DNA of 64,000 bases, taken from a virus (Duplodnaviria > Caudoviricetes). Positions within the stretch are counted from its first letter, which is position 1. Each line of letters starts with the position of its first letter. A program made the position numbers and the translations under genes. Where the stretch lies: positions 25,376-89,375 of IMG/VR virus record IMGVR_UViG_2859895461_000003; one strand, given 5' to 3'. Shown piece by piece: positions 1 to 64,000 of this stretch. The notes beneath the pieces were generated by a model, which worked only from the letters and a program-made list of their open reading frames with translations, was not told the DNA's origin and did no database searches.

Positions 1-657
1 TTACCTAGTTTAATTATATATATTGTTCCAGGATATATAACTATATGTATAATAAGTTTTATTATTCAAAGAAAACAATCAAGAGATAAAGTTGATTTTT
101 TTAATTATATAGTATGTAGTTATATTATTAAAGGCATTACTGAATTTGTTTTTAAAAAATGGATAAATGAAACAAATAGTATATTCATTATTGTCATTAT
201 ATCTATTGTTAGTGGAATAATTCTTGGTTTATTTATTAAGAGTGATAAGTTTAATAAAATTCTAAAATCTTCAAGAATAAATTTAACAATACATTCTAAT
301 ATATTTGATGATATTGATGATAAAAAATATGGAGAATTTATGCGAGTTCATTTAACAGACGAAGTTATATATGAAGGAAGAATGAGAAAATATGAACATG
401 CTAATAATTTTGACGATATTCATATTATGTTAAGTGAATATATAAAGTATAAAAATCAATGTGATGATAGTATAAAAGTAATAGATGATTTAAGTTCAGA
501 TAATACAGCATGGGTTGTTTTAAGGGCAAAGGATATAAAAGCCATTGAAGTTTTTTATGATGAAAGAAGTGAAAATACAGAAAAAATATCTGATCTGAAA
601 GATAAAGGAATAGAAGAACTACAAAATGCAGAAATAGAAGAGTCTAATAGAAATTAG
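1..657 (+). CDS. 5'-truncated membrane protein (DUF6338-like), prophage moron
   Basis: Frame 1 is open from base 1 (LPSLIIYIVPGYITI...) through the 340..657 ORF; three hydrophobic segments; start lies before the window. Confidence 0.6.
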   Translation, partial: LPSLIIYIVPGYITICIISFIIQRKQSRDKVDFFNYIVCSYIIKGITEFVFKKWINETNSIFIIVIISIVSGIILGLFIKSDKFNKILKSSRINLTIHSNIFDDIDDKKYGEFMRVHLTDEVIYEGRMRKYEHANNFDDIHIMLSEYIKYKNQCDDSIKVIDDLSSDNTAWVVLRAKDIKAIEVFYDERSENTEKISDLKDKGIEELQNAEIEESNRN

Positions 658-709
658 GCTCTTTTTTAATATACAAAACAAACAAAGCAACTAGCAACGA
701 GGTGGTGGT

Positions 710-1402
710 ATGGAGAATATAAGAGGACCAGATACTAAAGGCCAGGCTAAGAAAGACTATTTGCAAGGTATGAAATATAAAGATTTAGCTGAAAAATATA
801 AAGTTAGTTTAAATACAATTAAGTCCTGGGTAAAAAGATATAATTGGTCAGAAGAGAAAAAACAAAGGGGTGCACACAAAAATAAAAAGGGTGCACCTTT
901 AAATAATAAGAATGCAGTAGGTCATGGAGCTCCAGCAAAGAATAAGAATGCGGAGAAACATGGCTTTTTTAGTAAGTACTTACCGGATGAAACTTTAGAT
1001 ATTATTCAAGAGATAGAAACAAAAACTCCATTGGATATGCTTTGGGATCAAATGATGATACAGTATGCAGCGATAATAAGATCACAAAAGATTATGCATG
1101 TAACAGAGAAAGAAGAAATGATAAAGGAACTAAAAAAAGAGGAATATTCTAGCTTTGAAGGTGGGTACTCTGAGAAAAAAGAATATGAATTTCAGTTTGC
1201 TTGGGATAGACAGGCTATTTTTTTAAATGCACAGAGTAGAGCTATATCAGAGTTAAGAAGTTTAGTTAAAAACTATTTAGAATTAGAAGGATTAGATAAA
1301 GAAAAATCTAAAGCTGGTATTAAGGATTGGAAATCAGCTATTCAGGAGATTGCTAAACGTAGAGAAAAGAAACAACAATTTGGGGTGAATTCAAATGGAT
1401 GA
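710..1402 (+). CDS. terS: Phage terminase small subunit
   Basis: N-terminal HTH ([18 protein letters not shown]), GAPxxNKNA repeats, overlaps terL start. Confidence 0.9.
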
Positions 1403-2852
1403 TTCTAATATATTTGTTGAGTTATTAGATATTTATTGGGATAATCCAGTTGCTTTTGCTGAAGATATGTTAGAGTTTTATCCTGACGAATGGCAATCCA
1501 AAGTAATGATGGATATAGCTAATAGTTCTAAAGTAAGTGTTCGTTCTGGACAAGGAGTAGGAAAGACAGGTCTTGAAGCTGCTATTATTATTTGGTTTTT
1601 ATGTTGTAGACCATTCCCTAAAGTAGTGGCAACAGCCCCAACAATGCAACAGTTGTATGATGTACTTTGGGCGGAGGTCGCTAAATGGCTTAACAAAAGC
1701 AAAGTTAAAGACTTTCTTAAATGGACCAAGACTAAAATATATATGATAGGCGAAGAAGAAAGATGGTTTGCTACTGCTAAAACGGCAACAAAGCCTGAAA
1801 ACATGCAAGGATTCCATGAAGATTATATGCTTTTTATAGTTGATGAAGCTTCTGGTGTTGCTGATCCTATTATGGAAGCTATACTTGGTACTTTATCAGG
1901 AGCAGAAAATAAACTCTTAATGTGTGGAAACCCAAATAAAACAAGCGGAGTTTTTTATGATAGTCATAATAGAGATAGATCCCATTATAAAACACATAAA
2001 GTTAGTAGTTTAGACAGCCCCAGAACTTCAAAAGAAAACATTGAAATGCTTAAGGAGAAATACCACGAGGATAGTGATGTTTATAGGGTAAGGGTTTTAG
2101 GTGAATTTCCTAAAGGCGAACTTGATACTTTTATATCTTTAGAATATGCCGAACTTGCTACTAAATTTATATTAGATCCAGTAGATGATATTCTTCATTT
2201 GGGTGTGGATATATCTAGATTTGGTGATGATGAAACTGTTATAGCTCCAAGAATAGGTGATAAAGTATTTAAACTTAATTGTTATAGTAAGCAAGATACA
2301 ATGACTACAGTAGGCTACATAATTACTACATTTAAAGACTATATGAAAAAATTTCCTTCATTAAAAAAGTGTAAAGCTAAAATAGATGATACTGGAGTAG
2401 GTGGAGGTGTAACAGATAGATTAAAAGAAGTAGTAAAGGAGCAAAAACTACCTATAGAAGTTATTCCAGTAAACAATGGTGCTGCTTCATATGATGAACA
2501 TTTTGAAAACTTAGGAGCATGTACTTGGGGAGAGGTTAAAGACATACTTGAAGAAAACTTCTCAGCTTATATGCGAGATGAGACACCTAAAATACAATTT
2601 CCAGAAGATGAAAAATTAATAAGCCAGCTATCTACAAGAAAATATAGAATTACAAGTAGAGGGAAAATAGCTTTAGAAAGCAAGAAAGATATGAAAGAAA
2701 GAGGATTAACTTCACCAGATAGAGCTGATGCAGTTGTATTAACATTCTATGATAGAACTGTTACTTATAACAAAGAAGTATACAACAAAGGTATAGGACT
2801 TAAGAATAATAGTCTTAAACAATATAAAAAGAAAGGAGGAAAAGTGTTTTAA
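1395..2852 (+). CDS. terL: Phage terminase large subunit
   Basis: Walker A SGQGVGKT, Walker B IVDEA, GNP motif, nuclease [10 protein letters not shown] and SPDRADA. Confidence 0.95.
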
Positions 2853-4327
2853 TGGGAGATATAAAGCAAACCTTATTAAAGTTTACCAATGAACAAAAGA
2901 AGGAATTAGAAAAAATTAAGGCTAATTATTATTTTTATCATGGTGCAGTAACTGATAAAGATAAAGCTTTGTTAGATGAAATTCTATTAGGTCAAAGTTG
3001 GATAAATGCTGATGATTTGGATTACATTCCTTCACAAGTTATAGATAATAAAATAAAACCATTAATTCATAAGCAGGCGCGTTTCTTTTTAGGAAAAGAG
3101 CCTGTTTTATTATTTAAGCCAAGGGATAGTAAAGATAAGAGTACATGTGAAGAATTAAGAGTATTTATAGATGATATTCTTAATGGTAGCCAGTTTTGGA
3201 GTGAAACAATGAAAGCTTTTAGATTAGCAACCGTAACTAAAAGAGTACTTTTAAGAATGGAAGCCAATCCTGAAGAAAATATAAGATTATATTACCATGA
3301 TGTAAATGATTTTAATTATGAGCTAGATCCAAAAGACTCAAGAAAACTTTTATCAGTTACATTTGTTAGATTAAAAGAAAAAACAGATACTACTGAGCTA
3401 TGGAATAGATATACTTACAAAATGGGCAAGGGAAGTAAAAAAAGCTTAGAAGAAACATGTTTATTAACTATAGAAACATTTAACAATTTAGATTTAGAAA
3501 ATCCTATAGAAACAAAAACTATAGATACAAAATTAGCTAAGATACCTTGCTGGATAATGATTAATGAACAGGATTTAATGAACAAAAATGGTAAAAGTGA
3601 TATTACAGATTTAAAATCGCTACAAAATAGTTATAACCAAAGATTATCAGACTTTAATGATGCTCTAAGATTTCTGATGTTTGGACAAACGGCTGTAATA
3701 GATGCAACAGAGGAAACAGTGAATGCTTGTAGAATAGCTCCTAATGCATTGATGGCTTTAGTTAGTATAGATGGGAAACAAGCTTCAGCTCAAAGAGTTG
3801 AAAGTTCATTTAGTAATGCTGAACCAGTTAAAATGTTTCTTGATATTTTAGATAAAAGTATGCATGAAAAATTAAGTATACCTACTGATGATAGACTTAA
3901 GGAAGTACCTTCAGCAAAAACTATTAAGTATATTTACAATGATTTAATAGCAAGAAGTGAAGAAAAGTGGCATGATTGGGAACCGAATATCAGAAGTATG
4001 CTTAGATTATTAGTCGAGGCTTGTAGTAAATTTAAATGTTATGATAATTGGAATGAACAATGGAATAATTTATTGTTTTCTATAGTTTTAAATAAAAACT
4101 ACCCAATACCTGAAGATGAAGAGGACAAAAAGAGATTAGCAATAGAAGAAGTTAATTCTAATGTAAGAAGTCATAGAAGTTATATTAAGGATTTTAGTGA
4201 TAATGAGGATTATAAAGAACACTTTGATGAAGTTATAGAAGATATAACAACAATCAATGCAGCAGAACAGGATCAATTTCAAACTGGTGTAAATGAGGAT
4301 TTAAATAATTCTGATGGTGATTCATAA
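2852..4327 (+). CDS. Phage portal protein (SPP1-like)
   Basis: 491 aa directly after terL, acidic tail. Confidence 0.85.
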   Translation: MGDIKQTLLKFTNEQKKELEKIKANYYFYHGAVTDKDKALLDEILLGQSWINADDLDYIPSQVIDNKIKPLIHKQARFFLGKEPVLLFKPRDSKDKSTCEELRVFIDDILNGSQFWSETMKAFRLATVTKRVLLRMEANPEENIRLYYHDVNDFNYELDPKDSRKLLSVTFVRLKEKTDTTELWNRYTYKMGKGSKKSLEETCLLTIETFNNLDLENPIETKTIDTKLAKIPCWIMINEQDLMNKNGKSDITDLKSLQNSYNQRLSDFNDALRFLMFGQTAVIDATEETVNACRIAPNALMALVSIDGKQASAQRVESSFSNAEPVKMFLDILDKSMHEKLSIPTDDRLKEVPSAKTIKYIYNDLIARSEEKWHDWEPNIRSMLRLLVEACSKFKCYDNWNEQWNNLLFSIVLNKNYPIPEDEEDKKRLAIEEVNSNVRSHRSYIKDFSDNEDYKEHFDEVIEDITTINAAEQDQFQTGVNEDLNNSDGDS

Positions 4328-6039
4328 TGAATGAATACCAAAGAAGGGTTTTAGAAGGAAGAAAGGAATTTTTAAAATTAGTTCAAAGACAAGAAAAAGA
4401 GTTATTAGCAATATATGAAGAAGCTAGTAAACAAATATCTTATAAATTGGCTAAAGCTAAATCAGGAGGAATAACTGCTAGATATTTAAGTGAGTTAGAT
4501 AACTCTATTACTAAATATGTACTAGAATTAAGAAATAATTTAAGTAAATCTATAAAAACAAGTATAGAATCAAGTTCAGAGATAGCAAGTTCAGTACAGG
4601 CAAGTTATTTTGATAGAATAATTCCTAAAGAAGATATAAAATCTACTTTTAATAAGATGTTTACTGAGTTACCTTCTAATATTACTAAACAGCTTATAAG
4701 CGGTAATTATTATTCAGATGGCAAAACATTAGATCAAAGGCTTTGGAATATAACAGATAAAAATGCCAAAGATATTGATACCCTTATAAAAGTTAATGCA
4801 GCCAAAGGTGCTAATGCTAGAGAATTAGCTAAAGAACTAGATAAATATATTAATCCATATAAAAGAGTTGAAGCTAAAACTTTAGAAGCTGAGATAAGTA
4901 AAAATATTTCATATCAAGCACAAAGATTATCTAGAACAGCCTTAGCCCATGCTAATACCGAAACATATATTAAAGGTTCAAAAATGAATCCTTTTTGTAG
5001 AGGATTAAAGTGGAATTTAAGTCCAAGTCATTTTACTAGAATAAATGGTAAGACTGATATATGCGATACTTATGCTACTCAAGATATATATGACTTAGGA
5101 GCAGGTATTTACCCATCAGATAAGTTGCCTATTGGACATCCTAATTGTTTATGCTATCCTACTCAAGAAGTTGCTGATATAAACAAAGCTAGAGATGAAC
5201 TTATAGATTGGATAAATGGAGGAAGTAATCCTAAATTAGATAAATGGTTAGAAAATTATGGTCAAGAGTTTGGAATTGTTAAAAATGATTATATAAAATC
5301 ATATAATGTTAAATTAGAAAATAAGTTCTCTAATACAATTAAAAGTGTATCTAAGCAACTAAACATAAATGAATTTACGAATGAAATAAATCAATACTAT
5401 AAAAATGGTAATAAAGAAGTATTAATGCTACATGAAAAACAAATGAAGAAATTAAAATATTCAGAGGGTGATAGTTCTTATCATATTTTTGGTGGAATAT
5501 CTTTGGTAAGACCAAATAAAACGATAGCTAAAAGAAATGAGCTAGGGAATAGATATATCAGAACATTATTTCATGAAACCGGTCATGGTGAAGATTTTAT
5601 TTTCTTTGCAGATTCAGTAGGAGATTTTGATAAATACATGCAAAAAAGTTTACCAATGAGTTCTAGTTACTACTATATGAAGGATGCAACTAAAAAAGAT
5701 AAAAAAGTGTTAACTAAATTACTAAATAATGAAGAATGCAAGGATTTAAAAAGATATATCATGGAAAATAGAGAAATGAATGAAGCATTATCAGATATAT
5801 GTGTTGCAGTTACAAATGGAAGCTTAACTGGAGCAGGAGGACATACTGCCAAGTACTATAAAAGCAAGGGTAAAGTACAAGAAGAAACATTTGCAAATCT
5901 AACTACAATATATACAAAGGGGGATAAAGAAACTATAGAATTAATAGAAAAGTATTTTCCTAATGTGAATGAAGCATATTTTAACCTTATTCAAGATATG
6001 CTTAAAGAAAATTTTAGTAAACTTAAATCTAAATTATAA
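4327..6039 (+). CDS. MuF-type minor head protein with C-terminal HExxH zincin-like domain
   Basis: RLSRT and HPNCLC MuF motifs, then ~280-aa extension with FHETGH and EETFAN. Confidence 0.75.
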   Translation: MNEYQRRVLEGRKEFLKLVQRQEKELLAIYEEASKQISYKLAKAKSGGITARYLSELDNSITKYVLELRNNLSKSIKTSIESSSEIASSVQASYFDRIIPKEDIKSTFNKMFTELPSNITKQLISGNYYSDGKTLDQRLWNITDKNAKDIDTLIKVNAAKGANARELAKELDKYINPYKRVEAKTLEAEISKNISYQAQRLSRTALAHANTETYIKGSKMNPFCRGLKWNLSPSHFTRINGKTDICDTYATQDIYDLGAGIYPSDKLPIGHPNCLCYPTQEVADINKARDELIDWINGGSNPKLDKWLENYGQEFGIVKNDYIKSYNVKLENKFSNTIKSVSKQLNINEFTNEINQYYKNGNKEVLMLHEKQMKKLKYSEGDSSYHIFGGISLVRPNKTIAKRNELGNRYIRTLFHETGHGEDFIFFADSVGDFDKYMQKSLPMSSSYYYMKDATKKDKKVLTKLLNNEECKDLKRYIMENREMNEALSDICVAVTNGSLTGAGGHTAKYYKSKGKVQEETFANLTTIYTKGDKETIELIEKYFPNVNEAYFNLIQDMLKENFSKLKSKL

Positions 6040-6044
6040 AGGAA

Positions 6045-6353
6045 GTGAAATCAGTGAAAGTAATATGTGATAACTGTAAAAGAGAATTTGAAATGTCACA
6101 AGACAAACTTAAAGAGAAATACTTAGGAGCAATGTATACAGAAGTATATTATGAATGTCCTCATTGTAATAAAAAACACTTAGTATGTGTTATGAATGGT
6201 AAGTGCAGAAGATTAAAAAGACAAATGGAATTAAGGATCTTGAAGAAATTTAAAGAAACTAATGACGCAAGTACTGTAGTAGCTGATACAGATATAGATA
6301 ATATTCAGAAGAAATTTAAAAAAGAAATGGATAAGATAAACGGTAAGGCGTAA
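6045..6353 (+). CDS. Small zinc-ribbon protein
   Basis: CDNC and CPHC pairs; GTG start. Confidence 0.6.
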   Translation: MKSVKVICDNCKREFEMSQDKLKEKYLGAMYTEVYYECPHCNKKHLVCVMNGKCRRLKRQMELRILKKFKETNDASTVVADTDIDNIQKKFKKEMDKINGKA

Positions 6354-6391
6354 GAATACGTCTTTTTATTTTGTGAAAAATTAAAGAGGGG

Positions 6392-7018
6392 ATGATAGAA
6401 ATGCCAAGACTAAGTGAAATATTAGGAGAAAGTTTTAAACAAATCCCAGAGGATATTCAAAAAAAATACAAAGACATTGATTTCGTTGACAGTTCTAACT
6501 ATATAGAGAAAAAAGAATTGGTTACTGCAAATAACTCTATTAAGGAGTATAAAAAACAGCTAAAGGAAAGAGATACTCAATTAACTGATCTTCAAGGTAA
6601 GATTAAAGATAATGAAACTTTGACAAAAGAGATTGAGGACCTTAAGGAAAAAAATAAAGATACATCAAAAGAATATGAGGATAAGTTGAATAAGTTAAAT
6701 TTTGATACTAAGTTTGAAAAAGCTATAGCAGAATATAAAGCTAAGAATCCTAAAGCATTAAGAGCTCTTTTGGACATGGATAAAGTAAAACTTGTTGATG
6801 ATACTTTCATAGGACTAGAGGAACAGGTAAAGTCTCTAAAAGAGAGTGATGCTTATTTATTTGAAATAGAAACTCCAGGAGGTACTGGAAATATAGGAGG
6901 GGATTCATCTTCTATAGTTGATACTGATGAAGGAAAGTTAAGTTTAGGTGCTCGCTTAGCTAAGGAAAAAACAGAAGCTACAAAAGTAACAGAAGCACAA
7001 AATAAATTTTTTTCATAG
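6392..7018 (+). CDS. Capsid scaffolding protein
   Basis: Coiled-coil, AKNPKALRALLD and YLF motifs, position before capsid genes. Confidence 0.85.
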   Translation: MIEMPRLSEILGESFKQIPEDIQKKYKDIDFVDSSNYIEKKELVTANNSIKEYKKQLKERDTQLTDLQGKIKDNETLTKEIEDLKEKNKDTSKEYEDKLNKLNFDTKFEKAIAEYKAKNPKALRALLDMDKVKLVDDTFIGLEEQVKSLKESDAYLFEIETPGGTGNIGGDSSSIVDTDEGKLSLGARLAKEKTEATKVTEAQNKFFS

Positions 7019-7031
7019 GAGGTAAAAAGAT

Positions 7032-7388
7032 ATGAGTATTGAAAGAAGTCAGTCCTACATGGGCGAAAACAAAACAATATTACAATTCGCAGGAGAATTA
7101 TTTCAAAATGCAATGGTAAAGGTTAAAAAAGCTGATGTGAAAGAAGCAGATGGTAAAAGAATACTTAAGGCAGGTACAGTAATAAGTAAAGATGGCAAAA
7201 TAGTTGATGGATCTACAGTTACAAATGATAAGGCCTTTGGGTTAGTTTATAGGGATGTAAATTTAACATATTCACATGGTACTGAGACTGTTCCAGTAAC
7301 TATTTTTGGATTTATAAAAGAATCAACATTACCTGAAATTGTTTCATCAGAAGCTAAAACAGCTATGAAGATGCTTATGTTTTTATAA
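7032..7388 (+). CDS. Head decoration protein
   Basis: 118 aa between scaffold and major capsid; ILKAGT motif. Confidence 0.7.
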   Translation: MSIERSQSYMGENKTILQFAGELFQNAMVKVKKADVKEADGKRILKAGTVISKDGKIVDGSTVTNDKAFGLVYRDVNLTYSHGTETVPVTIFGFIKESTLPEIVSSEAKTAMKMLMFL

Positions 7389-7408
7389 TTAGAAGGAGGA
7401 ATGAGTAA

Positions 7409-8443
7409 ATGGATTGGAGAGATATTATAAACGTAAAAGAAATAGCAACTTATATTAAAGAGCTTGCACCAGAAGTAGTAATAGGTGAGGCTCTTTTCCC
7501 TAGAAAAAAACAATTAGGGATGGAATTAAAATATATTAAAGGTGCAAAGAAAAAGCCAGTTGTATTAAAACAATCTGCTTTTGATGTAGCAGTAAAAATT
7601 AGAGCATTAAAAGCACAAGTAGATGAAGTTACTAAACAAATGCCATTTTTTAAAGAATCAGTGCTTGTTAATGAAAAAGATAGACAAGACTTATTACTAG
7701 CTACACAGGCTCAAAACAAAAATGTCATTGATATGATAATAACAAAAATATTTGATAACTATAAGGATCTAGTTGACGGTGGAGATATACAGATGGAAAG
7801 AATGAGAATGCAATTACTTTCTGATGCAGGAGTAATTTCTATTGTTTCCGAGGATGGAGATGTTGTATTTGATTTTGGTGTTTCTGAAAAACATAAAGAA
7901 GTATTAGCTGGTACTGCTAAATGGTCAGATACTATTAATTCAAATCCTGTTTTAGACATGATTAGATGGACTAGATTAATGAAAAACGAAGGTTATATTG
8001 TAGATAGGGCAGTATTAGATGCAACTACATTTGGATGGATTACAGCTAATAAAAATATAGTTAAATCAGGATGGCCACAAAATCCAAATTATTTAGCTTC
8101 AGATGATGAAATCAAGGAATATATTAAAAAGAAAACAGGTGTAACATTAGCAGTAGTAAGTGGTTCTTATAAATTAGAAGATGGATTAGAAGAGCCTTAT
8201 TTTCCAAGTGGCAAATTTACATTAATACCTACAGGAACATTAGGAGCAACCTATTATGGTACAACTCCAGAAGAAGCTGATAAGATGTTCTCACAAGGTT
8301 CTAATGTAGAAATAGTAAGAACAGGTGTAGCAATTATGACAATGAAAAAAGATGATCCTGTAACAGTTCAAACAAAGGTGTCTCAATTAGGTATGCCTTC
8401 ATTTGAAAGAGCTGACGAATGTTTCTTTGCTACAGTTAACTAA
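7409..8443 (+). CDS. Major capsid protein (capsid E family)
   Basis: 344 aa, MPFFKES and GATYYGTTPEE motifs, followed by terminator. Confidence 0.9.
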   Translation: MDWRDIINVKEIATYIKELAPEVVIGEALFPRKKQLGMELKYIKGAKKKPVVLKQSAFDVAVKIRALKAQVDEVTKQMPFFKESVLVNEKDRQDLLLATQAQNKNVIDMIITKIFDNYKDLVDGGDIQMERMRMQLLSDAGVISIVSEDGDVVFDFGVSEKHKEVLAGTAKWSDTINSNPVLDMIRWTRLMKNEGYIVDRAVLDATTFGWITANKNIVKSGWPQNPNYLASDDEIKEYIKKKTGVTLAVVSGSYKLEDGLEEPYFPSGKFTLIPTGTLGATYYGTTPEEADKMFSQGSNVEIVRTGVAIMTMKKDDPVTVQTKVSQLGMPSFERADECFFATVN

Positions 8444-8468
8444 GGGTGGCTATTTTAGCCACTCTTTT
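8443..8468 (+). terminator. Rho-independent terminator after capsid gene
   Basis: AGGGTGGCTA-TTT-TAGCCACTCT then T-run. Confidence 0.75.
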
Positions 8469-8486
8469 AGATTTTAAACAGAAAGG

Positions 8487-8696
8487 ATGATTAATATGGC
8501 AAATAAAAGAACAGTAAAAGCTAAAGCTTTAGTAAACTTAAAATATGATAAAGGTTGTTTTAAGATAGGTAATGAATTAAAAGTTAGAATAGAAGATGCA
8601 TTAGATATGGTTGAAAAAGAACATATTGAACTTTTAGAAGAATTACCAGAGGAAAATGAAGAAGAAATAGGAGAATCAGCTAAGGAAGGTGAATAA
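8487..8696 (+). CDS. Small phage hypothetical protein
   Basis: ORF with RBS after capsid gene. Confidence 0.6.
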   Translation: MINMANKRTVKAKALVNLKYDKGCFKIGNELKVRIEDALDMVEKEHIELLEELPEENEEEIGESAKEGE

Positions 8697-8698
8697 GT

Positions 8699-8980
8699 AT
8701 GGATACATCTTTAAATATTTTAAAGTTTAATCTCCAAGAAAGGCAATTCCCTTACTTCTCAGATGAAGAACTTGAAATGTTATTAAAAAATAATAATAGT
8801 GATATTAAAAAGGCTAGCTACCAAGGCTGTATTATGAAAGCTCAGGCTGATGATGGAATTAATCTAGGGCCATTGAAGACAGAATCTAATAGGAGTTACT
8901 GGCTCACTCTAGCGAATAGCTTTAAAACTAAAGAAGCATACAACTATAATACATCACTGAAAAGAGTTGATGGTCAATGA
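8699..8980 (+). CDS. Head-tail connector/adaptor
   Basis: YFSDEEL motif, position. Confidence 0.65.
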   Translation: MDTSLNILKFNLQERQFPYFSDEELEMLLKNNNSDIKKASYQGCIMKAQADDGINLGPLKTESNRSYWLTLANSFKTKEAYNYNTSLKRVDGQ

Positions 8981-9342
8981 ATGAAGAAAGGATAAAATTG
9001 AAAGCTAAGAGGAGTATAGCTAAAAATCCAACACATATAATTCTTATGAGAAATGTAAAAATAAGCAATGGTATGAGAGGTGGCAGAGAAAAACCAGATA
9101 AAGTAGCTAAGCTAGACATATTTCTTGATGATACCAAACATAATTTGATTTTAGATAATGTAAAAGAAGCTGGAATTGCTAAAAGAACTAGAGGTATCTC
9201 AATGTTTGCAGTAACTGAAGGTATAGAAATAAAAGAGGGAGATCACTTTGAAGCTAACGGTTATAAATATAGAGTAACTTATCCAGGAATGATTATTAAG
9301 GATGTCTATAATAGCGATTTGGAAGTGATTAAGAATGGCTGA
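8977..9342 (+). CDS. Head closure/stopper protein
   Basis: Position and size; IKEGDHFEANGYKYRV beta motif. Confidence 0.6.
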   Translation: MNEERIKLKAKRSIAKNPTHIILMRNVKISNGMRGGREKPDKVAKLDIFLDDTKHNLILDNVKEAGIAKRTRGISMFAVTEGIEIKEGDHFEANGYKYRVTYPGMIIKDVYNSDLEVIKNG

Positions 9343-9709
9343 TGGTTGTAAACTAGAAATGCATGGATTAGACGAAGCTATGGAAAAGTTAAAGGAATTT
9401 ACTCCAAAGCTTAAAGCAGCTCTTGTACTAGATGCTCAAAATATAGCAATGAATATGGAAAAATGGGCTAAAGAAAATGTAGTATGGACAGACAGAACAG
9501 CTCATGCAAGGTTATTTTTAACAGCCACTGTAAAATGGACAAATACCAATGTATTAATGGTTGCATTAAGCCATCAAGTAGATTATGGAGTCTATCTTGA
9601 ATTATGCAATGAAGGTAAATATGCAATACTTGAAAGAGCTATACAAGAGTTTGCTCCACAATTCATGGAAGGTTGGAAGAAAATAATCCAATCAGCAGGA
9701 GTGATTTAA
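9335..9709 (+). CDS. HK97 gp10-like neck protein
   Basis: WTDRTAHAR and VDYGVYLE motifs. Confidence 0.75.
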   Translation: MADGCKLEMHGLDEAMEKLKEFTPKLKAALVLDAQNIAMNMEKWAKENVVWTDRTAHARLFLTATVKWTNTNVLMVALSHQVDYGVYLELCNEGKYAILERAIQEFAPQFMEGWKKIIQSAGVI

Positions 9710-10047
9710 TGACAAGAAAAGAAATGTTTGATTTAATAGATCCTTTATATCCTTGTTATGCAATAGGTGAACATGAGGGAGAATGTATAGAGCCTTATAT
9801 AGTTCTAAAATTTGAAAATCAATTAGGAAGCATGAATAACAGTCAATGTGGTTGGCAGTTTGTTCATGTTTTTTTATACGCTCCTTTAGGAGATATAACT
9901 GTACTTGATGAAATGTTAAATAAGGCCCAGAAACCCTTAAATGAAAAATTAGAATTTACAGGTGATATTACACCAGAGCTTATAGAAAATGAAAAGAAAG
10001 CTTATTTTAGAAGATTAAAATATAAAATACCGAAGGAGGTAATTTAA
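9709..10047 (+). CDS. Tail terminator protein
   Basis: Position before tail tube; start reassigned to ATG 9709 after AGGAG RBS. Confidence 0.6.
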   Translation: MTRKEMFDLIDPLYPCYAIGEHEGECIEPYIVLKFENQLGSMNNSQCGWQFVHVFLYAPLGDITVLDEMLNKAQKPLNEKLEFTGDITPELIENEKKAYFRRLKYKIPKEVI

Positions 10048-10673
10048 TGAGTACAACAGGAGAAATTTTATATAATGTTAAGAAAGTTATTTTGACACCA
10101 ATAAATGAATTTACGGGATTACCATTGAATGGAGGTAATCCAATTAATATTCAATGTGATAGTGAAATAGAAACAGATCCTGAAATATCACAAGGACAGG
10201 AAAAACAACTAAGGGATGATCAAAAGATATTAGCTACAGCTAGCACTCCGGATTTGCTATATGGATATAAATTGAAAATGAAGAATACAACATTTGAATT
10301 AACAGTAGCAGCATTAATTGAAGGTGGAACAATTCGTTATGATAAAGATGACCCTACTAAAATTGTGGGATATGATACACCAATGCTTAGTGAAGGTTCT
10401 AAAATAAAACCATTTAAAGCCGATATATTCGTGGCAAATTATGAAGGCGAAGATATTAAGAATTATGCTAAAGTAACGTTTAATAAATGTACTGGAAAAG
10501 CATTTAAAATGGGATTCAAAAAAGATTTCTTTTCACCAGAGTTTGAAGTTAAATGTAGAGAAAATACTAAAGCTAAATTACCTATAAAGTCTATAGAATT
10601 TGTTGATTCATTACCACAAGACACAGAAGAGGGTAAAAAAGAATCCAATATTACAGATAATCAAGAACCTTAA
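10047..10673 (+). CDS. Major tail tube protein
   Basis: 208 aa in canonical position, terminator follows. Confidence 0.75.
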   Translation: MSTTGEILYNVKKVILTPINEFTGLPLNGGNPINIQCDSEIETDPEISQGQEKQLRDDQKILATASTPDLLYGYKLKMKNTTFELTVAALIEGGTIRYDKDDPTKIVGYDTPMLSEGSKIKPFKADIFVANYEGEDIKNYAKVTFNKCTGKAFKMGFKKDFFSPEFEVKCRENTKAKLPIKSIEFVDSLPQDTEEGKKESNITDNQEP

Positions 10674-10728
10674 AATCGAGAGCTATAGTAGGCTCTCTTT
10701 TTAAATTAAAATTTTAGGAGGAATTAGT

Positions 10729-11145
10729 ATGGCAGTAACAAATATAGAGGAATTAAAGGCCAAAAAATATATAGAAGTAGAATTACCTGGATGGGATGTA
10801 GAAGATACATTTACAGTTAAATTACAAAGAGTTAATTTATTAGATTTAGCAGCTAAAGGTAAGATACCTAATCCACTTATGGGGCCTGTAATAGATCTAT
10901 TTCAAGGTAAAGGACCAGGAGGAAAAGATGAAGATAGTTTAAAAACTGTTAATGAACTTGCTGAACTATTTTGTGAAACAACAATGGTTGAGCCAACATT
11001 TAAAGAAGTTCAAGAAGCTATAGGAATGACAGATGAGCAGAAAATAATAATATATAATTTTGTAGTACACGGGGTAAGAACTTTGGAACCATTTCGTAAA
11101 AAGCCAGAAAATGATAAGTTTAATGACAATGGTAAAGATGTATAA
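10729..11145 (+). CDS. Tail assembly chaperone (G)
   Basis: Between tail tube and TMP; has EPFR near the C-terminus. Confidence 0.75.
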   Translation: MAVTNIEELKAKKYIEVELPGWDVEDTFTVKLQRVNLLDLAAKGKIPNPLMGPVIDLFQGKGPGGKDEDSLKTVNELAELFCETTMVEPTFKEVQEAIGMTDEQKIIIYNFVVHGVRTLEPFRKKPENDKFNDNGKDV

Positions 11146-11314
11146 TAAAACACCAAGTGAGGTATTAAAGATTAAAGATGAGTATGTGGCATACTGCATT
11201 GATGAGGTTATGACAGAGTTTATATATAGAATAGAGAACGGAGAAAAACCACGATTTGAAATTAAAAACAAAGATAGAAAAGATAATCCAGGATTAAAGA
11301 TGCTTTTAGGGTAA
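11093..11314 (+). CDS. Tail assembly chaperone frameshift extension (T)
   Basis: +1 frame open from CCA TTT CGT (11089-11097); TPSEV and AYCIDE motifs. Confidence 0.65.
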   Translation, partial: FVKSQKMISLMTMVKMYNKTPSEVLKIKDEYVAYCIDEVMTEFIYRIENGEKPRFEIKNKDRKDNPGLKMLLG

Positions 11315-11389
11315 TGATTAGGGTAACCATTCCAAAGTTGTAATATATAATATATAATTAATATATATTTACATATTGGAGGGGACTGT

Positions 11390-12004
11390 ATGAAGAAAAT
11401 ATTTAATAAAATTTCATTGTTATTTGTACTTATTTTATCTTTTACATTAATAGCATTGGTAGGCTGTGCTCCGAAAGAAGATCCACAGGAAGTATTAAAT
11501 ACTTATTATCAAAGTATAAAAGACGGAAAATCAGAGGAAGCTTATGAAACACTATGCGAACAAAGTAAAAAAGATTTCACAGAGGAAGATTTCACAAAGT
11601 GGAGAAATACAGAAAAAGAAGTATGTGAGTTAAAAGAGACAAAAATTGAAAAAGTTAATGAATTTAAAGGTAGTTTAGAAAATATAGAATTTAAAAATAT
11701 TGTAGAATTTAATGCAACTGAAAAAGTTAAAGATCTTTATGAAAATAAAGAAGTGGAGCAAAAACATAAAATGTATGTTGTAAATGATAATGGTAAGTGG
11801 AAAATATACTTAAATAAGAAACTAATTAAACAATTAACTAGCAATGATTTAACTCAGTTAGCACGTATGTATATGTATGGCACAGGAAATAAAACAAAAG
11901 ATTTAAACAAAGCTATTAGTCTTTTAGAGGAAGCTATAAAATTAAATCCAAACAATGAAGAGGCCAAGTCAGCATTGCCATATTTAAAAGCATCAGGTCA
12001 TTAA
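11390..12004 (+). CDS. Lipoprotein moron with C-terminal TPR-like repeat
   Basis: Signal peptide with lipobox LVGC; AISLLEEAIKLNPNNEEA; own terminator at 12031-12058. Confidence 0.75.
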   Translation: MKKIFNKISLLFVLILSFTLIALVGCAPKEDPQEVLNTYYQSIKDGKSEEAYETLCEQSKKDFTEEDFTKWRNTEKEVCELKETKIEKVNEFKGSLENIEFKNIVEFNATEKVKDLYENKEVEQKHKMYVVNDNGKWKIYLNKKLIKQLTSNDLTQLARMYMYGTGNKTKDLNKAISLLEEAIKLNPNNEEAKSALPYLKASGH

Positions 12005-12085
12005 ATTAAAAAATAAAATTAATAATTTCTAAAGAATCGCTTATGCGGTTCTTTTTTTATACCTCAAAATAGGAGGTGAGGAAAT

Positions 12086-15000
12086 ATAGGCATTGATCTA
12101 GGAAGTGTATATTCAAGTATAGATTTAAGACTAGATAAATTTGAAAGCTCTGTATCAAAAGCGATACAGGGCTTTTATAAACTACAAACAGGTGCAGAAA
12201 AAGCAAGTTCTATAATGGATAAGTCAGTTTATACTGCAGTATCTAATATAGAGAAAAGTTATAAGCTTTGGGAAAATGCTAATAAATCAAGTGGTAAAAG
12301 TTTAGAAGATAATAGTAAAAAAATTGAATCTTATAAATCTAGCATGAAACTATTAGATGATGAGATTAAGAAGTCTGAAAAGACTTTAGAAGACATAGGC
12401 AAAAAATGTGGTGAGAACTCCAAGGAATATGAAAATTTTAAATCTCATGTATTAGATTTAAAACTGAAGCACTCAGAATTGTCACAAGAATTAGAGAAAG
12501 CTAGTAAAACTACAGTTACTGTAGCTGATAAATTTAAAAATCTTGATGAAGGTTATCAAAAGACAAGTACTCAAATAAGCAATCTAGAAAAATCTTATAG
12601 ATTGCTTGATTTAACTCAAGAAAAAAGTGGCAAAGGCATCTTTGATAATTCTGAAAAGATGAACAAACTAAAAAAAGAAATGTCTTTACTAGACAGTGAA
12701 ATAAAGAAACATGAATCTCTTTTAAAAGAAGTAGAACAGGAGTATGGTAAAGATTCTAAAGAAGTTGAAGAATATAAAGGCAAAATACTAGATTTAAAGA
12801 TAGCTCATGCAGAACTTGGCTCTGAATTAAAAAAGACAGAAAAAGAAGCTACTACTTTTGCTGGTAGGTTGAAAATACTAGGTAATGAATTTGAAAAGAT
12901 AGATAAAAAATATGAAACATTTGATAAAGTAGGAGATACACTTCAAGGTATAGGTAATAAACTTACAACCCATGTTACTCTTCCTATTATAGGTGCCGGT
13001 ACTGCAGCTACTAAATTTGCATTTGATTTTGAAAGTGGTGCTGCCAAGGTAAGTACAATTGCAGATACTACAAAAGTTCCAATAGAAGATTTAAAAAGAG
13101 GAGTAATTGACCTTTCTAATAAAACAGGAATGAGTACTAAAGAATTAAATGAATCTTTATATCAAGCTATTTCAGGTTCAGTAGATACAGCTAAGGCGGT
13201 TGATTTCTTAGATGTTGCAGTTAAAGCTGCAAAAGGTGGTTTCACAGAAACATCCACTGCAGTTGATGGGTTAACTACGGTCTTAAATAGTTACGGTCTA
13301 GAAGCGGATAAAGCTACGGACATTTCAAATCAAATGTTAATCACACAAAATCTTGGAAAAACAACTTTCGGAGAGTTAGCAAGTGCTGTAGGTAAAATTA
13401 CACCAATAACAGCACAATTAGGCATAACAACAAATGAATTATTCTCTAGTTTAGCTAGTACAACAGCACAAGGTCTTGCTACAAGCGAATCTGTTACTGC
13501 TTTAAAGGCTGCAATGTCTAATATAATAAAGCCTAGTAAAGAAGCAGGGGAAGCGGCAGAACAATTAGGTATAGACTTTTCTGTTTCAGCTCTACAGAGT
13601 AAGGGCTGGATGGGATTTTTACAAGACGTAAAGAAAGGATTATCTAATGCGAGTCCTGAATTTGATAAATTGAGTCAAAGCATGAGCAATAATGCTCATA
13701 AAATGTTAGAACTGGAAAATGCGGGAAAGAAAGGTACTAAAGAATATAAGGAATTAAGCAAAGCACAAAAAAATGCAAGCAAAGATTTGGAGAGAATGGC
13801 ACAGGCAGCAGATTCTCCAATAGGTGCTATGGCTACTATGTTTGGTTCAGTAGAAGGATTAAATAGTATATTAATGCTAACCAGTGATAATGGTGTGGCA
13901 AAATATAATGCATCTATGCAAGAAATGCAAACTAATACCCATGCACTTGATGATGCATATAAAAAGATGGCTGAAACTACAGAAGCTAAATTTGGAAAGG
14001 CTATGAATAAGGCTAAAAATTCTCTTATGGAATTAGGTATAAAGGCACTTCCAATTGTAGAAAAAGGGATAAATTTAATATCACAATTTGCGGACCGAAT
14101 GAATAAATTAAGCCCTGTTACACAAGAGTTTATAATAAAAACAGCACTGGCAAGTGCGACATTAGGACCATTTATAAGTGGTTTAGGTGGTGCTTTTAAA
14201 GGCATAAATACTTTGATTAAAACAGGCAAAAAGGTAGGAGTATTTTTTGGAATATTTAAGGAAGCTTCGACTGTAGCTACTGCAGTTGAGGGTGTAGGAA
14301 CAGCTGCAAAAGTTGCTGGAGGTTCAGGAGGACTTGGCTTATTTGCAGGGGGACTTGGAGCAGTTGGTAGTATAGCATTGCCAGTGGCAGTAGGTATTGC
14401 AACGGTTGGTGGAGCTATATATCTAGCACATAAAAATACACAATATTTAAATGATAGTTGTATAAAAAGTGCTGAAGATATGGGAGTTATGGAAACATCA
14501 ATGGCTAGACTTAATGGACATACGGTTTATACTAATAAAGAATTAGAAAAAATGAATGTAAAACATAGAGAGTGGAGCAAAAAAGTAAGCCCAGAATCCC
14601 AAAAAGCCTTAGATAATATAGCTAACAAAATAGCCAATTATAATATGGAACTTAATGGAGCTTCTAAACTTGATAAATTAGCAGATGATGAAACTGGGAG
14701 AAACCTTAATGCTAAACTGGATGATATATGTAACAGTGCTATTAATAAAATAAAATCTAAGCAACCTGAAATACAAAAAACTTTAGCGGACAGTTTTAGA
14801 GCTGATGGGCTAGATGCAAATGAGAAAAAAATATTAGATTCTCTTAATAAAAGTGGAAATGATCAAATAAAAAAGATTCAAGATACAAAGAAAAAAATAT
14901 TAGATTTAGAAAAAAGAGCTAGTAAAGAAACTGGAGATGTTAGGCAAAATACACTAAAAGAGATTGAAAAATTAACCCAACAAATTGGAAATATAGAAAT

Positions 15001-17950
15001 GAAAAATACCGTTAAATCTAAACAGGAATTACTAGCAGCTCAAGCCGATTTTAATTCTCGTATGCAAAATTTAGATATGAAAGGTGTATCTAAACTATTA
15101 GAGGAAAAAGCAAAACTTAGAGATAAAGAAACAGATAAAATAAAACAAAATTATAATAAACAAATAGAATATCTAAAATTAAATGCTCAGGATGTAGATG
15201 TAGAAACTAAAAAAGCTATTAATGATAAAATTACACAATTAGAAGAGGCAAAGAATAAAGAAATAGGTGTAGAAAATGAAAAATATAAAGGTTTTTTAAA
15301 TACAGCATTAGAGCAACAACCATTATTATTACAAAATATAGATGTGCATAATGGTAAAATGTTAACTAAGCAAAAGCAACATAACCAAGAAGAATTAGTT
15401 GAATATGTAAATAAGATGGATAAGATGGATGGCATAACTAAAACAGGGTATTATCAGATAAAAAATACTGTAACGGGTAAAATGCATGATTGTTATGTAG
15501 AAGTTGATAAGTCAACAGGACAAATAACAGGTGTTTGGGATAGAACGGTTGGTAAAGTGTATGGTAATCCTATTAAAGCACAAGAACAAATAGCGCAAGA
15601 TTTAAAGAATGGTGTTCCTTTCCAAAAGATTGAAGGTAAATATTATGATTCTAAAAATAATGTTTGGAATAATGCTTTAGAAGCACAATGTAAAAAAAAC
15701 TATGGCCTTTTTGATTGGGTATCTGAAGCTTATAACTCTATTAAAAGTGCAATAGGAAGTAGCCCAATAGTTGTAGGCACTTCAGCTAGCAAAATAGCTA
15801 GTATAGGAGAGAAATGGACAGGAACTGATTACTTCGAAGGTGGTTTAACTTGGGTTGATGAGGATGGATCAGAATTAATACAATTACCAGGAAAAGGGGC
15901 CAAACTAGTAGATTTGCCTAAAGGAACTAAAATATTCAACAATACACAATCAAACTCTATGAAAGAAAGATTATCTAAAAAGCAAGTGGAAAATTCTAAA
16001 GGTTATGCTACTGGTACTGATTATGCAATTCCTGGACTACATGAGGTCGCTGAAGATGGTTTTGAAATAGTAGCATCTAGGCAGTATAGATTATTTAACG
16101 GTGGAGAAAAAGTATTTAATAATCGAGAATCTAAAAAGATATTAACATCATTGCTAGGGGATAAGGCTAATAATAACCCTGAAGATATTGCAAAAGAAGC
16201 CATGTCGGAGGCTAAAGAAAGTGTAGCTGTTAATCCTAGATCCGGTGTATCAGAGAGTGTAATGAAAGATAGATTGGCAAAACAATTAAATTGGGGAGCC
16301 AATAGTAAGAAAGAGTATCAAAAGTATTTGGAGTTTATAGATCAGTTAAATAAAGAAGAAATTGAAAAAAGTAAGGAATATCTAAAAGAAGATTATGATA
16401 ATAGATCTAAGAGCATAGAAGATAGGCTAAGGATTCTTAAGAATGAAAATTCTATAGAGTTACAAACAGAAAAGGCAAGAATAGATTCACAGATAGCCTA
16501 TTATCAAAAGTTACAAAAGAATACTAAAGATAAAAATGCTAAGGCTAATTATGCTAATCAGATAGCTGCTTTAAGACAGTATCAGAAACAAGTTTTGAAT
16601 ACTACTAAAGCGAATCAGAAAGCACAAGTTGATAGCTTAGAGCGTTCAAAAAGGGCGCTTAAAGAATATTATGATGATGGTATGAAATTACTAGACAAGA
16701 GAGAAAAAGAAGTTAAAAAATCTCTTAAAGTACAAGAGAATTCATTTAATAATACATTGAATGAATTCAATGAGGCTATAAAAAGGTTAGGTATTGATAC
16801 TAAAGATTTAAATCAAAATTTATTAAATTATCAAGCTATAATTATTCTTCAGGGAGAAAAAATAAAAGAGCTTGAAAATAGATATAAAGAATTAGCGAAG
16901 ACTTTTGGATATACAGCAGAGGAAACTGTAAAGGCTAAGAAAGCCCTTGAAGAGGCTAAGACTGAATTAATCAACATGGGGAATGCAGTTGATGATGCAA
17001 AACAAAAGATTATAGATGCTCAAAAAGAAGCAGATAAAAAAGTATCTGATAGTATTAATAATATGGTTGATAGAATTAAGTCAGCATTAAAGCAACGATA
17101 TGAAGATGAACTAAAGGCACAAGAAGATCACATAAATAATGAGCTTAAAAATTTAGATAGATGGAAAGATGAATCTATAAAAAGAATAGAGAGCTTTTAT
17201 GATGCTAAAATTGAAGCTATAGATAAACAACTTATAGAAGAAGATAAAGCTGATAAGAATGCAGAAGAACTAAAAAAAATAAATCAGCTTGAGACAGCAA
17301 TAGAATATGAACATAATGAATTTAATAAAATTGAAATACAGAAGGAACTTAATAATCTTCTTAAAGAGAGAGAAAAAAGGATTCATAAAGAACAACTAGA
17401 AGAACAAAAAGAGCATCTACAGAAAGAAAAAGAAAATGAATTAAAAAATATTAATTCTATATATGAAAGCAATAGACAAAGTTTAGAAAAACAACTTGAG
17501 GATTATAGAAGTTTCTGTTCTAAAAAAACTAATGATGCAGCACTCCAGGCTGAAGCCGAAAGAATTATAATGGACAACAATCAAAAGGAGATTATTGAAT
17601 TGTTACATTCTTATGAGGAAGCTTATCAGCAAGCAGGACAAAGCCTTGGAGAAAAACTTGTAGAGGGCTTTAAGCCTAAAATAGAGGAACTTAAGGACAT
17701 GATAGCTAGTATACAGGAAAGTTTTGAAGTTGCTAGAAATTCAGCTTTAAATTCAATGGCTGCTCGATCTTCTGCGATAAATTCAATTCAGCCATACTCT
17801 AGTAATGCAAGTTCAACTAGTATTGACAATAGTAGGAGTGTAGTAAACCACAATAGTTTTACTTTTAATAGCCCTAGAGCATTATCTCCAAGTGAAATGA
17901 TGAGAAAGAATGAAGTAATGATAAGGAATTTAAACTTTAGTACATCTTAA
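12086..17950 (+). CDS. Tail tape measure protein
   Basis: ~1950 aa, TP901-like core (LYQAISG, LGKTTFGEL); frame open upstream to ATA at 12086 behind AGGAGGTG. Confidence 0.9.
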   Translation: MGIDLGSVYSSIDLRLDKFESSVSKAIQGFYKLQTGAEKASSIMDKSVYTAVSNIEKSYKLWENANKSSGKSLEDNSKKIESYKSSMKLLDDEIKKSEKTLEDIGKKCGENSKEYENFKSHVLDLKLKHSELSQELEKASKTTVTVADKFKNLDEGYQKTSTQISNLEKSYRLLDLTQEKSGKGIFDNSEKMNKLKKEMSLLDSEIKKHESLLKEVEQEYGKDSKEVEEYKGKILDLKIAHAELGSELKKTEKEATTFAGRLKILGNEFEKIDKKYETFDKVGDTLQGIGNKLTTHVTLPIIGAGTAATKFAFDFESGAAKVSTIADTTKVPIEDLKRGVIDLSNKTGMSTKELNESLYQAISGSVDTAKAVDFLDVAVKAAKGGFTETSTAVDGLTTVLNSYGLEADKATDISNQMLITQNLGKTTFGELASAVGKITPITAQLGITTNELFSSLASTTAQGLATSESVTALKAAMSNIIKPSKEAGEAAEQLGIDFSVSALQSKGWMGFLQDVKKGLSNASPEFDKLSQSMSNNAHKMLELENAGKKGTKEYKELSKAQKNASKDLERMAQAADSPIGAMATMFGSVEGLNSILMLTSDNGVAKYNASMQEMQTNTHALDDAYKKMAETTEAKFGKAMNKAKNSLMELGIKALPIVEKGINLISQFADRMNKLSPVTQEFIIKTALASATLGPFISGLGGAFKGINTLIKTGKKVGVFFGIFKEASTVATAVEGVGTAAKVAGGSGGLGLFAGGLGAVGSIALPVAVGIATVGGAIYLAHKNTQYLNDSCIKSAEDMGVMETSMARLNGHTVYTNKELEKMNVKHREWSKKVSPESQKALDNIANKIANYNMELNGASKLDKLADDETGRNLNAKLDDICNSAINKIKSKQPEIQKTLADSFRADGLDANEKKILDSLNKSGNDQIKKIQDTKKKILDLEKRASKETGDVRQNTLKEIEKLTQQIGNIEMKNTVKSKQELLAAQADFNSRMQNLDMKGVSKLLEEKAKLRDKETDKIKQNYNKQIEYLKLNAQDVDVETKKAINDKITQLEEAKNKEIGVENEKYKGFLNTALEQQPLLLQNIDVHNGKMLTKQKQHNQEELVEYVNKMDKMDGITKTGYYQIKNTVTGKMHDCYVEVDKSTGQITGVWDRTVGKVYGNPIKAQEQIAQDLKNGVPFQKIEGKYYDSKNNVWNNALEAQCKKNYGLFDWVSEAYNSIKSAIGSSPIVVGTSASKIASIGEKWTGTDYFEGGLTWVDEDGSELIQLPGKGAKLVDLPKGTKIFNNTQSNSMKERLSKKQVENSKGYATGTDYAIPGLHEVAEDGFEIVASRQYRLFNGGEKVFNNRESKKILTSLLGDKANNNPEDIAKEAMSEAKESVAVNPRSGVSESVMKDRLAKQLNWGANSKKEYQKYLEFIDQLNKEEIEKSKEYLKEDYDNRSKSIEDRLRILKNENSIELQTEKARIDSQIAYYQKLQKNTKDKNAKANYANQIAALRQYQKQVLNTTKANQKAQVDSLERSKRALKEYYDDGMKLLDKREKEVKKSLKVQENSFNNTLNEFNEAIKRLGIDTKDLNQNLLNYQAIIILQGEKIKELENRYKELAKTFGYTAEETVKAKKALEEAKTELINMGNAVDDAKQKIIDAQKEADKKVSDSINNMVDRIKSALKQRYEDELKAQEDHINNELKNLDRWKDESIKRIESFYDAKIEAIDKQLIEEDKADKNAEELKKINQLETAIEYEHNEFNKIEIQKELNNLLKEREKRIHKEQLEEQKEHLQKEKENELKNINSIYESNRQSLEKQLEDYRSFCSKKTNDAALQAEAERIIMDNNQKEIIELLHSYEEAYQQAGQSLGEKLVEGFKPKIEELKDMIASIQESFEVARNSALNSMAARSSAINSIQPYSSNASSTSIDNSRSVVNHNSFTFNSPRALSPSEMMRKNEVMIRNLNFSTS

Positions 17951-17963
17951 GGAGGAGTAGAAG

Positions 17964-18833
17964 TTGCAAAAAATTATATTTAGAAATGAAAGGGGACAGA
18001 GTATAGAATTAGGTAACTCTGCTCCTTTTATTTTAACTAAAATTGAGATAGGAAGTCCTAAGACAACAATATTGACAAGTAAATCTCCTGGACAGGATGG
18101 TAAGACACACCATGGAACTTTTTTAGATGAGAGAATTTTACCAATAGAGGGAGCTATAGTAGGAGATACTGTAGAAGATATGTATAGAAAGAGGCAAAAG
18201 CTTTGTAGTATATTTAATCCTAAGATAAATGGTACTCTTACTTATATCAATAATGCTAGTGAGCATGTTATAAATTGTATTGTAGATAGTTCACCAACAT
18301 TTAGAGAACAAATAGATGATATGCAAGAGTTTCTAATACAATTTTATTGTCCTAATCCTTTATGGATGGATTTAATAGAAGAAAAAGAAGAAATAGCTCT
18401 TTGGGTAGGAGATTTTCATTTCCCTTTAATAATCCCAGAAGAAACAGGAATCATTATGGGACATAGAATAAGTAATTTAATAGTCAATGCTAAGAATAAA
18501 GGGGATGTAGAATGTGGAATGAGGATTGAATTTAGAGCATTAGCCACTGTAGTTAATCCTTCTTTATTTGATGTATATACCAGAAAATATATTAAAGTTA
18601 AAAGGACATTGCAAGCTGGAGATAAGTTAGTTATAAATACATCTTTTGGTAATAAAAGAGTAGAAATGATAAAAAGCAATGGAACTAAAATAAATGTATT
18701 TAATTATATAGATTTAGCAAGTGAATTTTTACAGCTAAAAGTTGGAGATAATTTATTAAGGTATGATGCAGAAAAAGGATTGGATAACTTAGAAATGGCT
18801 TTATACTATAAGCCACTTTATATAGGAGTGTAG
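17964..18833 (+). CDS. Distal tail (Dit) protein
   Basis: Follows TMP; GQDG and FYCPNPLW motifs. Confidence 0.85.
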   Translation: MQKIIFRNERGQSIELGNSAPFILTKIEIGSPKTTILTSKSPGQDGKTHHGTFLDERILPIEGAIVGDTVEDMYRKRQKLCSIFNPKINGTLTYINNASEHVINCIVDSSPTFREQIDDMQEFLIQFYCPNPLWMDLIEEKEEIALWVGDFHFPLIIPEETGIIMGHRISNLIVNAKNKGDVECGMRIEFRALATVVNPSLFDVYTRKYIKVKRTLQAGDKLVINTSFGNKRVEMIKSNGTKINVFNYIDLASEFLQLKVGDNLLRYDAEKGLDNLEMALYYKPLYIGV

Positions 18834-18836
18834 TTT

Positions 18837-19931
18837 ATGAATAAGGTACCAATTAGAATTATAGATAAAGATTTTAACTTACTAGGTGAAATAGATGACT
18901 ATGAATCTCTTATATTTATAAGAAGATTTAGCCGAGTAGGAGAATTTGAGCTTCACATAAATTTAAAAAAAAATAATGTAGATAAGCTCCAGGAGGATAA
19001 CCTAATCCTTTTAGGAGCTTATTTTAATAAAGTAGGAATTATAGAGTTTATGGATAAATCTGCGAGTGAAGATGGTAAAGAGCAGTTAGTTATTAAAGGA
19101 GCTACTTTAAAGGGGAAAATTAAAGACAGAACAACAGTACCACCTATAGGACAAGGATACGACAATGCAACAGGCACACAAGAAGCTATAATAAAAAAAT
19201 TTGTAGATAATAACGCTGTCAATCCAGTAGATAAAGATAGAATTATTCCTAATTTAGTTATTGCTAAAGATAAACAAAGAGGAAAACAAGATGCTTGGCG
19301 TACTCGCTATGAAAACTTAGCAGATAAGATACAGGAGATAACTGAATATAGTAATTTAGGTTGGGACATAACATTAGACACATATAATAATAATTTTATA
19401 TTTGATGTTATAGAAGGTAGAAATCTTACTGCAGATCAGGAAGAAAATCCTCCAGTGATTTTCAGTATGGACTTTGAAAATATTAGAAATAAGCATTTCC
19501 TAAAAAGTTTGTTAAGTTATAAAAATGTGGCTTATGTTGGAGGAAAAGGCGAAGATGAAAAAAGATTAATACAACAAGTGGGAAATATTAAAGGTTGGTA
19601 CAGGAAAGAAACTTTTATAGATTGTAGCCAGGCTGATAATATTACAGAACTTACAACTATGGGTAAACAAAGATTACAAGAATATAAGATAGTGGAAACA
19701 TTTGAAGCACAAGTAATTCCTTATGGAGCCTTTATTTATGGTCAAGATTGGGACTTAGGAGATATTGTTACTGTCCAGGATAAAAAATGGGGTGTAACTC
19801 TTAATAGTAGGGTTACAGAAATAAAAGAGATATATGAAACTAATGGTTTCAATTTAGAATGTATATTTGGAGATAGCATTCCAACTATTATAGACAACAT
19901 TAAAAAAATATCTAAAAAGGAAGTGAAATAA
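18837..19931 (+). CDS. Minor tail protein (siphovirus Gp37-like)
   Basis: YGQDWDLGDIVTV and GGKGE motifs, position. Confidence 0.8.
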   Translation: MNKVPIRIIDKDFNLLGEIDDYESLIFIRRFSRVGEFELHINLKKNNVDKLQEDNLILLGAYFNKVGIIEFMDKSASEDGKEQLVIKGATLKGKIKDRTTVPPIGQGYDNATGTQEAIIKKFVDNNAVNPVDKDRIIPNLVIAKDKQRGKQDAWRTRYENLADKIQEITEYSNLGWDITLDTYNNNFIFDVIEGRNLTADQEENPPVIFSMDFENIRNKHFLKSLLSYKNVAYVGGKGEDEKRLIQQVGNIKGWYRKETFIDCSQADNITELTTMGKQRLQEYKIVETFEAQVIPYGAFIYGQDWDLGDIVTVQDKKWGVTLNSRVTEIKEIYETNGFNLECIFGDSIPTIIDNIKKISKKEVK

Positions 19932-21778
19932 TGGAAAAGAGTGGATTTTTTAATGCTATGAAAGTAGGTGATACATGGGATAGGGTATATAAAGCAGAAA
20001 ATTATGCAGAGTATTTTGCTAGTTTTATTGGAAATGGTGTGTTTCCTAACCCATCTACAAATTTACAGGTAATAGGAATGGATAAAATGCAGGTAATAGT
20101 TAAGCCAGGCAAGGGTTGGATTAATGGCTATAAGTATGAAAACACAGATGATTTAATTTTACCTATAGATGTTGCAGATGGTGTATTGCATAGAATAGAC
20201 AAAATAGTATTGCGATACGATGTTGTTGAAAGAGAAATAAGAGCAAAGATAAAAAAAGGAGAGTTTGCTAGTGAACCTAAAGCACCGCAATTAACCAGAG
20301 ATGCTGACATGTATGAATTAGGCTTAGCAGATATAAAAGTTAATGCTGGATCTATAAGCATAACACAAGTTGATGTAACAGATCTAAGACTTAATAAAGA
20401 AGTGTGCGGAATAGTACACGGAACAATAGATCAGGTTGATACTACAACAATATTTAACCAATATTTAGAATGGTATAAGAATATAACAGGAAAAACAGAA
20501 CAGGAATTGCAAACCATAAAAGAAAATTTAGAAACAGATTTTAATATATGGTTTAATGGAATTAAAGAAACTTTAAGTGGAGATGTAGCAGGTAATCTAT
20601 TAAACTTAATTAATAAAAATAAAGATTCTATAGATACAGTACAGGACAATATAGATAAGTTAGAGAGGTCTACAACTTTACAATTGGCTGATATTACGAC
20701 ATATCAAACAGCTGGAGGAACAGCAAATGCAATAAGTTTAAATTTGTCTACTTTAGTAAATGGATATGCTACAACATTTATAGTAAATAAGAATAATAAT
20801 AAAAATGCTACAACTATAAATGGAAAACAATTATATAAACCTAATACAACTACTGCACCTAATTTAGTTACAGGAAAAGCAGTTTCAGTTTGGTATGATG
20901 CTACTAAAGATTGTTTTTTTATCAAGGCTAGTGCAGAAGGAAATGCCGTTGCTAAAGATGTACTAGCAGGAAAAATATTTAGCAATGATGACGATACTGG
21001 ATTAGTTGGAACATTAGATTTAAGTAATTTAACTTCTAATAATATAAAAGAAGGAATTACTATTAATGGTGTTAAGGGAAATGTAAAGCCTATGAAATAT
21101 GGGATTATTTTAAACCTTACAACAAAGATTGGTTATCAGACTAGTTCTGGTTATTCTATTCCTGGAGGTGGATATGTTCTTACAGGAAGAACTGGTTCAA
21201 GTTACTACATTAAATGTAATGGAATTGAATATTATTATGATTATAATAAGTCTAAACCTAATTACTTTCCAGTACCTTTTAATACTGGTCGAATTCTATA
21301 TTATAAAGGTGAACATAGATACTCTACTAAATTATCATCTATATTAAAAATATCAACTAGTCGAAGTAATGGATATGATTATGATATAATAAGTTCATTT
21401 GATATAGCACCCGCAGGGTATATGCCATATCAAATGCTTTTAGTTAATAATAATTGGATTATTTTATTTACTAAAGAAAGTGAGTGTATTATATCAACTT
21501 ATGATTTAAATTTATCTACCAAAATAAAAGAAATATCCTTAAATTTAGATAATCCTTGTTTATCTTACAATCATATATTTGATATAGGAAACAGTACTAA
21601 AATTTATGATTATACTGGAAAATTAATAAAATCAGTAGAAGTTATGAAACCATATGATAAATTAGTTGATTTAAATAAAAATGCTGCAATTGGAGAAAAT
21701 GAGTATGACTTAGGTGTAGTATTACACACTGAAGGTAGTGATTGTATGTGTGGTAATATAGTATCACCATTATTATAG
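19931..21778 (+). CDS. Baseplate/tail fibre (receptor-binding) protein
   Basis: Conserved N-terminus (GNGVFPNP, WINGY, DLRLNKEVCG), DVLAGKIF linker, divergent C-terminus. Confidence 0.8.
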   Translation: MEKSGFFNAMKVGDTWDRVYKAENYAEYFASFIGNGVFPNPSTNLQVIGMDKMQVIVKPGKGWINGYKYENTDDLILPIDVADGVLHRIDKIVLRYDVVEREIRAKIKKGEFASEPKAPQLTRDADMYELGLADIKVNAGSISITQVDVTDLRLNKEVCGIVHGTIDQVDTTTIFNQYLEWYKNITGKTEQELQTIKENLETDFNIWFNGIKETLSGDVAGNLLNLINKNKDSIDTVQDNIDKLERSTTLQLADITTYQTAGGTANAISLNLSTLVNGYATTFIVNKNNNKNATTINGKQLYKPNTTTAPNLVTGKAVSVWYDATKDCFFIKASAEGNAVAKDVLAGKIFSNDDDTGLVGTLDLSNLTSNNIKEGITINGVKGNVKPMKYGIILNLTTKIGYQTSSGYSIPGGGYVLTGRTGSSYYIKCNGIEYYYDYNKSKPNYFPVPFNTGRILYYKGEHRYSTKLSSILKISTSRSNGYDYDIISSFDIAPAGYMPYQMLLVNNNWIILFTKESECIISTYDLNLSTKIKEISLNLDNPCLSYNHIFDIGNSTKIYDYTGKLIKSVEVMKPYDKLVDLNKNAAIGENEYDLGVVLHTEGSDCMCGNIVSPLL

Positions 21779-21789
21779 GAGGTAAAATT

Positions 21790-22176
21790 ATGATATTTTT
21801 AAGTAACTTTGAAAAGGTTGAAGAAAATAAATTGAAGGTAAGATTCATACACTATATGCCTTTTGACCCTATTGACGGTTTGAATAAAACAAAAGAAGAA
21901 TTAGAATTAGAAGGAGTTCTTATAGAAAATATACCAGAACCGAAACATATTGAGAATAAACAAGCTATAATGTATTGGAATCCTGTAGATAAACAAATAT
22001 TCTATGAATATGAAGATGTCCCAAAATCTGATGAAGGATTAGAGCAACAAGCAGAATTAAATGCAAAATTGCTTAAAGATAATGCGAACATGCAAATAGA
22101 GCTAGATAAACAAAGAGAATTAAATTCAACTCTATTATTAAAAATAGCAGAATTAGGAGGTAATGCAAATGCTTAA
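21790..22176 (+). CDS. Tail-fibre-associated protein
   Basis: HYMPFD motif, precedes XkdX-like gene. Confidence 0.65.
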   Translation: MIFLSNFEKVEENKLKVRFIHYMPFDPIDGLNKTKEELELEGVLIENIPEPKHIENKQAIMYWNPVDKQIFYEYEDVPKSDEGLEQQAELNAKLLKDNANMQIELDKQRELNSTLLLKIAELGGNANA

Positions 22177-22291
22177 ATTTATAAAAGAATATTATGGGAT
22201 GGGACTTTATACAAAAGAAGATTTAGATATATTCGTAACAGCTAAATGGATAACTGTAGAAGAAAGAGAAGATATAATTAAGACGCAATAG
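22169..22291 (+). CDS. xkdX: XkdX family protein (40 aa, not in ORF track)
   Basis: MLKFIKEYYGMGLYTKEDLDIFVTAKWITVEEREDI; GGAGG RBS. Confidence 0.75.
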   Translation: MLKFIKEYYGMGLYTKEDLDIFVTAKWITVEEREDIIKTQ

Positions 22292-22381
22292 ATAAATAAT
22301 GCGACACATAATTGAATATAAAGTAAGCATAAGTTAAGACTATAGGTAGTCTTTTTTTATTGCTTAAAATGAGGTGAAGAT

Positions 22382-22495
22382 ATGAAAAAAATAAGTGATG
22401 ATTTTAAATTGTTTATAACAACTGCAGCTGCAGTTGGAACAATAATGTTTTTGGCTAAAGTTATTTATTTTCAGTTTATATACAGGAATTTATAA
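22382..22495 (+). CDS. 37-aa single-TM peptide (not in ORF track)
   Basis: GAGGTG RBS; MKKISDDFKLFITTAAAVGTIMFLAKVIYFQFIYRNL. Confidence 0.45.
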   Translation: MKKISDDFKLFITTAAAVGTIMFLAKVIYFQFIYRNL

Positions 22496-22508
22496 AAAAA
22501 TGTAGAAT
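22484..22508 (+). promoter_or_regulatory. SigH-like promoter
   Basis: AGGA-N17-GAAT upstream of the 22536 ORF. Confidence 0.5.
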
Positions 22509-22535
22509 TATCTAGATTAAGGAAGGTGATTCTAC

Positions 22536-23069
22536 ATGAATATAGATATTAATTCATTACAACAACAAATTAATTCTTTGTCTAATAGAATTAATTATAT
22601 TGATGAAACTATTAAGTTTAATATTAGTACATTTTTAACTACTTTAGCCATAGCTTTAGCTTTAGCAGGTGGAGCTGCTATAGTTATAGCAAAACATCTA
22701 TTTAATAAAAAATTTGAGGAAGAATCTAAAAAGATTGATAAAAAAATTAAATCATTTGTTTTAGAAAACCCCCAAATGCTATGGTTAAAAGGAGGTGGAA
22801 CTCTAATATGGACCAAAAGAGAAGATATTAATAACATACAATCAGCAATTGTTTTTTATGTAAATGGGTATATATCTAAGGAATTGATATTATTTACGGA
22901 ATTTAATTTAATAATAGGTACACAAAAATTTGCTATTGATGAATATAAAATAGAAACTAATGGCAATGAGGTTAAGGTTGAGTTTAAACATCCTAATAAT
23001 ATAGCAAGTTTTAATCAGATTGGATTTTTTATAATTTGGCAAAATCCAGTATATAAAAATAAAATTTAA
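22536..23069 (+). CDS. Membrane-anchored hypothetical moron protein
   Basis: Coiled-coil then TM (ISTFLTTLAIALALAGGAAIVIA); terminator follows. Confidence 0.65.
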   Translation: MNIDINSLQQQINSLSNRINYIDETIKFNISTFLTTLAIALALAGGAAIVIAKHLFNKKFEEESKKIDKKIKSFVLENPQMLWLKGGGTLIWTKREDINNIQSAIVFYVNGYISKELILFTEFNLIIGTQKFAIDEYKIETNGNEVKVEFKHPNNIASFNQIGFFIIWQNPVYKNKI

Positions 23070-23143
23070 AGGCAAAATGAGGACCATATAGGTCTTTTTA
23101 TTTTGCCTATTTTTACATCAAAAGAAGAAAGAAGGATATACAA

Positions 23144-24166
23144 ATGAAAACAATAAAACTATTAAGTCTATTTAGTGGAATAGGAGCCTTTGAAAAGGCA
23201 CTATCTAATATAAATCAAAATTATAAAATAATAAACTATTGTGAGATAGATAAGTATGCTAGTTATGCTTACAGTATACTTCACAATACAGATGAAGGCT
23301 TAAATTTATGGGATGTTTCTAAAATTAATACTACTAAATTAGAAGATTTTGATTTATTAACTCATGGGAGCCCTTGCCAAAGTTTTAGTTTAGCAGGTAA
23401 AGGTGAAGGAGGCGACGAAGGAAGTGGAACAAAATCATCATTAATGTGGTATACAGTTGATATTATTAGAGATAAGATGCCTAAATTTGTTATCTGGGAG
23501 AATGTAAAAGCAGTAATATGTAAAAAACATAAACATAACTTTGATAAATATATTAATACACTAGATAAGCTAGGTTACAACAGCTATTTTGAAGTACTAA
23601 ATTCTAAAGACTATGGAGCTCCACAATCAAGAGAAAGAGTTTTTGTTATTAGTATAAGAAAAGATATAGATACTTGCTTATTTAAATTTCCTAAGCCTAT
23701 AGATGGTGCTGTTTCAATCAATGACATATTAGATGAAGATATAGATAAAAAATATTATTGTATTAATAAATATACAAGAGAATTTATTAAAAAAGTAGAT
23801 AGAAAAGTTGTAGATAATAAGGAACCTAATAAATATGGATTATTGAGAGTAGGGAAAATCGAAAATCCAACAGCACTTAATATGAATAATAGAGTATTTT
23901 CAGCTGCAGGTGCTTGCCCTACTATTTTAACTGAGTCTCACAGTGTTCCTAAAATCATGGAATATAAGTTAAGAAGACTTACTCCATGTGAGTGCTGGAA
24001 GGCTACGGGCTTTACACAAGAAGATTATTGGAATGTAAGAAATGCTTTAGAATTAAGATTTTATAATGGGAAAGATAAAAGTGATAGCAAGATGTATAAA
24101 ATGGCAGGAAACTCTATTGTAGTTAATGTTTTAGAGCATATATTGAAAGAATTATTTAAAAATTAA
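23144..24166 (+). CDS. dcm: Orphan DNA (cytosine-5)-methyltransferase
   Basis: Motifs I FSGIG, IV GSPCQSFS, VI ENV, VIII QSRERVF, X GNS. Confidence 0.95.
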   Translation: MKTIKLLSLFSGIGAFEKALSNINQNYKIINYCEIDKYASYAYSILHNTDEGLNLWDVSKINTTKLEDFDLLTHGSPCQSFSLAGKGEGGDEGSGTKSSLMWYTVDIIRDKMPKFVIWENVKAVICKKHKHNFDKYINTLDKLGYNSYFEVLNSKDYGAPQSRERVFVISIRKDIDTCLFKFPKPIDGAVSINDILDEDIDKKYYCINKYTREFIKKVDRKVVDNKEPNKYGLLRVGKIENPTALNMNNRVFSAAGACPTILTESHSVPKIMEYKLRRLTPCECWKATGFTQEDYWNVRNALELRFYNGKDKSDSKMYKMAGNSIVVNVLEHILKELFKN

Positions 24167-24202
24167 AGTGTAGCTCCTATATTATTTATATGGAGGTGTA
24201 AT

Positions 24203-24457
24203 GTGGAATTAAAAGTCTGTGAAGAAAAACATAAAAGGATAGAGGAAAAAATTAATGTTCATGATATTAGGCTTAATGACCATTCAAAGAGAATTGATAA
24301 GATAGAACAAAATCAATCTAGGACAGATGCTAAAATTGAAAATCTGTGTGATCAGTTAAAACAATTAGTAAGCATAATGAAATGGTATATAGGAGTATCG
24401 GTAGGAGCTTTAGTAAGCTTCTTTTTTTATGCAATTCAGCACAATTTATTTAAATAG
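24203..24457 (+). CDS. xhlA: XhlA-family lysis accessory protein
   Basis: Coiled-coil plus C-terminal TM, precedes holin. Confidence 0.8.
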   Translation: MELKVCEEKHKRIEEKINVHDIRLNDHSKRIDKIEQNQSRTDAKIENLCDQLKQLVSIMKWYIGVSVGALVSFFFYAIQHNLFK

Positions 24458-24462
24458 GAGGA

Positions 24463-24735
24463 ATGTTTATGGAAATTAATTTAATGGATTATATTATAGA
24501 TCAGGCATTAATACTAATACCAGCTTTATATGTACTAGGTATTATGTTGAAACAAACTAGTAAAATTAAAGATTGGACCATTCCGTGGATTTTATTAGTA
24601 GTTGGAGTAATTGGAGCTATATCTTTAATGGGATTAAATCCAAATGCAATAATTCAAGGTATATTGGCTACAGGTGCAGCAGTATATACTAATCAACTAA
24701 TTAAACAAAGTACAGGAAAAAAAGAGCAGGATTAA
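24463..24735 (+). CDS. Phage holin
   Basis: Three TM segments, IKDWTIP and IIQGIL, VYTNQLIKQ. Confidence 0.85.
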   Translation: MFMEINLMDYIIDQALILIPALYVLGIMLKQTSKIKDWTIPWILLVVGVIGAISLMGLNPNAIIQGILATGAAVYTNQLIKQSTGKKEQD

Positions 24736-24769
24736 TGCCTGTTCTTTTTAATTTTAAGGAGGTTATAAG

Positions 24770-25792
24770 ATGGCTAAAGGAATAGATATAAGTATGCATA
24801 ATGGCACTGTTAATTTTAGTGCTGTAAAGTCTAGTGGCTGTAGTATAGTTATTATAAAGGCTACAGAAGGAGTACAATATGTAGACCCATATTTAAATAC
24901 TCATTACAATGGTGCTAAGGCTCAAGGAATTAATATTGGATTTTACCACTTCATGAGCGAGAAAACAGACCCAGCACAACAAGCACTGGACTTCTGGAAT
25001 GCTATAAAAAACAAACAGTTTAATATAATACCTACATTAGATATAGAAACTAATAGTATGGGTAGAAGTGCTAAAGTAATTTCCGATAGGTGCATACAGT
25101 TTTTAACTAAATTTAAAGCTTTATCTGGCTATGATTGCCTTATCTATACTGGTGGGTATTTTGGAAGAGATAACTTAGATAGTAGAGTAAAGAAATACAA
25201 AGGCTGGATTGCCCATTATGGAGTTAACAATCCTATGGCAACAGGATTCAATGTTGTGGGACATCAGTATACAGAAGATGGTCGAATAAATGGTGTGAGC
25301 ACTAGAGTGGATTTAAATAATTTTGAAAATGGTATTTTTATTGGGAAAGATACAAATGTAGTAGAAACAAGAGAAACGAAAATACAAAAAATGCTCATTA
25401 CAATAGGATATCCTATAGGACCTTCTGGAGTTGATGGAATTATAGGTAATGGAACTATCAGAGCTATAAAAGCATTTCAGAAGGATTGTAACTTAACTGT
25501 AGATGGTGATGTTAGTTCTAAAACATGGGATAAATTAGTTTATGAATATAATAGAAAATTAGGAGTTAAACCAACTCAAAAGGAGGAATTTGATATGGAT
25601 AAAGTAATATTATATTTTGGCCCTTTAGACGCTTTGAGTGCGGTATTAGTATCTCAAAAATATCAATGCCCTATGATGCTTAAAAAAGATTTTGAAGATA
25701 AAAAGTTGAAAGCAAAAGAAATAATAACTATAGGTGGTAAACCTGGAACAAATAGATATGATTCTTTTAAAGATGCAGCTAAATTAGTATAA
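24770..25792 (+). CDS. Endolysin, GH25 muramidase with PG_binding_1 domain
   Basis: GIDIS, KATEG, LDIE, HQYT, VDLN; AIKAFQ..L.VDG. Confidence 0.92.
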   Translation: MAKGIDISMHNGTVNFSAVKSSGCSIVIIKATEGVQYVDPYLNTHYNGAKAQGINIGFYHFMSEKTDPAQQALDFWNAIKNKQFNIIPTLDIETNSMGRSAKVISDRCIQFLTKFKALSGYDCLIYTGGYFGRDNLDSRVKKYKGWIAHYGVNNPMATGFNVVGHQYTEDGRINGVSTRVDLNNFENGIFIGKDTNVVETRETKIQKMLITIGYPIGPSGVDGIIGNGTIRAIKAFQKDCNLTVDGDVSSKTWDKLVYEYNRKLGVKPTQKEEFDMDKVILYFGPLDALSAVLVSQKYQCPMMLKKDFEDKKLKAKEIITIGGKPGTNRYDSFKDAAKLV

Positions 25793-25797
25793 AATGG

Positions 25798-25831
25798 TGG
25801 TGGTTCCTTAAGTGGAGCTACCACTTTTTTT
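25798..25831 (+). terminator. Endolysin terminator
   Basis: TGGTGGTTCC-TTAAGT-GGAGCTACCA then T-run. Confidence 0.75.
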
Positions 25832-25840
25832 ATTTTTTGA

Positions 25841-25865
25841 AGGAATTTATAATAATTTGTAGAAT
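25841..25865 (+). promoter_or_regulatory. SigH-like promoter for SIR2 gene
   Basis: AGGA-N17-GAAT. Confidence 0.5.
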
Positions 25866-25902
25866 AACATACAAAAGATGAAAATATTAACATTGAGTGC
25901 AT

Positions 25903-25970
25903 AAAAAAGAAACCACTGGTGATTGGCGTCAAAGTGGTTTCTAAAAATCAACTGTATTTCACTAAATATT
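25903..25970 (-). ncRNA. Candidate small RNA antisense to SIR2 leader
   Basis: Minus-strand TGn-TATAAT (25977-25985) and 10-bp hairpin AGAAACCACT/AGTGGTTTCT with minus-strand T-run. Confidence 0.35.
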
Positions 25971-26025
25971 ACCTCTATTATAGCATAAATTTAGTGAAAT
26001 ATAAATAAAATAATGGAGGAGAATC

Positions 26026-27669
26026 ATGGTGGATAAATTTGAACAAGAAGTAAAACAAATATTCAGTAAGTTTGATCTTAAGCCATTCTTGTTTGTTGGG
26101 GCAGGATTATCTATAAGATACTATAAATTACCTGATTGGAAACGTTTATTAATGGACATAACTGAGAAATATATAGATGTAGGTAACAATTTTGCTTTTG
26201 CTAGTGTACAAGAAGAAGCTGAAAATGAGATTAGTGATAGAATAAATAAAATTCAAAATTTTGAAGAACATTCACATGGTTATTTTATGAAAGGTGATGA
26301 AAAGAAGTTTAATACATATCCTATTATAGCATCTAAGCTATGCAGGAAGTTTAACCAAAAATTTTATAGTTCGGGAGGAAAATTTCCTTTTGAATTAAAA
26401 CAACATGAGGTGTTATCTCTAAAACGACATGAGATTTCTCCATTTAAACTTTTAGTGGCCAAATATTTAGAAAGTATTAAATTTAAAACGAATGAATATT
26501 TTGATGAAATTAGAAATTTTAAGGAAATGGAACAACATTTGGCAGGAATTATTACTACTAATTATGATGATTTTTTAGAATCACATTTACAATTTCCAGT
26601 ATATATAGGACAGAATGATTTATTTAATGTTAATACTACATATAAATTAGGAGAAATTTATAAAATTCATGGCTGTTTAAGTCAGCCAAATTCAATTATA
26701 TTAAATGAAGAGGATTATACAAATATATATGAGAGATATCAATATCTTTCTGCTAAACTGTTAACATTTTTTATTGAGCATCCGATCATATTTATTGGAT
26801 ATAGTATTTCTGATAAAAATATTAAAGATATATTAGTGGATATTAACAAATGTTTAAATAGCCAAACTAAAGAGAAAATAGCAAATAGATTAATATTTAT
26901 TGAAAGAACAGATGATGTAAATAAGCAAGCGATAATACCATTTCAAGAACAAGCAAGTGGATTAATGTTTCATAAGATTGTATTAAAAGATTTTAATATA
27001 TTGTATAAAGCTATATTAGAGGTTAATGATAGTATTCCGACAAGAATAGTAAGACTTGTACAGGATAAAATAGCAACTCTTGTTAAGACAACAGACAGTA
27101 CTAAGAAAGTATATTATGGTAGTGAATTAGAAAATCCTAATGTTTCAGATGATAAATTAGTAGTATTTATCGGAACTAAAGACAAGCTCTCTACGTTTGG
27201 ATATGCAGGAATGAGAATACAAGATATACATAAAGATGTTGTATTTAATAATATTGGATTTAAAGGAGAAGAATTATTTGAACTTTCACTACCAATAATG
27301 CCATATATTGAACGTTCCAAGATACCTTTATGGAAGTATATGAAAGATTGTGGCTACAAAGAAGAGTATGCTAGACATATAATAAAAAAACCTAGTGAAG
27401 TAATAACAAGAAATTTAATATCCCAAAAATATGTCCGTTTAGTAAAAGAATGTTTAAACATTAATGATATAATAAAATTACAATTACAAAAAAATGTTGA
27501 AATTGCTGCTGTTTTATATAAAGTAGAAAGTTTTGAGATTGATGAAATAGAAATGTATTTAAAAAATAATTTTAAATCTCAAATTGATAATAAGAATAAT
27601 AAGACTAATTTTAGAAAATTAATTACTGCTTATGATTGTTTAAAATACAATATAAAAGCTGCCAAGTAG
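26026..27669 (+). CDS. SIR2-like (SIR2_2) protein, probable anti-phage NADase
   Basis: FVGAGLS, ITTNYD, YKIHG, FIGYSISD motifs. Confidence 0.88.
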   Translation: MVDKFEQEVKQIFSKFDLKPFLFVGAGLSIRYYKLPDWKRLLMDITEKYIDVGNNFAFASVQEEAENEISDRINKIQNFEEHSHGYFMKGDEKKFNTYPIIASKLCRKFNQKFYSSGGKFPFELKQHEVLSLKRHEISPFKLLVAKYLESIKFKTNEYFDEIRNFKEMEQHLAGIITTNYDDFLESHLQFPVYIGQNDLFNVNTTYKLGEIYKIHGCLSQPNSIILNEEDYTNIYERYQYLSAKLLTFFIEHPIIFIGYSISDKNIKDILVDINKCLNSQTKEKIANRLIFIERTDDVNKQAIIPFQEQASGLMFHKIVLKDFNILYKAILEVNDSIPTRIVRLVQDKIATLVKTTDSTKKVYYGSELENPNVSDDKLVVFIGTKDKLSTFGYAGMRIQDIHKDVVFNNIGFKGEELFELSLPIMPYIERSKIPLWKYMKDCGYKEEYARHIIKKPSEVITRNLISQKYVRLVKECLNINDIIKLQLQKNVEIAAVLYKVESFEIDEIEMYLKNNFKSQIDNKNNKTNFRKLITAYDCLKYNIKAAK

Positions 27670-27767
27670 AAATGTGCCTTCATAGAAGGGGCATTTCTAG
27701 AATAAAAGGTATCCCTCTAAGGGAGCCTTTTATCAACTTAGCAGCTTGTAATATTATATGTGATCAT
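27655..27767 (-). ncRNA. Candidate structured RNA convergent with SIR2 3' end
   Basis: Minus-strand TTGAAA-17-TATAAT; closing stem GCTGCTAAGT/ACTTGGCAGC enclosing two hairpins. Confidence 0.45.
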
Positions 27768-27789
27768 ATTAACATTATACATTTATATT

Positions 27790-27847
27790 TAATTTATTTC
27801 AATACTAATTTAAATCAACATATTTAAATTAGTATTGAAATAAATTA
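27790..27847. repeat. Perfect 26-bp inverted repeat, 6-nt loop
   Basis: TAATTTATTTCAATACTAATTTAAAT-caacat-ATTTAAATTAGTATTGAAATAAATTA. Confidence 0.85.
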
Positions 27848-28045
27848 TAATTTAAATCAAAAGGCAGTTCCTTGATTGATATGATCTCTTTTTTATTTTT
27901 TGTATAAAAAATTTGTTAAAGTTAAAATAGATGTAAGAAATAATTTAATAATATAAGGTATAATCAAATTTATACTTTGCATCAGAATTAAACAATAATA
28001 ATAACAATTTTTATTAGTATTGTTATTATTATGTGTTCCAAATAG

Positions 28046-28070
28046 AGGATTTACAACCCATTTCTAGAAT
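28046..28070 (+). promoter_or_regulatory. SigH-like promoter for HTH gene
   Basis: AGGA-N17-GAAT. Confidence 0.5.
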
Positions 28071-28091
28071 AATTACATATACTGGAATGGG

Positions 28092-28301
28092 GTGGTGTAT
28101 GTGGTTAAAAATCGGCTAAAGGAAATAAGAATGAAGGAATATATGATGGATCAGAAACAGTTTTATACAATGTTAGGTATAAGTAAAAGCACTTATAGTC
28201 AAATAGAAAATAATAAGCAACAAGGTAATATAGAAACAGTATTGAAGATAGCAAAGGCTCTTAGTCGACCAGTTGAAGAAATATGGTTCCTGGAAGACTA
28301 G
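28092..28301 (+). CDS. Cro/CI-type HTH regulator
   Basis: KNRLKEIR...LGISKSTYSQIEN...VEEIW. Confidence 0.85.
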   Translation: MVYVVKNRLKEIRMKEYMMDQKQFYTMLGISKSTYSQIENNKQQGNIETVLKIAKALSRPVEEIWFLED

Positions 28302-28479
28302 GAGCTTTTTTATTCTATAAAATTCTTATATATAAATAAAAGAATACAACTATAAACTTTTTCCGTAAAGTAGGAAACTTTTCCCGAAGTAGTGCATAGG
28401 ATATATTAAAAGACAACAAAGAATACAATTTGGGCATTGTATACATTAAATTAATACAAAGTATACGGAGGTGACAAAG

Positions 28480-28647
28480 TTGGCAGAAAGGTTAAGAGTT
28501 GTCTTAGAATTTAAGAAAAGTGACATAAAAGAACTGCAACTATATGGTAAATTATTAAAATTTAGCAATCCAGCTGCAGTAGTTAAAGATATTTTAAAAG
28601 GCACATTACCAATAAAAATTTTATATGAGGAGGAATTAAAAAAATAA
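28480..28647 (+). CDS. 55-aa ribbon-helix-helix-like protein (not in ORF track)
   Basis: GGAGGTG RBS, TTG start; MAERLRVVLEFKKSDIKELQLYGKL... Confidence 0.6.
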   Translation: MAERLRVVLEFKKSDIKELQLYGKLLKFSNPAAVVKDILKGTLPIKILYEEELKK

Positions 28648-28871
28648 TAAAATAATGCGAAGTGGAGTTATATGGCTATAAAAATATAGCTTTAAGCCTT
28701 TAAAAAGAGATAAAAATAAAGCCTAGCAGAAGGCTAGACTTATCCCATGTCGCTAAAAGTATGCTACGCTTACTTGTGTTACGCTACACTACACTTCTAG
28801 CTTATGCAAACAGATTGGAAAAGTTGTGTATTTAAGGTGTATTTATACGAATATTAATATTTAATTTACAT

Positions 28872-28937
28872 TTAAAATTTTTCAATTATATGTGTTGCAA
28901 TTATCATACCTGCACCAAGCCAAAATAGTGGAGACAT
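28872..28937 (-). CDS. 21-aa hydrophobic peptide or truncated membrane gene
   Basis: GAAGG RBS; MSPLFWLGAGMIIATHIIEKF. Confidence 0.3.
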   Translation of the reverse strand: MSPLFWLGAGMIIATHIIEKF

Positions 28938-29011
28938 GTTAAAACCTTCTTTCAGATTCACTTGTTTATTTATAGTATCTACCAATAATTAATTTTTATT
29001 CAGGAGGATTT

Positions 29012-29416
29012 ATGAAAATTTGTGTTATTTATTCTAACACTAAAGTAGAAGATTTTAAGAATAAACAAAGAATTAAATATAATTCTAACATGGAGCTAGT
29101 AGCCAAACATATTAACACAGATAATAAATTAAAAAGGCAAGCAGTATTTGTTTTAGGAAGTCTTTTCTATATCCAGGATGTGGTCTCTGCAGCAGGAGAT
29201 TTAGGGAAAATAGATAAGGCAGGAAATACTATATTAGATATAGTTAGAAAAATAGGTTATTGGATATGTATTGTAGGATGCATAATAGATATAATTAAAA
29301 GTTTAATGCAAGGTGATACAAAGTCCATTGCTAAAATAATGATGAAATATGCTTTAGCATTTGCAGCACTTTATATTTTCCCATGGATGTTAGATCTAAT
29401 TAAAGGTATTTTTTAA
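29012..29416 (+). CDS. TrbC/VirB2 pilin-like membrane protein
   Basis: Leader ending VSA followed by two TM helices. Confidence 0.55.
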   Translation: MKICVIYSNTKVEDFKNKQRIKYNSNMELVAKHINTDNKLKRQAVFVLGSLFYIQDVVSAAGDLGKIDKAGNTILDIVRKIGYWICIVGCIIDIIKSLMQGDTKSIAKIMMKYALAFAALYIFPWMLDLIKGIF

Positions 29417-29428
29417 GGAGGAATATAT

Positions 29429-29665
29429 ATGGAATGGGTACAAAAATTTATAGAAAGAGGTCAATATCATGCACCACAAAATACTTTTGTGTTCAGAAGT
29501 AAGTTATTAGATGTTTTATCAACTAATGCATACTGGATATGTATGTTTGTAGGGATAGGTGGAATATTAGCATATCTATGTGGATATAAAAAAGGCGGAA
29601 AGTTAACTAAGTTTTCTGTAGTAATTTATTGGGTGGTTGCTGCTATATGTTCAACAGGAAAATAA
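29429..29665 (+). CDS. Small two-TM membrane protein
   Basis: 78 aa, two hydrophobic helices, overlaps ATPase start. Confidence 0.6.
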   Translation: MEWVQKFIERGQYHAPQNTFVFRSKLLDVLSTNAYWICMFVGIGGILAYLCGYKKGGKLTKFSVVIYWVVAAICSTGK

Positions 29666-32007
29666 AATCCATGACTTTAAAAGATTATTTTCAAATACAA
29701 AAACCCATATATAAAATACTTAAACTCACACCAGATACAAGTATAAGGAACTATAATAGTTCTAACATAGCTAAGTCTATTCAATATATGTATAAAACCA
29801 TATCACAAAGGATTCACAGAGAAGAAAAGAAAATCTTTATAGAAGCTCCAGTAAAATGTTCTTATATGATAGATATACAAAAGAATAATGTAGACTTTTA
29901 TTTTGTAATTCCAGAAAGGTACTTAGGACTTATAAAAGAGAAGATTACAGAAACATGGCCAAAGGTTACTATAGAAGAAGTTACACAAATAAAACAATTT
30001 TCATTACAAGCTATTAAATATCAGCTAAATTATTCTAAAGAGGATGCACTTTCTTTAAATATAAATAAAAAATCTAATGAACCTCTAAATTCTATACTTA
30101 ACGTACTAGATGTAATGAAAGAGGGAGATAGGGTAGGAATATTTTATAATTTTATACCCATAGTTCAGAGGGGGTGGAGAAAGGAATATCAGGATACAAT
30201 AGATAAGATTAAAGAAAATAAGCCTATTGATAGAGAAAAGTTTAATATTAAATATATTATAAAAGAAGGAATAATTTTATTAGTTAATCTAGCACAAGAT
30301 CTATTTGATACCATAGGAGAGTTTGTTGGAGTAGAAAAGAAGAAAGAAGCTCCTACATTAGCAGAGATAGCTGTATCTAGTTTAATGTTAGAGGATAAGA
30401 AAAAATTAAGTAGGAATACTGTAAATAAAAAAGATGCTATAGTACTTAATACACAAATGGCTATATTATCGGAGAGTAAAGATTTTAAAAGGCAGGAAAA
30501 TAACGCTGTAGCAGTTCTAGAAGGATACAATACTGTATCAGAAGACAATGAGTTGATATATAAAAAAATACCTAAAAAGAATAATTTTTATATTACGGAT
30601 TTTAAAATAGCAGGTGTGGAAGAAAATAAATTAAGTACAGAAGAATGTCAAAATCTTTTACAACTTCCAGGAAGAGAGCTACTTCAACAACATAAGGTTA
30701 TAGAAAAAATAGATACACTAGAAACAGAAGTTCCAAAAGAACTAAGTGGAGGTAGTAAGTTAATAGGTGTAAATGAATATAAAGGAAATAAACAAAATAC
30801 TTATTTAACTACGGATAAAGATTATAAAAATTTGGCAGTAACAATAGTAGGACCAACTAGAAGTGGAAAAACTTCATTTATGGGTAATATAGCAAGAAAT
30901 AGTATAGATGCAGGAGAATGTATTATAGTTTTAGATTATATAGAAAATTGTTCTTTGAGTGATGATATAAAGAAATGCATTCCACAAGATAAGGTATTAG
31001 AAATTAATCTATATGATCACACTAAACTTCAAGGATTAGGGTATAATGAGGTAATCGCTGTCAGCGATAATACATTTGTACAGTATGAAAGTGCAAAGAA
31101 ACAAACAAGTCAGTTAATTACATTAGTAAACTCTATTAATGTTTCTAATAGTGATTTTACTCCTAAGATGGAGAGATATTTAACTGCAGCTAGTTTAGTT
31201 GCATTTATAAATAATGGAGCTATTAAAGATGTATTTAAAATACTGCAAAATCATAAATTTAGAAAAAAATGTATAGATACCATCCCAGAAAATCAAAGTG
31301 AAAACTTAGAAGAGTACGTAGAATATTTAAGAGAACTAGATGAATGGTCTAAAGGCACTAAGGATAATCCATCACAGATTATAGGAACTCATTCCAGTTA
31401 TATTACTGGTATTATAGATAGGGTACAAAAATTAAAATCTAATACTTATATGGAACTTATGTTGAAAAAAGATTGTAGTGAGAATATTGATTTATTAGAA
31501 GAAATGGAGAAAAATCAGGCTATATTTATAAAAATGCCTGAAAATATGTTTAGCACACCAGAAGAAAGAGATATAATGACTACTTACTGGTTAACTAAGA
31601 TATGGATGTGTGCTCAAGCCAGGGCTTGGAAAATTAAAGATAGGTATGCAAGAAAGACTGTTACTGTATTTACAGATGAAATTGCACAATTAAAAAGTTC
31701 TGAACAATTCATAGGAAATAAGCTAGACCAAACAGCTAAGTTTGGAGTTAAGTTTATACTATCTACTATGTATATAAACCAACTAAGAATTAGAGAAAAA
31801 CTAAGAACTGCAAACACTTCATATATACTTATATCTGGATCAGATAAGATAAATTACATGGAATTAAGGGATGAATTAAATCAATTTGGATATGAGTTAG
31901 AAGATCTTATGAATTTAAAAAGATTCCATTCACTTAACTATGTAAAATATGAAAATGGATACTGGGCAGGTATTACTAAGTTACCTCCTCCAATCAATAA
32001 ATCTTAA
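29629..32007 (+). CDS. VirB4/VirD4/FtsK-HerA-like P-loop ATPase
   Basis: Walker A GPTRSGKT, Walker B VFTDE, AKFG motif. Confidence 0.75.
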   Translation: MGGCCYMFNRKIKSMTLKDYFQIQKPIYKILKLTPDTSIRNYNSSNIAKSIQYMYKTISQRIHREEKKIFIEAPVKCSYMIDIQKNNVDFYFVIPERYLGLIKEKITETWPKVTIEEVTQIKQFSLQAIKYQLNYSKEDALSLNINKKSNEPLNSILNVLDVMKEGDRVGIFYNFIPIVQRGWRKEYQDTIDKIKENKPIDREKFNIKYIIKEGIILLVNLAQDLFDTIGEFVGVEKKKEAPTLAEIAVSSLMLEDKKKLSRNTVNKKDAIVLNTQMAILSESKDFKRQENNAVAVLEGYNTVSEDNELIYKKIPKKNNFYITDFKIAGVEENKLSTEECQNLLQLPGRELLQQHKVIEKIDTLETEVPKELSGGSKLIGVNEYKGNKQNTYLTTDKDYKNLAVTIVGPTRSGKTSFMGNIARNSIDAGECIIVLDYIENCSLSDDIKKCIPQDKVLEINLYDHTKLQGLGYNEVIAVSDNTFVQYESAKKQTSQLITLVNSINVSNSDFTPKMERYLTAASLVAFINNGAIKDVFKILQNHKFRKKCIDTIPENQSENLEEYVEYLRELDEWSKGTKDNPSQIIGTHSSYITGIIDRVQKLKSNTYMELMLKKDCSENIDLLEEMEKNQAIFIKMPENMFSTPEERDIMTTYWLTKIWMCAQARAWKIKDRYARKTVTVFTDEIAQLKSSEQFIGNKLDQTAKFGVKFILSTMYINQLRIREKLRTANTSYILISGSDKINYMELRDELNQFGYELEDLMNLKRFHSLNYVKYENGYWAGITKLPPPINKS

Positions 32008-32072
32008 CACATATTACAATTTATGATAAAATTAAACTTAATATTTGTTTATGAATGAGGGGGATAAATTAA

Positions 32073-32459
32073 ATGAACAGTATAAGTTTTACACTACTAT
32101 GTTCTATGATATCTGGAATTATAGGAGTTATAATATCTAATATATACTATAAAAAATATGAAAAAAAGAAATTAAAGTTTGATGTCTTAAAAAATATAAT
32201 GGGTTATCGTTATATTATGACAACTATGGAACCCACTAAAGAAGATCATTATTTCTTTAGTGCGCTTAATGAAGTATTTATTGTGTATAATGATTGTCCT
32301 CAAGTGATTGAGGCTATAAAGAAATATCATGATAATTTGTCAAATCTAAGTAACTTATTGGATTTAATTAAAAGAATGTGTGACGAACTAAAAATTGATT
32401 ATTCTTTTATTAATGATGAATTTATAAATAAACCATTTAGAACTGGTTCTAAAAAATAA
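32073..32459 (+). CDS. Hypothetical membrane-anchored protein (DUF6680-like)
   Basis: N-terminal TM; ALNEVFIVY motif. Confidence 0.55.
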   Translation: MNSISFTLLCSMISGIIGVIISNIYYKKYEKKKLKFDVLKNIMGYRYIMTTMEPTKEDHYFFSALNEVFIVYNDCPQVIEAIKKYHDNLSNLSNLLDLIKRMCDELKIDYSFINDEFINKPFRTGSKK

Positions 32460-32491
32460 TATAATTAAAATATATTATAAATAGGAGCCAA

Positions 32492-32905
32492 TTAAGGCTC
32501 CTTAGTTGTTAATTGGATTAATTTATTTTTTATTTTGTAATAAGTATCTCTTCTTATAAGCATACCGTTTAGCCAATGATTATACATAGTTTGGTGTACT
32601 TCTAACACTTTACAAATTTCCCTTACAGTTAGATTATTTTTTAAGAGTAAATTTTTTAAAAAAGTTTGGGGATCATTAGATATAAATATATAATAATCAT
32701 CCATAAAAATATTTATATCCATATCTAAAACTTTTGCTATTTTCTCCAACTTTTTTATAGGGGGATAAATTTTATCTGTTTCATACGTGCCTATTGCACT
32801 TTTCTTAGTATTTGTTTGTATACTAAGTTCCTTTTGTGTCAATCCTCTTAATAACCTGTACTTCTTAATTTTTTCTCCTATTGTATTTTCAGGTAGAGGT
32901 GGCAT
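32492..32905 (-). CDS. Double-HTH XRE family regulator
   Basis: TIGEKIKKYRLLRGLTQKEL and a second HTH; frame open upstream to ~32965. Confidence 0.8.
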   Translation of the reverse strand: MPPLPENTIGEKIKKYRLLRGLTQKELSIQTNTKKSAIGTYETDKIYPPIKKLEKIAKVLDMDINIFMDDYYIFISNDPQTFLKNLLLKNNLTVREICKVLEVHQTMYNHWLNGMLIRRDTYYKIKNKLIQLTTKEP

Positions 32906-32960
32906 TTTAGCTATGTATTTAAATGTCGCAAGATTGTCCCACGACCTACGGGAAGTGGTA

Positions 32961-33194
32961 AGTATCTATAAAAGAATGTGCATAATATAATTAATAAATG
33001 TTTAGATTAATTATATAAGATGAATTTAAAATATAAAACAAAAAATATCAATTTAGATAAGTTGATGGAATTTATAGAGAATTAATTTATTTTATGGTAA
33101 TATTTAATGATAAAGTAAAATTTGTTTAAGAGGTCTAAATACATAATGAGTATAGAGCGATATGTATTCAAGAAAAAAGTTGTAAATTTAAAAT
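32961..33194 (+). repeat. Element left end, copy 1
   Basis: AGTATCTATAAAA...GTAAATTTAAAAT, imperfect direct repeat of 46788-47039. Confidence 0.9.
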
Positions 33195-34315
33195 TAAGTA
33201 AAAATATTATTAAAAAAGTTCCATTAGTAATTGTGTATGATAATAGAGATAAAATATATATTGTGCATCCAATATCACAATTTATTTTTGATAATTATTT
33301 TAATAGCAAGTTTAATTCTCAAAGGATGGCAATTGATAAGGTAATTCCATTTTTAAATTATGTAGTAAGTAAAGGGGTTAAATTATCAGAATTGAGATTT
33401 GTTCATGGTGAACGATTTTTGAATAGTTTATCATTAAATGGATTAGCAAAAAATACAGTTAAAAAGTATGAGCAAGTTTTAACTAAATTTTATTATTGGC
33501 TATCAAAAAATAAAATTATAAAAATACAAATTTCTAAATTTATAATTAATGAAAAAGAAAAGTATGTACAATCCCCATTTAAAAAAATAATTTATAATCC
33601 TTCGCTCCCAACTAACAATATTATTCATACAATTAAATTAGAGTTAGTACCTATGTTTTTAGATACTGCTATTAAAGAAACAAATATAATTGCTCTAGGG
33701 GTATATTTTCAATTGTTTGGAGGACTTAGAAAAGGAGCAATAGTAAACTTAAAAAAATCATCAGTTAATTTAATGGGGGTAAACGGAGAATATGGAATAG
33801 AATTAAATATAAAGAAAAATTATTTTAGGAATGATATAGCAGATTCTTCAGGGTCAACAGAAGTAAAGAAACAAAGAAAACAAATAGTATTAAGTGTAGG
33901 AAATAATATACTTACTTATTTATATCAAAACCATATAAATAAGTATACTAATAATAAGACAGACGCGTTATTTAGCAACAATAATGGAAAAGCAATGACA
34001 GGTGCTAGTTATGAATACTATTTTAAAAAATTAAGACAAGCTTTTATACGAAGATTATTAGATAGTGATGATATAAGGTTAAATGGATATGGAAAAGTAC
34101 TATCTACTCAAAAATGGAGTACACATATCGGAAGAGGAATTTTTTCTAATATGGTTGCAGAATATTCAAATGAGTTACAGCTTTCTATAATAAGGGGAGA
34201 TAGTAATGTAAATTCATCACGTATATATGTGGAAAAAAGTGAAAAAGCAATTAATAAGATTAGTGATGCATTGAATAAGATGTATTTTGATGTTATAAAG
34301 GATTTGAAAGAATGA
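33146..34315 (+). CDS. Tyrosine recombinase A
   Basis: GGLRKG, STHIGR, RGDSN..SSRIY catalytic motifs; start moved to ATG 33146. Confidence 0.85.
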   Translation: MSIERYVFKKKVVNLKLSKNIIKKVPLVIVYDNRDKIYIVHPISQFIFDNYFNSKFNSQRMAIDKVIPFLNYVVSKGVKLSELRFVHGERFLNSLSLNGLAKNTVKKYEQVLTKFYYWLSKNKIIKIQISKFIINEKEKYVQSPFKKIIYNPSLPTNNIIHTIKLELVPMFLDTAIKETNIIALGVYFQLFGGLRKGAIVNLKKSSVNLMGVNGEYGIELNIKKNYFRNDIADSSGSTEVKKQRKQIVLSVGNNILTYLYQNHINKYTNNKTDALFSNNNGKAMTGASYEYYFKKLRQAFIRRLLDSDDIRLNGYGKVLSTQKWSTHIGRGIFSNMVAEYSNELQLSIIRGDSNVNSSRIYVEKSEKAINKISDALNKMYFDVIKDLKE

Positions 34316-37300
34316 TGAAAGATAAATACATATCTATAAAAGAGACTCAAGCTATATTAAGTATGTCAGAATTTAAAGTTAGAAACTTAATTAAATATAA
34401 ATATATAAAAGTATACATAATTAATAATAATGAATGTATGTTAAAAAATGAAGTTATAGATTTTAAAAATAAGTATGATTCAACTATAACTCTAGATGAA
34501 ATAAGAGAATATCTATATGAAACAGTATCATTATCTGTAATTAAACACTTTTTAGATAAAAATAACATTAATTATGTTATGAAAGTGGGAAATGGTTTTA
34601 GATATAGTAGAAAAGAAGTTAATGATATTTTTAATAAAGATATATTAATAAATAAAGCTGAAAAAATAAAAAATAAATATATTACATTTAGAGAAGCTTC
34701 AAAAATATTAAATCTATCAAAGAGGCAAATTAGTACATTAGTACAAAATAAGTTCATTTTATATTTTAATAAGTGCTTTGTTGAAGAAGCATATATTTTA
34801 AATATAAAAAAAGAAATGGAAGAAAGTATAAGTATGGAAGAAATATTTGAACAAATAGGTTCTAATTTTTCTTTAAAAAGGATATCCAATATTTTAAAAA
34901 TAAATAAAATAGAACCTGTTTGTAAAATGTTGGGGTATTATAGATATTCTATAAAATCTATAAATAGTATATTTAAGTTAGATAAAATTAAAGGAAAAAA
35001 ATTAGTTAACTTAAAAGAAGCTTGTAACTTAATTGAGTGTGGATATGATCAGGTAATTAAATTTATAAAAGAAAAAAAGTTAAATATAATTTTACGATTT
35101 AATTCAGAAATATTATTCAATAGGGAAGAAGTTTTAATTTTAAAGGATAAAATAAATAATTCTTTAAGCATAAAAGATATATGTAATTTAACAGGATATA
35201 GTGATATTTGGGTAAGAGATAAGTGCCAAGAGATTTATAATTGTAAAAGTAAAGGTGTTAAATGGTTAATAGGATCAGATGACATATTGTATTTTTTAGA
35301 TTCTATTAAATCAAATATAATATTAATGTATGAGTCAATGGTAAAGCTAATAAAATATGATAGTACCATTTTTCATGAAATATTTAATAGTGATAAATTA
35401 ATAAATATAATGAAAAGGTATGGAACTTTAAAGTTAAATTCAAAACGTAAAAAGAAAGTTGAAAGGGTTTTAAGTAAGTATTTTGTAAAAATAGATGAGT
35501 TAAGTGAAGATATTTTATATTATAATATTTTAAATATATCAAAACAATTTATTATAAATTACAATAATGTTTTTTATATAGAAAAGGAAGAATTAAACAA
35601 AAACAAAATGTGGGGAGAGATTAATAGTAAGGAACATTATATAAATTGCACTAATAATGAACAATTATTAAAATATATAGAAAAGTTAAGAGAAATAAAA
35701 CAGAATTATTATAGTATAAATAAAACTAAAAAATTATTAAATAAAACCGAATTAACTATACTTAAGTATATAAAAGAAAATAAGTTTAAGATTATAAAAA
35801 AATGGAATGAAAATTATTATATATGCAAAGAGGAAGTAGATGAGTATATATTAAAATTAAATAAGATTAATGAAAATAAGACTGATAAAATCAAGAAAAA
35901 TTTTAAAATTTATACTGATTTTATAGTTAAAGATGATAAAAGGTATATTTCATCACAAAAGGCATGCACAAAATTGCTTTTAAAATATTCAGCGGTATAT
36001 AGTTTAATTAGTAATAATAAACTTAAAAGTATAATTTTAAATAAAAAATTGTATATAGATGAAGATAGTATGTATGCTTATATAAAAAATAATAATTTAG
36101 ATGATTTTATAAAAAATAATAATTATTATTTAAATGGGAAACAAATATTAGCAAAATATAATTTGAAATCTAATGATATTAATAAGATAATGTTGTCTAG
36201 TCAAATAACTAGAGTAATAAGATATAACGGTATAAGATATATCCATATAAACGAATTAGAAAGCTATTTGAAGTACATGGATGAGTTTAAAAGTAGATAT
36301 TGTTCTTCAAAAAAAGCGGCAAGCATTTTAAATGTAAGTGTAAATACAATAAGAAGATATATAAGAAATTCAATAATTAAAAATAATAAATGTATTAGTG
36401 GAAAATATTATGTTAATATTGAAGAAATATTGGAATTACAAAAAGAAAGAGAGACATCTAAAAATTTAGTTCAAATATTTAAGGATAATATGGATTTGCT
36501 TTTGGAATCAACTCAAAAACATAAATCTATAGAACTAATGATGGAATACTATAATTATAGACTGACAAAGTTAAATAATAATTATGATATAAAAACATTA
36601 AATTCATATGCTTTTCAAACATATAAATACTTGTTAATCAATATTAGGACAAGCATTTTTAATATTAGTTTAAATGATGTTAAATTTATTACAACTACAA
36701 ATATACTTAGTAATCCAGCAACTAAATATTTAATTTGGTTTCTAAACTATGTTATAGAAAAATATAATGATAAAACAAAAATTAAAAAAAAGATAATTTT
36801 TAAAAATAACTATAATAAGATAACAGAATATCCATATAAAGATAATGAATGGGCGGAATTATCTAGTTATATTACTAATGTACATATTCATAAAAATAAA
36901 GCTATTAATAATAAGAAATATGCCAATATATGGTTATATTGTGTTTTTCATTTATCAAATGCATGGAGAGCTTCGGATATTATTAGATTGCCAAATTTAA
37001 ATTTAGGGGTAATTGATTTTGATTATTCTAAAATATTAGTAAGAGATCTAAATATTATAGAAGCTAAAGCTTTATTTGATGATATTAAGAATAAATGTAT
37101 AAACATGAAAATATCTAAAACGTCAGCGAATATTTTATTAATTATGCCTGAAATTTTATTAATTCCTACTATGACAGCTTATTTTATTTGTGAATTACAT
37201 CGCAGAAAAGAACAAAAAGATAGTATTTTTTATTGTTTTAGAAAAGGCAAATATGGTAAGAAGAATGATTATGATAATTTTTTTCATGATAGTAAATTTA

Positions 37301-38076
37301 ATAATTCTTTTAGTAATAGGAGGGCAAATAAGACATTATTAACAAATACAAGAGAGCTTTTTATGAGTAGCCCTGATGATGTATCAGAATCTGTTTATAT
37401 TCCACAAACGCAAAGAGCACATAAATGTATAGATTCTATTAAAAGTTATATAAGCAATAAAGATGCTAATATGTTAGATCAAATTGTAGATAGAGGACAT
37501 TTTGGGTGGTTATATAAGTATTTATTAGGAATAATGTGTGATGAAAACTATAAATACAATACTGTACTGGAAGAAACAAATAATATTGCTTTATTAAAAG
37601 CTATACTTACTCCTAAAAATGTTGAAAGTCTAAGTAAATACTTTTTGAATAGTATTAAAAATAATCAAATAGTAGCAGAGAAAATTTTAAAATGTGATGA
37701 AAAAAAATTAACGGAGAAAATACTTAATGTTTATTTGGGCAAATCTCCTTCCAAAAGTGAATATATAGATTGCTTAAACATTATTCCATGTATGAATCAC
37801 TGTAAGGATGAATGTTTTAATTGTCCTCAAAGTCTACCTAGAATACAGTCTATAGTATCAATAAGCTTGTATATTCACTCAGTAATAGCTAGAATCGATT
37901 GTATTAGCTTTGAGGATGTTAATAATAGAAGAAAGCTATCATCTATTATTATGAAAAACTTACAGCTGTTAAATGAAGCTGTAAGTGAGTTTGGAATGGA
38001 TTATGTTAATAAATTCATAGATATAAAAGATTTAAAAAATAAACTTAATCTAATAAATAAAAAGCTTATTATTTAA
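34312..38076 (+). CDS. Large tyrosine-recombinase-fold protein with tandem excisionase-type HTHs
   Basis: About ten HTH-like repeats in N-terminal ~710 aa; NAWRASD, RAHK..SIKSY; Cys cluster. Confidence 0.7.
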   Translation: MMKDKYISIKETQAILSMSEFKVRNLIKYKYIKVYIINNNECMLKNEVIDFKNKYDSTITLDEIREYLYETVSLSVIKHFLDKNNINYVMKVGNGFRYSRKEVNDIFNKDILINKAEKIKNKYITFREASKILNLSKRQISTLVQNKFILYFNKCFVEEAYILNIKKEMEESISMEEIFEQIGSNFSLKRISNILKINKIEPVCKMLGYYRYSIKSINSIFKLDKIKGKKLVNLKEACNLIECGYDQVIKFIKEKKLNIILRFNSEILFNREEVLILKDKINNSLSIKDICNLTGYSDIWVRDKCQEIYNCKSKGVKWLIGSDDILYFLDSIKSNIILMYESMVKLIKYDSTIFHEIFNSDKLINIMKRYGTLKLNSKRKKKVERVLSKYFVKIDELSEDILYYNILNISKQFIINYNNVFYIEKEELNKNKMWGEINSKEHYINCTNNEQLLKYIEKLREIKQNYYSINKTKKLLNKTELTILKYIKENKFKIIKKWNENYYICKEEVDEYILKLNKINENKTDKIKKNFKIYTDFIVKDDKRYISSQKACTKLLLKYSAVYSLISNNKLKSIILNKKLYIDEDSMYAYIKNNNLDDFIKNNNYYLNGKQILAKYNLKSNDINKIMLSSQITRVIRYNGIRYIHINELESYLKYMDEFKSRYCSSKKAASILNVSVNTIRRYIRNSIIKNNKCISGKYYVNIEEILELQKERETSKNLVQIFKDNMDLLLESTQKHKSIELMMEYYNYRLTKLNNNYDIKTLNSYAFQTYKYLLINIRTSIFNISLNDVKFITTTNILSNPATKYLIWFLNYVIEKYNDKTKIKKKIIFKNNYNKITEYPYKDNEWAELSSYITNVHIHKNKAINNKKYANIWLYCVFHLSNAWRASDIIRLPNLNLGVIDFDYSKILVRDLNIIEAKALFDDIKNKCINMKISKTSANILLIMPEILLIPTMTAYFICELHRRKEQKDSIFYCFRKGKYGKKNDYDNFFHDSKFNNSFSNRRANKTLLTNTRELFMSSPDDVSESVYIPQTQRAHKCIDSIKSYISNKDANMLDQIVDRGHFGWLYKYLLGIMCDENYKYNTVLEETNNIALLKAILTPKNVESLSKYFLNSIKNNQIVAEKILKCDEKKLTEKILNVYLGKSPSKSEYIDCLNIIPCMNHCKDECFNCPQSLPRIQSIVSISLYIHSVIARIDCISFEDVNNRRKLSSIIMKNLQLLNEAVSEFGMDYVNKFIDIKDLKNKLNLINKKLII

Positions 38077-38097
38077 GATAGGAAGGGATTAAATTTA

Positions 38098-39684
38098 TTG
38101 AGTAATAAAATATTAGTAATTAATAAAAATGAAACTGTGTATGATGAAAGTAAAGTTTTATATGAATATGATTTCAACTGGTTAAAGAATAAAAATATTA
38201 TTAAAAATGAAAGTTTTAATGATGAAATTTGGATTATAAAATATTATAATTATAATGCTTATTGCAGGTTTAATAAAGTTAATTATATTAATTTTAAAGA
38301 TGCGTTAAAAGTATTTCTTATAGAAGAATTAAAAAATTATTATGATACGAATTATTCTGTTAAAAATATTAATCTTATTATTAAAATTATAAATTTAACG
38401 GAAGGATTTAATATTAAGTATATAAAATCAATAAAATTAAAATTTGCAAGTAATAAAGTAATATCAAAGAGTGCAATTTCTAATGCATGTGTAAAATTTT
38501 TGAGCTTTTTAAATAAAGCTGAATATGGAGTGTATTTAAATTTTTTTAAACAGTATACCAAAAAAGTTAGTAATATAAGAGAATTGCCTGACTACCAAAG
38601 CATAATAGAATTTGATTATTTACTTGATAAATACTTTTTAGATAGTAAAAATAAAATAAATAAATACTTTCCTATATTATTGTGGTGGAGAATTACATCT
38701 GTTATTCCTATTAGACCTATAGAATTTTTAACTTTAGAAAAAAATTGTTGTTATAAGGAAAATGATGATTATTATATAATTATAAATAGAAGAAATAAGG
38801 ATAAAAATAACAATCAAAATAAAGGTAAACAACAAAAATTAAGGTTAAATAATGAATTGTATATGTTGATAAAAAAATATAATGAAATAGTAGAGTTAAA
38901 TTGCAAAAGCATACAAAATAATAGAAAATATTTATTGTCATATGAATTATATAAGGATAATTTACAAAAACCTAATTTATCTTTAAATTTAAAAAGCAAT
39001 AAGTCTTTTTTAGAAATGAGGCAATTACAAAAGTTATTAACGGATTTTTATGATAAAGTTATATATGCAAAATATAATATGAAAATAAAAAGAATTAAAT
39101 TAGGTGATACAAGGCATCTTGCATTTTGTAATCTTATGTTGCAAGGATTAGATCCTATAACTATTGCTGAAATAGGATTTCATAAAAAATTATCAACGCA
39201 AATAATATATGAAAAGCATTTGGATACTTTTATTTATTCTTATACATATATTTTAGCTAATAAAATAAAAGATATTAAAATAAAATCTAGTCTAGAAGAG
39301 GTTAATAATATCATTAATAGAGATGAAATAATATTAAGAAGTAAATTATTTGGTGACGACAAGGATAAATACATAAAAATAGGAAATGGATATTGTATGG
39401 ATTATAAATTTCCTCTTAACTGTGGGAATATAGACTGTATAGATTGTTCTTATTATATATTAAGTGATATAAATAGTGAAAATATAAAAGATTTAAATAA
39501 GAAGATTAACTCTCAATTGTTGAAAGTAAAAGAAGATTTAATATCTATGCGATATTTAGCTAAGAAGGTTATGTACATAAAAAACAGTGAATTATTTGAA
39601 GAAAATAAAAATAGATTATTATTTATGTCTAATAATTTACAAAGAGAAATTGTTAAAAATGCTAATATGATAGCTCAATTATAG
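38098..39684 (+). CDS. Tyrosine recombinase C
   Basis: IPIRPIEFL, GDTRHLAF, GFHKKLSTQIIY; C-terminal Cys cluster. Confidence 0.8.
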   Translation: MSNKILVINKNETVYDESKVLYEYDFNWLKNKNIIKNESFNDEIWIIKYYNYNAYCRFNKVNYINFKDALKVFLIEELKNYYDTNYSVKNINLIIKIINLTEGFNIKYIKSIKLKFASNKVISKSAISNACVKFLSFLNKAEYGVYLNFFKQYTKKVSNIRELPDYQSIIEFDYLLDKYFLDSKNKINKYFPILLWWRITSVIPIRPIEFLTLEKNCCYKENDDYYIIINRRNKDKNNNQNKGKQQKLRLNNELYMLIKKYNEIVELNCKSIQNNRKYLLSYELYKDNLQKPNLSLNLKSNKSFLEMRQLQKLLTDFYDKVIYAKYNMKIKRIKLGDTRHLAFCNLMLQGLDPITIAEIGFHKKLSTQIIYEKHLDTFIYSYTYILANKIKDIKIKSSLEEVNNIINRDEIILRSKLFGDDKDKYIKIGNGYCMDYKFPLNCGNIDCIDCSYYILSDINSENIKDLNKKINSQLLKVKEDLISMRYLAKKVMYIKNSELFEENKNRLLFMSNNLQREIVKNANMIAQL

Positions 39685-39695
39685 GAGATGATTAT

Positions 39696-40283
39696 ATGAG
39701 TGGAAGGCCTCCAAAATATTCTGATTATGAACTTAAAGATATATTAATGAAAATAGCTTTAAATTATAAGGAAAAAATAACACCATCTTTATTAGAAAAA
39801 AGAACAAACATAAAAAGACATGTATGGCTAAGAAGAATGAGAAAAGAGATAGATTTAGTTAATAAGGGTACTACATTTATTGATAAAGATTCAATTAACA
39901 ACTTACCTTTACCTAATATAGCCAACATTGTGGAAAAATACTATGAAGATAAAGAAAAATTAATAAATGAATTAATTTGGTATAACGAAAAATTACAAGA
40001 TGCTTATAATAAGATCTCCGAAAATGAATCTCTCAAATCAAAAATAATAGACATTGAAAATAAGTTAAAAAATAAGGATTTAAGAATTAAAGAATTAGAA
40101 CAAAAATGTAAATACTTTGAGGAACTATATTTAGTATCAGAAGCTAAGAATAATATGTTTAATGGTATATCTGCACTAGAGTCTAATGGTAAGATAATTG
40201 ATCTAGAAAAGGAAAAGCAAAAACTATCATTAATTGATTTTGAAAATCAATTTCCAGATTTGTTTGATTTAAAAAATAAATAA
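39696..40283 (+). CDS. Recombination accessory protein (GinD/TnpC/Srap-like)
   Basis: GRPPKY HTH-like N-terminus and coiled-coil; fourth gene of operon. Confidence 0.6.
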   Translation: MSGRPPKYSDYELKDILMKIALNYKEKITPSLLEKRTNIKRHVWLRRMRKEIDLVNKGTTFIDKDSINNLPLPNIANIVEKYYEDKEKLINELIWYNEKLQDAYNKISENESLKSKIIDIENKLKNKDLRIKELEQKCKYFEELYLVSEAKNNMFNGISALESNGKIIDLEKEKQKLSLIDFENQFPDLFDLKNK

Positions 40284-40991
40284 ATTATAAAAATAATTAT
40301 ATTAATTATAAAAAGTACACGACAAAAGTGAAACAATTTTATTTATTTGTATATACTTAGCATTATTTAATTTTTTATTGAATATTAGAAATTAAAGTTG
40401 CTAAGTAGCTATTGGAGCAGGCTGAGATATTGAAAAACGATTAAAAAATATTTTCTAAAGGAAGAAATACATTATTAAGTAAATTAGATAAAAGAAAAAG
40501 AAGATTAACTTATTTTCAGTCTTTTGCATATAAAAAGGCTATTTTATCAGTTATATTTGATGGCAAGAAATGTTTCTAGGAAGATGTGAAGGGTCAGTAA
40601 GCAACCAAAATAGAAAGATTGTAGAAACAATATGGTTCTATTCAAGTGGATAGAGTACTAAAATAAACGCAGTAAAAATCCAAAGAATAGTATATTTATT
40701 ACAAAAATTTCAAAAAAATTAGTAAAGTTAGCAGAAATAATTATAGAGAAATGTTTTTAATTATAAAAGGGAAGCCGTGGTATTCTCCTTTAATTTCAAA
40801 AATTAAAGTCTTCTTTAATAGATCAAATAATATGATGTTAAAAAGCAGAATTATGTTGAATATGTTGGAAATATGACTATATTTCGCCATGAAGATTGTG
40901 ATATAATTATCATTAACATAATAAAAATAGTGAAATATAATGTAATGAAAGGTTATTATTTAGGATAATATATTCGAAAGGAAAGATTTAA

Positions 40992-42488
40992 TTGAAACCT
41001 ATGAACTTACTATCACTAATTAATGCAAAGAATAGTTTGTCAACATCAGTATTTGAGCTATATCTAAGGAAATTTAATATAAAAAAGCCAAAAGCAAATG
41101 AATTAAAAGATTTAGAATCTTTGGTAAATCAACTTGTAGTTAATTCAGCACAAATAATTATTCTTGATCAATTTTATATCGGTTATATTATAGAGCAGAT
41201 AAGCAAGGAGTTTGATTTATTAAGATTTGGAGAAGAAAGTATAATTAATATCGAACTTAAGTCTAAAAGTACTGGAGAAAGAATTAAGAGGCAGTTAGTG
41301 AAAAACAGATACTATCTTAGCTTTTTAGAGAAGGAAATATTTAGCTTTACTTATATAGCAGAAGATAAGAAGTTATTTTATCTAAGTGAAAACAACAATC
41401 TAATAGAAACTGATTTCTCTTTTTTAATTTCTAAATTAAATAATCAGGAATTAAGTGAAATTGAAAATGTAGACAAACTGTTTAATCCATCTAATTATTT
41501 AGTCTCTCCATTTAATTCAACGGAAGCTTTTATGAAGGGGCAATATTTTTTAACTGATCACCAAATAAATATAAAAAAAAGTATATTAAAATTAGGCATA
41601 GAAACAGGTGCTTGTTTTATTACTATAGAAGGCTCCGCAGGTACAGGTAAAACTCTTTTAACATATGATATTGCAAAAGAATATAGAAATAACTTAAAAA
41701 ATGTTCTTATTTTTCACTGTGGAAGTCTTAATGATGGTCATAATAAACTTAAGGATGAGTATTCTTGGGAAATAGCTTCAGTCAAGAACTTTGAATTTTA
41801 CAATTTGAAAAATTATGATTTAGTAATAATAGATGAAGTTCAAAGAATATATAAAAATCAGTTAGATAGCATATTAAATAATATAAAAAAAACAAATGCT
41901 ACATGTATTTTATCATATGATTCCAAACAATGCCTTGCACGTTGGGAAATAGAAAATAATATACCTCAATATATTAAAGAACAAGTTTCACCTAGACATT
42001 TTAAGTTAACAGATAAGATTAGAACTAATAAAGAAATAGCATCATTTATTAAAAATTTATTTGATTTATCAAAAATAAATCCAACTATAAAATATTCTAA
42101 TATTGATATTCAATACTTTTCAAATTCCACTAATGCAAGAGAATATATAGGTATACTTAGTCAACAAAGTTGGAAAGTGATAAATTATACACCTTCAATG
42201 TATGAACTTTATCCATATGATAGGTATCAAAACAGAGAGAATGATAGTGCACATAAAGTTATTGGTCAAGAATATGACAAGGTAGTCGCTGTGATAGATG
42301 AACATTTTTATTATAGGAAAGATGAATACTTATCAACTAAGGGCTGGTCTTCACAGCCATATTATCATCCGACTAGAATGCTTTTTCAAATATTGACAAG
42401 AACTAGAAAGAAACTCAGTATTATTATTATTAATAATGAACCTATACTTAATCAATGTATGAAAATTTTGGGGATAAATGATTTATAA
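40992..42488 (+). CDS. Nuclease-helicase (PD-(D/E)xK plus Schlafen-group-3/DUF2075 SF1 helicase)
   Basis: EFDLL..INIELKS; GSAGTGKT; IIDEVQR; GQEYD; LTRTR. Confidence 0.8.
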   Translation: MKPMNLLSLINAKNSLSTSVFELYLRKFNIKKPKANELKDLESLVNQLVVNSAQIIILDQFYIGYIIEQISKEFDLLRFGEESIINIELKSKSTGERIKRQLVKNRYYLSFLEKEIFSFTYIAEDKKLFYLSENNNLIETDFSFLISKLNNQELSEIENVDKLFNPSNYLVSPFNSTEAFMKGQYFLTDHQINIKKSILKLGIETGACFITIEGSAGTGKTLLTYDIAKEYRNNLKNVLIFHCGSLNDGHNKLKDEYSWEIASVKNFEFYNLKNYDLVIIDEVQRIYKNQLDSILNNIKKTNATCILSYDSKQCLARWEIENNIPQYIKEQVSPRHFKLTDKIRTNKEIASFIKNLFDLSKINPTIKYSNIDIQYFSNSTNAREYIGILSQQSWKVINYTPSMYELYPYDRYQNRENDSAHKVIGQEYDKVVAVIDEHFYYRKDEYLSTKGWSSQPYYHPTRMLFQILTRTRKKLSIIIINNEPILNQCMKILGINDL

Positions 42489-42852
42489 CAAAAATATGAC
42501 TTTTTATAAAATAAACGCTTAAAAAGATATAATTTATTTTAAATCCATAAGGGTTATTTATAATTTTGCTATTATAAGGGTATTCCATAAGAACTATAGA
42601 TATACATAAATATCATGCAAATCCTAGAAACACATTAAGGATTAATCTATGTGTTATAGTAATTATAAGTAATATAAAAATACTGTAATAGAGTAATTAC
42701 ATATGTTCATAACTTTTTTAAAGAAGTTAAAAATTATAGTATTTAAATAATTGACGAATATTATTTATGAAATAAGGAAATGTACAATATTGTGTTATAA
42801 ATTTTATATAATTTATTAGTACTATTTTTAATTTATGTTAAGAGGTTAAAAA

Positions 42853-45231
42853 ATGAATAAAAAAATAATAAAAGAACTTTATGAGAAGATTTTGAAAAAG
42901 AAAAAAGGATGTAAATATTATAAAATAGATTTACATATTCATACTCTAGCATCGAAATGTTATACTTCAAGTTTTGATAATATTAAAGATGAGTATATTA
43001 GAATACTAGACGAAGCATTGGAAAATGAAATAAGAATTATAGCAATAACAGATCATAATACTGTTAAAGGATATTATGAGTTGATGAATATATTAAGTGA
43101 GGATAAGAGTTTAAGGGACAAATATAAAAAAATATTAATTTTACCAGGAATTGAAATATCTAATTTTGGTAAACATATTTTAGCCATTTTCCCCAAGGAT
43201 AAAACTGAAAATGAACTGGGTACATTTCTATATAATATTGGGATAGAACATAGTGAACAAGGTGATGAAGATTCAGATGCTTATAAGATTACTCCATTAG
43301 AGTTATTACGTAAAATAAATGAAAATGGTGGACTAGCAATATTAGCACATGCAGACGCCACTAATGGTATGTTAGAAAAATTACTTCATTCTACAAAAAA
43401 AGGAAAAGATATAAGTTCTGAATTATGGATACAAAAAGGAAAAAGCTTAGCATCAATAATAAGAAGTGAATATTTAATGGGTATAAGTATAAATGACAGT
43501 TCACTTAAAGAAAAGCTATTAAAAGATATTCTCAATAATAAACAGTATAGAAGAGATAAGAGTATTCCTATAGTGTACTTTTCGGATAGCCATAGTGCAA
43601 CAATAGATAAAAAGCATAAAGGAGATGGGAAAGCAATTGGTGAGAGATTTTCAATAATTAAATTATCTGAATTATCATTTCATGGTTTAAGAATTGCTTT
43701 CCAAGATCCAGAAGTACGTATATATGATGAGATACCAATTAATGAATATCCTTATGTTGAGGGAGCAGCAGTTTGTGGAGGTTATATAGGAACAGGGACT
43801 TCAGAATTTCAATGTTTTAGATTTAATGAAGCACTAAACTGCATTATCGGTGCAAGAGGGACAGGAAAGTCTACATTACTTAATATAATTCAATATACTT
43901 TATTTCCGTATGATAATAATGATGATGTTGTATCTAGATTTGATTTATCAGTTGTATATTTAAATTATAAAGGAGAAATATATGCATTTGTCTGTGAACC
44001 AAAATTGGTTATTGATGAATATACTGAGGAATTAATAAATTATAAAAAGGAGCCCACTATTTATAAATTGAGCAGAAGTGGAAATTTTTATAAAAATGAT
44101 ACAGGTCAACTTATGTATAAAGAGTTAAAGAGCTTTTCATCTGTGGCGTATAAACAAAGAGATATATTTAATTATGCTCAAGATGAGAAAGGTCCTATTG
44201 AGTTAATTAACAATTTAATAATGATATCTAACAAGGAAAAATATATTACATTATTAAAGGAGATTAAAACTGAGAAAGATTTACTTATGGATAATATAAA
44301 GTCTATTTCTAAGTCTGGACATAAAAATTATTTGGAATATTGGAATGAGGATGAAGAAGATGAAATAGAAGAAGTCATTGAACCTTTTATAGAGATATTA
44401 AAGCTTTATAATGAATTACATAAATTAAGACAAGATATTATTAGTAAGATTAATAATGTATTAGAAGACCAAGTTAAACTTAGCATAATAAAAATTTTTT
44501 CAAGATCAAATCTAATAAGCATAATTGATGATACAATAGGACGTTGTAGAAGAAAATTTAATATTACATATGAAAAACAAAGATGGTTGAGGAAACAATT
44601 AGAAAGAATAATAATTATAAGTCAAACTATTAATGAATGGCAGTTCCCTATAGCAGTATTAAATAATGATGAAAATTATATAGCACAAACTTTTAAAATA
44701 GAGATTAAGGATGCTAATGAACTTTTAAGGTATATACGACCAGTATTTAATATTTGGACACTAGCTAAATGGCCTATGGACACAATTGGGTTTCAATATA
44801 ATACCAATAATGGAATAAACAATAAAAAAAGATTTATGGATAGTAAAAAATTGTCTATGGGACAAAAATCAGTAGCTATGTTATTGATAATTCTTACGGC
44901 TGCTTATGATTTAGGTGATAATAGACCATTAATTATTGATCAGCCAGAAGATGACCTTGATAACATATATATTTACTCTAGTTTAGTTAAAGAATTTAGA
45001 AAAATAAAAAACAGTAGGCAATTGATATTTGCAACTCATAATGCAAATATACCCATATCTGGAGATGCTGAAAATATTATTATACTTGAATCTAATGGAG
45101 ACAATGGATTTGTTAAAATTACAGGATCTATTGATAAAGTAAGCATAAGCGAAAAGGTGTTAAATATTCTTGAAGGAGGAAGACAAGCACTAGATTTAAG
45201 AAATAGCAAATATCCTCCATTTATTACTTAG
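42853..45231 (+). CDS. PHP phosphoesterase-ABC ATPase fusion (Ppl/TrlF-like anti-phage protein)
   Basis: DLHIHT, ITDHN, AHAD, FSDSH; GARGTGKST, LSMGQ, IIDQPEDDLD, ATHN. Confidence 0.88.
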   Translation: MNKKIIKELYEKILKKKKGCKYYKIDLHIHTLASKCYTSSFDNIKDEYIRILDEALENEIRIIAITDHNTVKGYYELMNILSEDKSLRDKYKKILILPGIEISNFGKHILAIFPKDKTENELGTFLYNIGIEHSEQGDEDSDAYKITPLELLRKINENGGLAILAHADATNGMLEKLLHSTKKGKDISSELWIQKGKSLASIIRSEYLMGISINDSSLKEKLLKDILNNKQYRRDKSIPIVYFSDSHSATIDKKHKGDGKAIGERFSIIKLSELSFHGLRIAFQDPEVRIYDEIPINEYPYVEGAAVCGGYIGTGTSEFQCFRFNEALNCIIGARGTGKSTLLNIIQYTLFPYDNNDDVVSRFDLSVVYLNYKGEIYAFVCEPKLVIDEYTEELINYKKEPTIYKLSRSGNFYKNDTGQLMYKELKSFSSVAYKQRDIFNYAQDEKGPIELINNLIMISNKEKYITLLKEIKTEKDLLMDNIKSISKSGHKNYLEYWNEDEEDEIEEVIEPFIEILKLYNELHKLRQDIISKINNVLEDQVKLSIIKIFSRSNLISIIDDTIGRCRRKFNITYEKQRWLRKQLERIIIISQTINEWQFPIAVLNNDENYIAQTFKIEIKDANELLRYIRPVFNIWTLAKWPMDTIGFQYNTNNGINNKKRFMDSKKLSMGQKSVAMLLIILTAAYDLGDNRPLIIDQPEDDLDNIYIYSSLVKEFRKIKNSRQLIFATHNANIPISGDAENIIILESNGDNGFVKITGSIDKVSISEKVLNILEGGRQALDLRNSKYPPFIT

Positions 45232-45517
45232 AAATAATATATTGTATGCTTTAAAGGTGTAATAAATATCATTAATAGTATAAAAATATAAGAATAAATT
45301 ATTAAAATTTATCATTATCCATAAATTTGTACAGTTCATGTTTATAAAATGCAAATAATTTAACTAGCGCAATAGGTTAATTTATATAAATGTATATGAT
45401 AAAAAGTAAAAAAACACGACAATTAAAAAATTAGTAATAATTTTGTAAGGATATCTAATAAAGGATAAGTAAATAATCTTTATTTAATAATGATATTAAA
45501 GAAGAGTTGAGGAGAAA

Positions 45518-46798
45518 ATGCAGGAAGTAAAAATATTTATTAATAGATTAATAAAAACTATAATATTATCTTCAATATTATTTTATACAATTAACATTAG
45601 TACAGCTCAATATTTCTTAATTATATTATGTATGTGGGCTTTATTATTTTTGAATTATAATATTAAGAAAAATTTAGAGATTTTTGATCTGTTCATTATT
45701 ACATCTCTAGGCAATTTCATATCATATATATTTGTGAACAAGATATCTAATAGTATAATATTTAGTGAAAGAATTACTTGGAGATGTAGTATAATACTTT
45801 CATTATTTTTATTAATTTTATCAATTTATAGTCTTTTATTGAGTTCATCTAAAAATAATAATTTAAATAACGAAAAATTATTATCTAAGAGAGAAAAAGA
45901 TTTAGAACGACTTTTATATTATTTAGATATGTTTGATATTATAGGAATAAATGCTGAATGGGGAACAGGAAAAACATTTTTGATTAATGAATTGAAAAAG
46001 AAGATCAAAGATGACTATGAAATTGTTGAAATAGATGTTTTATCATGTAATCTTAATGAACTTCAATTAATCTTAATAAAAGAAATTGAAAAAATAATGT
46101 ATAAGAATAGGATAATATCTAAGTATTCAAATAAATTAAAAAAATTTCTAGCTGATGAGAAATTCATGCAAAAGTTATGGAATCTAATTTTCCCAGAAAA
46201 TTACTCCTATTCTGAAACAATAAAAGGATTTAAAGATGAATTAGGTAAAATAGATAAAAAAATTTTGATAATTTATGAAGATATAGATAGAATTTCAGAT
46301 AAAGAAATTATTAAAAGTATATTTGGATTATCAGAAAAACTTTCTAGTAATAATATAAAAATCATTTACCAATATGATGAATATAAATTAAATGCAATTG
46401 GTTTTGATAGTGATTATTTAGAGAAATATATACCTTATAAGATGAATTTGACAAGAATGAATTTTTTTGAAATTATAAAATTTGTATTAGACCAGAATAA
46501 TATAGATAGTAATGTATTACAGATGAGAGATTTTGAATTTATGCAAGAATATAATTTAAAATATAGATATAATAGTTTACAAGATAAGTTTGAAATGAAT
46601 AATGGGATATATTTAAATTTTTTTAATTTCAGCATAAGGAAAGTTGAACATTATATATTTAAATTAAGTAATATATTAAAAGTTGAAGAATATAAGAAAT
46701 TCCAAGATACCTTAATTAGTTTCTTTGTTATAAAACATTTTATAACAAAGGTATATAAGAAAATGAATATTGAGCAAGGGTTAGTAGAGTATCTATAA
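45518..46798 (+). pseudogene. KAP-family P-loop NTPase, C-terminally truncated
   Basis: N-terminal TMs, WGTGKT, YEDIDR; stop codon supplied by the inserted repeat at 46788. Confidence 0.75.
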
Positions 46799-47039
46799 AA
46801 AAATGTGTATAACATAATTAATAAGTGTTTAGATTGATTATATAAGATATATAAACTAAATGAGATGAATTTAAAGTATAAAATAAAAAATATCAATCTA
46901 GATAAGTTGATGGATTTTATAGAGAATTGATTCATTTTATGGTAATATTTAATAATAAAGTAAAATTTCTTTAAGAGGTCTAAATAAATAATGAGTATAG
47001 AGAGATATGTATTCAAGAAAAAATTTGTAAATTTAAAAT
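46788..47039 (+). repeat. Element left end, copy 2
   Basis: Aligns with 32961-33194 with an ~18-bp insertion; includes first 16 integrase codons. Confidence 0.9.
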
Positions 47040-47245
47040 ATAAATATGGAAACAGACACTTTTGGTGTACAGAATTCTATGTTAATATAGTTGGACGTAA
47101 TAAAAAAGTTATTGAAGAGTATATAAAAAACCAACAGAAAGAAGACATGATGTCAGAACAAATAAGTATAAAAGGATATATAGATATTTTTCTAAGAGCA
47201 GCAAGTAACAAAATATGCAGCTGGAAGAACGAAAAAGCTCCTTAA
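46991..47245 (+). pseudogene. tnpA: Chimera of integrase N-terminus and IS200/IS605 tnpA C-terminal fragment
   Basis: MSIERYVFKKK.VNLK then YKYGNRHFWC..YV..VG.N...IEEYIKNQ (Y1 HUH transposase tail). Confidence 0.8.
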
Positions 47246-47360
47246 AGCTTAATGCTAGTAAAATGTCCTTATACGATGATAAAAATACAATCAGCCAAAT
47301 TGATAGATTCTTATTATCATTACTATATAGTTAAAAAAGTATGGGAAAAATTTAGGAGGA

Positions 47361-48317
47361 ATGTATATGTTAAAGGGAATAGATGTATCAGAGCAACAAG
47401 GGGAAATTGACTGGAAGGCTGTAAAAAACAGTGGAATACAATTTGCTATTTTAAGAGCTGGCTATGGTAAAAATAATATAGATAAACAATTTATAAATAA
47501 TGCAAATGGATGTACAAGTGTGGGAATGCCATTTGGACTATATTGGTTTAGTTATGCTTATACAGAGGATATGGCAAGAAAAGAAGCACAATATTGCATA
47601 GCTCAAGCAACCAAGTATAAAATAAGTTATCCTATTTGTTATGATCTTGAGTATGACACTATAAGATATGCTAATAACTGCGGAGTAACTATTACAAAAT
47701 CTTTGGCTACTAAAATGGTCCATGAATTTTGCCAAGAAGTAGAAAGAAACGGATATTTTTCAATGAATTATTCTAATCAAGATTTTTTATTAAATAAATT
47801 TGATAGCAGTTTATTAAAGAGATATGCATTGTGGTATGCTTGGTATAATAATAGTTTAAACAGAAAGTGTGGTATATGGCAATATAGTGAAAATGGAAGA
47901 GTACCAGGAATAGCTGGGGCAGCTGTAGATATGAACTACTGCTATTTAAACATGGCAGAAGGGCCCAATACAAAGCTAAATAATAATACATCTAGAGGAG
48001 AGCATTATCTAATAAGAGAACTCCAACAAGAAATAAACTCCCAAGGATTTGGGAAAGTTGTAGTTGATGGAATAGCAGGACGGGCAACTATTAATAGTGC
48101 ACCAATTTGTAAGCAAGGTGAGAGAGGTGGAATAACAAAAGTTATACAACAGATGCTTATAAACATAGGATATCCAGTTGGAAGTCATGGAGCAGATGGA
48201 GTCTTTGGTGATGATACAGCAACGGCAATAAAAGCATTTCAAAGAGATTGCCACTTAGTAGTAGATGGAATTGTGGGAAAAGAAACATGGGAAGCATTAT
48301 TTAGAAATTTAAAATAA
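47361..48317 (+). CDS. lycA: GH25 lysozyme with two PG-binding domains (LycA)
   Basis: GIDVSEQQG, LRAGYG, YDLE, WQYS; typical neighbour of orfX clusters. Confidence 0.88.
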   Translation: MYMLKGIDVSEQQGEIDWKAVKNSGIQFAILRAGYGKNNIDKQFINNANGCTSVGMPFGLYWFSYAYTEDMARKEAQYCIAQATKYKISYPICYDLEYDTIRYANNCGVTITKSLATKMVHEFCQEVERNGYFSMNYSNQDFLLNKFDSSLLKRYALWYAWYNNSLNRKCGIWQYSENGRVPGIAGAAVDMNYCYLNMAEGPNTKLNNNTSRGEHYLIRELQQEINSQGFGKVVVDGIAGRATINSAPICKQGERGGITKVIQQMLINIGYPVGSHGADGVFGDDTATAIKAFQRDCHLVVDGIVGKETWEALFRNLK

Positions 48318-48599
48318 ATATCAAAAAGAAAGTAGTTCCTTAATTGGAGCTAACTTCTCTTTTTATTTTGAAAAGTATAAATATTATCTTGTAATTTTCT
48401 TATTAAATAAAGAAAGGAACTCAAAATCAATGAATCCCATATACATAGAATTTTCTATGTATATCGGTTTAGTGTTTTAGCTTATTTTTATTATATTCAA
48501 GATATGGATATTGTAGTACCAAAACACAATATATGTTTTGAGGGAAAACTATAGAGGGTATAAAATTTGATGGGTATCCACAGGCTTGTGGGAGTCCTA

Positions 48600-48790
48600 G
48601 AGGTGAAGTGATGACAGAAGAATAGGCATTAGAAGTTTGATAGGGAATTTAAAAAATAGGTCAAATAAGAATATTAAAAAAAGAAATTATAAAATTAAGA
48701 AACGAAGCTTGGAAAAATAGGAAAATATTTTCCAAAGAAGGTCAAATCTATAAGATTATAGAAGAAAAAGAAAAGCAAATAACACATAAA
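48600..48790 (+). pseudogene. Degenerate IS3-like orfA fragment
   Basis: GAGGTG RBS, broken frames KFDREFKK and KEGQIYKIIEEKEKQI. Confidence 0.35.
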
Positions 48791-48794
48791 TTAT

Positions 48795-48985
48795 GCCCTT
48801 AGAGGTTCACGAATAGTGAGCTACAACTAGGAGTATGTCCACCCAATCACCTTTGTACTTGCCTTGAAGGTATGTGCAGGTACAAAGGTGGTTGGGATTA
48901 GTCACAAATACACTAAGCCGACGGGTACCCTAAAAAGGACTTGAAGGACTTAGATAAACTTAGTCTATAAGTGGCTTGAAGGTGT
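48795..48985 (+). ncRNA. GC-richer structured noncoding segment (possible IS end RNA)
   Basis: 21-bp hairpin 48842-48896 with two G-U pairs on + strand. Confidence 0.35.
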
Positions 48986-49130
48986 AAAATTATGTATATT
49001 AGTAATAACTTTAATTTTACAATTTTAAAGCTTTATTTTAATTAATCTTTTTACAAAGTTAGAAGAAGATAAAGAATGAAAAATCTTTAAAATATTGAAA
49101 AACACATTAAGATTTAAGGAGAAAATTAAA

Positions 49131-49158
49131 AAGCATAAGGTTATAGAACCTTATGCTT
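49131..49158 (-). terminator. orfX operon terminator
   Basis: AAGCATAAGGTT-ATAG-AACCTTATGCTT, T-rich tail on minus strand. Confidence 0.75.
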
Positions 49159-49220
49159 AAGAAATATTTTAAACATATCATTATAAAGGATAATTGGAGA
49201 TTTAAAATGATAATATATAA

Positions 49221-50696
49221 TTAAGTATTTTGTACTTGTAAAGCTCCTCCTAATTGAAGAGGTCCAGCTAAAGCTACGTAATTAAGATTAAAGATATCAC
49301 TAGAATTCCATGTGATTTCAGAAACTGAATTTTCTAATGATAAATCTATACTTGGGGCTGTATTAACATTATAGCTTTCAATAAAACTGGGAATAAGAGT
49401 TACACTTCCTACTAATGCACCGCCTATTAAAGCAAGTGCTAAATATGATCCAATACCTGGTACAAATTCTAATGCAAAACTTAATGTTGCAATTAAAAGC
49501 CCTTTTATGATTTCAAAACCTACATCCGTTGTTTTCTCAGTATATTGATTATTGATTGGAGTACCAATTTGTTTATATGTTATAGTTTGTTCTCCTCTAT
49601 CATTTTTACCTAATTTAAATATATATTCGCAAATAGTTTCACAAATTGAAGAAACTCCTACTGGTAGATCAACTCTTGTAGTAGATTCAAGTCTTAGATA
49701 ATTTCCTAATAAAGATACTTTCATCTTTTGGATATAAGGTGTACAAGTATAACCACAAGCATTTATATTATCTAAATCAATTTTCTTACCTTCTTTTAAT
49801 TTTAATATATAGCTATATCCTCCTCCTTGGTTACTCTGATTAATTACTTCGAATTCATCTCCCTTACATTTAGGAAATTTCTTTGGGATAGTAGGAAGTA
49901 ATATATTTTTTAGTAGTCTTTCTTCAGAAATTAAAAATCCTGATTGAGATTCTTTAGGGATAGCATAAGAATCAATCTTTTGCTGCTGATTTTTTGATCC
50001 TTTTCTACCATCAGTCATACATAATACTCCCAAAGCACTTTTAGATAGATCTCCATCTATTTCTGAATAAGCATAATCTACATAACTTGGTTTAGTCCAT
50101 TTCCATTTCTCATTATTAGATATATATAAATTTAAATTAACTGTATTAAAAACATAGTTAAAAAAGTATAAATTTTTTTCAAACCATTCTTTAATTAATC
50201 TATAAAAATAATCCATGACAAATTCATCATCTTCAGTCATTAATAAACTTTCTTTAGCGTCATCATTAAAATAAAAACCTTCTATATCATTATATGATGG
50301 AATAATTATAATAGCTGGGTCTTCTGCGTTATTTGATTTTGTTCTTATTTTTAAATCCACTAATTCTTCATTCCTATTTTTACTTTGGGGAAAGTGGGGT
50401 AAATATTTAAGTTTTACTTGAATTTCTAAATTTGCAGATTCAAAGCCTCCTGTACCACTTAGATATTTTCCTATAATATTAGCTTTAAAATTTTTAATCG
50501 GAATTTTAAGCCTAATATTTCCTCCATCTCCCCCACTTATAATTTGCCATTCTTGAAAACTACCTTTACAATCTCCATATTTACCATCTAAAAGTTTAAA
50601 TTGTTCAGGTGTAGGATGTTTAAATTTAATGGCTTCATTAACAATATCTATTGGAACTGCATATACAGTATCCCAATTTAAAGTTGTCGTTTGCAT
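49221..50696 (-). CDS. orfX3: Neurotoxin cluster protein OrfX3
   Basis: MQTTTLNWDTVYAV; P47/TULIP-like; cluster position. Confidence 0.95.
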   Translation of the reverse strand: MQTTTLNWDTVYAVPIDIVNEAIKFKHPTPEQFKLLDGKYGDCKGSFQEWQIISGGDGGNIRLKIPIKNFKANIIGKYLSGTGGFESANLEIQVKLKYLPHFPQSKNRNEELVDLKIRTKSNNAEDPAIIIIPSYNDIEGFYFNDDAKESLLMTEDDEFVMDYFYRLIKEWFEKNLYFFNYVFNTVNLNLYISNNEKWKWTKPSYVDYAYSEIDGDLSKSALGVLCMTDGRKGSKNQQQKIDSYAIPKESQSGFLISEERLLKNILLPTIPKKFPKCKGDEFEVINQSNQGGGYSYILKLKEGKKIDLDNINACGYTCTPYIQKMKVSLLGNYLRLESTTRVDLPVGVSSICETICEYIFKLGKNDRGEQTITYKQIGTPINNQYTEKTTDVGFEIIKGLLIATLSFALEFVPGIGSYLALALIGGALVGSVTLIPSFIESYNVNTAPSIDLSLENSVSEITWNSSDIFNLNYVALAGPLQLGGALQVQNT

Positions 50697-50722
50697 TAAC
50701 CTTGACACCTCCTTAACAAAAT

Positions 50723-52975
50723 TTATTTTTCATTAGATTCATTATTTTTTACTAAATTTCCACCTAATAAATAAACACCTTGAAGAGTAGCAAAATTTAC
50801 TTTAAGTTCGCTATTATCAGGCCATTGTACAGCACCAACGCATTGATTAGAAAATTCCTGAATCCCTGGCAGAACCTCGAAGTTATTATTTATATTAGCA
50901 TTAATGATATCTTTAAGCATATTAGGTAAAGTAGCACCTAAAATATATCCAAATGATGATGCTATACCAGCTGCAAGTTTTATACCAAATATCTTAAGTC
51001 TTTCACCCATTGGTTTTACTGTATTCTTCATTAACAATAGAGATTCTGAACTAGTTGAACCAGTAACTGACATAGTAGCATCTATCTCATTCCATGCTTC
51101 CTTAGAGTTCTTAATTCTAATATTTTTTAATTGTACTGAATCTGTACCCATGTTATCCCAAAAATATTTTGCTTCTGAACTATTTAGATTTATACTTACC
51201 TTCTTATTTCCCTTTTTAACTTTGGATTTTAAAAAGTTGAATAACTTATTACCTACAACTTGGAATGCTGCTCCTAATAGTACACCAGCAAAGAGACCTA
51301 CTACACCTGAAATTACAGCATCTTCCTGAATTTTCCAAGCTTCTTCTGTTACCATATAACTTAAGCTAGGTTCACCATCTTCTACAAGGATAGGCTTATA
51401 CTCATTGTTAACTTCTTTTAAAGTAAGTTTATATGCTTGTCGATAATTAAAATGTCCTGTTACACCTTTTACTTGTTCCCAAGTTGCGTCGGTTATTTCT
51501 ATAACAACTCTATTGTTTTGAATTGCTAACTTAAAATTATTTTTTTCAATTAATGCATCAACGTCTCTATCACCAGCTTTAATTTTTCCAAAATTCATCT
51601 TTTCTTTATTAGTTATCATTAGGTTATCTGTATATATTTCAAAAGCATCTAAATTATCAGTTTGTGTAGCTTGAAGACCAGTTAACAAAAAGTGTTTTAG
51701 AAATTCAGGCATGCTAAGTGCAAAAGCAGACTGTGTATTTGCTAATTCTAGAAACCTATTATCTACCGCATGATTTGGTCTAGCATTTTTATGATTTTCT
51801 ACCATAGCCATTGCCGCAAAAGTACTTGCATCTAAATCTGGGATTTCTTTATTGCCATCAGATATTGTTACACTTGATGATCCATAAGAAATTTGAGTAG
51901 GTTTTAACCATTGATAATTAGGGTCATTAGCTGTCTCATTTAAAAGTATATATGCAAATATTTGTTCAAATTTTTTTATATTAACGTTAAACCATTTTCT
52001 AAAGGCTAGTTCTAACATACTGCTATCCTCTGGATAAATTTCATTATTAATATCAGTTATTTTAGAACCAACGATTATAACAGCGTTAAGGTCATCTGTA
52101 GTTTCTGTTTTTACTTTTAAATTGAATTGTTGTCCATTATTTAATCCAGTAGGATCAGTCATAGTTGTCTTGGAATCAAAATATTTTAAATCGACTTGGA
52201 TTGTTATAGAATCATCAGGACCGGCTGTATATATATCTTCATTAATTGTATAATTTGCTGATTCTATGGGGCATTTAAATCTAATGTTTTGTCCATCTGC
52301 ACCTGTAGTCATTTGCCAAGGGCCAAAAGTACCATCTATTGTAAATTCATTTCTCCTTACTTTCATATATTGGTAAAATTTTTTTTCATATAGATTATCT
52401 TTCTTAATAAATTCATTCATAGTTTTATATGATACTGAACTTTCAATATCCCATCCTAATAAACTTAAATCCCCTTCAACTCTAGTTTGAATTCTAGATT
52501 TATTAATAAATAACTCTGGATATTTAAGATTATCTTTAAACCAAGAAAGTATTAACTTATCTAAATGATGAGCTATAATTAAATCGTCTTCCGAAACATT
52601 TAAAGAATTATCTTTAATATAGAGTGATGAACTATCTTTACATATTGAATAAGTGCCATCTGAATTAGGCTTAATTGTCATACAAACTTTTATTTGAACA
52701 TTTTTTAAAGAATGTTTTTCAGAAGAATCTTTTGTGCATAGTTCTAAATAACCATTGTCAATTATGCATTTTAGAACAGGGTGAGGTCCTTCAGCTTCAT
52801 CTGTTAGATCCCATGATTTCCAGGTGGCATTTAATGTGGATTTAAAAATTCCTCCTCCGTTTAATTCTTTAAAGAAAGTTTTAGGCACAATTTCATTTAT
52901 AGAATAATTTTCTTTTGTATTTTTTAAAATTGTTTTTCCCCAATCGTAATATATAAATGGTTTTAAATTATTCAT
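50723..52975 (-). CDS. orfX2: Neurotoxin cluster protein OrfX2
   Basis: MNNLKPFIYYDW start behind GGGAGG RBS, 750 aa. Confidence 0.95.
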   Translation of the reverse strand: MNNLKPFIYYDWGKTILKNTKENYSINEIVPKTFFKELNGGGIFKSTLNATWKSWDLTDEAEGPHPVLKCIIDNGYLELCTKDSSEKHSLKNVQIKVCMTIKPNSDGTYSICKDSSSLYIKDNSLNVSEDDLIIAHHLDKLILSWFKDNLKYPELFINKSRIQTRVEGDLSLLGWDIESSVSYKTMNEFIKKDNLYEKKFYQYMKVRRNEFTIDGTFGPWQMTTGADGQNIRFKCPIESANYTINEDIYTAGPDDSITIQVDLKYFDSKTTMTDPTGLNNGQQFNLKVKTETTDDLNAVIIVGSKITDINNEIYPEDSSMLELAFRKWFNVNIKKFEQIFAYILLNETANDPNYQWLKPTQISYGSSSVTISDGNKEIPDLDASTFAAMAMVENHKNARPNHAVDNRFLELANTQSAFALSMPEFLKHFLLTGLQATQTDNLDAFEIYTDNLMITNKEKMNFGKIKAGDRDVDALIEKNNFKLAIQNNRVVIEITDATWEQVKGVTGHFNYRQAYKLTLKEVNNEYKPILVEDGEPSLSYMVTEEAWKIQEDAVISGVVGLFAGVLLGAAFQVVGNKLFNFLKSKVKKGNKKVSINLNSSEAKYFWDNMGTDSVQLKNIRIKNSKEAWNEIDATMSVTGSTSSESLLLMKNTVKPMGERLKIFGIKLAAGIASSFGYILGATLPNMLKDIINANINNNFEVLPGIQEFSNQCVGAVQWPDNSELKVNFATLQGVYLLGGNLVKNNESNEK

Positions 52976-52988
52976 TGATATTCCTCCC

Positions 52989-53417
52989 TTATGCGATTTG
53001 CAATAAATTTTCTTCATTTCCTAATAAAATAGACAATAACAATCTATTGAGTATTATTTCTTCTAAAAATCCATTCTTAGTTATTTTTTTATTAATATCT
53101 TCATTAATGATATATAAGTTGAATCTATTTTCTAAATGTTTATTTTTTATATTTGTGAACTCATTCGGTTTTTTATTATTTGGTGAAGACAGTTTTAAAT
53201 AATCTTTTTTTAGAGCTATTAAGGATATTAAATCTTTTAAATCATATTTTTCTAAGATATCTCCAGATTTATTTTTTATATTAAGGTAACCTCCAATAAA
53301 TTTAATCTTGAAGTATTGATAATTAGGACTACAATTTTGATTTATTTTTTCTAAATGAATTAATCCACTAGAATTTGATAAAGTGTCATCAAAATTAAAA
53401 GAAAATGTTTGATTCAT
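52989..53417 (-). CDS. orfX1: Neurotoxin cluster protein OrfX1
   Basis: 142 aa MNQTFSFNFDDTLS. Confidence 0.95.
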   Translation of the reverse strand: MNQTFSFNFDDTLSNSSGLIHLEKINQNCSPNYQYFKIKFIGGYLNIKNKSGDILEKYDLKDLISLIALKKDYLKLSSPNNKKPNEFTNIKNKHLENRFNLYIINEDINKKITKNGFLEEIILNRLLLSILLGNEENLLQIA

Positions 53418-53441
53418 ATTATACCTCCTTTTTTATTGCTT

Positions 53442-54602
53442 AGTTGTGTTAAGTTATATGAATATTGATTTCTCTTGACCTTATTGGGACATAATAGTTT
53501 CACCATAAAATCATTACCTCCCAGAAAGGAGAGAAGCATCAATGAACAAAGCTAGTAAAATTTATTGTTCTAAATGCCATAGTAATAATATTTAAAAAAT
53601 TGGTAAAGTAAAGATATAAGCTAGAAATATCAATGGAAAGAGTGCAAGGAATAACTCGAACCTGCGGAGCAGAAGTATCAGCTTATTTGTTATCCTCTTT
53701 GTACTTTGTGGCAAAGGAACATTTATTCATCACAATTACTCAAATTACATTAATTATTGTTGTAACGATAAAAAGTGTAATCATATTTTCTTTGTAGTGA
53801 AGCCTATGGCTATAACTGCCTTCAAGTAATAATACTATATATGTCAAATTAGATTTTAAAGGTATGAGATTCCCACTCCATATTATTTTAATGGCATTGG
53901 ACCTTTATTTCCTTAATTAAATTTTTACAAGAAGTACTTCTCAATATTTACCTAAATTGTTTAATGTAAAAGTATCTCATGTAACTATTGCAAATTGAAC
54001 TGAAAAGTTAGCTACCTATTTCCGATTAAAATCTAATGCTCTTATTAAAAGGGATTAGCTTATCAGATTATGATGAATGGCATACAGATGAAACTATTAT
54101 ATTTATAAATATTAAACGTCATTATCTATGGCTTGTAATTGATCCTGAAAGTCGTCTTATTATTTCTTATCATTTATCATCATATAGAAATACATAGAAA
54201 ACTTTTATCTTATTCAATTATGCTAGGGAATTTGGCTCTCCTAGAGCTATAATTACTGACAGGTCTCTTTCTTGCAATGTAACAATAGAATTAATATTTT
54301 AAGATACTATTCACATAAAAGTTCAATTTTTTAATAAAATATTTAAATCCTAGTATAAAGGATTAAGGGGGGTTAATTCCTTTGATGTTGCTAACAAATT
54401 AATATCTATATTTATATTTCATTATAGCTTTCTACGTTAACACTATTCATGACATGATTTATCACCTACAGGGGTAATTGAAATTATTTATTCATCTAAA
54501 GCTAAAAAGAATTGATTGTTAGCTGCCTAATGGCATACTCTATCGCTTTGTTTCAATCTACTTATTTTTCAAACTACTTTTTCATAATTACTTAACACAA
54601 CT
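53442..54602 (+). mobile_element. Degenerate IS6-family element
   Basis: 13-bp terminal IR AGTTGTGTTAAGT; frameshifted transposase fragments FKGMRFP, VKVSHVTI, EWHTDET, YLWLVID. Confidence 0.8.
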
Positions 54603-54614
54603 GTTTATATATAT

Positions 54615-54643
54615 ATTAACATCTCTATATTATTTTTTGTAAA
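54615..54643 (-). promoter_or_regulatory. BotR-type promoter for orfX operon
   Basis: Minus-strand TTTACA-17-GTTAAT. Confidence 0.65.
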
Positions 54644-54656
54644 CCTAAAATATAAA

Positions 54657-55211
54657 TTATATATTAATAAGTTCTTTTAATATAGGCTTTAGCTTTTCTA
54701 ATGCTAAATTTTTATTTTTATATACAGATTGGCGGCTTATCTTGAGTTTTTTAGCTATGTCAATATCTTTCATATCTTTAAAAAATTTCATATATATAAT
54801 ATTTTGTTGAGTGTTAGGTAATATAGATATTAAATCTTTAAATTCAAATTCTATATCATTAAAGCAACTATCCTGTATTAAATTTAAATTTATATCTGTA
54901 ATTTCTGAATTGTATATAATTTTTTTGTCTCTATTCTTTTTCATACAAATAGATAAACAATATCTTTTTAAACATTTACTAATATATTTATTTAAATCAT
55001 TTTCGGTGTTAAATTTATTTAAATCAGCTTTTATTAGAATAATCCAAAAATGATTTAGTATATCATTGTAATTCTCAGATAAGTTATATTTTTTAATAAA
55101 TATATCTATAAGATCTTTATAGTTCATATAAATGTCTTCAAATTTTTTATTATCATCTTTTAATATTTTTATTATAAAGAATAAATTTTTTATTGTTTTC
55201 ACCTCATCCAT
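54657..55211 (-). CDS. botR: Alternative sigma factor BotR
   Basis: Sigma region 4 IAKKLKISRQSVYK; RBS-proximal codon is ATA at 55193. Confidence 0.93.
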   Translation of the reverse strand: MDEVKTIKNLFFIIKILKDDNKKFEDIYMNYKDLIDIFIKKYNLSENYNDILNHFWIILIKADLNKFNTENDLNKYISKCLKRYCLSICMKKNRDKKIIYNSEITDINLNLIQDSCFNDIEFEFKDLISILPNTQQNIIYMKFFKDMKDIDIAKKLKISRQSVYKNKNLALEKLKPILKELINI

Positions 55212-55325
55212 TTTTTAAGATTTAATTCTATATTATATACTTAAAAAGTAAATTAATCAATATTATCCAATATTTATTAATATTGTATAATATTCATTAA
55301 TATACTTAAAAAGTAAATTAATAAG

Positions 55326-55354
55326 TTTACAAAAATTGATTTAGTTAAGTTATA
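55326..55354 (+). promoter_or_regulatory. BotR-type promoter for p47-ntnh-bont
   Basis: TTTACA-17-GTTATA consensus. Confidence 0.8.
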
Positions 55355-55390
55355 TATTTATGTAACTTAAAATAAAAGGGGTGAATTTAT

Positions 55391-56641
55391 ATGAATACTT
55401 ATGGTTGGGATATTGTCTATGGCTGTAGTAAAAGAGTTGTAAATAAACATTTAGAAGAGTATATTACTAAGAATAAAGTCGAGTTTCTATATTCTAGTAC
55501 AGCTAAAAAACAGGAAATAAAAATGTTTTTTGATAATTGGGAAATTATTAATGGAGGATCATCAAACTTTTTAAGAATTAAGACACCAATCAAGGAAGGA
55601 TACTTTAAAGTTAAAAATACAACAATAGATTTAAGTGGTGTTAATCCAATTCTAGAAATAAAGTTAGATTTTTTTAATGATACTTCAAATCCTAATATTA
55701 AGGAACTTAAATTTAATTTTGGATCTGAGTCTAATGATGATATTAAGATTATAGTATCAGATCTTAATGGGAAATTACAGGAAGAGGACGAGTTTTATTT
55801 TAATAAATTATTAATAAATGCTTTTATTCAAAATGAAAAACAGATTTCCTATATATTTGCTAGTTTAAATGTTACATCTGACATAGAATGGATGAATCCT
55901 AAGCAATTTAAATTTGTATATTACTCTCCAACTGATAATAGTGATGGATATCTATTTATTTTATCAGTAGTAACTAACAGAGATATTTCTAAATTAAGTG
56001 CTAATGTTGACGGAAATATTTTAGGAAATAATAGTGAGGTAGGATTACTTATATCTGAAAAATTATTTTTGCAAAACTTAGCTTTACCTAAACTTTCAAG
56101 TAATATGGGATCTAATATAAATAAAAATAATTTTGAAGTTATAAGTACTTCTGATACTACAGGTAGAATTGTAAATAATAGTACCTTAAATTGGTATGGA
56201 CTTAAAGTTGCCGCACTTTACTATTATCCTAAAATAAATAATTTTTCTATGCAATTATTTGAAGGAAATAAATTGAAGATATCATTAAGAGGATTAGTAA
56301 GGCTTACTGGATTAGAGGCTGTATATTCAGATTTTGAAATACAAAGTATTAATAAATTCGTATATAATTCTACAAATAAGAAAGCATATTTTGAAGTTGA
56401 TAAGAATCCTACATCTAGTTATAAATATCATTTATTCCCGGGTGATTTGATATCTTTAGCTGTGTTAAGTTCTGTGACACATTGGTCTATAAAAAGTATT
56501 GAAGGGGCATTAGGATTTGAATTAATAAATAATTTTGTAGATTTAATAAATAATACTATAAAATGGAATAATCTAAAAATTTCACAGGTTACTAATGTAA
56601 CCTTAAATGTTGGATTTTGTATACAAGGAAATGAAAATTAA
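55391..56641 (+). CDS. p47: P47 protein
   Basis: 416 aa MNTYGWDIVYGCS. Confidence 0.95.
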   Translation: MNTYGWDIVYGCSKRVVNKHLEEYITKNKVEFLYSSTAKKQEIKMFFDNWEIINGGSSNFLRIKTPIKEGYFKVKNTTIDLSGVNPILEIKLDFFNDTSNPNIKELKFNFGSESNDDIKIIVSDLNGKLQEEDEFYFNKLLINAFIQNEKQISYIFASLNVTSDIEWMNPKQFKFVYYSPTDNSDGYLFILSVVTNRDISKLSANVDGNILGNNSEVGLLISEKLFLQNLALPKLSSNMGSNINKNNFEVISTSDTTGRIVNNSTLNWYGLKVAALYYYPKINNFSMQLFEGNKLKISLRGLVRLTGLEAVYSDFEIQSINKFVYNSTNKKAYFEVDKNPTSSYKYHLFPGDLISLAVLSSVTHWSIKSIEGALGFELINNFVDLINNTIKWNNLKISQVTNVTLNVGFCIQGNEN

Positions 56642-56656
56642 AGAAGGTGAGAGTAT

Positions 56657-59600
56657 ATGAAAATAAATAATAATTTTAATATTGATTCTCTAGTAGATAA
56701 TAAAGATGTAGCAATTGTTAGGGGGAGAAAAACAGATACTTTTTTTAAAGTATTTCAAGTGGCTCCTAATATTTGGGTTGCCCCAGAAAGATATTATGGA
56801 GAATCATTAAATATAAATGAAGATCAAAAATCTGATGGAGGAATCTATGATCCTAATTTTCTTTTAACAAATGACGAAAAAGATGAATTTTTACAAGCAA
56901 CTGTTAAGATATTACAAAGAATAAATAATAATGTTATAGGTGCAAAGTTATTATCTTTAATTTCCACAGCTATTCCTTTCCCTTATGAATATAAACCTGG
57001 AGATTATAGACAAACTAATTATTTAGTATCTAAAGATAATCAACATTATTATACAGCTAACTTAGTTATTTTTGGACCAGGAACAAATATAGTAGAAAAT
57101 AATGCTGTTTATTATAAAAAGGAAGATTCAGAAAATGGTATGGGAACTATGTCTGAAATATGGTTTCAACCATTTTTAACATACAAATATGATCAACTTT
57201 ATGTTGATCCTGCTTTAGAGTTAATAAAATGCTTAATAAAATCTCTTTATTATTTATATGGAATAAAACCTAGTGATGATTTAAGTATTCCATATAGATT
57301 AAGAAGTGAACTTAATAGTTTGGAATATTCAGAGTTAGATATGGTTGATTTTTTAATATCAGGCGGAACTGAATATAAACTTTTAGATACTAATCCTTAT
57401 TGGTTTACAGATAATTATTTTATTGATGCTCCGAAAAACTTTGAAAAATATAAAAATGATTACGAAACAAAAATTAAAAATAATAATGATATTGCTAATA
57501 GCATTAAATTATATTTAGAACAAAAATTTAAGATTAATGCACAAGATATATGGGAGCTAAATTTAAGCTATTTTTCTACAGAATTTGGAATTATGATGCC
57601 AGAAATATTTAATAATGCCCTTAATCATTATTATAGAAAAGAATATTATGTAATAGATTATTTTAAAAATTACAATATAAATGGTTTTATAAATGGTCAA
57701 ATTAAAACAATATTACCTTTATCAAAATATAATAAAAACATTACAAATAAGCCAGAATTAGTAGTTAACTTAATAAATGAAAATAATACTGTATTAATGA
57801 AAAGCAATGTTTATGGGGATGGCTTAAAAGGTACTATGGACAATTTTTATGCTGCTTATAAAATTCCCTATAACATAGGTGATGAATATCATATTAATTA
57901 TTCTTATTTAAATAATGTAAATGTCGAAGAAATAAATAATATTCCTCCTATCAATGATGCAGATATATATCCTTATAGAAAAAATTCTGACCCTTTTATA
58001 CCTGTATATAATATTACGGAAACCAAGGAAATTAATACTACTACTCCATTTTCAGTAAATTATTTACAGGCCCAAGTGACAAATAGTAATGATATTAGCT
58101 TATCATCAGATTTTTCAAAGGTAGTTTCTTCAAAAGATAGATCTTTAGTATATTCATTTTTAGACAATACAATAGATTATTTAGATTCTATAAAATATGA
58201 TGGACCTATTGATACAGATAAAAAATATTATTTATGGTTAAAAGAGATTTTTAGAAATTACTCTTTTGATATGACAGAAACCCAAGAAGTTAATACTTCA
58301 TATGGAATTAATAAAGTAGTACCATGGCTAGGTAAAGCTTTAAATATTTTAAACACAGGTAATTCTTTCATAGAAGAATTTAAAAGTTTAGGACCAATTT
58401 CTCTTATTAATAAAAAAGAAAATATAACTATGCCTAAAATAGGAATCGATGAAATACCTAATAGTATGTTGAATCTTTCATTTAAAGATTTAAGTGAAAA
58501 TTTATTTAATATATTTTTTAAAAACAACTCTTATTTTGAAAAAATCTACTATGACTTCTTAGATCAATGGTGGACACAATATTATAGTCAATATTTTGAT
58601 TTAATTTGTATGGCTAAAAGATCAGTGTTAGCTCAAGAAAGTTTAATAAAAAAAATAATACAAAAAAAATTGAGTTATTTAATAGGAAATTCTAATATAT
58701 CATCTGATAACTTAGCATTAATGAATTTAACAACAACAAATACATTAAGAGATATTTCAAACGAATCACAAATAGCAATGAATAATGTAGATAGTTTTTT
58801 AAATAGTGCCGCTATATGTGTTTTTGAAGGTAATATATATTCTAAGTTTATTTCTTTTATGGAACAATGTATTAATAATATAAATAAGAATACAAGAGAA
58901 TTTATACAAAAATGTACTAATATTACTGAAAATGAAAAATTACAATTGATTAACCAAAATATTTTTAGCAGCTTAGATTTTGATTTTTTAAACATTGAAA
59001 ATTTGAAAAGTTTATTTAATTCAGAGACAGCATTACTTATAAAAGAGGAAACTTCACCTTATGAATTAGTGTTATATGCTTTTCAGGAACCAGATAATAA
59101 TGCTATCGGAGATGCATCTGCTAAAAACACATCAATAGAATATTCTAAGGACATAGATTTAGTTTATGGAATAAATAGTGATGCATTATATTTAAATGGA
59201 TCTAATCAAAGTATAAGTTTTTCTAATGATTTCTTTGAGAATGGATTAACTAATAGTTTTTCAATTTATTTTTGGTTGAGAAATTTGGGCAAGGATACTA
59301 TTAAATCTAAGTTAATAGGTAGTAAGGAAGATAATTGTGGTTGGGAAATTTATTTTCAAGATACTGGGTTGGTTTTTAATATGATAGATTCTAATGGAAA
59401 TGAGAAGAATATATATCTATCTGATGTTTCTAATAATAGTTGGCACTATATAACTATATCTGTAGATCGTTTAAAAGAACAATTATTAATATTTATTGAT
59501 GATAATTTAGTGGCTAATGAAAGTATTAAAGAAATTTTAAATATCTATTCAAGTAATATAATTTCTTTATTAAGCGAGAATAATCCAAGTTATATTGAGG

Positions 59601-60148
59601 GATTAACTATTTTAAATAAACCCACTACAAGTCAGGAAGTTTTGAATAATTATTTTAAGGTTCTAAATAATTCATATATAAGGGACAGTAATGAAGAACG
59701 ATTAGAATACAATAAGACATATCAATTATATAATTATGTATTTTCAGATAAGCCTATATGTGAAGTTAAACAAAATAATAATATATATTTAACAATTAAT
59801 AATACAAACAATTTAAATCTACAACCTTCTAAATTTAAATTATTAAGTATCAATCCAAATAAACAATATGTTCAAAAATTTGATGAGGTAATAATTTCTG
59901 TATTAGATAATATGGAAAAATATATAGATATATCTGAAGATAATAGATTGCAATTAATAGATAACAAAAATAGCGCAAAGAAGATGATAATTAGTAATGA
60001 TATATTTATTTCTAATTGTTTAACTCTATCTTATGGCGATAAATATGTATGTTTATCTATGAAAGATGAAAACTATAATTGGATGATATGTAACAATGAA
60101 AGCAACATACCTAAAAAGGCATACTTATGGATATTGAAAGAAGTATAG
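56657..60148 (+). CDS. ntnh: Non-toxic non-haemagglutinin
   Basis: 1163 aa, [12 protein letters not shown], short form typical of orfX clusters. Confidence 0.97.
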
Positions 60149-60160
60149 GGGGGGATTTTT

Positions 60161-63100
60161 ATGCCAGTTGTAATAAATAGTTTTAATTATAATGACCCTG
60201 TTAATGATGAGACAATTTTATACATGCAGAAACCATATGAAGAAAGAAGTAGAAAATATTATAAAGCTTTTGAGATTATGCCTAATGTTTGGATAATGCC
60301 TGAGAGAGATACAATAGGAACTAAGCCTGATGATTTTCAGGTGCCGGATTCATTAAAGAACGGAAGTAGTGCTTATTATGATCCTAATTATTTAACCACT
60401 GATGCTGAAAAAGATAGATATTTAAAAACAATGATAAAATTATTTAATAGAATTAATAGTAATCCTACAGGGAAAGTTTTGTTAGAAGAAGTATCAAATG
60501 CTAGACCATATTTAGGAGATGATGACACGCTAATTAATGAATTCTTTCCAGTTAATGTAACTACAAGTGTTAATATAAAATTTTCAACTGATGTTGAAAG
60601 TTCAATAATATCGAATCTTCTTGTATTGGGAGCAGGACCTGATATATTTAAAGCTTACTGTACCCCCCTTGTAAGGTTTAATAAGTCAGATAAATTAATT
60701 GAACCAAGTAATCATGGTTTTGGATCAATTAATATCTTGACATTTTCACCTGAGTATGAACATATTTTTAATGATATTAGTGGAGGGGATCACAATAGTA
60801 CAGAATCATTTATTGCAGATCCTGCAATTTCACTAGCTCATGAATTGATACATGCACTGCATGGATTATACGGGGCTAAGGCAGTTACTCATAAAGAGAC
60901 TATAGAAGTAAAGCGAGGACCTCTTATGATAGCCGAAAAGCCCATAAGGCTAGAAGAATTTTTAACTTTTGGAGGTGAGGATTTAAATATCATTCCTAGT
61001 GCTATGAAGGAAAAAATATATAACGATCTTTTAGCTAACTATGAAAAAATAGCTACTAGACTTAGAGAAGTTAATACGGCTCCTCCTGAATATGATATTA
61101 ATGAATATAAAGATTATTTTCAATGGAAGTATGGACTAGATAGAAATGCAGATGGAAGTTATACTGTGAATAGAAATAAATTTAATGGAATTTATAAAAA
61201 ATTATATAGCTTTACAGAGATTGACTTAGCAAATAAATTTAAAGTAAAATGTAGAAATACTTATTTTATTAAATATGGATTTGTAAAAGTTCCAGATTTG
61301 TTAGATGATGATATTTATACTGTATCAGAGGGGTTTAATATAGGTAATTTAGCAGTAAACAATCGCGGACAAAATATAAATTTAAATCCTAAAATTATTG
61401 ATTCCATTCCAGATAAAGGTTTAGTGGAAAAGATTATTAAATTTTGTAAGAGCATTATTCCTAGAAAAGGTACAAAGCAGTCACCGTCACTATGCATTAG
61501 AGTAAATAATAGGGAGTTATTTTTTGTAGCTTCAGAAAGTAGCTATAATGAAAGTGATATTAATACACCTAAAGAAATTGACGATACAACAAATCTAAAT
61601 AATAATTATAGAAATAATTTAGATGAAGTTATTTTAGATTATAATAGTGAGACAATACCTCAAATATCAAATCGAACATTAAATACACTTGTACAAGACA
61701 ATAGTTATGTGCCAAGATATGATTCTAATGGAACAAGTGAAATAGAGGAATATGATGTTGTTGACTTTAATGTATTTTTCTATTTACATGCACAAAAAGT
61801 ACCAGAAGGTGAAACCAATATAAGTTTAACTTCTTCAATTGATACAGCATTATTAGAAAAATCCAAAGTATATACATTTTTTTCTTCAGAGTTTATCGAT
61901 ACTATCAATGAATCTGTAAATGCAGCACTATTTATAGATTGGATAAACAAAGTAATAAGAGATTTTACCACTGAAGCTACACAAAAAAGTACTGTTGATA
62001 AGATTGCAGACATATCTTTAATTGTACCCTATGTAGGTCTTGCTTTGAATATAGTTATTGATGCAGAAAAAGGAAATTTTCAGGAGGCATTTGAATTATT
62101 AGGAGCGGGTATTTTATTAGAATTTGTGCCAGAGCTTACAATCCCTGTAATTTTAGTGTTTACGATAAAATCCTATATAGATTCATATGAGAATAAAAAT
62201 AAAGCAATTAAAGCAATAAATAATGCATTAATCGAAAGAGAAGCAAAGTGGAAAGAAATATATAGTTGGATAGTATCAAATTGGCTTACTAAAATTAATA
62301 CGCAATTTAATAAAAGAAAAGAGCAAATGTATCAGGCTTTACAAAATCAAGTAGATGCAATAAAAACAGCAATAGAATATAAATATAATAATTATACTTC
62401 AGATGAGAAAAATAGACTTGAATCTGAATATAATATCAATAATATAGAAGAAGAATTGAATAAAAAAGTTTCTTTAGCAATGAAAAATATAGAAAGATTT
62501 ATGACAGAAAGTTCTATATCTTATTTAATGAAATTAATAAATGAAGCCGAAGTTGGTAAATTAAAAAAATATGATAGACATGTTAAGAGCGATTTATTAG
62601 ACTATATTCTCTACCATAAATTAATCTTAGGAGATCAGACAAAGGAATTAATTGATTTGGTGACTAGTACTTTGAATAGTAGTATTCCATTTGAACTTTC
62701 TTCATATACTAATGATAAAATTCTAATTATATATTTTAATAGATTATATAAAAAAATTAAAGATAGTTCTATTTTAGATATGCGATATGAAAATAATAAA
62801 TTTATAGATATCTCTGGATATGGTTCAAATATAAGCATTAATGGAAACGTATATATTTATTCAACAAATAGAAATCAATTTGGAATATATAGTGATAGGC
62901 TTAGTGAAGTTAATATAGCTCAAAATAATGATATTATATACAATAGTAGATATCAAAATTTTAGTATTAGTTTCTGGGTAAGGATTCCTAAACACTACGG
63001 ACCTATGAATCGTAATCGGGAATACACTATAATAAATTGTATGGGGAATAATAATTCGGGATGGAAAATATCACTTAGAAATATTAGAGATTGTGAAATA

Positions 63101-64000: not shown

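Follow-up and report, generated by a model that had tools for sequence, protein, structure and literature searches.

Defence catalogues enter stand-alone SIR2 proteins as one-gene systems, with no account of what keeps such proteins off. In the window (the whole 64,000-nt stretch of DNA analysed here), an initial annotation had placed a convergent structured RNA with a palindromic promoter past the stop codon of a SIR2 gene. From its sequence, the segment 26018–27815 reads as a two-gene cassette composed of a single-protein SIR2 NADase gene and a facing, putative small non-coding RNA gene. The features of the locus are listed below.

26018..27815, both strands: shared cassette, 95.7% identical to the closest relative, L001 (blastn)
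26026..27669, plus strand: SIR2-family NADase gene, 547 aa (Pfam, PADLOC, phrog, fold)
27652..27767, minus strand: predicted small RNA of ~116 nt (leader, closing stem around two hairpins, U-tract; ends predicted)
27658..27667, minus strand: closing stem, 3′ arm, within the last SIR2 codons, pairing with 27736–27745
27668..27698, minus strand: hairpin b, bulged; its minus-strand form has a 2x2 internal loop
27704..27731, both strands: hairpin a, bulged, with a U-tract on each strand
27736..27745, minus strand: closing stem, 5′ arm, pairing with 27658–27667
27774..27802, minus strand: small-RNA promoter (-35 TTGAAA 27802..27797, 17-nt spacer, -10 TATAAT 27779..27774)
27790..27847, both strands: perfect 26-nt inverted repeat (arms 27790–27815 and 27822–27847, 6-nt spacer)

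The SIR2 protein and the predicted facing RNA in the window

The SIR2 protein consists of a SIR2 domain (residues ~1–330) and a helical C-terminal domain of ~160 residues (385–546). It was matched by SIR2_2 in a Pfam search (E 4.1e-24), by phrog_2695, and by the PADLOC model PDLC04968 for PDC-S25 (E 1.6e-128), in which residues 5–542 aligned with positions 10–515 of 517, a coverage that makes it a full-length member of the PDC-S25 family. PDC-S25 is itself only a candidate system. No nuclease domain was detected in the protein by Pfam or PADLOC. An AF2 model (mean pLDDT 80) used as a Foldseek query retrieved the SIR2 domains of DSR2, KomC and ThsA. In an alignment of 33 sequences G25, G27, T177, T178, N179, Y180, D181, H215 and G216 were invariant; TTNYD and the His of KIHG aligned with KomC, H215 falling in the column that reads N in the KomC H146N entry. 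All of the SIR2-type NADase motifs (Rossmann GxG, TTNYD and the catalytic His) are present, and the catalytic motifs of the predicted enzyme are intact as judged from the alignment. Compared with solved structures, the C-terminal domain gave no Foldseek match at E ≤ 0.001, and its best VIA match (Z 4.6) was to helical repeats. A new fold was considered for this domain and set aside, as poor matches of this kind are no evidence of one.

The minus-strand promoter of the initial annotation, TTGAAA and TATAAT with a 17-nt spacer, was found at 27802..27774 as a near-consensus, sigma-70-type sequence (11/12). The DNA here is AT-rich and its promoter-like sites are no denser than chance would give (27 vs. 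26.4 ± 4.7 in shuffles), and thus the small-RNA promoter alone proves nothing. The RNA was predicted to start 7 nt past the -10 and to end at the U-tract, and would overlap the last 10 nt of the SIR2 coding sequence together with the 3′ UTR predicted for its mRNA. The initial annotation had described a closing stem that encloses two bulged hairpins and overlaps the SIR2 stop, and folding recovered this structure (z about -7); the stem takes in the final three codons of SIR2 and reaches its stop TAG (27667–27669), and the two hairpins resemble each other. The minus strand folded with an MFE of -47.5 kcal mol-1 (z -7.37; 0 of 200 shuffles as good) and the plus strand of the same region with -46.7 kcal mol-1 (z -7.12). 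The fold in the window is therefore about equally stable on either strand, i.e. strand-neutral. The G-U pair of the closing stem works only on the minus strand, as the initial annotation had stated; as read from the two folds, each hairpin has a plus-only wobble.

Two other identities for the RNA were considered and rejected. An AUG close to the predicted start is followed by 9 codons; by eye, this small ORF lacks a ribosome-binding site and is not conserved. Compared with the known features of integron attC sites, promoters and U-tracts were present and no conserved R-box was seen by eye.

Hairpin a scored as terminator-like in both directions (27712–27724). It is likely to be the terminator of the SIR2 mRNA and possibly an early terminator of the minus-strand RNA, in which case the minus transcript could end at ~65 nt and not at ~116 nt at the closing stem. 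These properties suit a model in which nothing acts in trans: the convergent promoter would fire into bidirectional terminators that insulate or terminate the two units, and the hairpins of the window would be terminators only. Strand-neutral folding of the window and the enrichment of terminator-like sites in this DNA (8 vs. 0.7 expected) are in keeping with that model. Beyond a plain intrinsic terminator, a GC-rich hairpin with a U-tract, the locus has its promoter, its closing stem and the conservation at family level described below; hairpin a itself fits such a terminator in both directions.

The closest relative, L001, shares a block that runs from 8 nt upstream of the SIR2 ATG to 13 nt past the -35 of the RNA, so that the limits of the cassette match those of the SIR2 start codon and of the promoter of the RNA; on either side the two sequences are unrelated or diverge more strongly. 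The small-RNA promoter is kept in L001. All four substitutions between the window and L001 in paired positions keep pairing on the minus strand, although these are one-sided changes with a chance expectation of ~1 in 16, and this RNA class rests on two sequences. Blastn against phage records returned no close relative, nor did single-protein scans of genome contigs or of metagenomes. An exact search with a 26-nt pattern found only the L001 contig, and plasmids gave only short SIR2-domain matches. The cassette sits in a prophage of a Clostridium that bears a neurotoxin cluster.

The perfect 26-nt inverted repeat is present, and the -35 of the small-RNA promoter falls in its left arm. Its right arm begins exactly where homology to L001 ends and is missing from L001; the palindrome is peculiar to the window. 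Perfect arms of at least 14 nt were found in the corresponding region of 4 of 101 loci of the family vs. 2 of 101 in a control region, and a palindromic promoter was consequently discarded as a family feature. The repeat is probably a local inverted duplication outside the conserved module. A third copy of the half-site, with 2 mismatches, lies at 28007–28022; window-wide, half-site matches were at chance level for an operator (17 vs. 12 ± 3.6).

The facing RNA across the PDC-S25 family

Scans confirmed relatives in many phyla (519 stretches from one-genome-per-species contigs, 180 viral and 543 metagenomic). The comparison set comprised 101 non-redundant loci of the single-gene SIR2 family PDC-S25, which are related by descent, so that the counts below are not independent events. 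Within 300 nt past the SIR2 stop, a minus-strand promoter of at least 10/12 was found at 57 of the 101 loci and a plus-strand promoter at 14; the convergent promoters lay mostly 95–150 nt from the stop, over a background of ~0.10 per 300 nt. The 120 nt past the stop folded better by at least 5 kcal mol-1 on the minus strand at 74 loci and on the plus strand at 1, while in mid-CDS controls the minus strand was better at 10 and the plus strand at 31. By class, the minus strand was better at 34/34 loci of class A, 10/14 of class B, 0/2 of the window class (W) and 30/51 of the others. In class A the median MFE was -17.4 on the plus strand vs. -35.9 on the minus strand.

Covariation downstream of SIR2 homologues, which the initial annotation had suggested checking, was clear in two RNA classes, represented by the covariance models R2 (class A) and R1 (class B). 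The 3′ hairpin of class A was 87.7% paired vs. 75.5%, with 97 double-change cells vs. 29.9, and slid controls were 40–56% paired; the 5′ hairpin was 89.2% paired vs. 76.3%. Both hairpins of class A have a core of G.U, G-C and U.G (GGU/GCU) that is invariant in Firmicutes and Desulfuromonadales alike. In class B, compensatory changes were seen in 14 of 20 pairs, and two UGAA/GGAU internal loops flank a covarying 6-bp helix. Independent metagenome matches of class B were 93.8% paired vs. 85.1% when shuffled, with 0 of 500 shuffles as high. The RNA was shown to come in several sequence classes, each with two similar structural modules. Class A loci include those of Lysinibacillus mangiferihumi and Oribacterium sinus, and class B includes that of Anaerocolumna aminovalerica; Streptococcus phage SVep1 also carries a cassette.

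Of 82 sources, made up of 80 genome loci, L001 and the window, 41 were matched by the class A model; every match was in a genome locus, and 14 lay outside the seed. The model also matched 16 of 79 viral loci. Among 80 independent metagenome loci there were 29 class A and 15 class B matches (44/80), every one on the minus strand at the SIR2 stop. In each of five whole genomes there was exactly one class A match, located at the SIR2 locus. Neither model fitted 51 of the 101 loci. The window itself was not matched by R1 and had only a chance-level match to R2, at 16859. By sequence, the window RNA is best described as a third, rare variant of which two members are known; it shares with class B only position, orientation, promoter, leader motif, outer stem and U-tract, and the window SIR2 has the clade of class B as its sister group. 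The Bacillus phage phBC6A51 has a SIR2 homologue, and no RNA was recognised in its 580-nt gap.

These comparisons show, at the level of sequence, that a convergent promoter-driven structured RNA beside SIR2 is a conserved trait of the PDC-S25 family, since folding is strand-specific, stems covary and the models match only at the SIR2 stop. What had been proposed from one locus was thus borne out in the family, and this comparative evidence is decisive for the predicted RNA gene. It also makes the model of terminators only decidedly improbable: a terminator has no need of invariant internal nucleotides, conserved internal loops or a second upstream hairpin, a promoter aimed at a terminator from ~100 nt and conserved across phyla points to a product, and each of the five genomes has a single copy of the motif, at its SIR2 locus.

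No protein neighbour was conserved among the 101 loci, the commonest neighbour cluster being found at 25. The initial statement that SIR2 has no adjacent protein sensor stands to that extent; SIR2 is not sensor-less, however, as it has a helical C-terminal domain of its own. Downstream of the SIR2 loci, integrases (18/101) and serine recombinases (7/101) were found, and HTH regulators were common neighbours. Such neighbours would be expected if the element served the mobile element, helping to maintain the prophage or to control integrase or immunity, whether as an RNA or as a DNA site. We consider this highly improbable, as the RNA is also found beside SIR2 outside prophages, for example adjoining type I restriction-modification genes (12/101), it always abuts SIR2 whatever lies past the RNA, and the G-U pattern and promoters indicate an RNA and not a DNA site.

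No known RNA family accounted for the element. Searched at E ≤ 1, Rfam 15 gave only a chance-level sau-19 match elsewhere in window positions 20000–36000. At the gathering score, 19 loci gave only a distant tRNA, and 9 loci at E ≤ 1 gave one chance-level CRISPR-DR20 in L003, ~2.4 kb from the RNA. A literature search of papers available without subscription found none that connects SIR2 with an antisense or partner RNA.

Proposed control of SIR2 by the RNA

The RNA is, by inference, probably an antitoxin-like gatekeeper of SIR2. The invariant core of class A, the internal loops of class B and the two alike hairpins of the window suggest recognition beyond antisense pairing. Our preferred mechanism, held tentatively and at somewhat less than an even chance, is that the RNA is a dedicated partner of SIR2 resembling a type III antitoxin. 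It would be made constantly from its strong promoter and would bind the SIR2 protein (a dimer or higher oligomer) through its two modules, holding the NADase off. A phage that shuts off host transcription or degrades RNA would cause the RNA pool to fall; SIR2 would then be freed, NAD+ depleted and the infection aborted.

In 3 of 9 viral matches confirmed by the model, the RNA gene stands without a SIR2 gene, and such RNA-only survivors are consistent with a harmless antidote. Other observations sit less easily with binding of the RNA to SIR2. The stop-abutting, convergent position in every match would be needless for protein binding, class A proteins lack a basic C-terminal domain (net charge over the family has a median of 0), and in the window, where folding is strand-neutral, both hairpins could be plain terminators.

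That same convergent, stop-abutting geometry in every model match would be explained by type I-like cis-antisense control. The RNA would pair with the 3′ end or UTR of the SIR2 mRNA and lead to its decay (e.g. by RNase III), keeping SIR2 low until the unstable RNA disappears and involving no contact between RNA and protein. The minus fold is rich in G-U pairs and its plus-strand complement, as in class A, folds poorly, which would leave the mRNA target open, and in the window a SIR2 mRNA ending at hairpin a would overlap the RNA by ~70–85 nt. The layout is like that of the 3′-overlapping antitoxin RNAs of Bacillus prophages. bsrG/SR4 and txpA/RatA are type I pairs of Firmicutes prophages with 3′-overlapping convergent antisense RNAs, and the cassette resembles them in its prophage setting and in having a convergent RNA with its own strong promoter that overlaps the 3′ end of the toxin mRNA. 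The toxins of those pairs are peptides only some tens of residues long, and their RNAs are not known to keep their sequence from phylum to phylum, in contrast to a 547-aa enzyme and an RNA with an invariant core and strand-specific covariation. Type I toxins in general are small, usually membrane-active peptides. Complementarity comes free with convergent overlap and leaves the duplicated core and the nucleotides invariant across phyla unexplained, and release would require new synthesis of a large protein in the middle of infection. We regard cis-antisense control as the sole mechanism as unlikely, if not strongly so; under the preferred mechanism of RNA binding to SIR2, the 3′ overlap may add an antisense layer. 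Pairing of the RNA in trans with the SIR2 ribosome-binding region was tried and set aside as unconvincing (mean duplex energies only slightly better for cognate, -31.9, than for non-cognate pairs, -29.4; p 0.03, by a crude method), the SIR2 5′ regions containing only ordinary Shine-Dalgarno sequences.

The known systems closest to the preferred mechanism are the type III toxin-antitoxin and Abi systems ToxIN and AbiQ-antiQ, in which, according to PMC13064643, the RNA binds the toxin. They set a structured RNA of repeated modules next to the gene of a protein toxin and defend against phages through abortive infection, features that the cassette would share. The differences are in arrangement and enzyme. 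In those systems the RNA repeats stand upstream in the same operon, with a terminator, and the toxin is an endoribonuclease that cuts out the repeats, whereas the RNA here is a separate gene, downstream and convergent in the window and in all model matches, and the protein belongs to the SIR2 family of NADases. The cassette shares the SIR2 fold and catalytic motifs with DSR2, ThsA (Thoeris) and KomC (Kongming), and with DSR2 the possession of a helical C-terminal domain. It would differ from these effectors in its trigger, theirs being a phage protein or a nucleotide signal; the searched literature describes no dedicated RNA gene for DSR2, ThsA or KomC.

The RNA could, conversely, be a required cofactor, scaffold or sensor, on which SIR2 depends for its assembly or for recognition of a cue from the phage. 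Conservation, the two-module architecture and exclusive linkage to SIR2 would all be compatible with such a role, and dedicated ncRNAs are functional components of other defence enzymes, DRT10 among them according to the preprint PMC12632851. Nothing in the RNA is guide- or template-like, and its variable parts are covarying stems and not exposed loops, which renders a cofactor role improbable. The RNA-only remnants have no bearing on it, either way.

We also put forward, as a possible but doubtful proposal, that the cassette represents a new toxin-antitoxin-like immune module, in which a dedicated two-module RNA binds and gates a stand-alone SIR2 NADase and loss of the RNA during phage-induced shut-off of transcription is the signal of infection. 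The proposal would extend to the relatives that the scans confirmed in many phyla. PDC-S25 is catalogued by PADLOC as a single gene. A conserved partner RNA that appears neither in Rfam 15 nor in the searched papers would redefine the unit as one of two components. It would give a testable off switch and an infection sensor for an NAD-depleting effector, and would extend RNA-antitoxin logic to a new class of toxin. RNA components can escape catalogues of defence genes that are compiled from proteins only.

The SIR2 gene and its predicted convergent RNA

The cassette and its immediate surroundings comprise the following features.

24203-25792, upstream of the SIR2 gene: prophage lysis cassette (XhlA, holin, GH25 endolysin)
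26026-27669, plus strand: SIR2-family gene (ORF of 547 aa, SIR2_2 domain)
28092-28301, plus strand: HTH protein of 69 aa, the next plus-strand gene after SIR2

The SIR2 protein matched PDC-S25, a single-gene SIR2 candidate system of PADLOC, across its full length (E 1.6e-128), and also the phage family phrog_2695. Its catalytic motifs are intact. In the AlphaFold model, a SIR2 domain (residues ~1-330) is followed by a helical C-terminal domain (385-546), with a low-confidence stretch (354-367) between them. The SIR2 part is structurally similar to DSR2, KomC and ThsA; the C-terminal domain, modelled alone with a pLDDT of 88, had no clear match among solved structures in a structure search.

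Siphovirus structural genes precede the lysis cassette. A defence-island-like gene run 3′ of the SIR2 cassette (29629-32007 and 34312-46798) encodes a 792-aa protein (phrog_5156, weak PADLOC mad8 match), a 1254-aa HTH_17 protein, a Schlafen-like helicase, an AAA/SMC-like ATPase and a KAP NTPase; the interval 32492-34315 carries an HTH repressor and an integrase-like ORF. Far from the lysis cassette, at 47361-48317, another GH25/PG_binding_1 endolysin-like gene points to a second region of phage origin, now degraded. An orfX/P47-type neurotoxin gene cluster occupies 49221-64000, ~20 kb downstream of the SIR2 prophage, with three P47-family ORFs, a small sigma-70 region-4 ORF, an NTNH ORF (56657-60148) and a botulinum-neurotoxin-like ORF running past the window end; its presence identifies the host as a neurotoxin-bearing Clostridium.

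The initial annotation had proposed a structured minus-strand RNA convergent with SIR2. Indeed, a TTGAAA-17-TATAAT promoter was found on the minus strand at 27802..27774, together with the claimed fold, in which a closing stem (27658-27667 with 27736-27745) encloses hairpins a (27704-27731) and b (27668-27698). The minus strand folded with an MFE of -47.5 kcal/mol (z -7.4). The plus strand of this region folded equally well (-46.7 kcal/mol), hairpin a is terminator-like on both strands, and promoter-like sites occur around the RNA at chance density. The window by itself is compatible with two terminators between convergent units; that the hairpins are mere terminators is considered improbable.

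A possible second small RNA lies 5′ of SIR2 on the minus strand (25900-26005), in a stretch not common to the viral contig L001. A promoter-like TTTATA-17-TATAAT with TG (26005..25977) is followed by a hairpin (~25911-25943) and a T-run, and the predicted product of ~70 nt would be antisense to the SIR2 leader.

L001, the one close relative found, encodes a SIR2 96% identical to that of the window and retains the promoter and fold of the convergent RNA. Homology (95.7%) extends from 26018, 8 nt 5′ of the ATG, to 27815, 13 nt past the -35, and is then interrupted until 28049, where it resumes at 87%. Because of these limits, and because the genes upstream of SIR2 differ, SIR2 and the RNA promoter are taken to form one exchangeable block. 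Eight substitutions separated the 128 nt compared. The four in predicted pairs all keep minus-strand pairing (A-U to G-U, G-C to G-U, G-U to A-U, U-G to U-A), a weak signal from four events; on the plus strand, by reading, two break and two mend pairs.

The -35 had been placed in a perfect 26-nt inverted repeat, which was recovered at 27790-27815 with 27822-27847. The repeat is far above chance, yet private to the window: its right arm is absent from L001 and starts exactly at the homology breakpoint. We interpret it as the product of a local, inverted duplication affecting the cassette's promoter-distal end. The repeat gives rise to a plus-strand site (27823..27851) that is promoter-like and arranged back-to-back. 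Directly 5′ of the HTH gene are AT-rich inverted repeats (27991-28032 and 28007-28022), among them a third copy of the palindrome's 16-nt half-site with 2 mismatches. These may form an operator set for the HTH protein, with half-site matches window-wide not above chance.

Promoters, strand bias and neighbours across the family

Relatives were confirmed by an alignment-based scan in 519 of 558 candidate stretches from one-genome-per-species contigs, 180 of 227 from viral contigs and 543 of 589 from metagenome contigs, and the best 80 loci per scan were kept. The C-terminus was matched, with at least 300 nt downstream, in 121 of 160 tblastn-matched loci; adding the window and removing loci with more than half of their downstream 12-mers in common left 101.

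A minus-strand promoter (at least 10/12, within 300 nt after the SIR2 stop) was present at 57/101 loci, mostly 95-150 nt from the stop, and a plus-strand one at 14/101, against a background of ~0.10 per 300 nt. In the 120-nt region spanning and following the stop, the minus fold was better by >5 kcal/mol at 74/101 loci and the plus fold at 1/101; in mid-CDS controls the counts were 10 and 31, respectively. Median fold z was -3.17 for minus and -1.56 for plus.

No protein neighbour was conserved across the 101 loci, in agreement with the claimed absence of an adjacent protein sensor. The commonest neighbour clusters were HTH proteins (25), tyrosine integrases (18), HsdS (12), HsdM (9) and serine recombinases (7). 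Among the neighbours of PDC-S25-family SIR2, the RNA is thus the most constant; that it serves a mobile element is highly improbable. In L243 (1468-3330; Streptococcus phage SVep1, an inducible temperate phage with a deposited record), a SIR2 homologue lies between a CI-like repressor and an integrase. It is followed by a 270-nt gap in which a TTGACT-17-TAGAAT promoter occurs on the minus strand and a terminator hairpin is located at the stop of SIR2; the deposited record carries no RNA annotation.

Two covarying RNA classes

Covariation, which the initial annotation had proposed as a check, was clear in two RNA classes, A and B, found at relatives of the window's SIR2. Class A consists of two tandem hairpins, each with an invariant G.U, G-C, U.G base below a covarying apical stem. 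In its 3′ hairpin (29 sequences), 87.7% of cells were paired versus 75.5% in shuffles (0/500 as high), and double-change cells numbered 97 versus 29.9; slid controls gave 40-56%. The 5′ hairpin was 89.2% versus 76.3% paired in 18 sequences selected by a simple core pattern. Class B (12 seed sequences) is a single long hairpin with outer stem AAGGUAUA/UAUACCUU and, between two UGAA/GGAU internal loops, a 6-bp helix whose sequence varies freely while complementarity is kept; RNAalifold predicted 20 pairs, 14 with compensatory changes. Many conserved pairs are G-U, for which the plus-strand equivalent would be an A-C mismatch.

The class A model matched 41 of 82 sources (80 genome loci plus the window and L001); every match was a genome locus, and 14 lay outside the seed. 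It also matched 16 of the 79 viral loci, and ten of these are near-identical. The class B model matched 13 of 100 sources, of which 2 lay outside the seed, as well as the last seed sequence. In an independent metagenome set, class A was matched at the SIR2 stop in 29/80 loci, with one more match elsewhere, and class B in another 15/80, which covary again in an alignment fitted to the model. All matches at SIR2 genes were on the minus strand and abutted the stop, and five whole genomes gave exactly one class A match each, at the SIR2 locus (150 candidates per genome scored). By model, the 101 loci comprised 34 of class A, 14 of class B, 2 of the window's type and 51 outside both models; among these 51, the minus fold was markedly better in 30 and the plus fold in 1. 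L162 and L163 carry a further variant with UGAA motifs.

The window's RNA matched neither covariance model. A FastTree tree with midpoint root placed its SIR2 as sister to the class B clade, and by reading the window's RNA and class B have in common the promoter distance, the leader motif ACAUAUAAUA..UACAAG and an outer stem with a U-tract after it; two alike hairpins replace the class B interior in the window. Rfam 15 contained no family matching the SIR2-associated RNA, and no link between SIR2 and an RNA, whether dedicated or antisense, emerged from the literature searched. Passages of one source (PMC13064643) describe AbiH as sirtuin-like, and ToxIN and AbiQ as having RNA antitoxins.

Possible roles of the RNA

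Of 80 loci from a pattern scan of viral contigs, the class A model confirmed 9: 5 with an intact convergent SIR2, 1 with a truncated SIR2 and 3 with no SIR2 inside 2.2 kb, two of which look identical to each other. In L323 (2150-2400) and L269 (2030-2290) the class A RNA gene is complete, with its promoter and both hairpins, and SIR2 is reduced, by eye, to a few C-terminal codons; L310 has the ORF pattern of L269. These few RNA-only remnants fit a harmless antidote.

The comparisons show a predicted RNA gene that is conserved, strand-specific, promoter-driven and exclusively linked to the PDC-S25 SIR2 family. Type I-like cis-antisense control of SIR2 mRNA would suit the strictly convergent geometry abutting the SIR2 stop and the weak folding of the complement within the mRNA. 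Such an RNA needs no invariant nucleotides, yet the core is invariant, and this control is a less probable, though serious, alternative. For that reason, and because the identical core is duplicated in two modules, as would suit an oligomeric protein, we tentatively favour a protein-binding RNA that would act as gatekeeper of SIR2. An RNA acting as an activating cofactor of SIR2 is rather unlikely. Protein binding and antisense control may both be at work.
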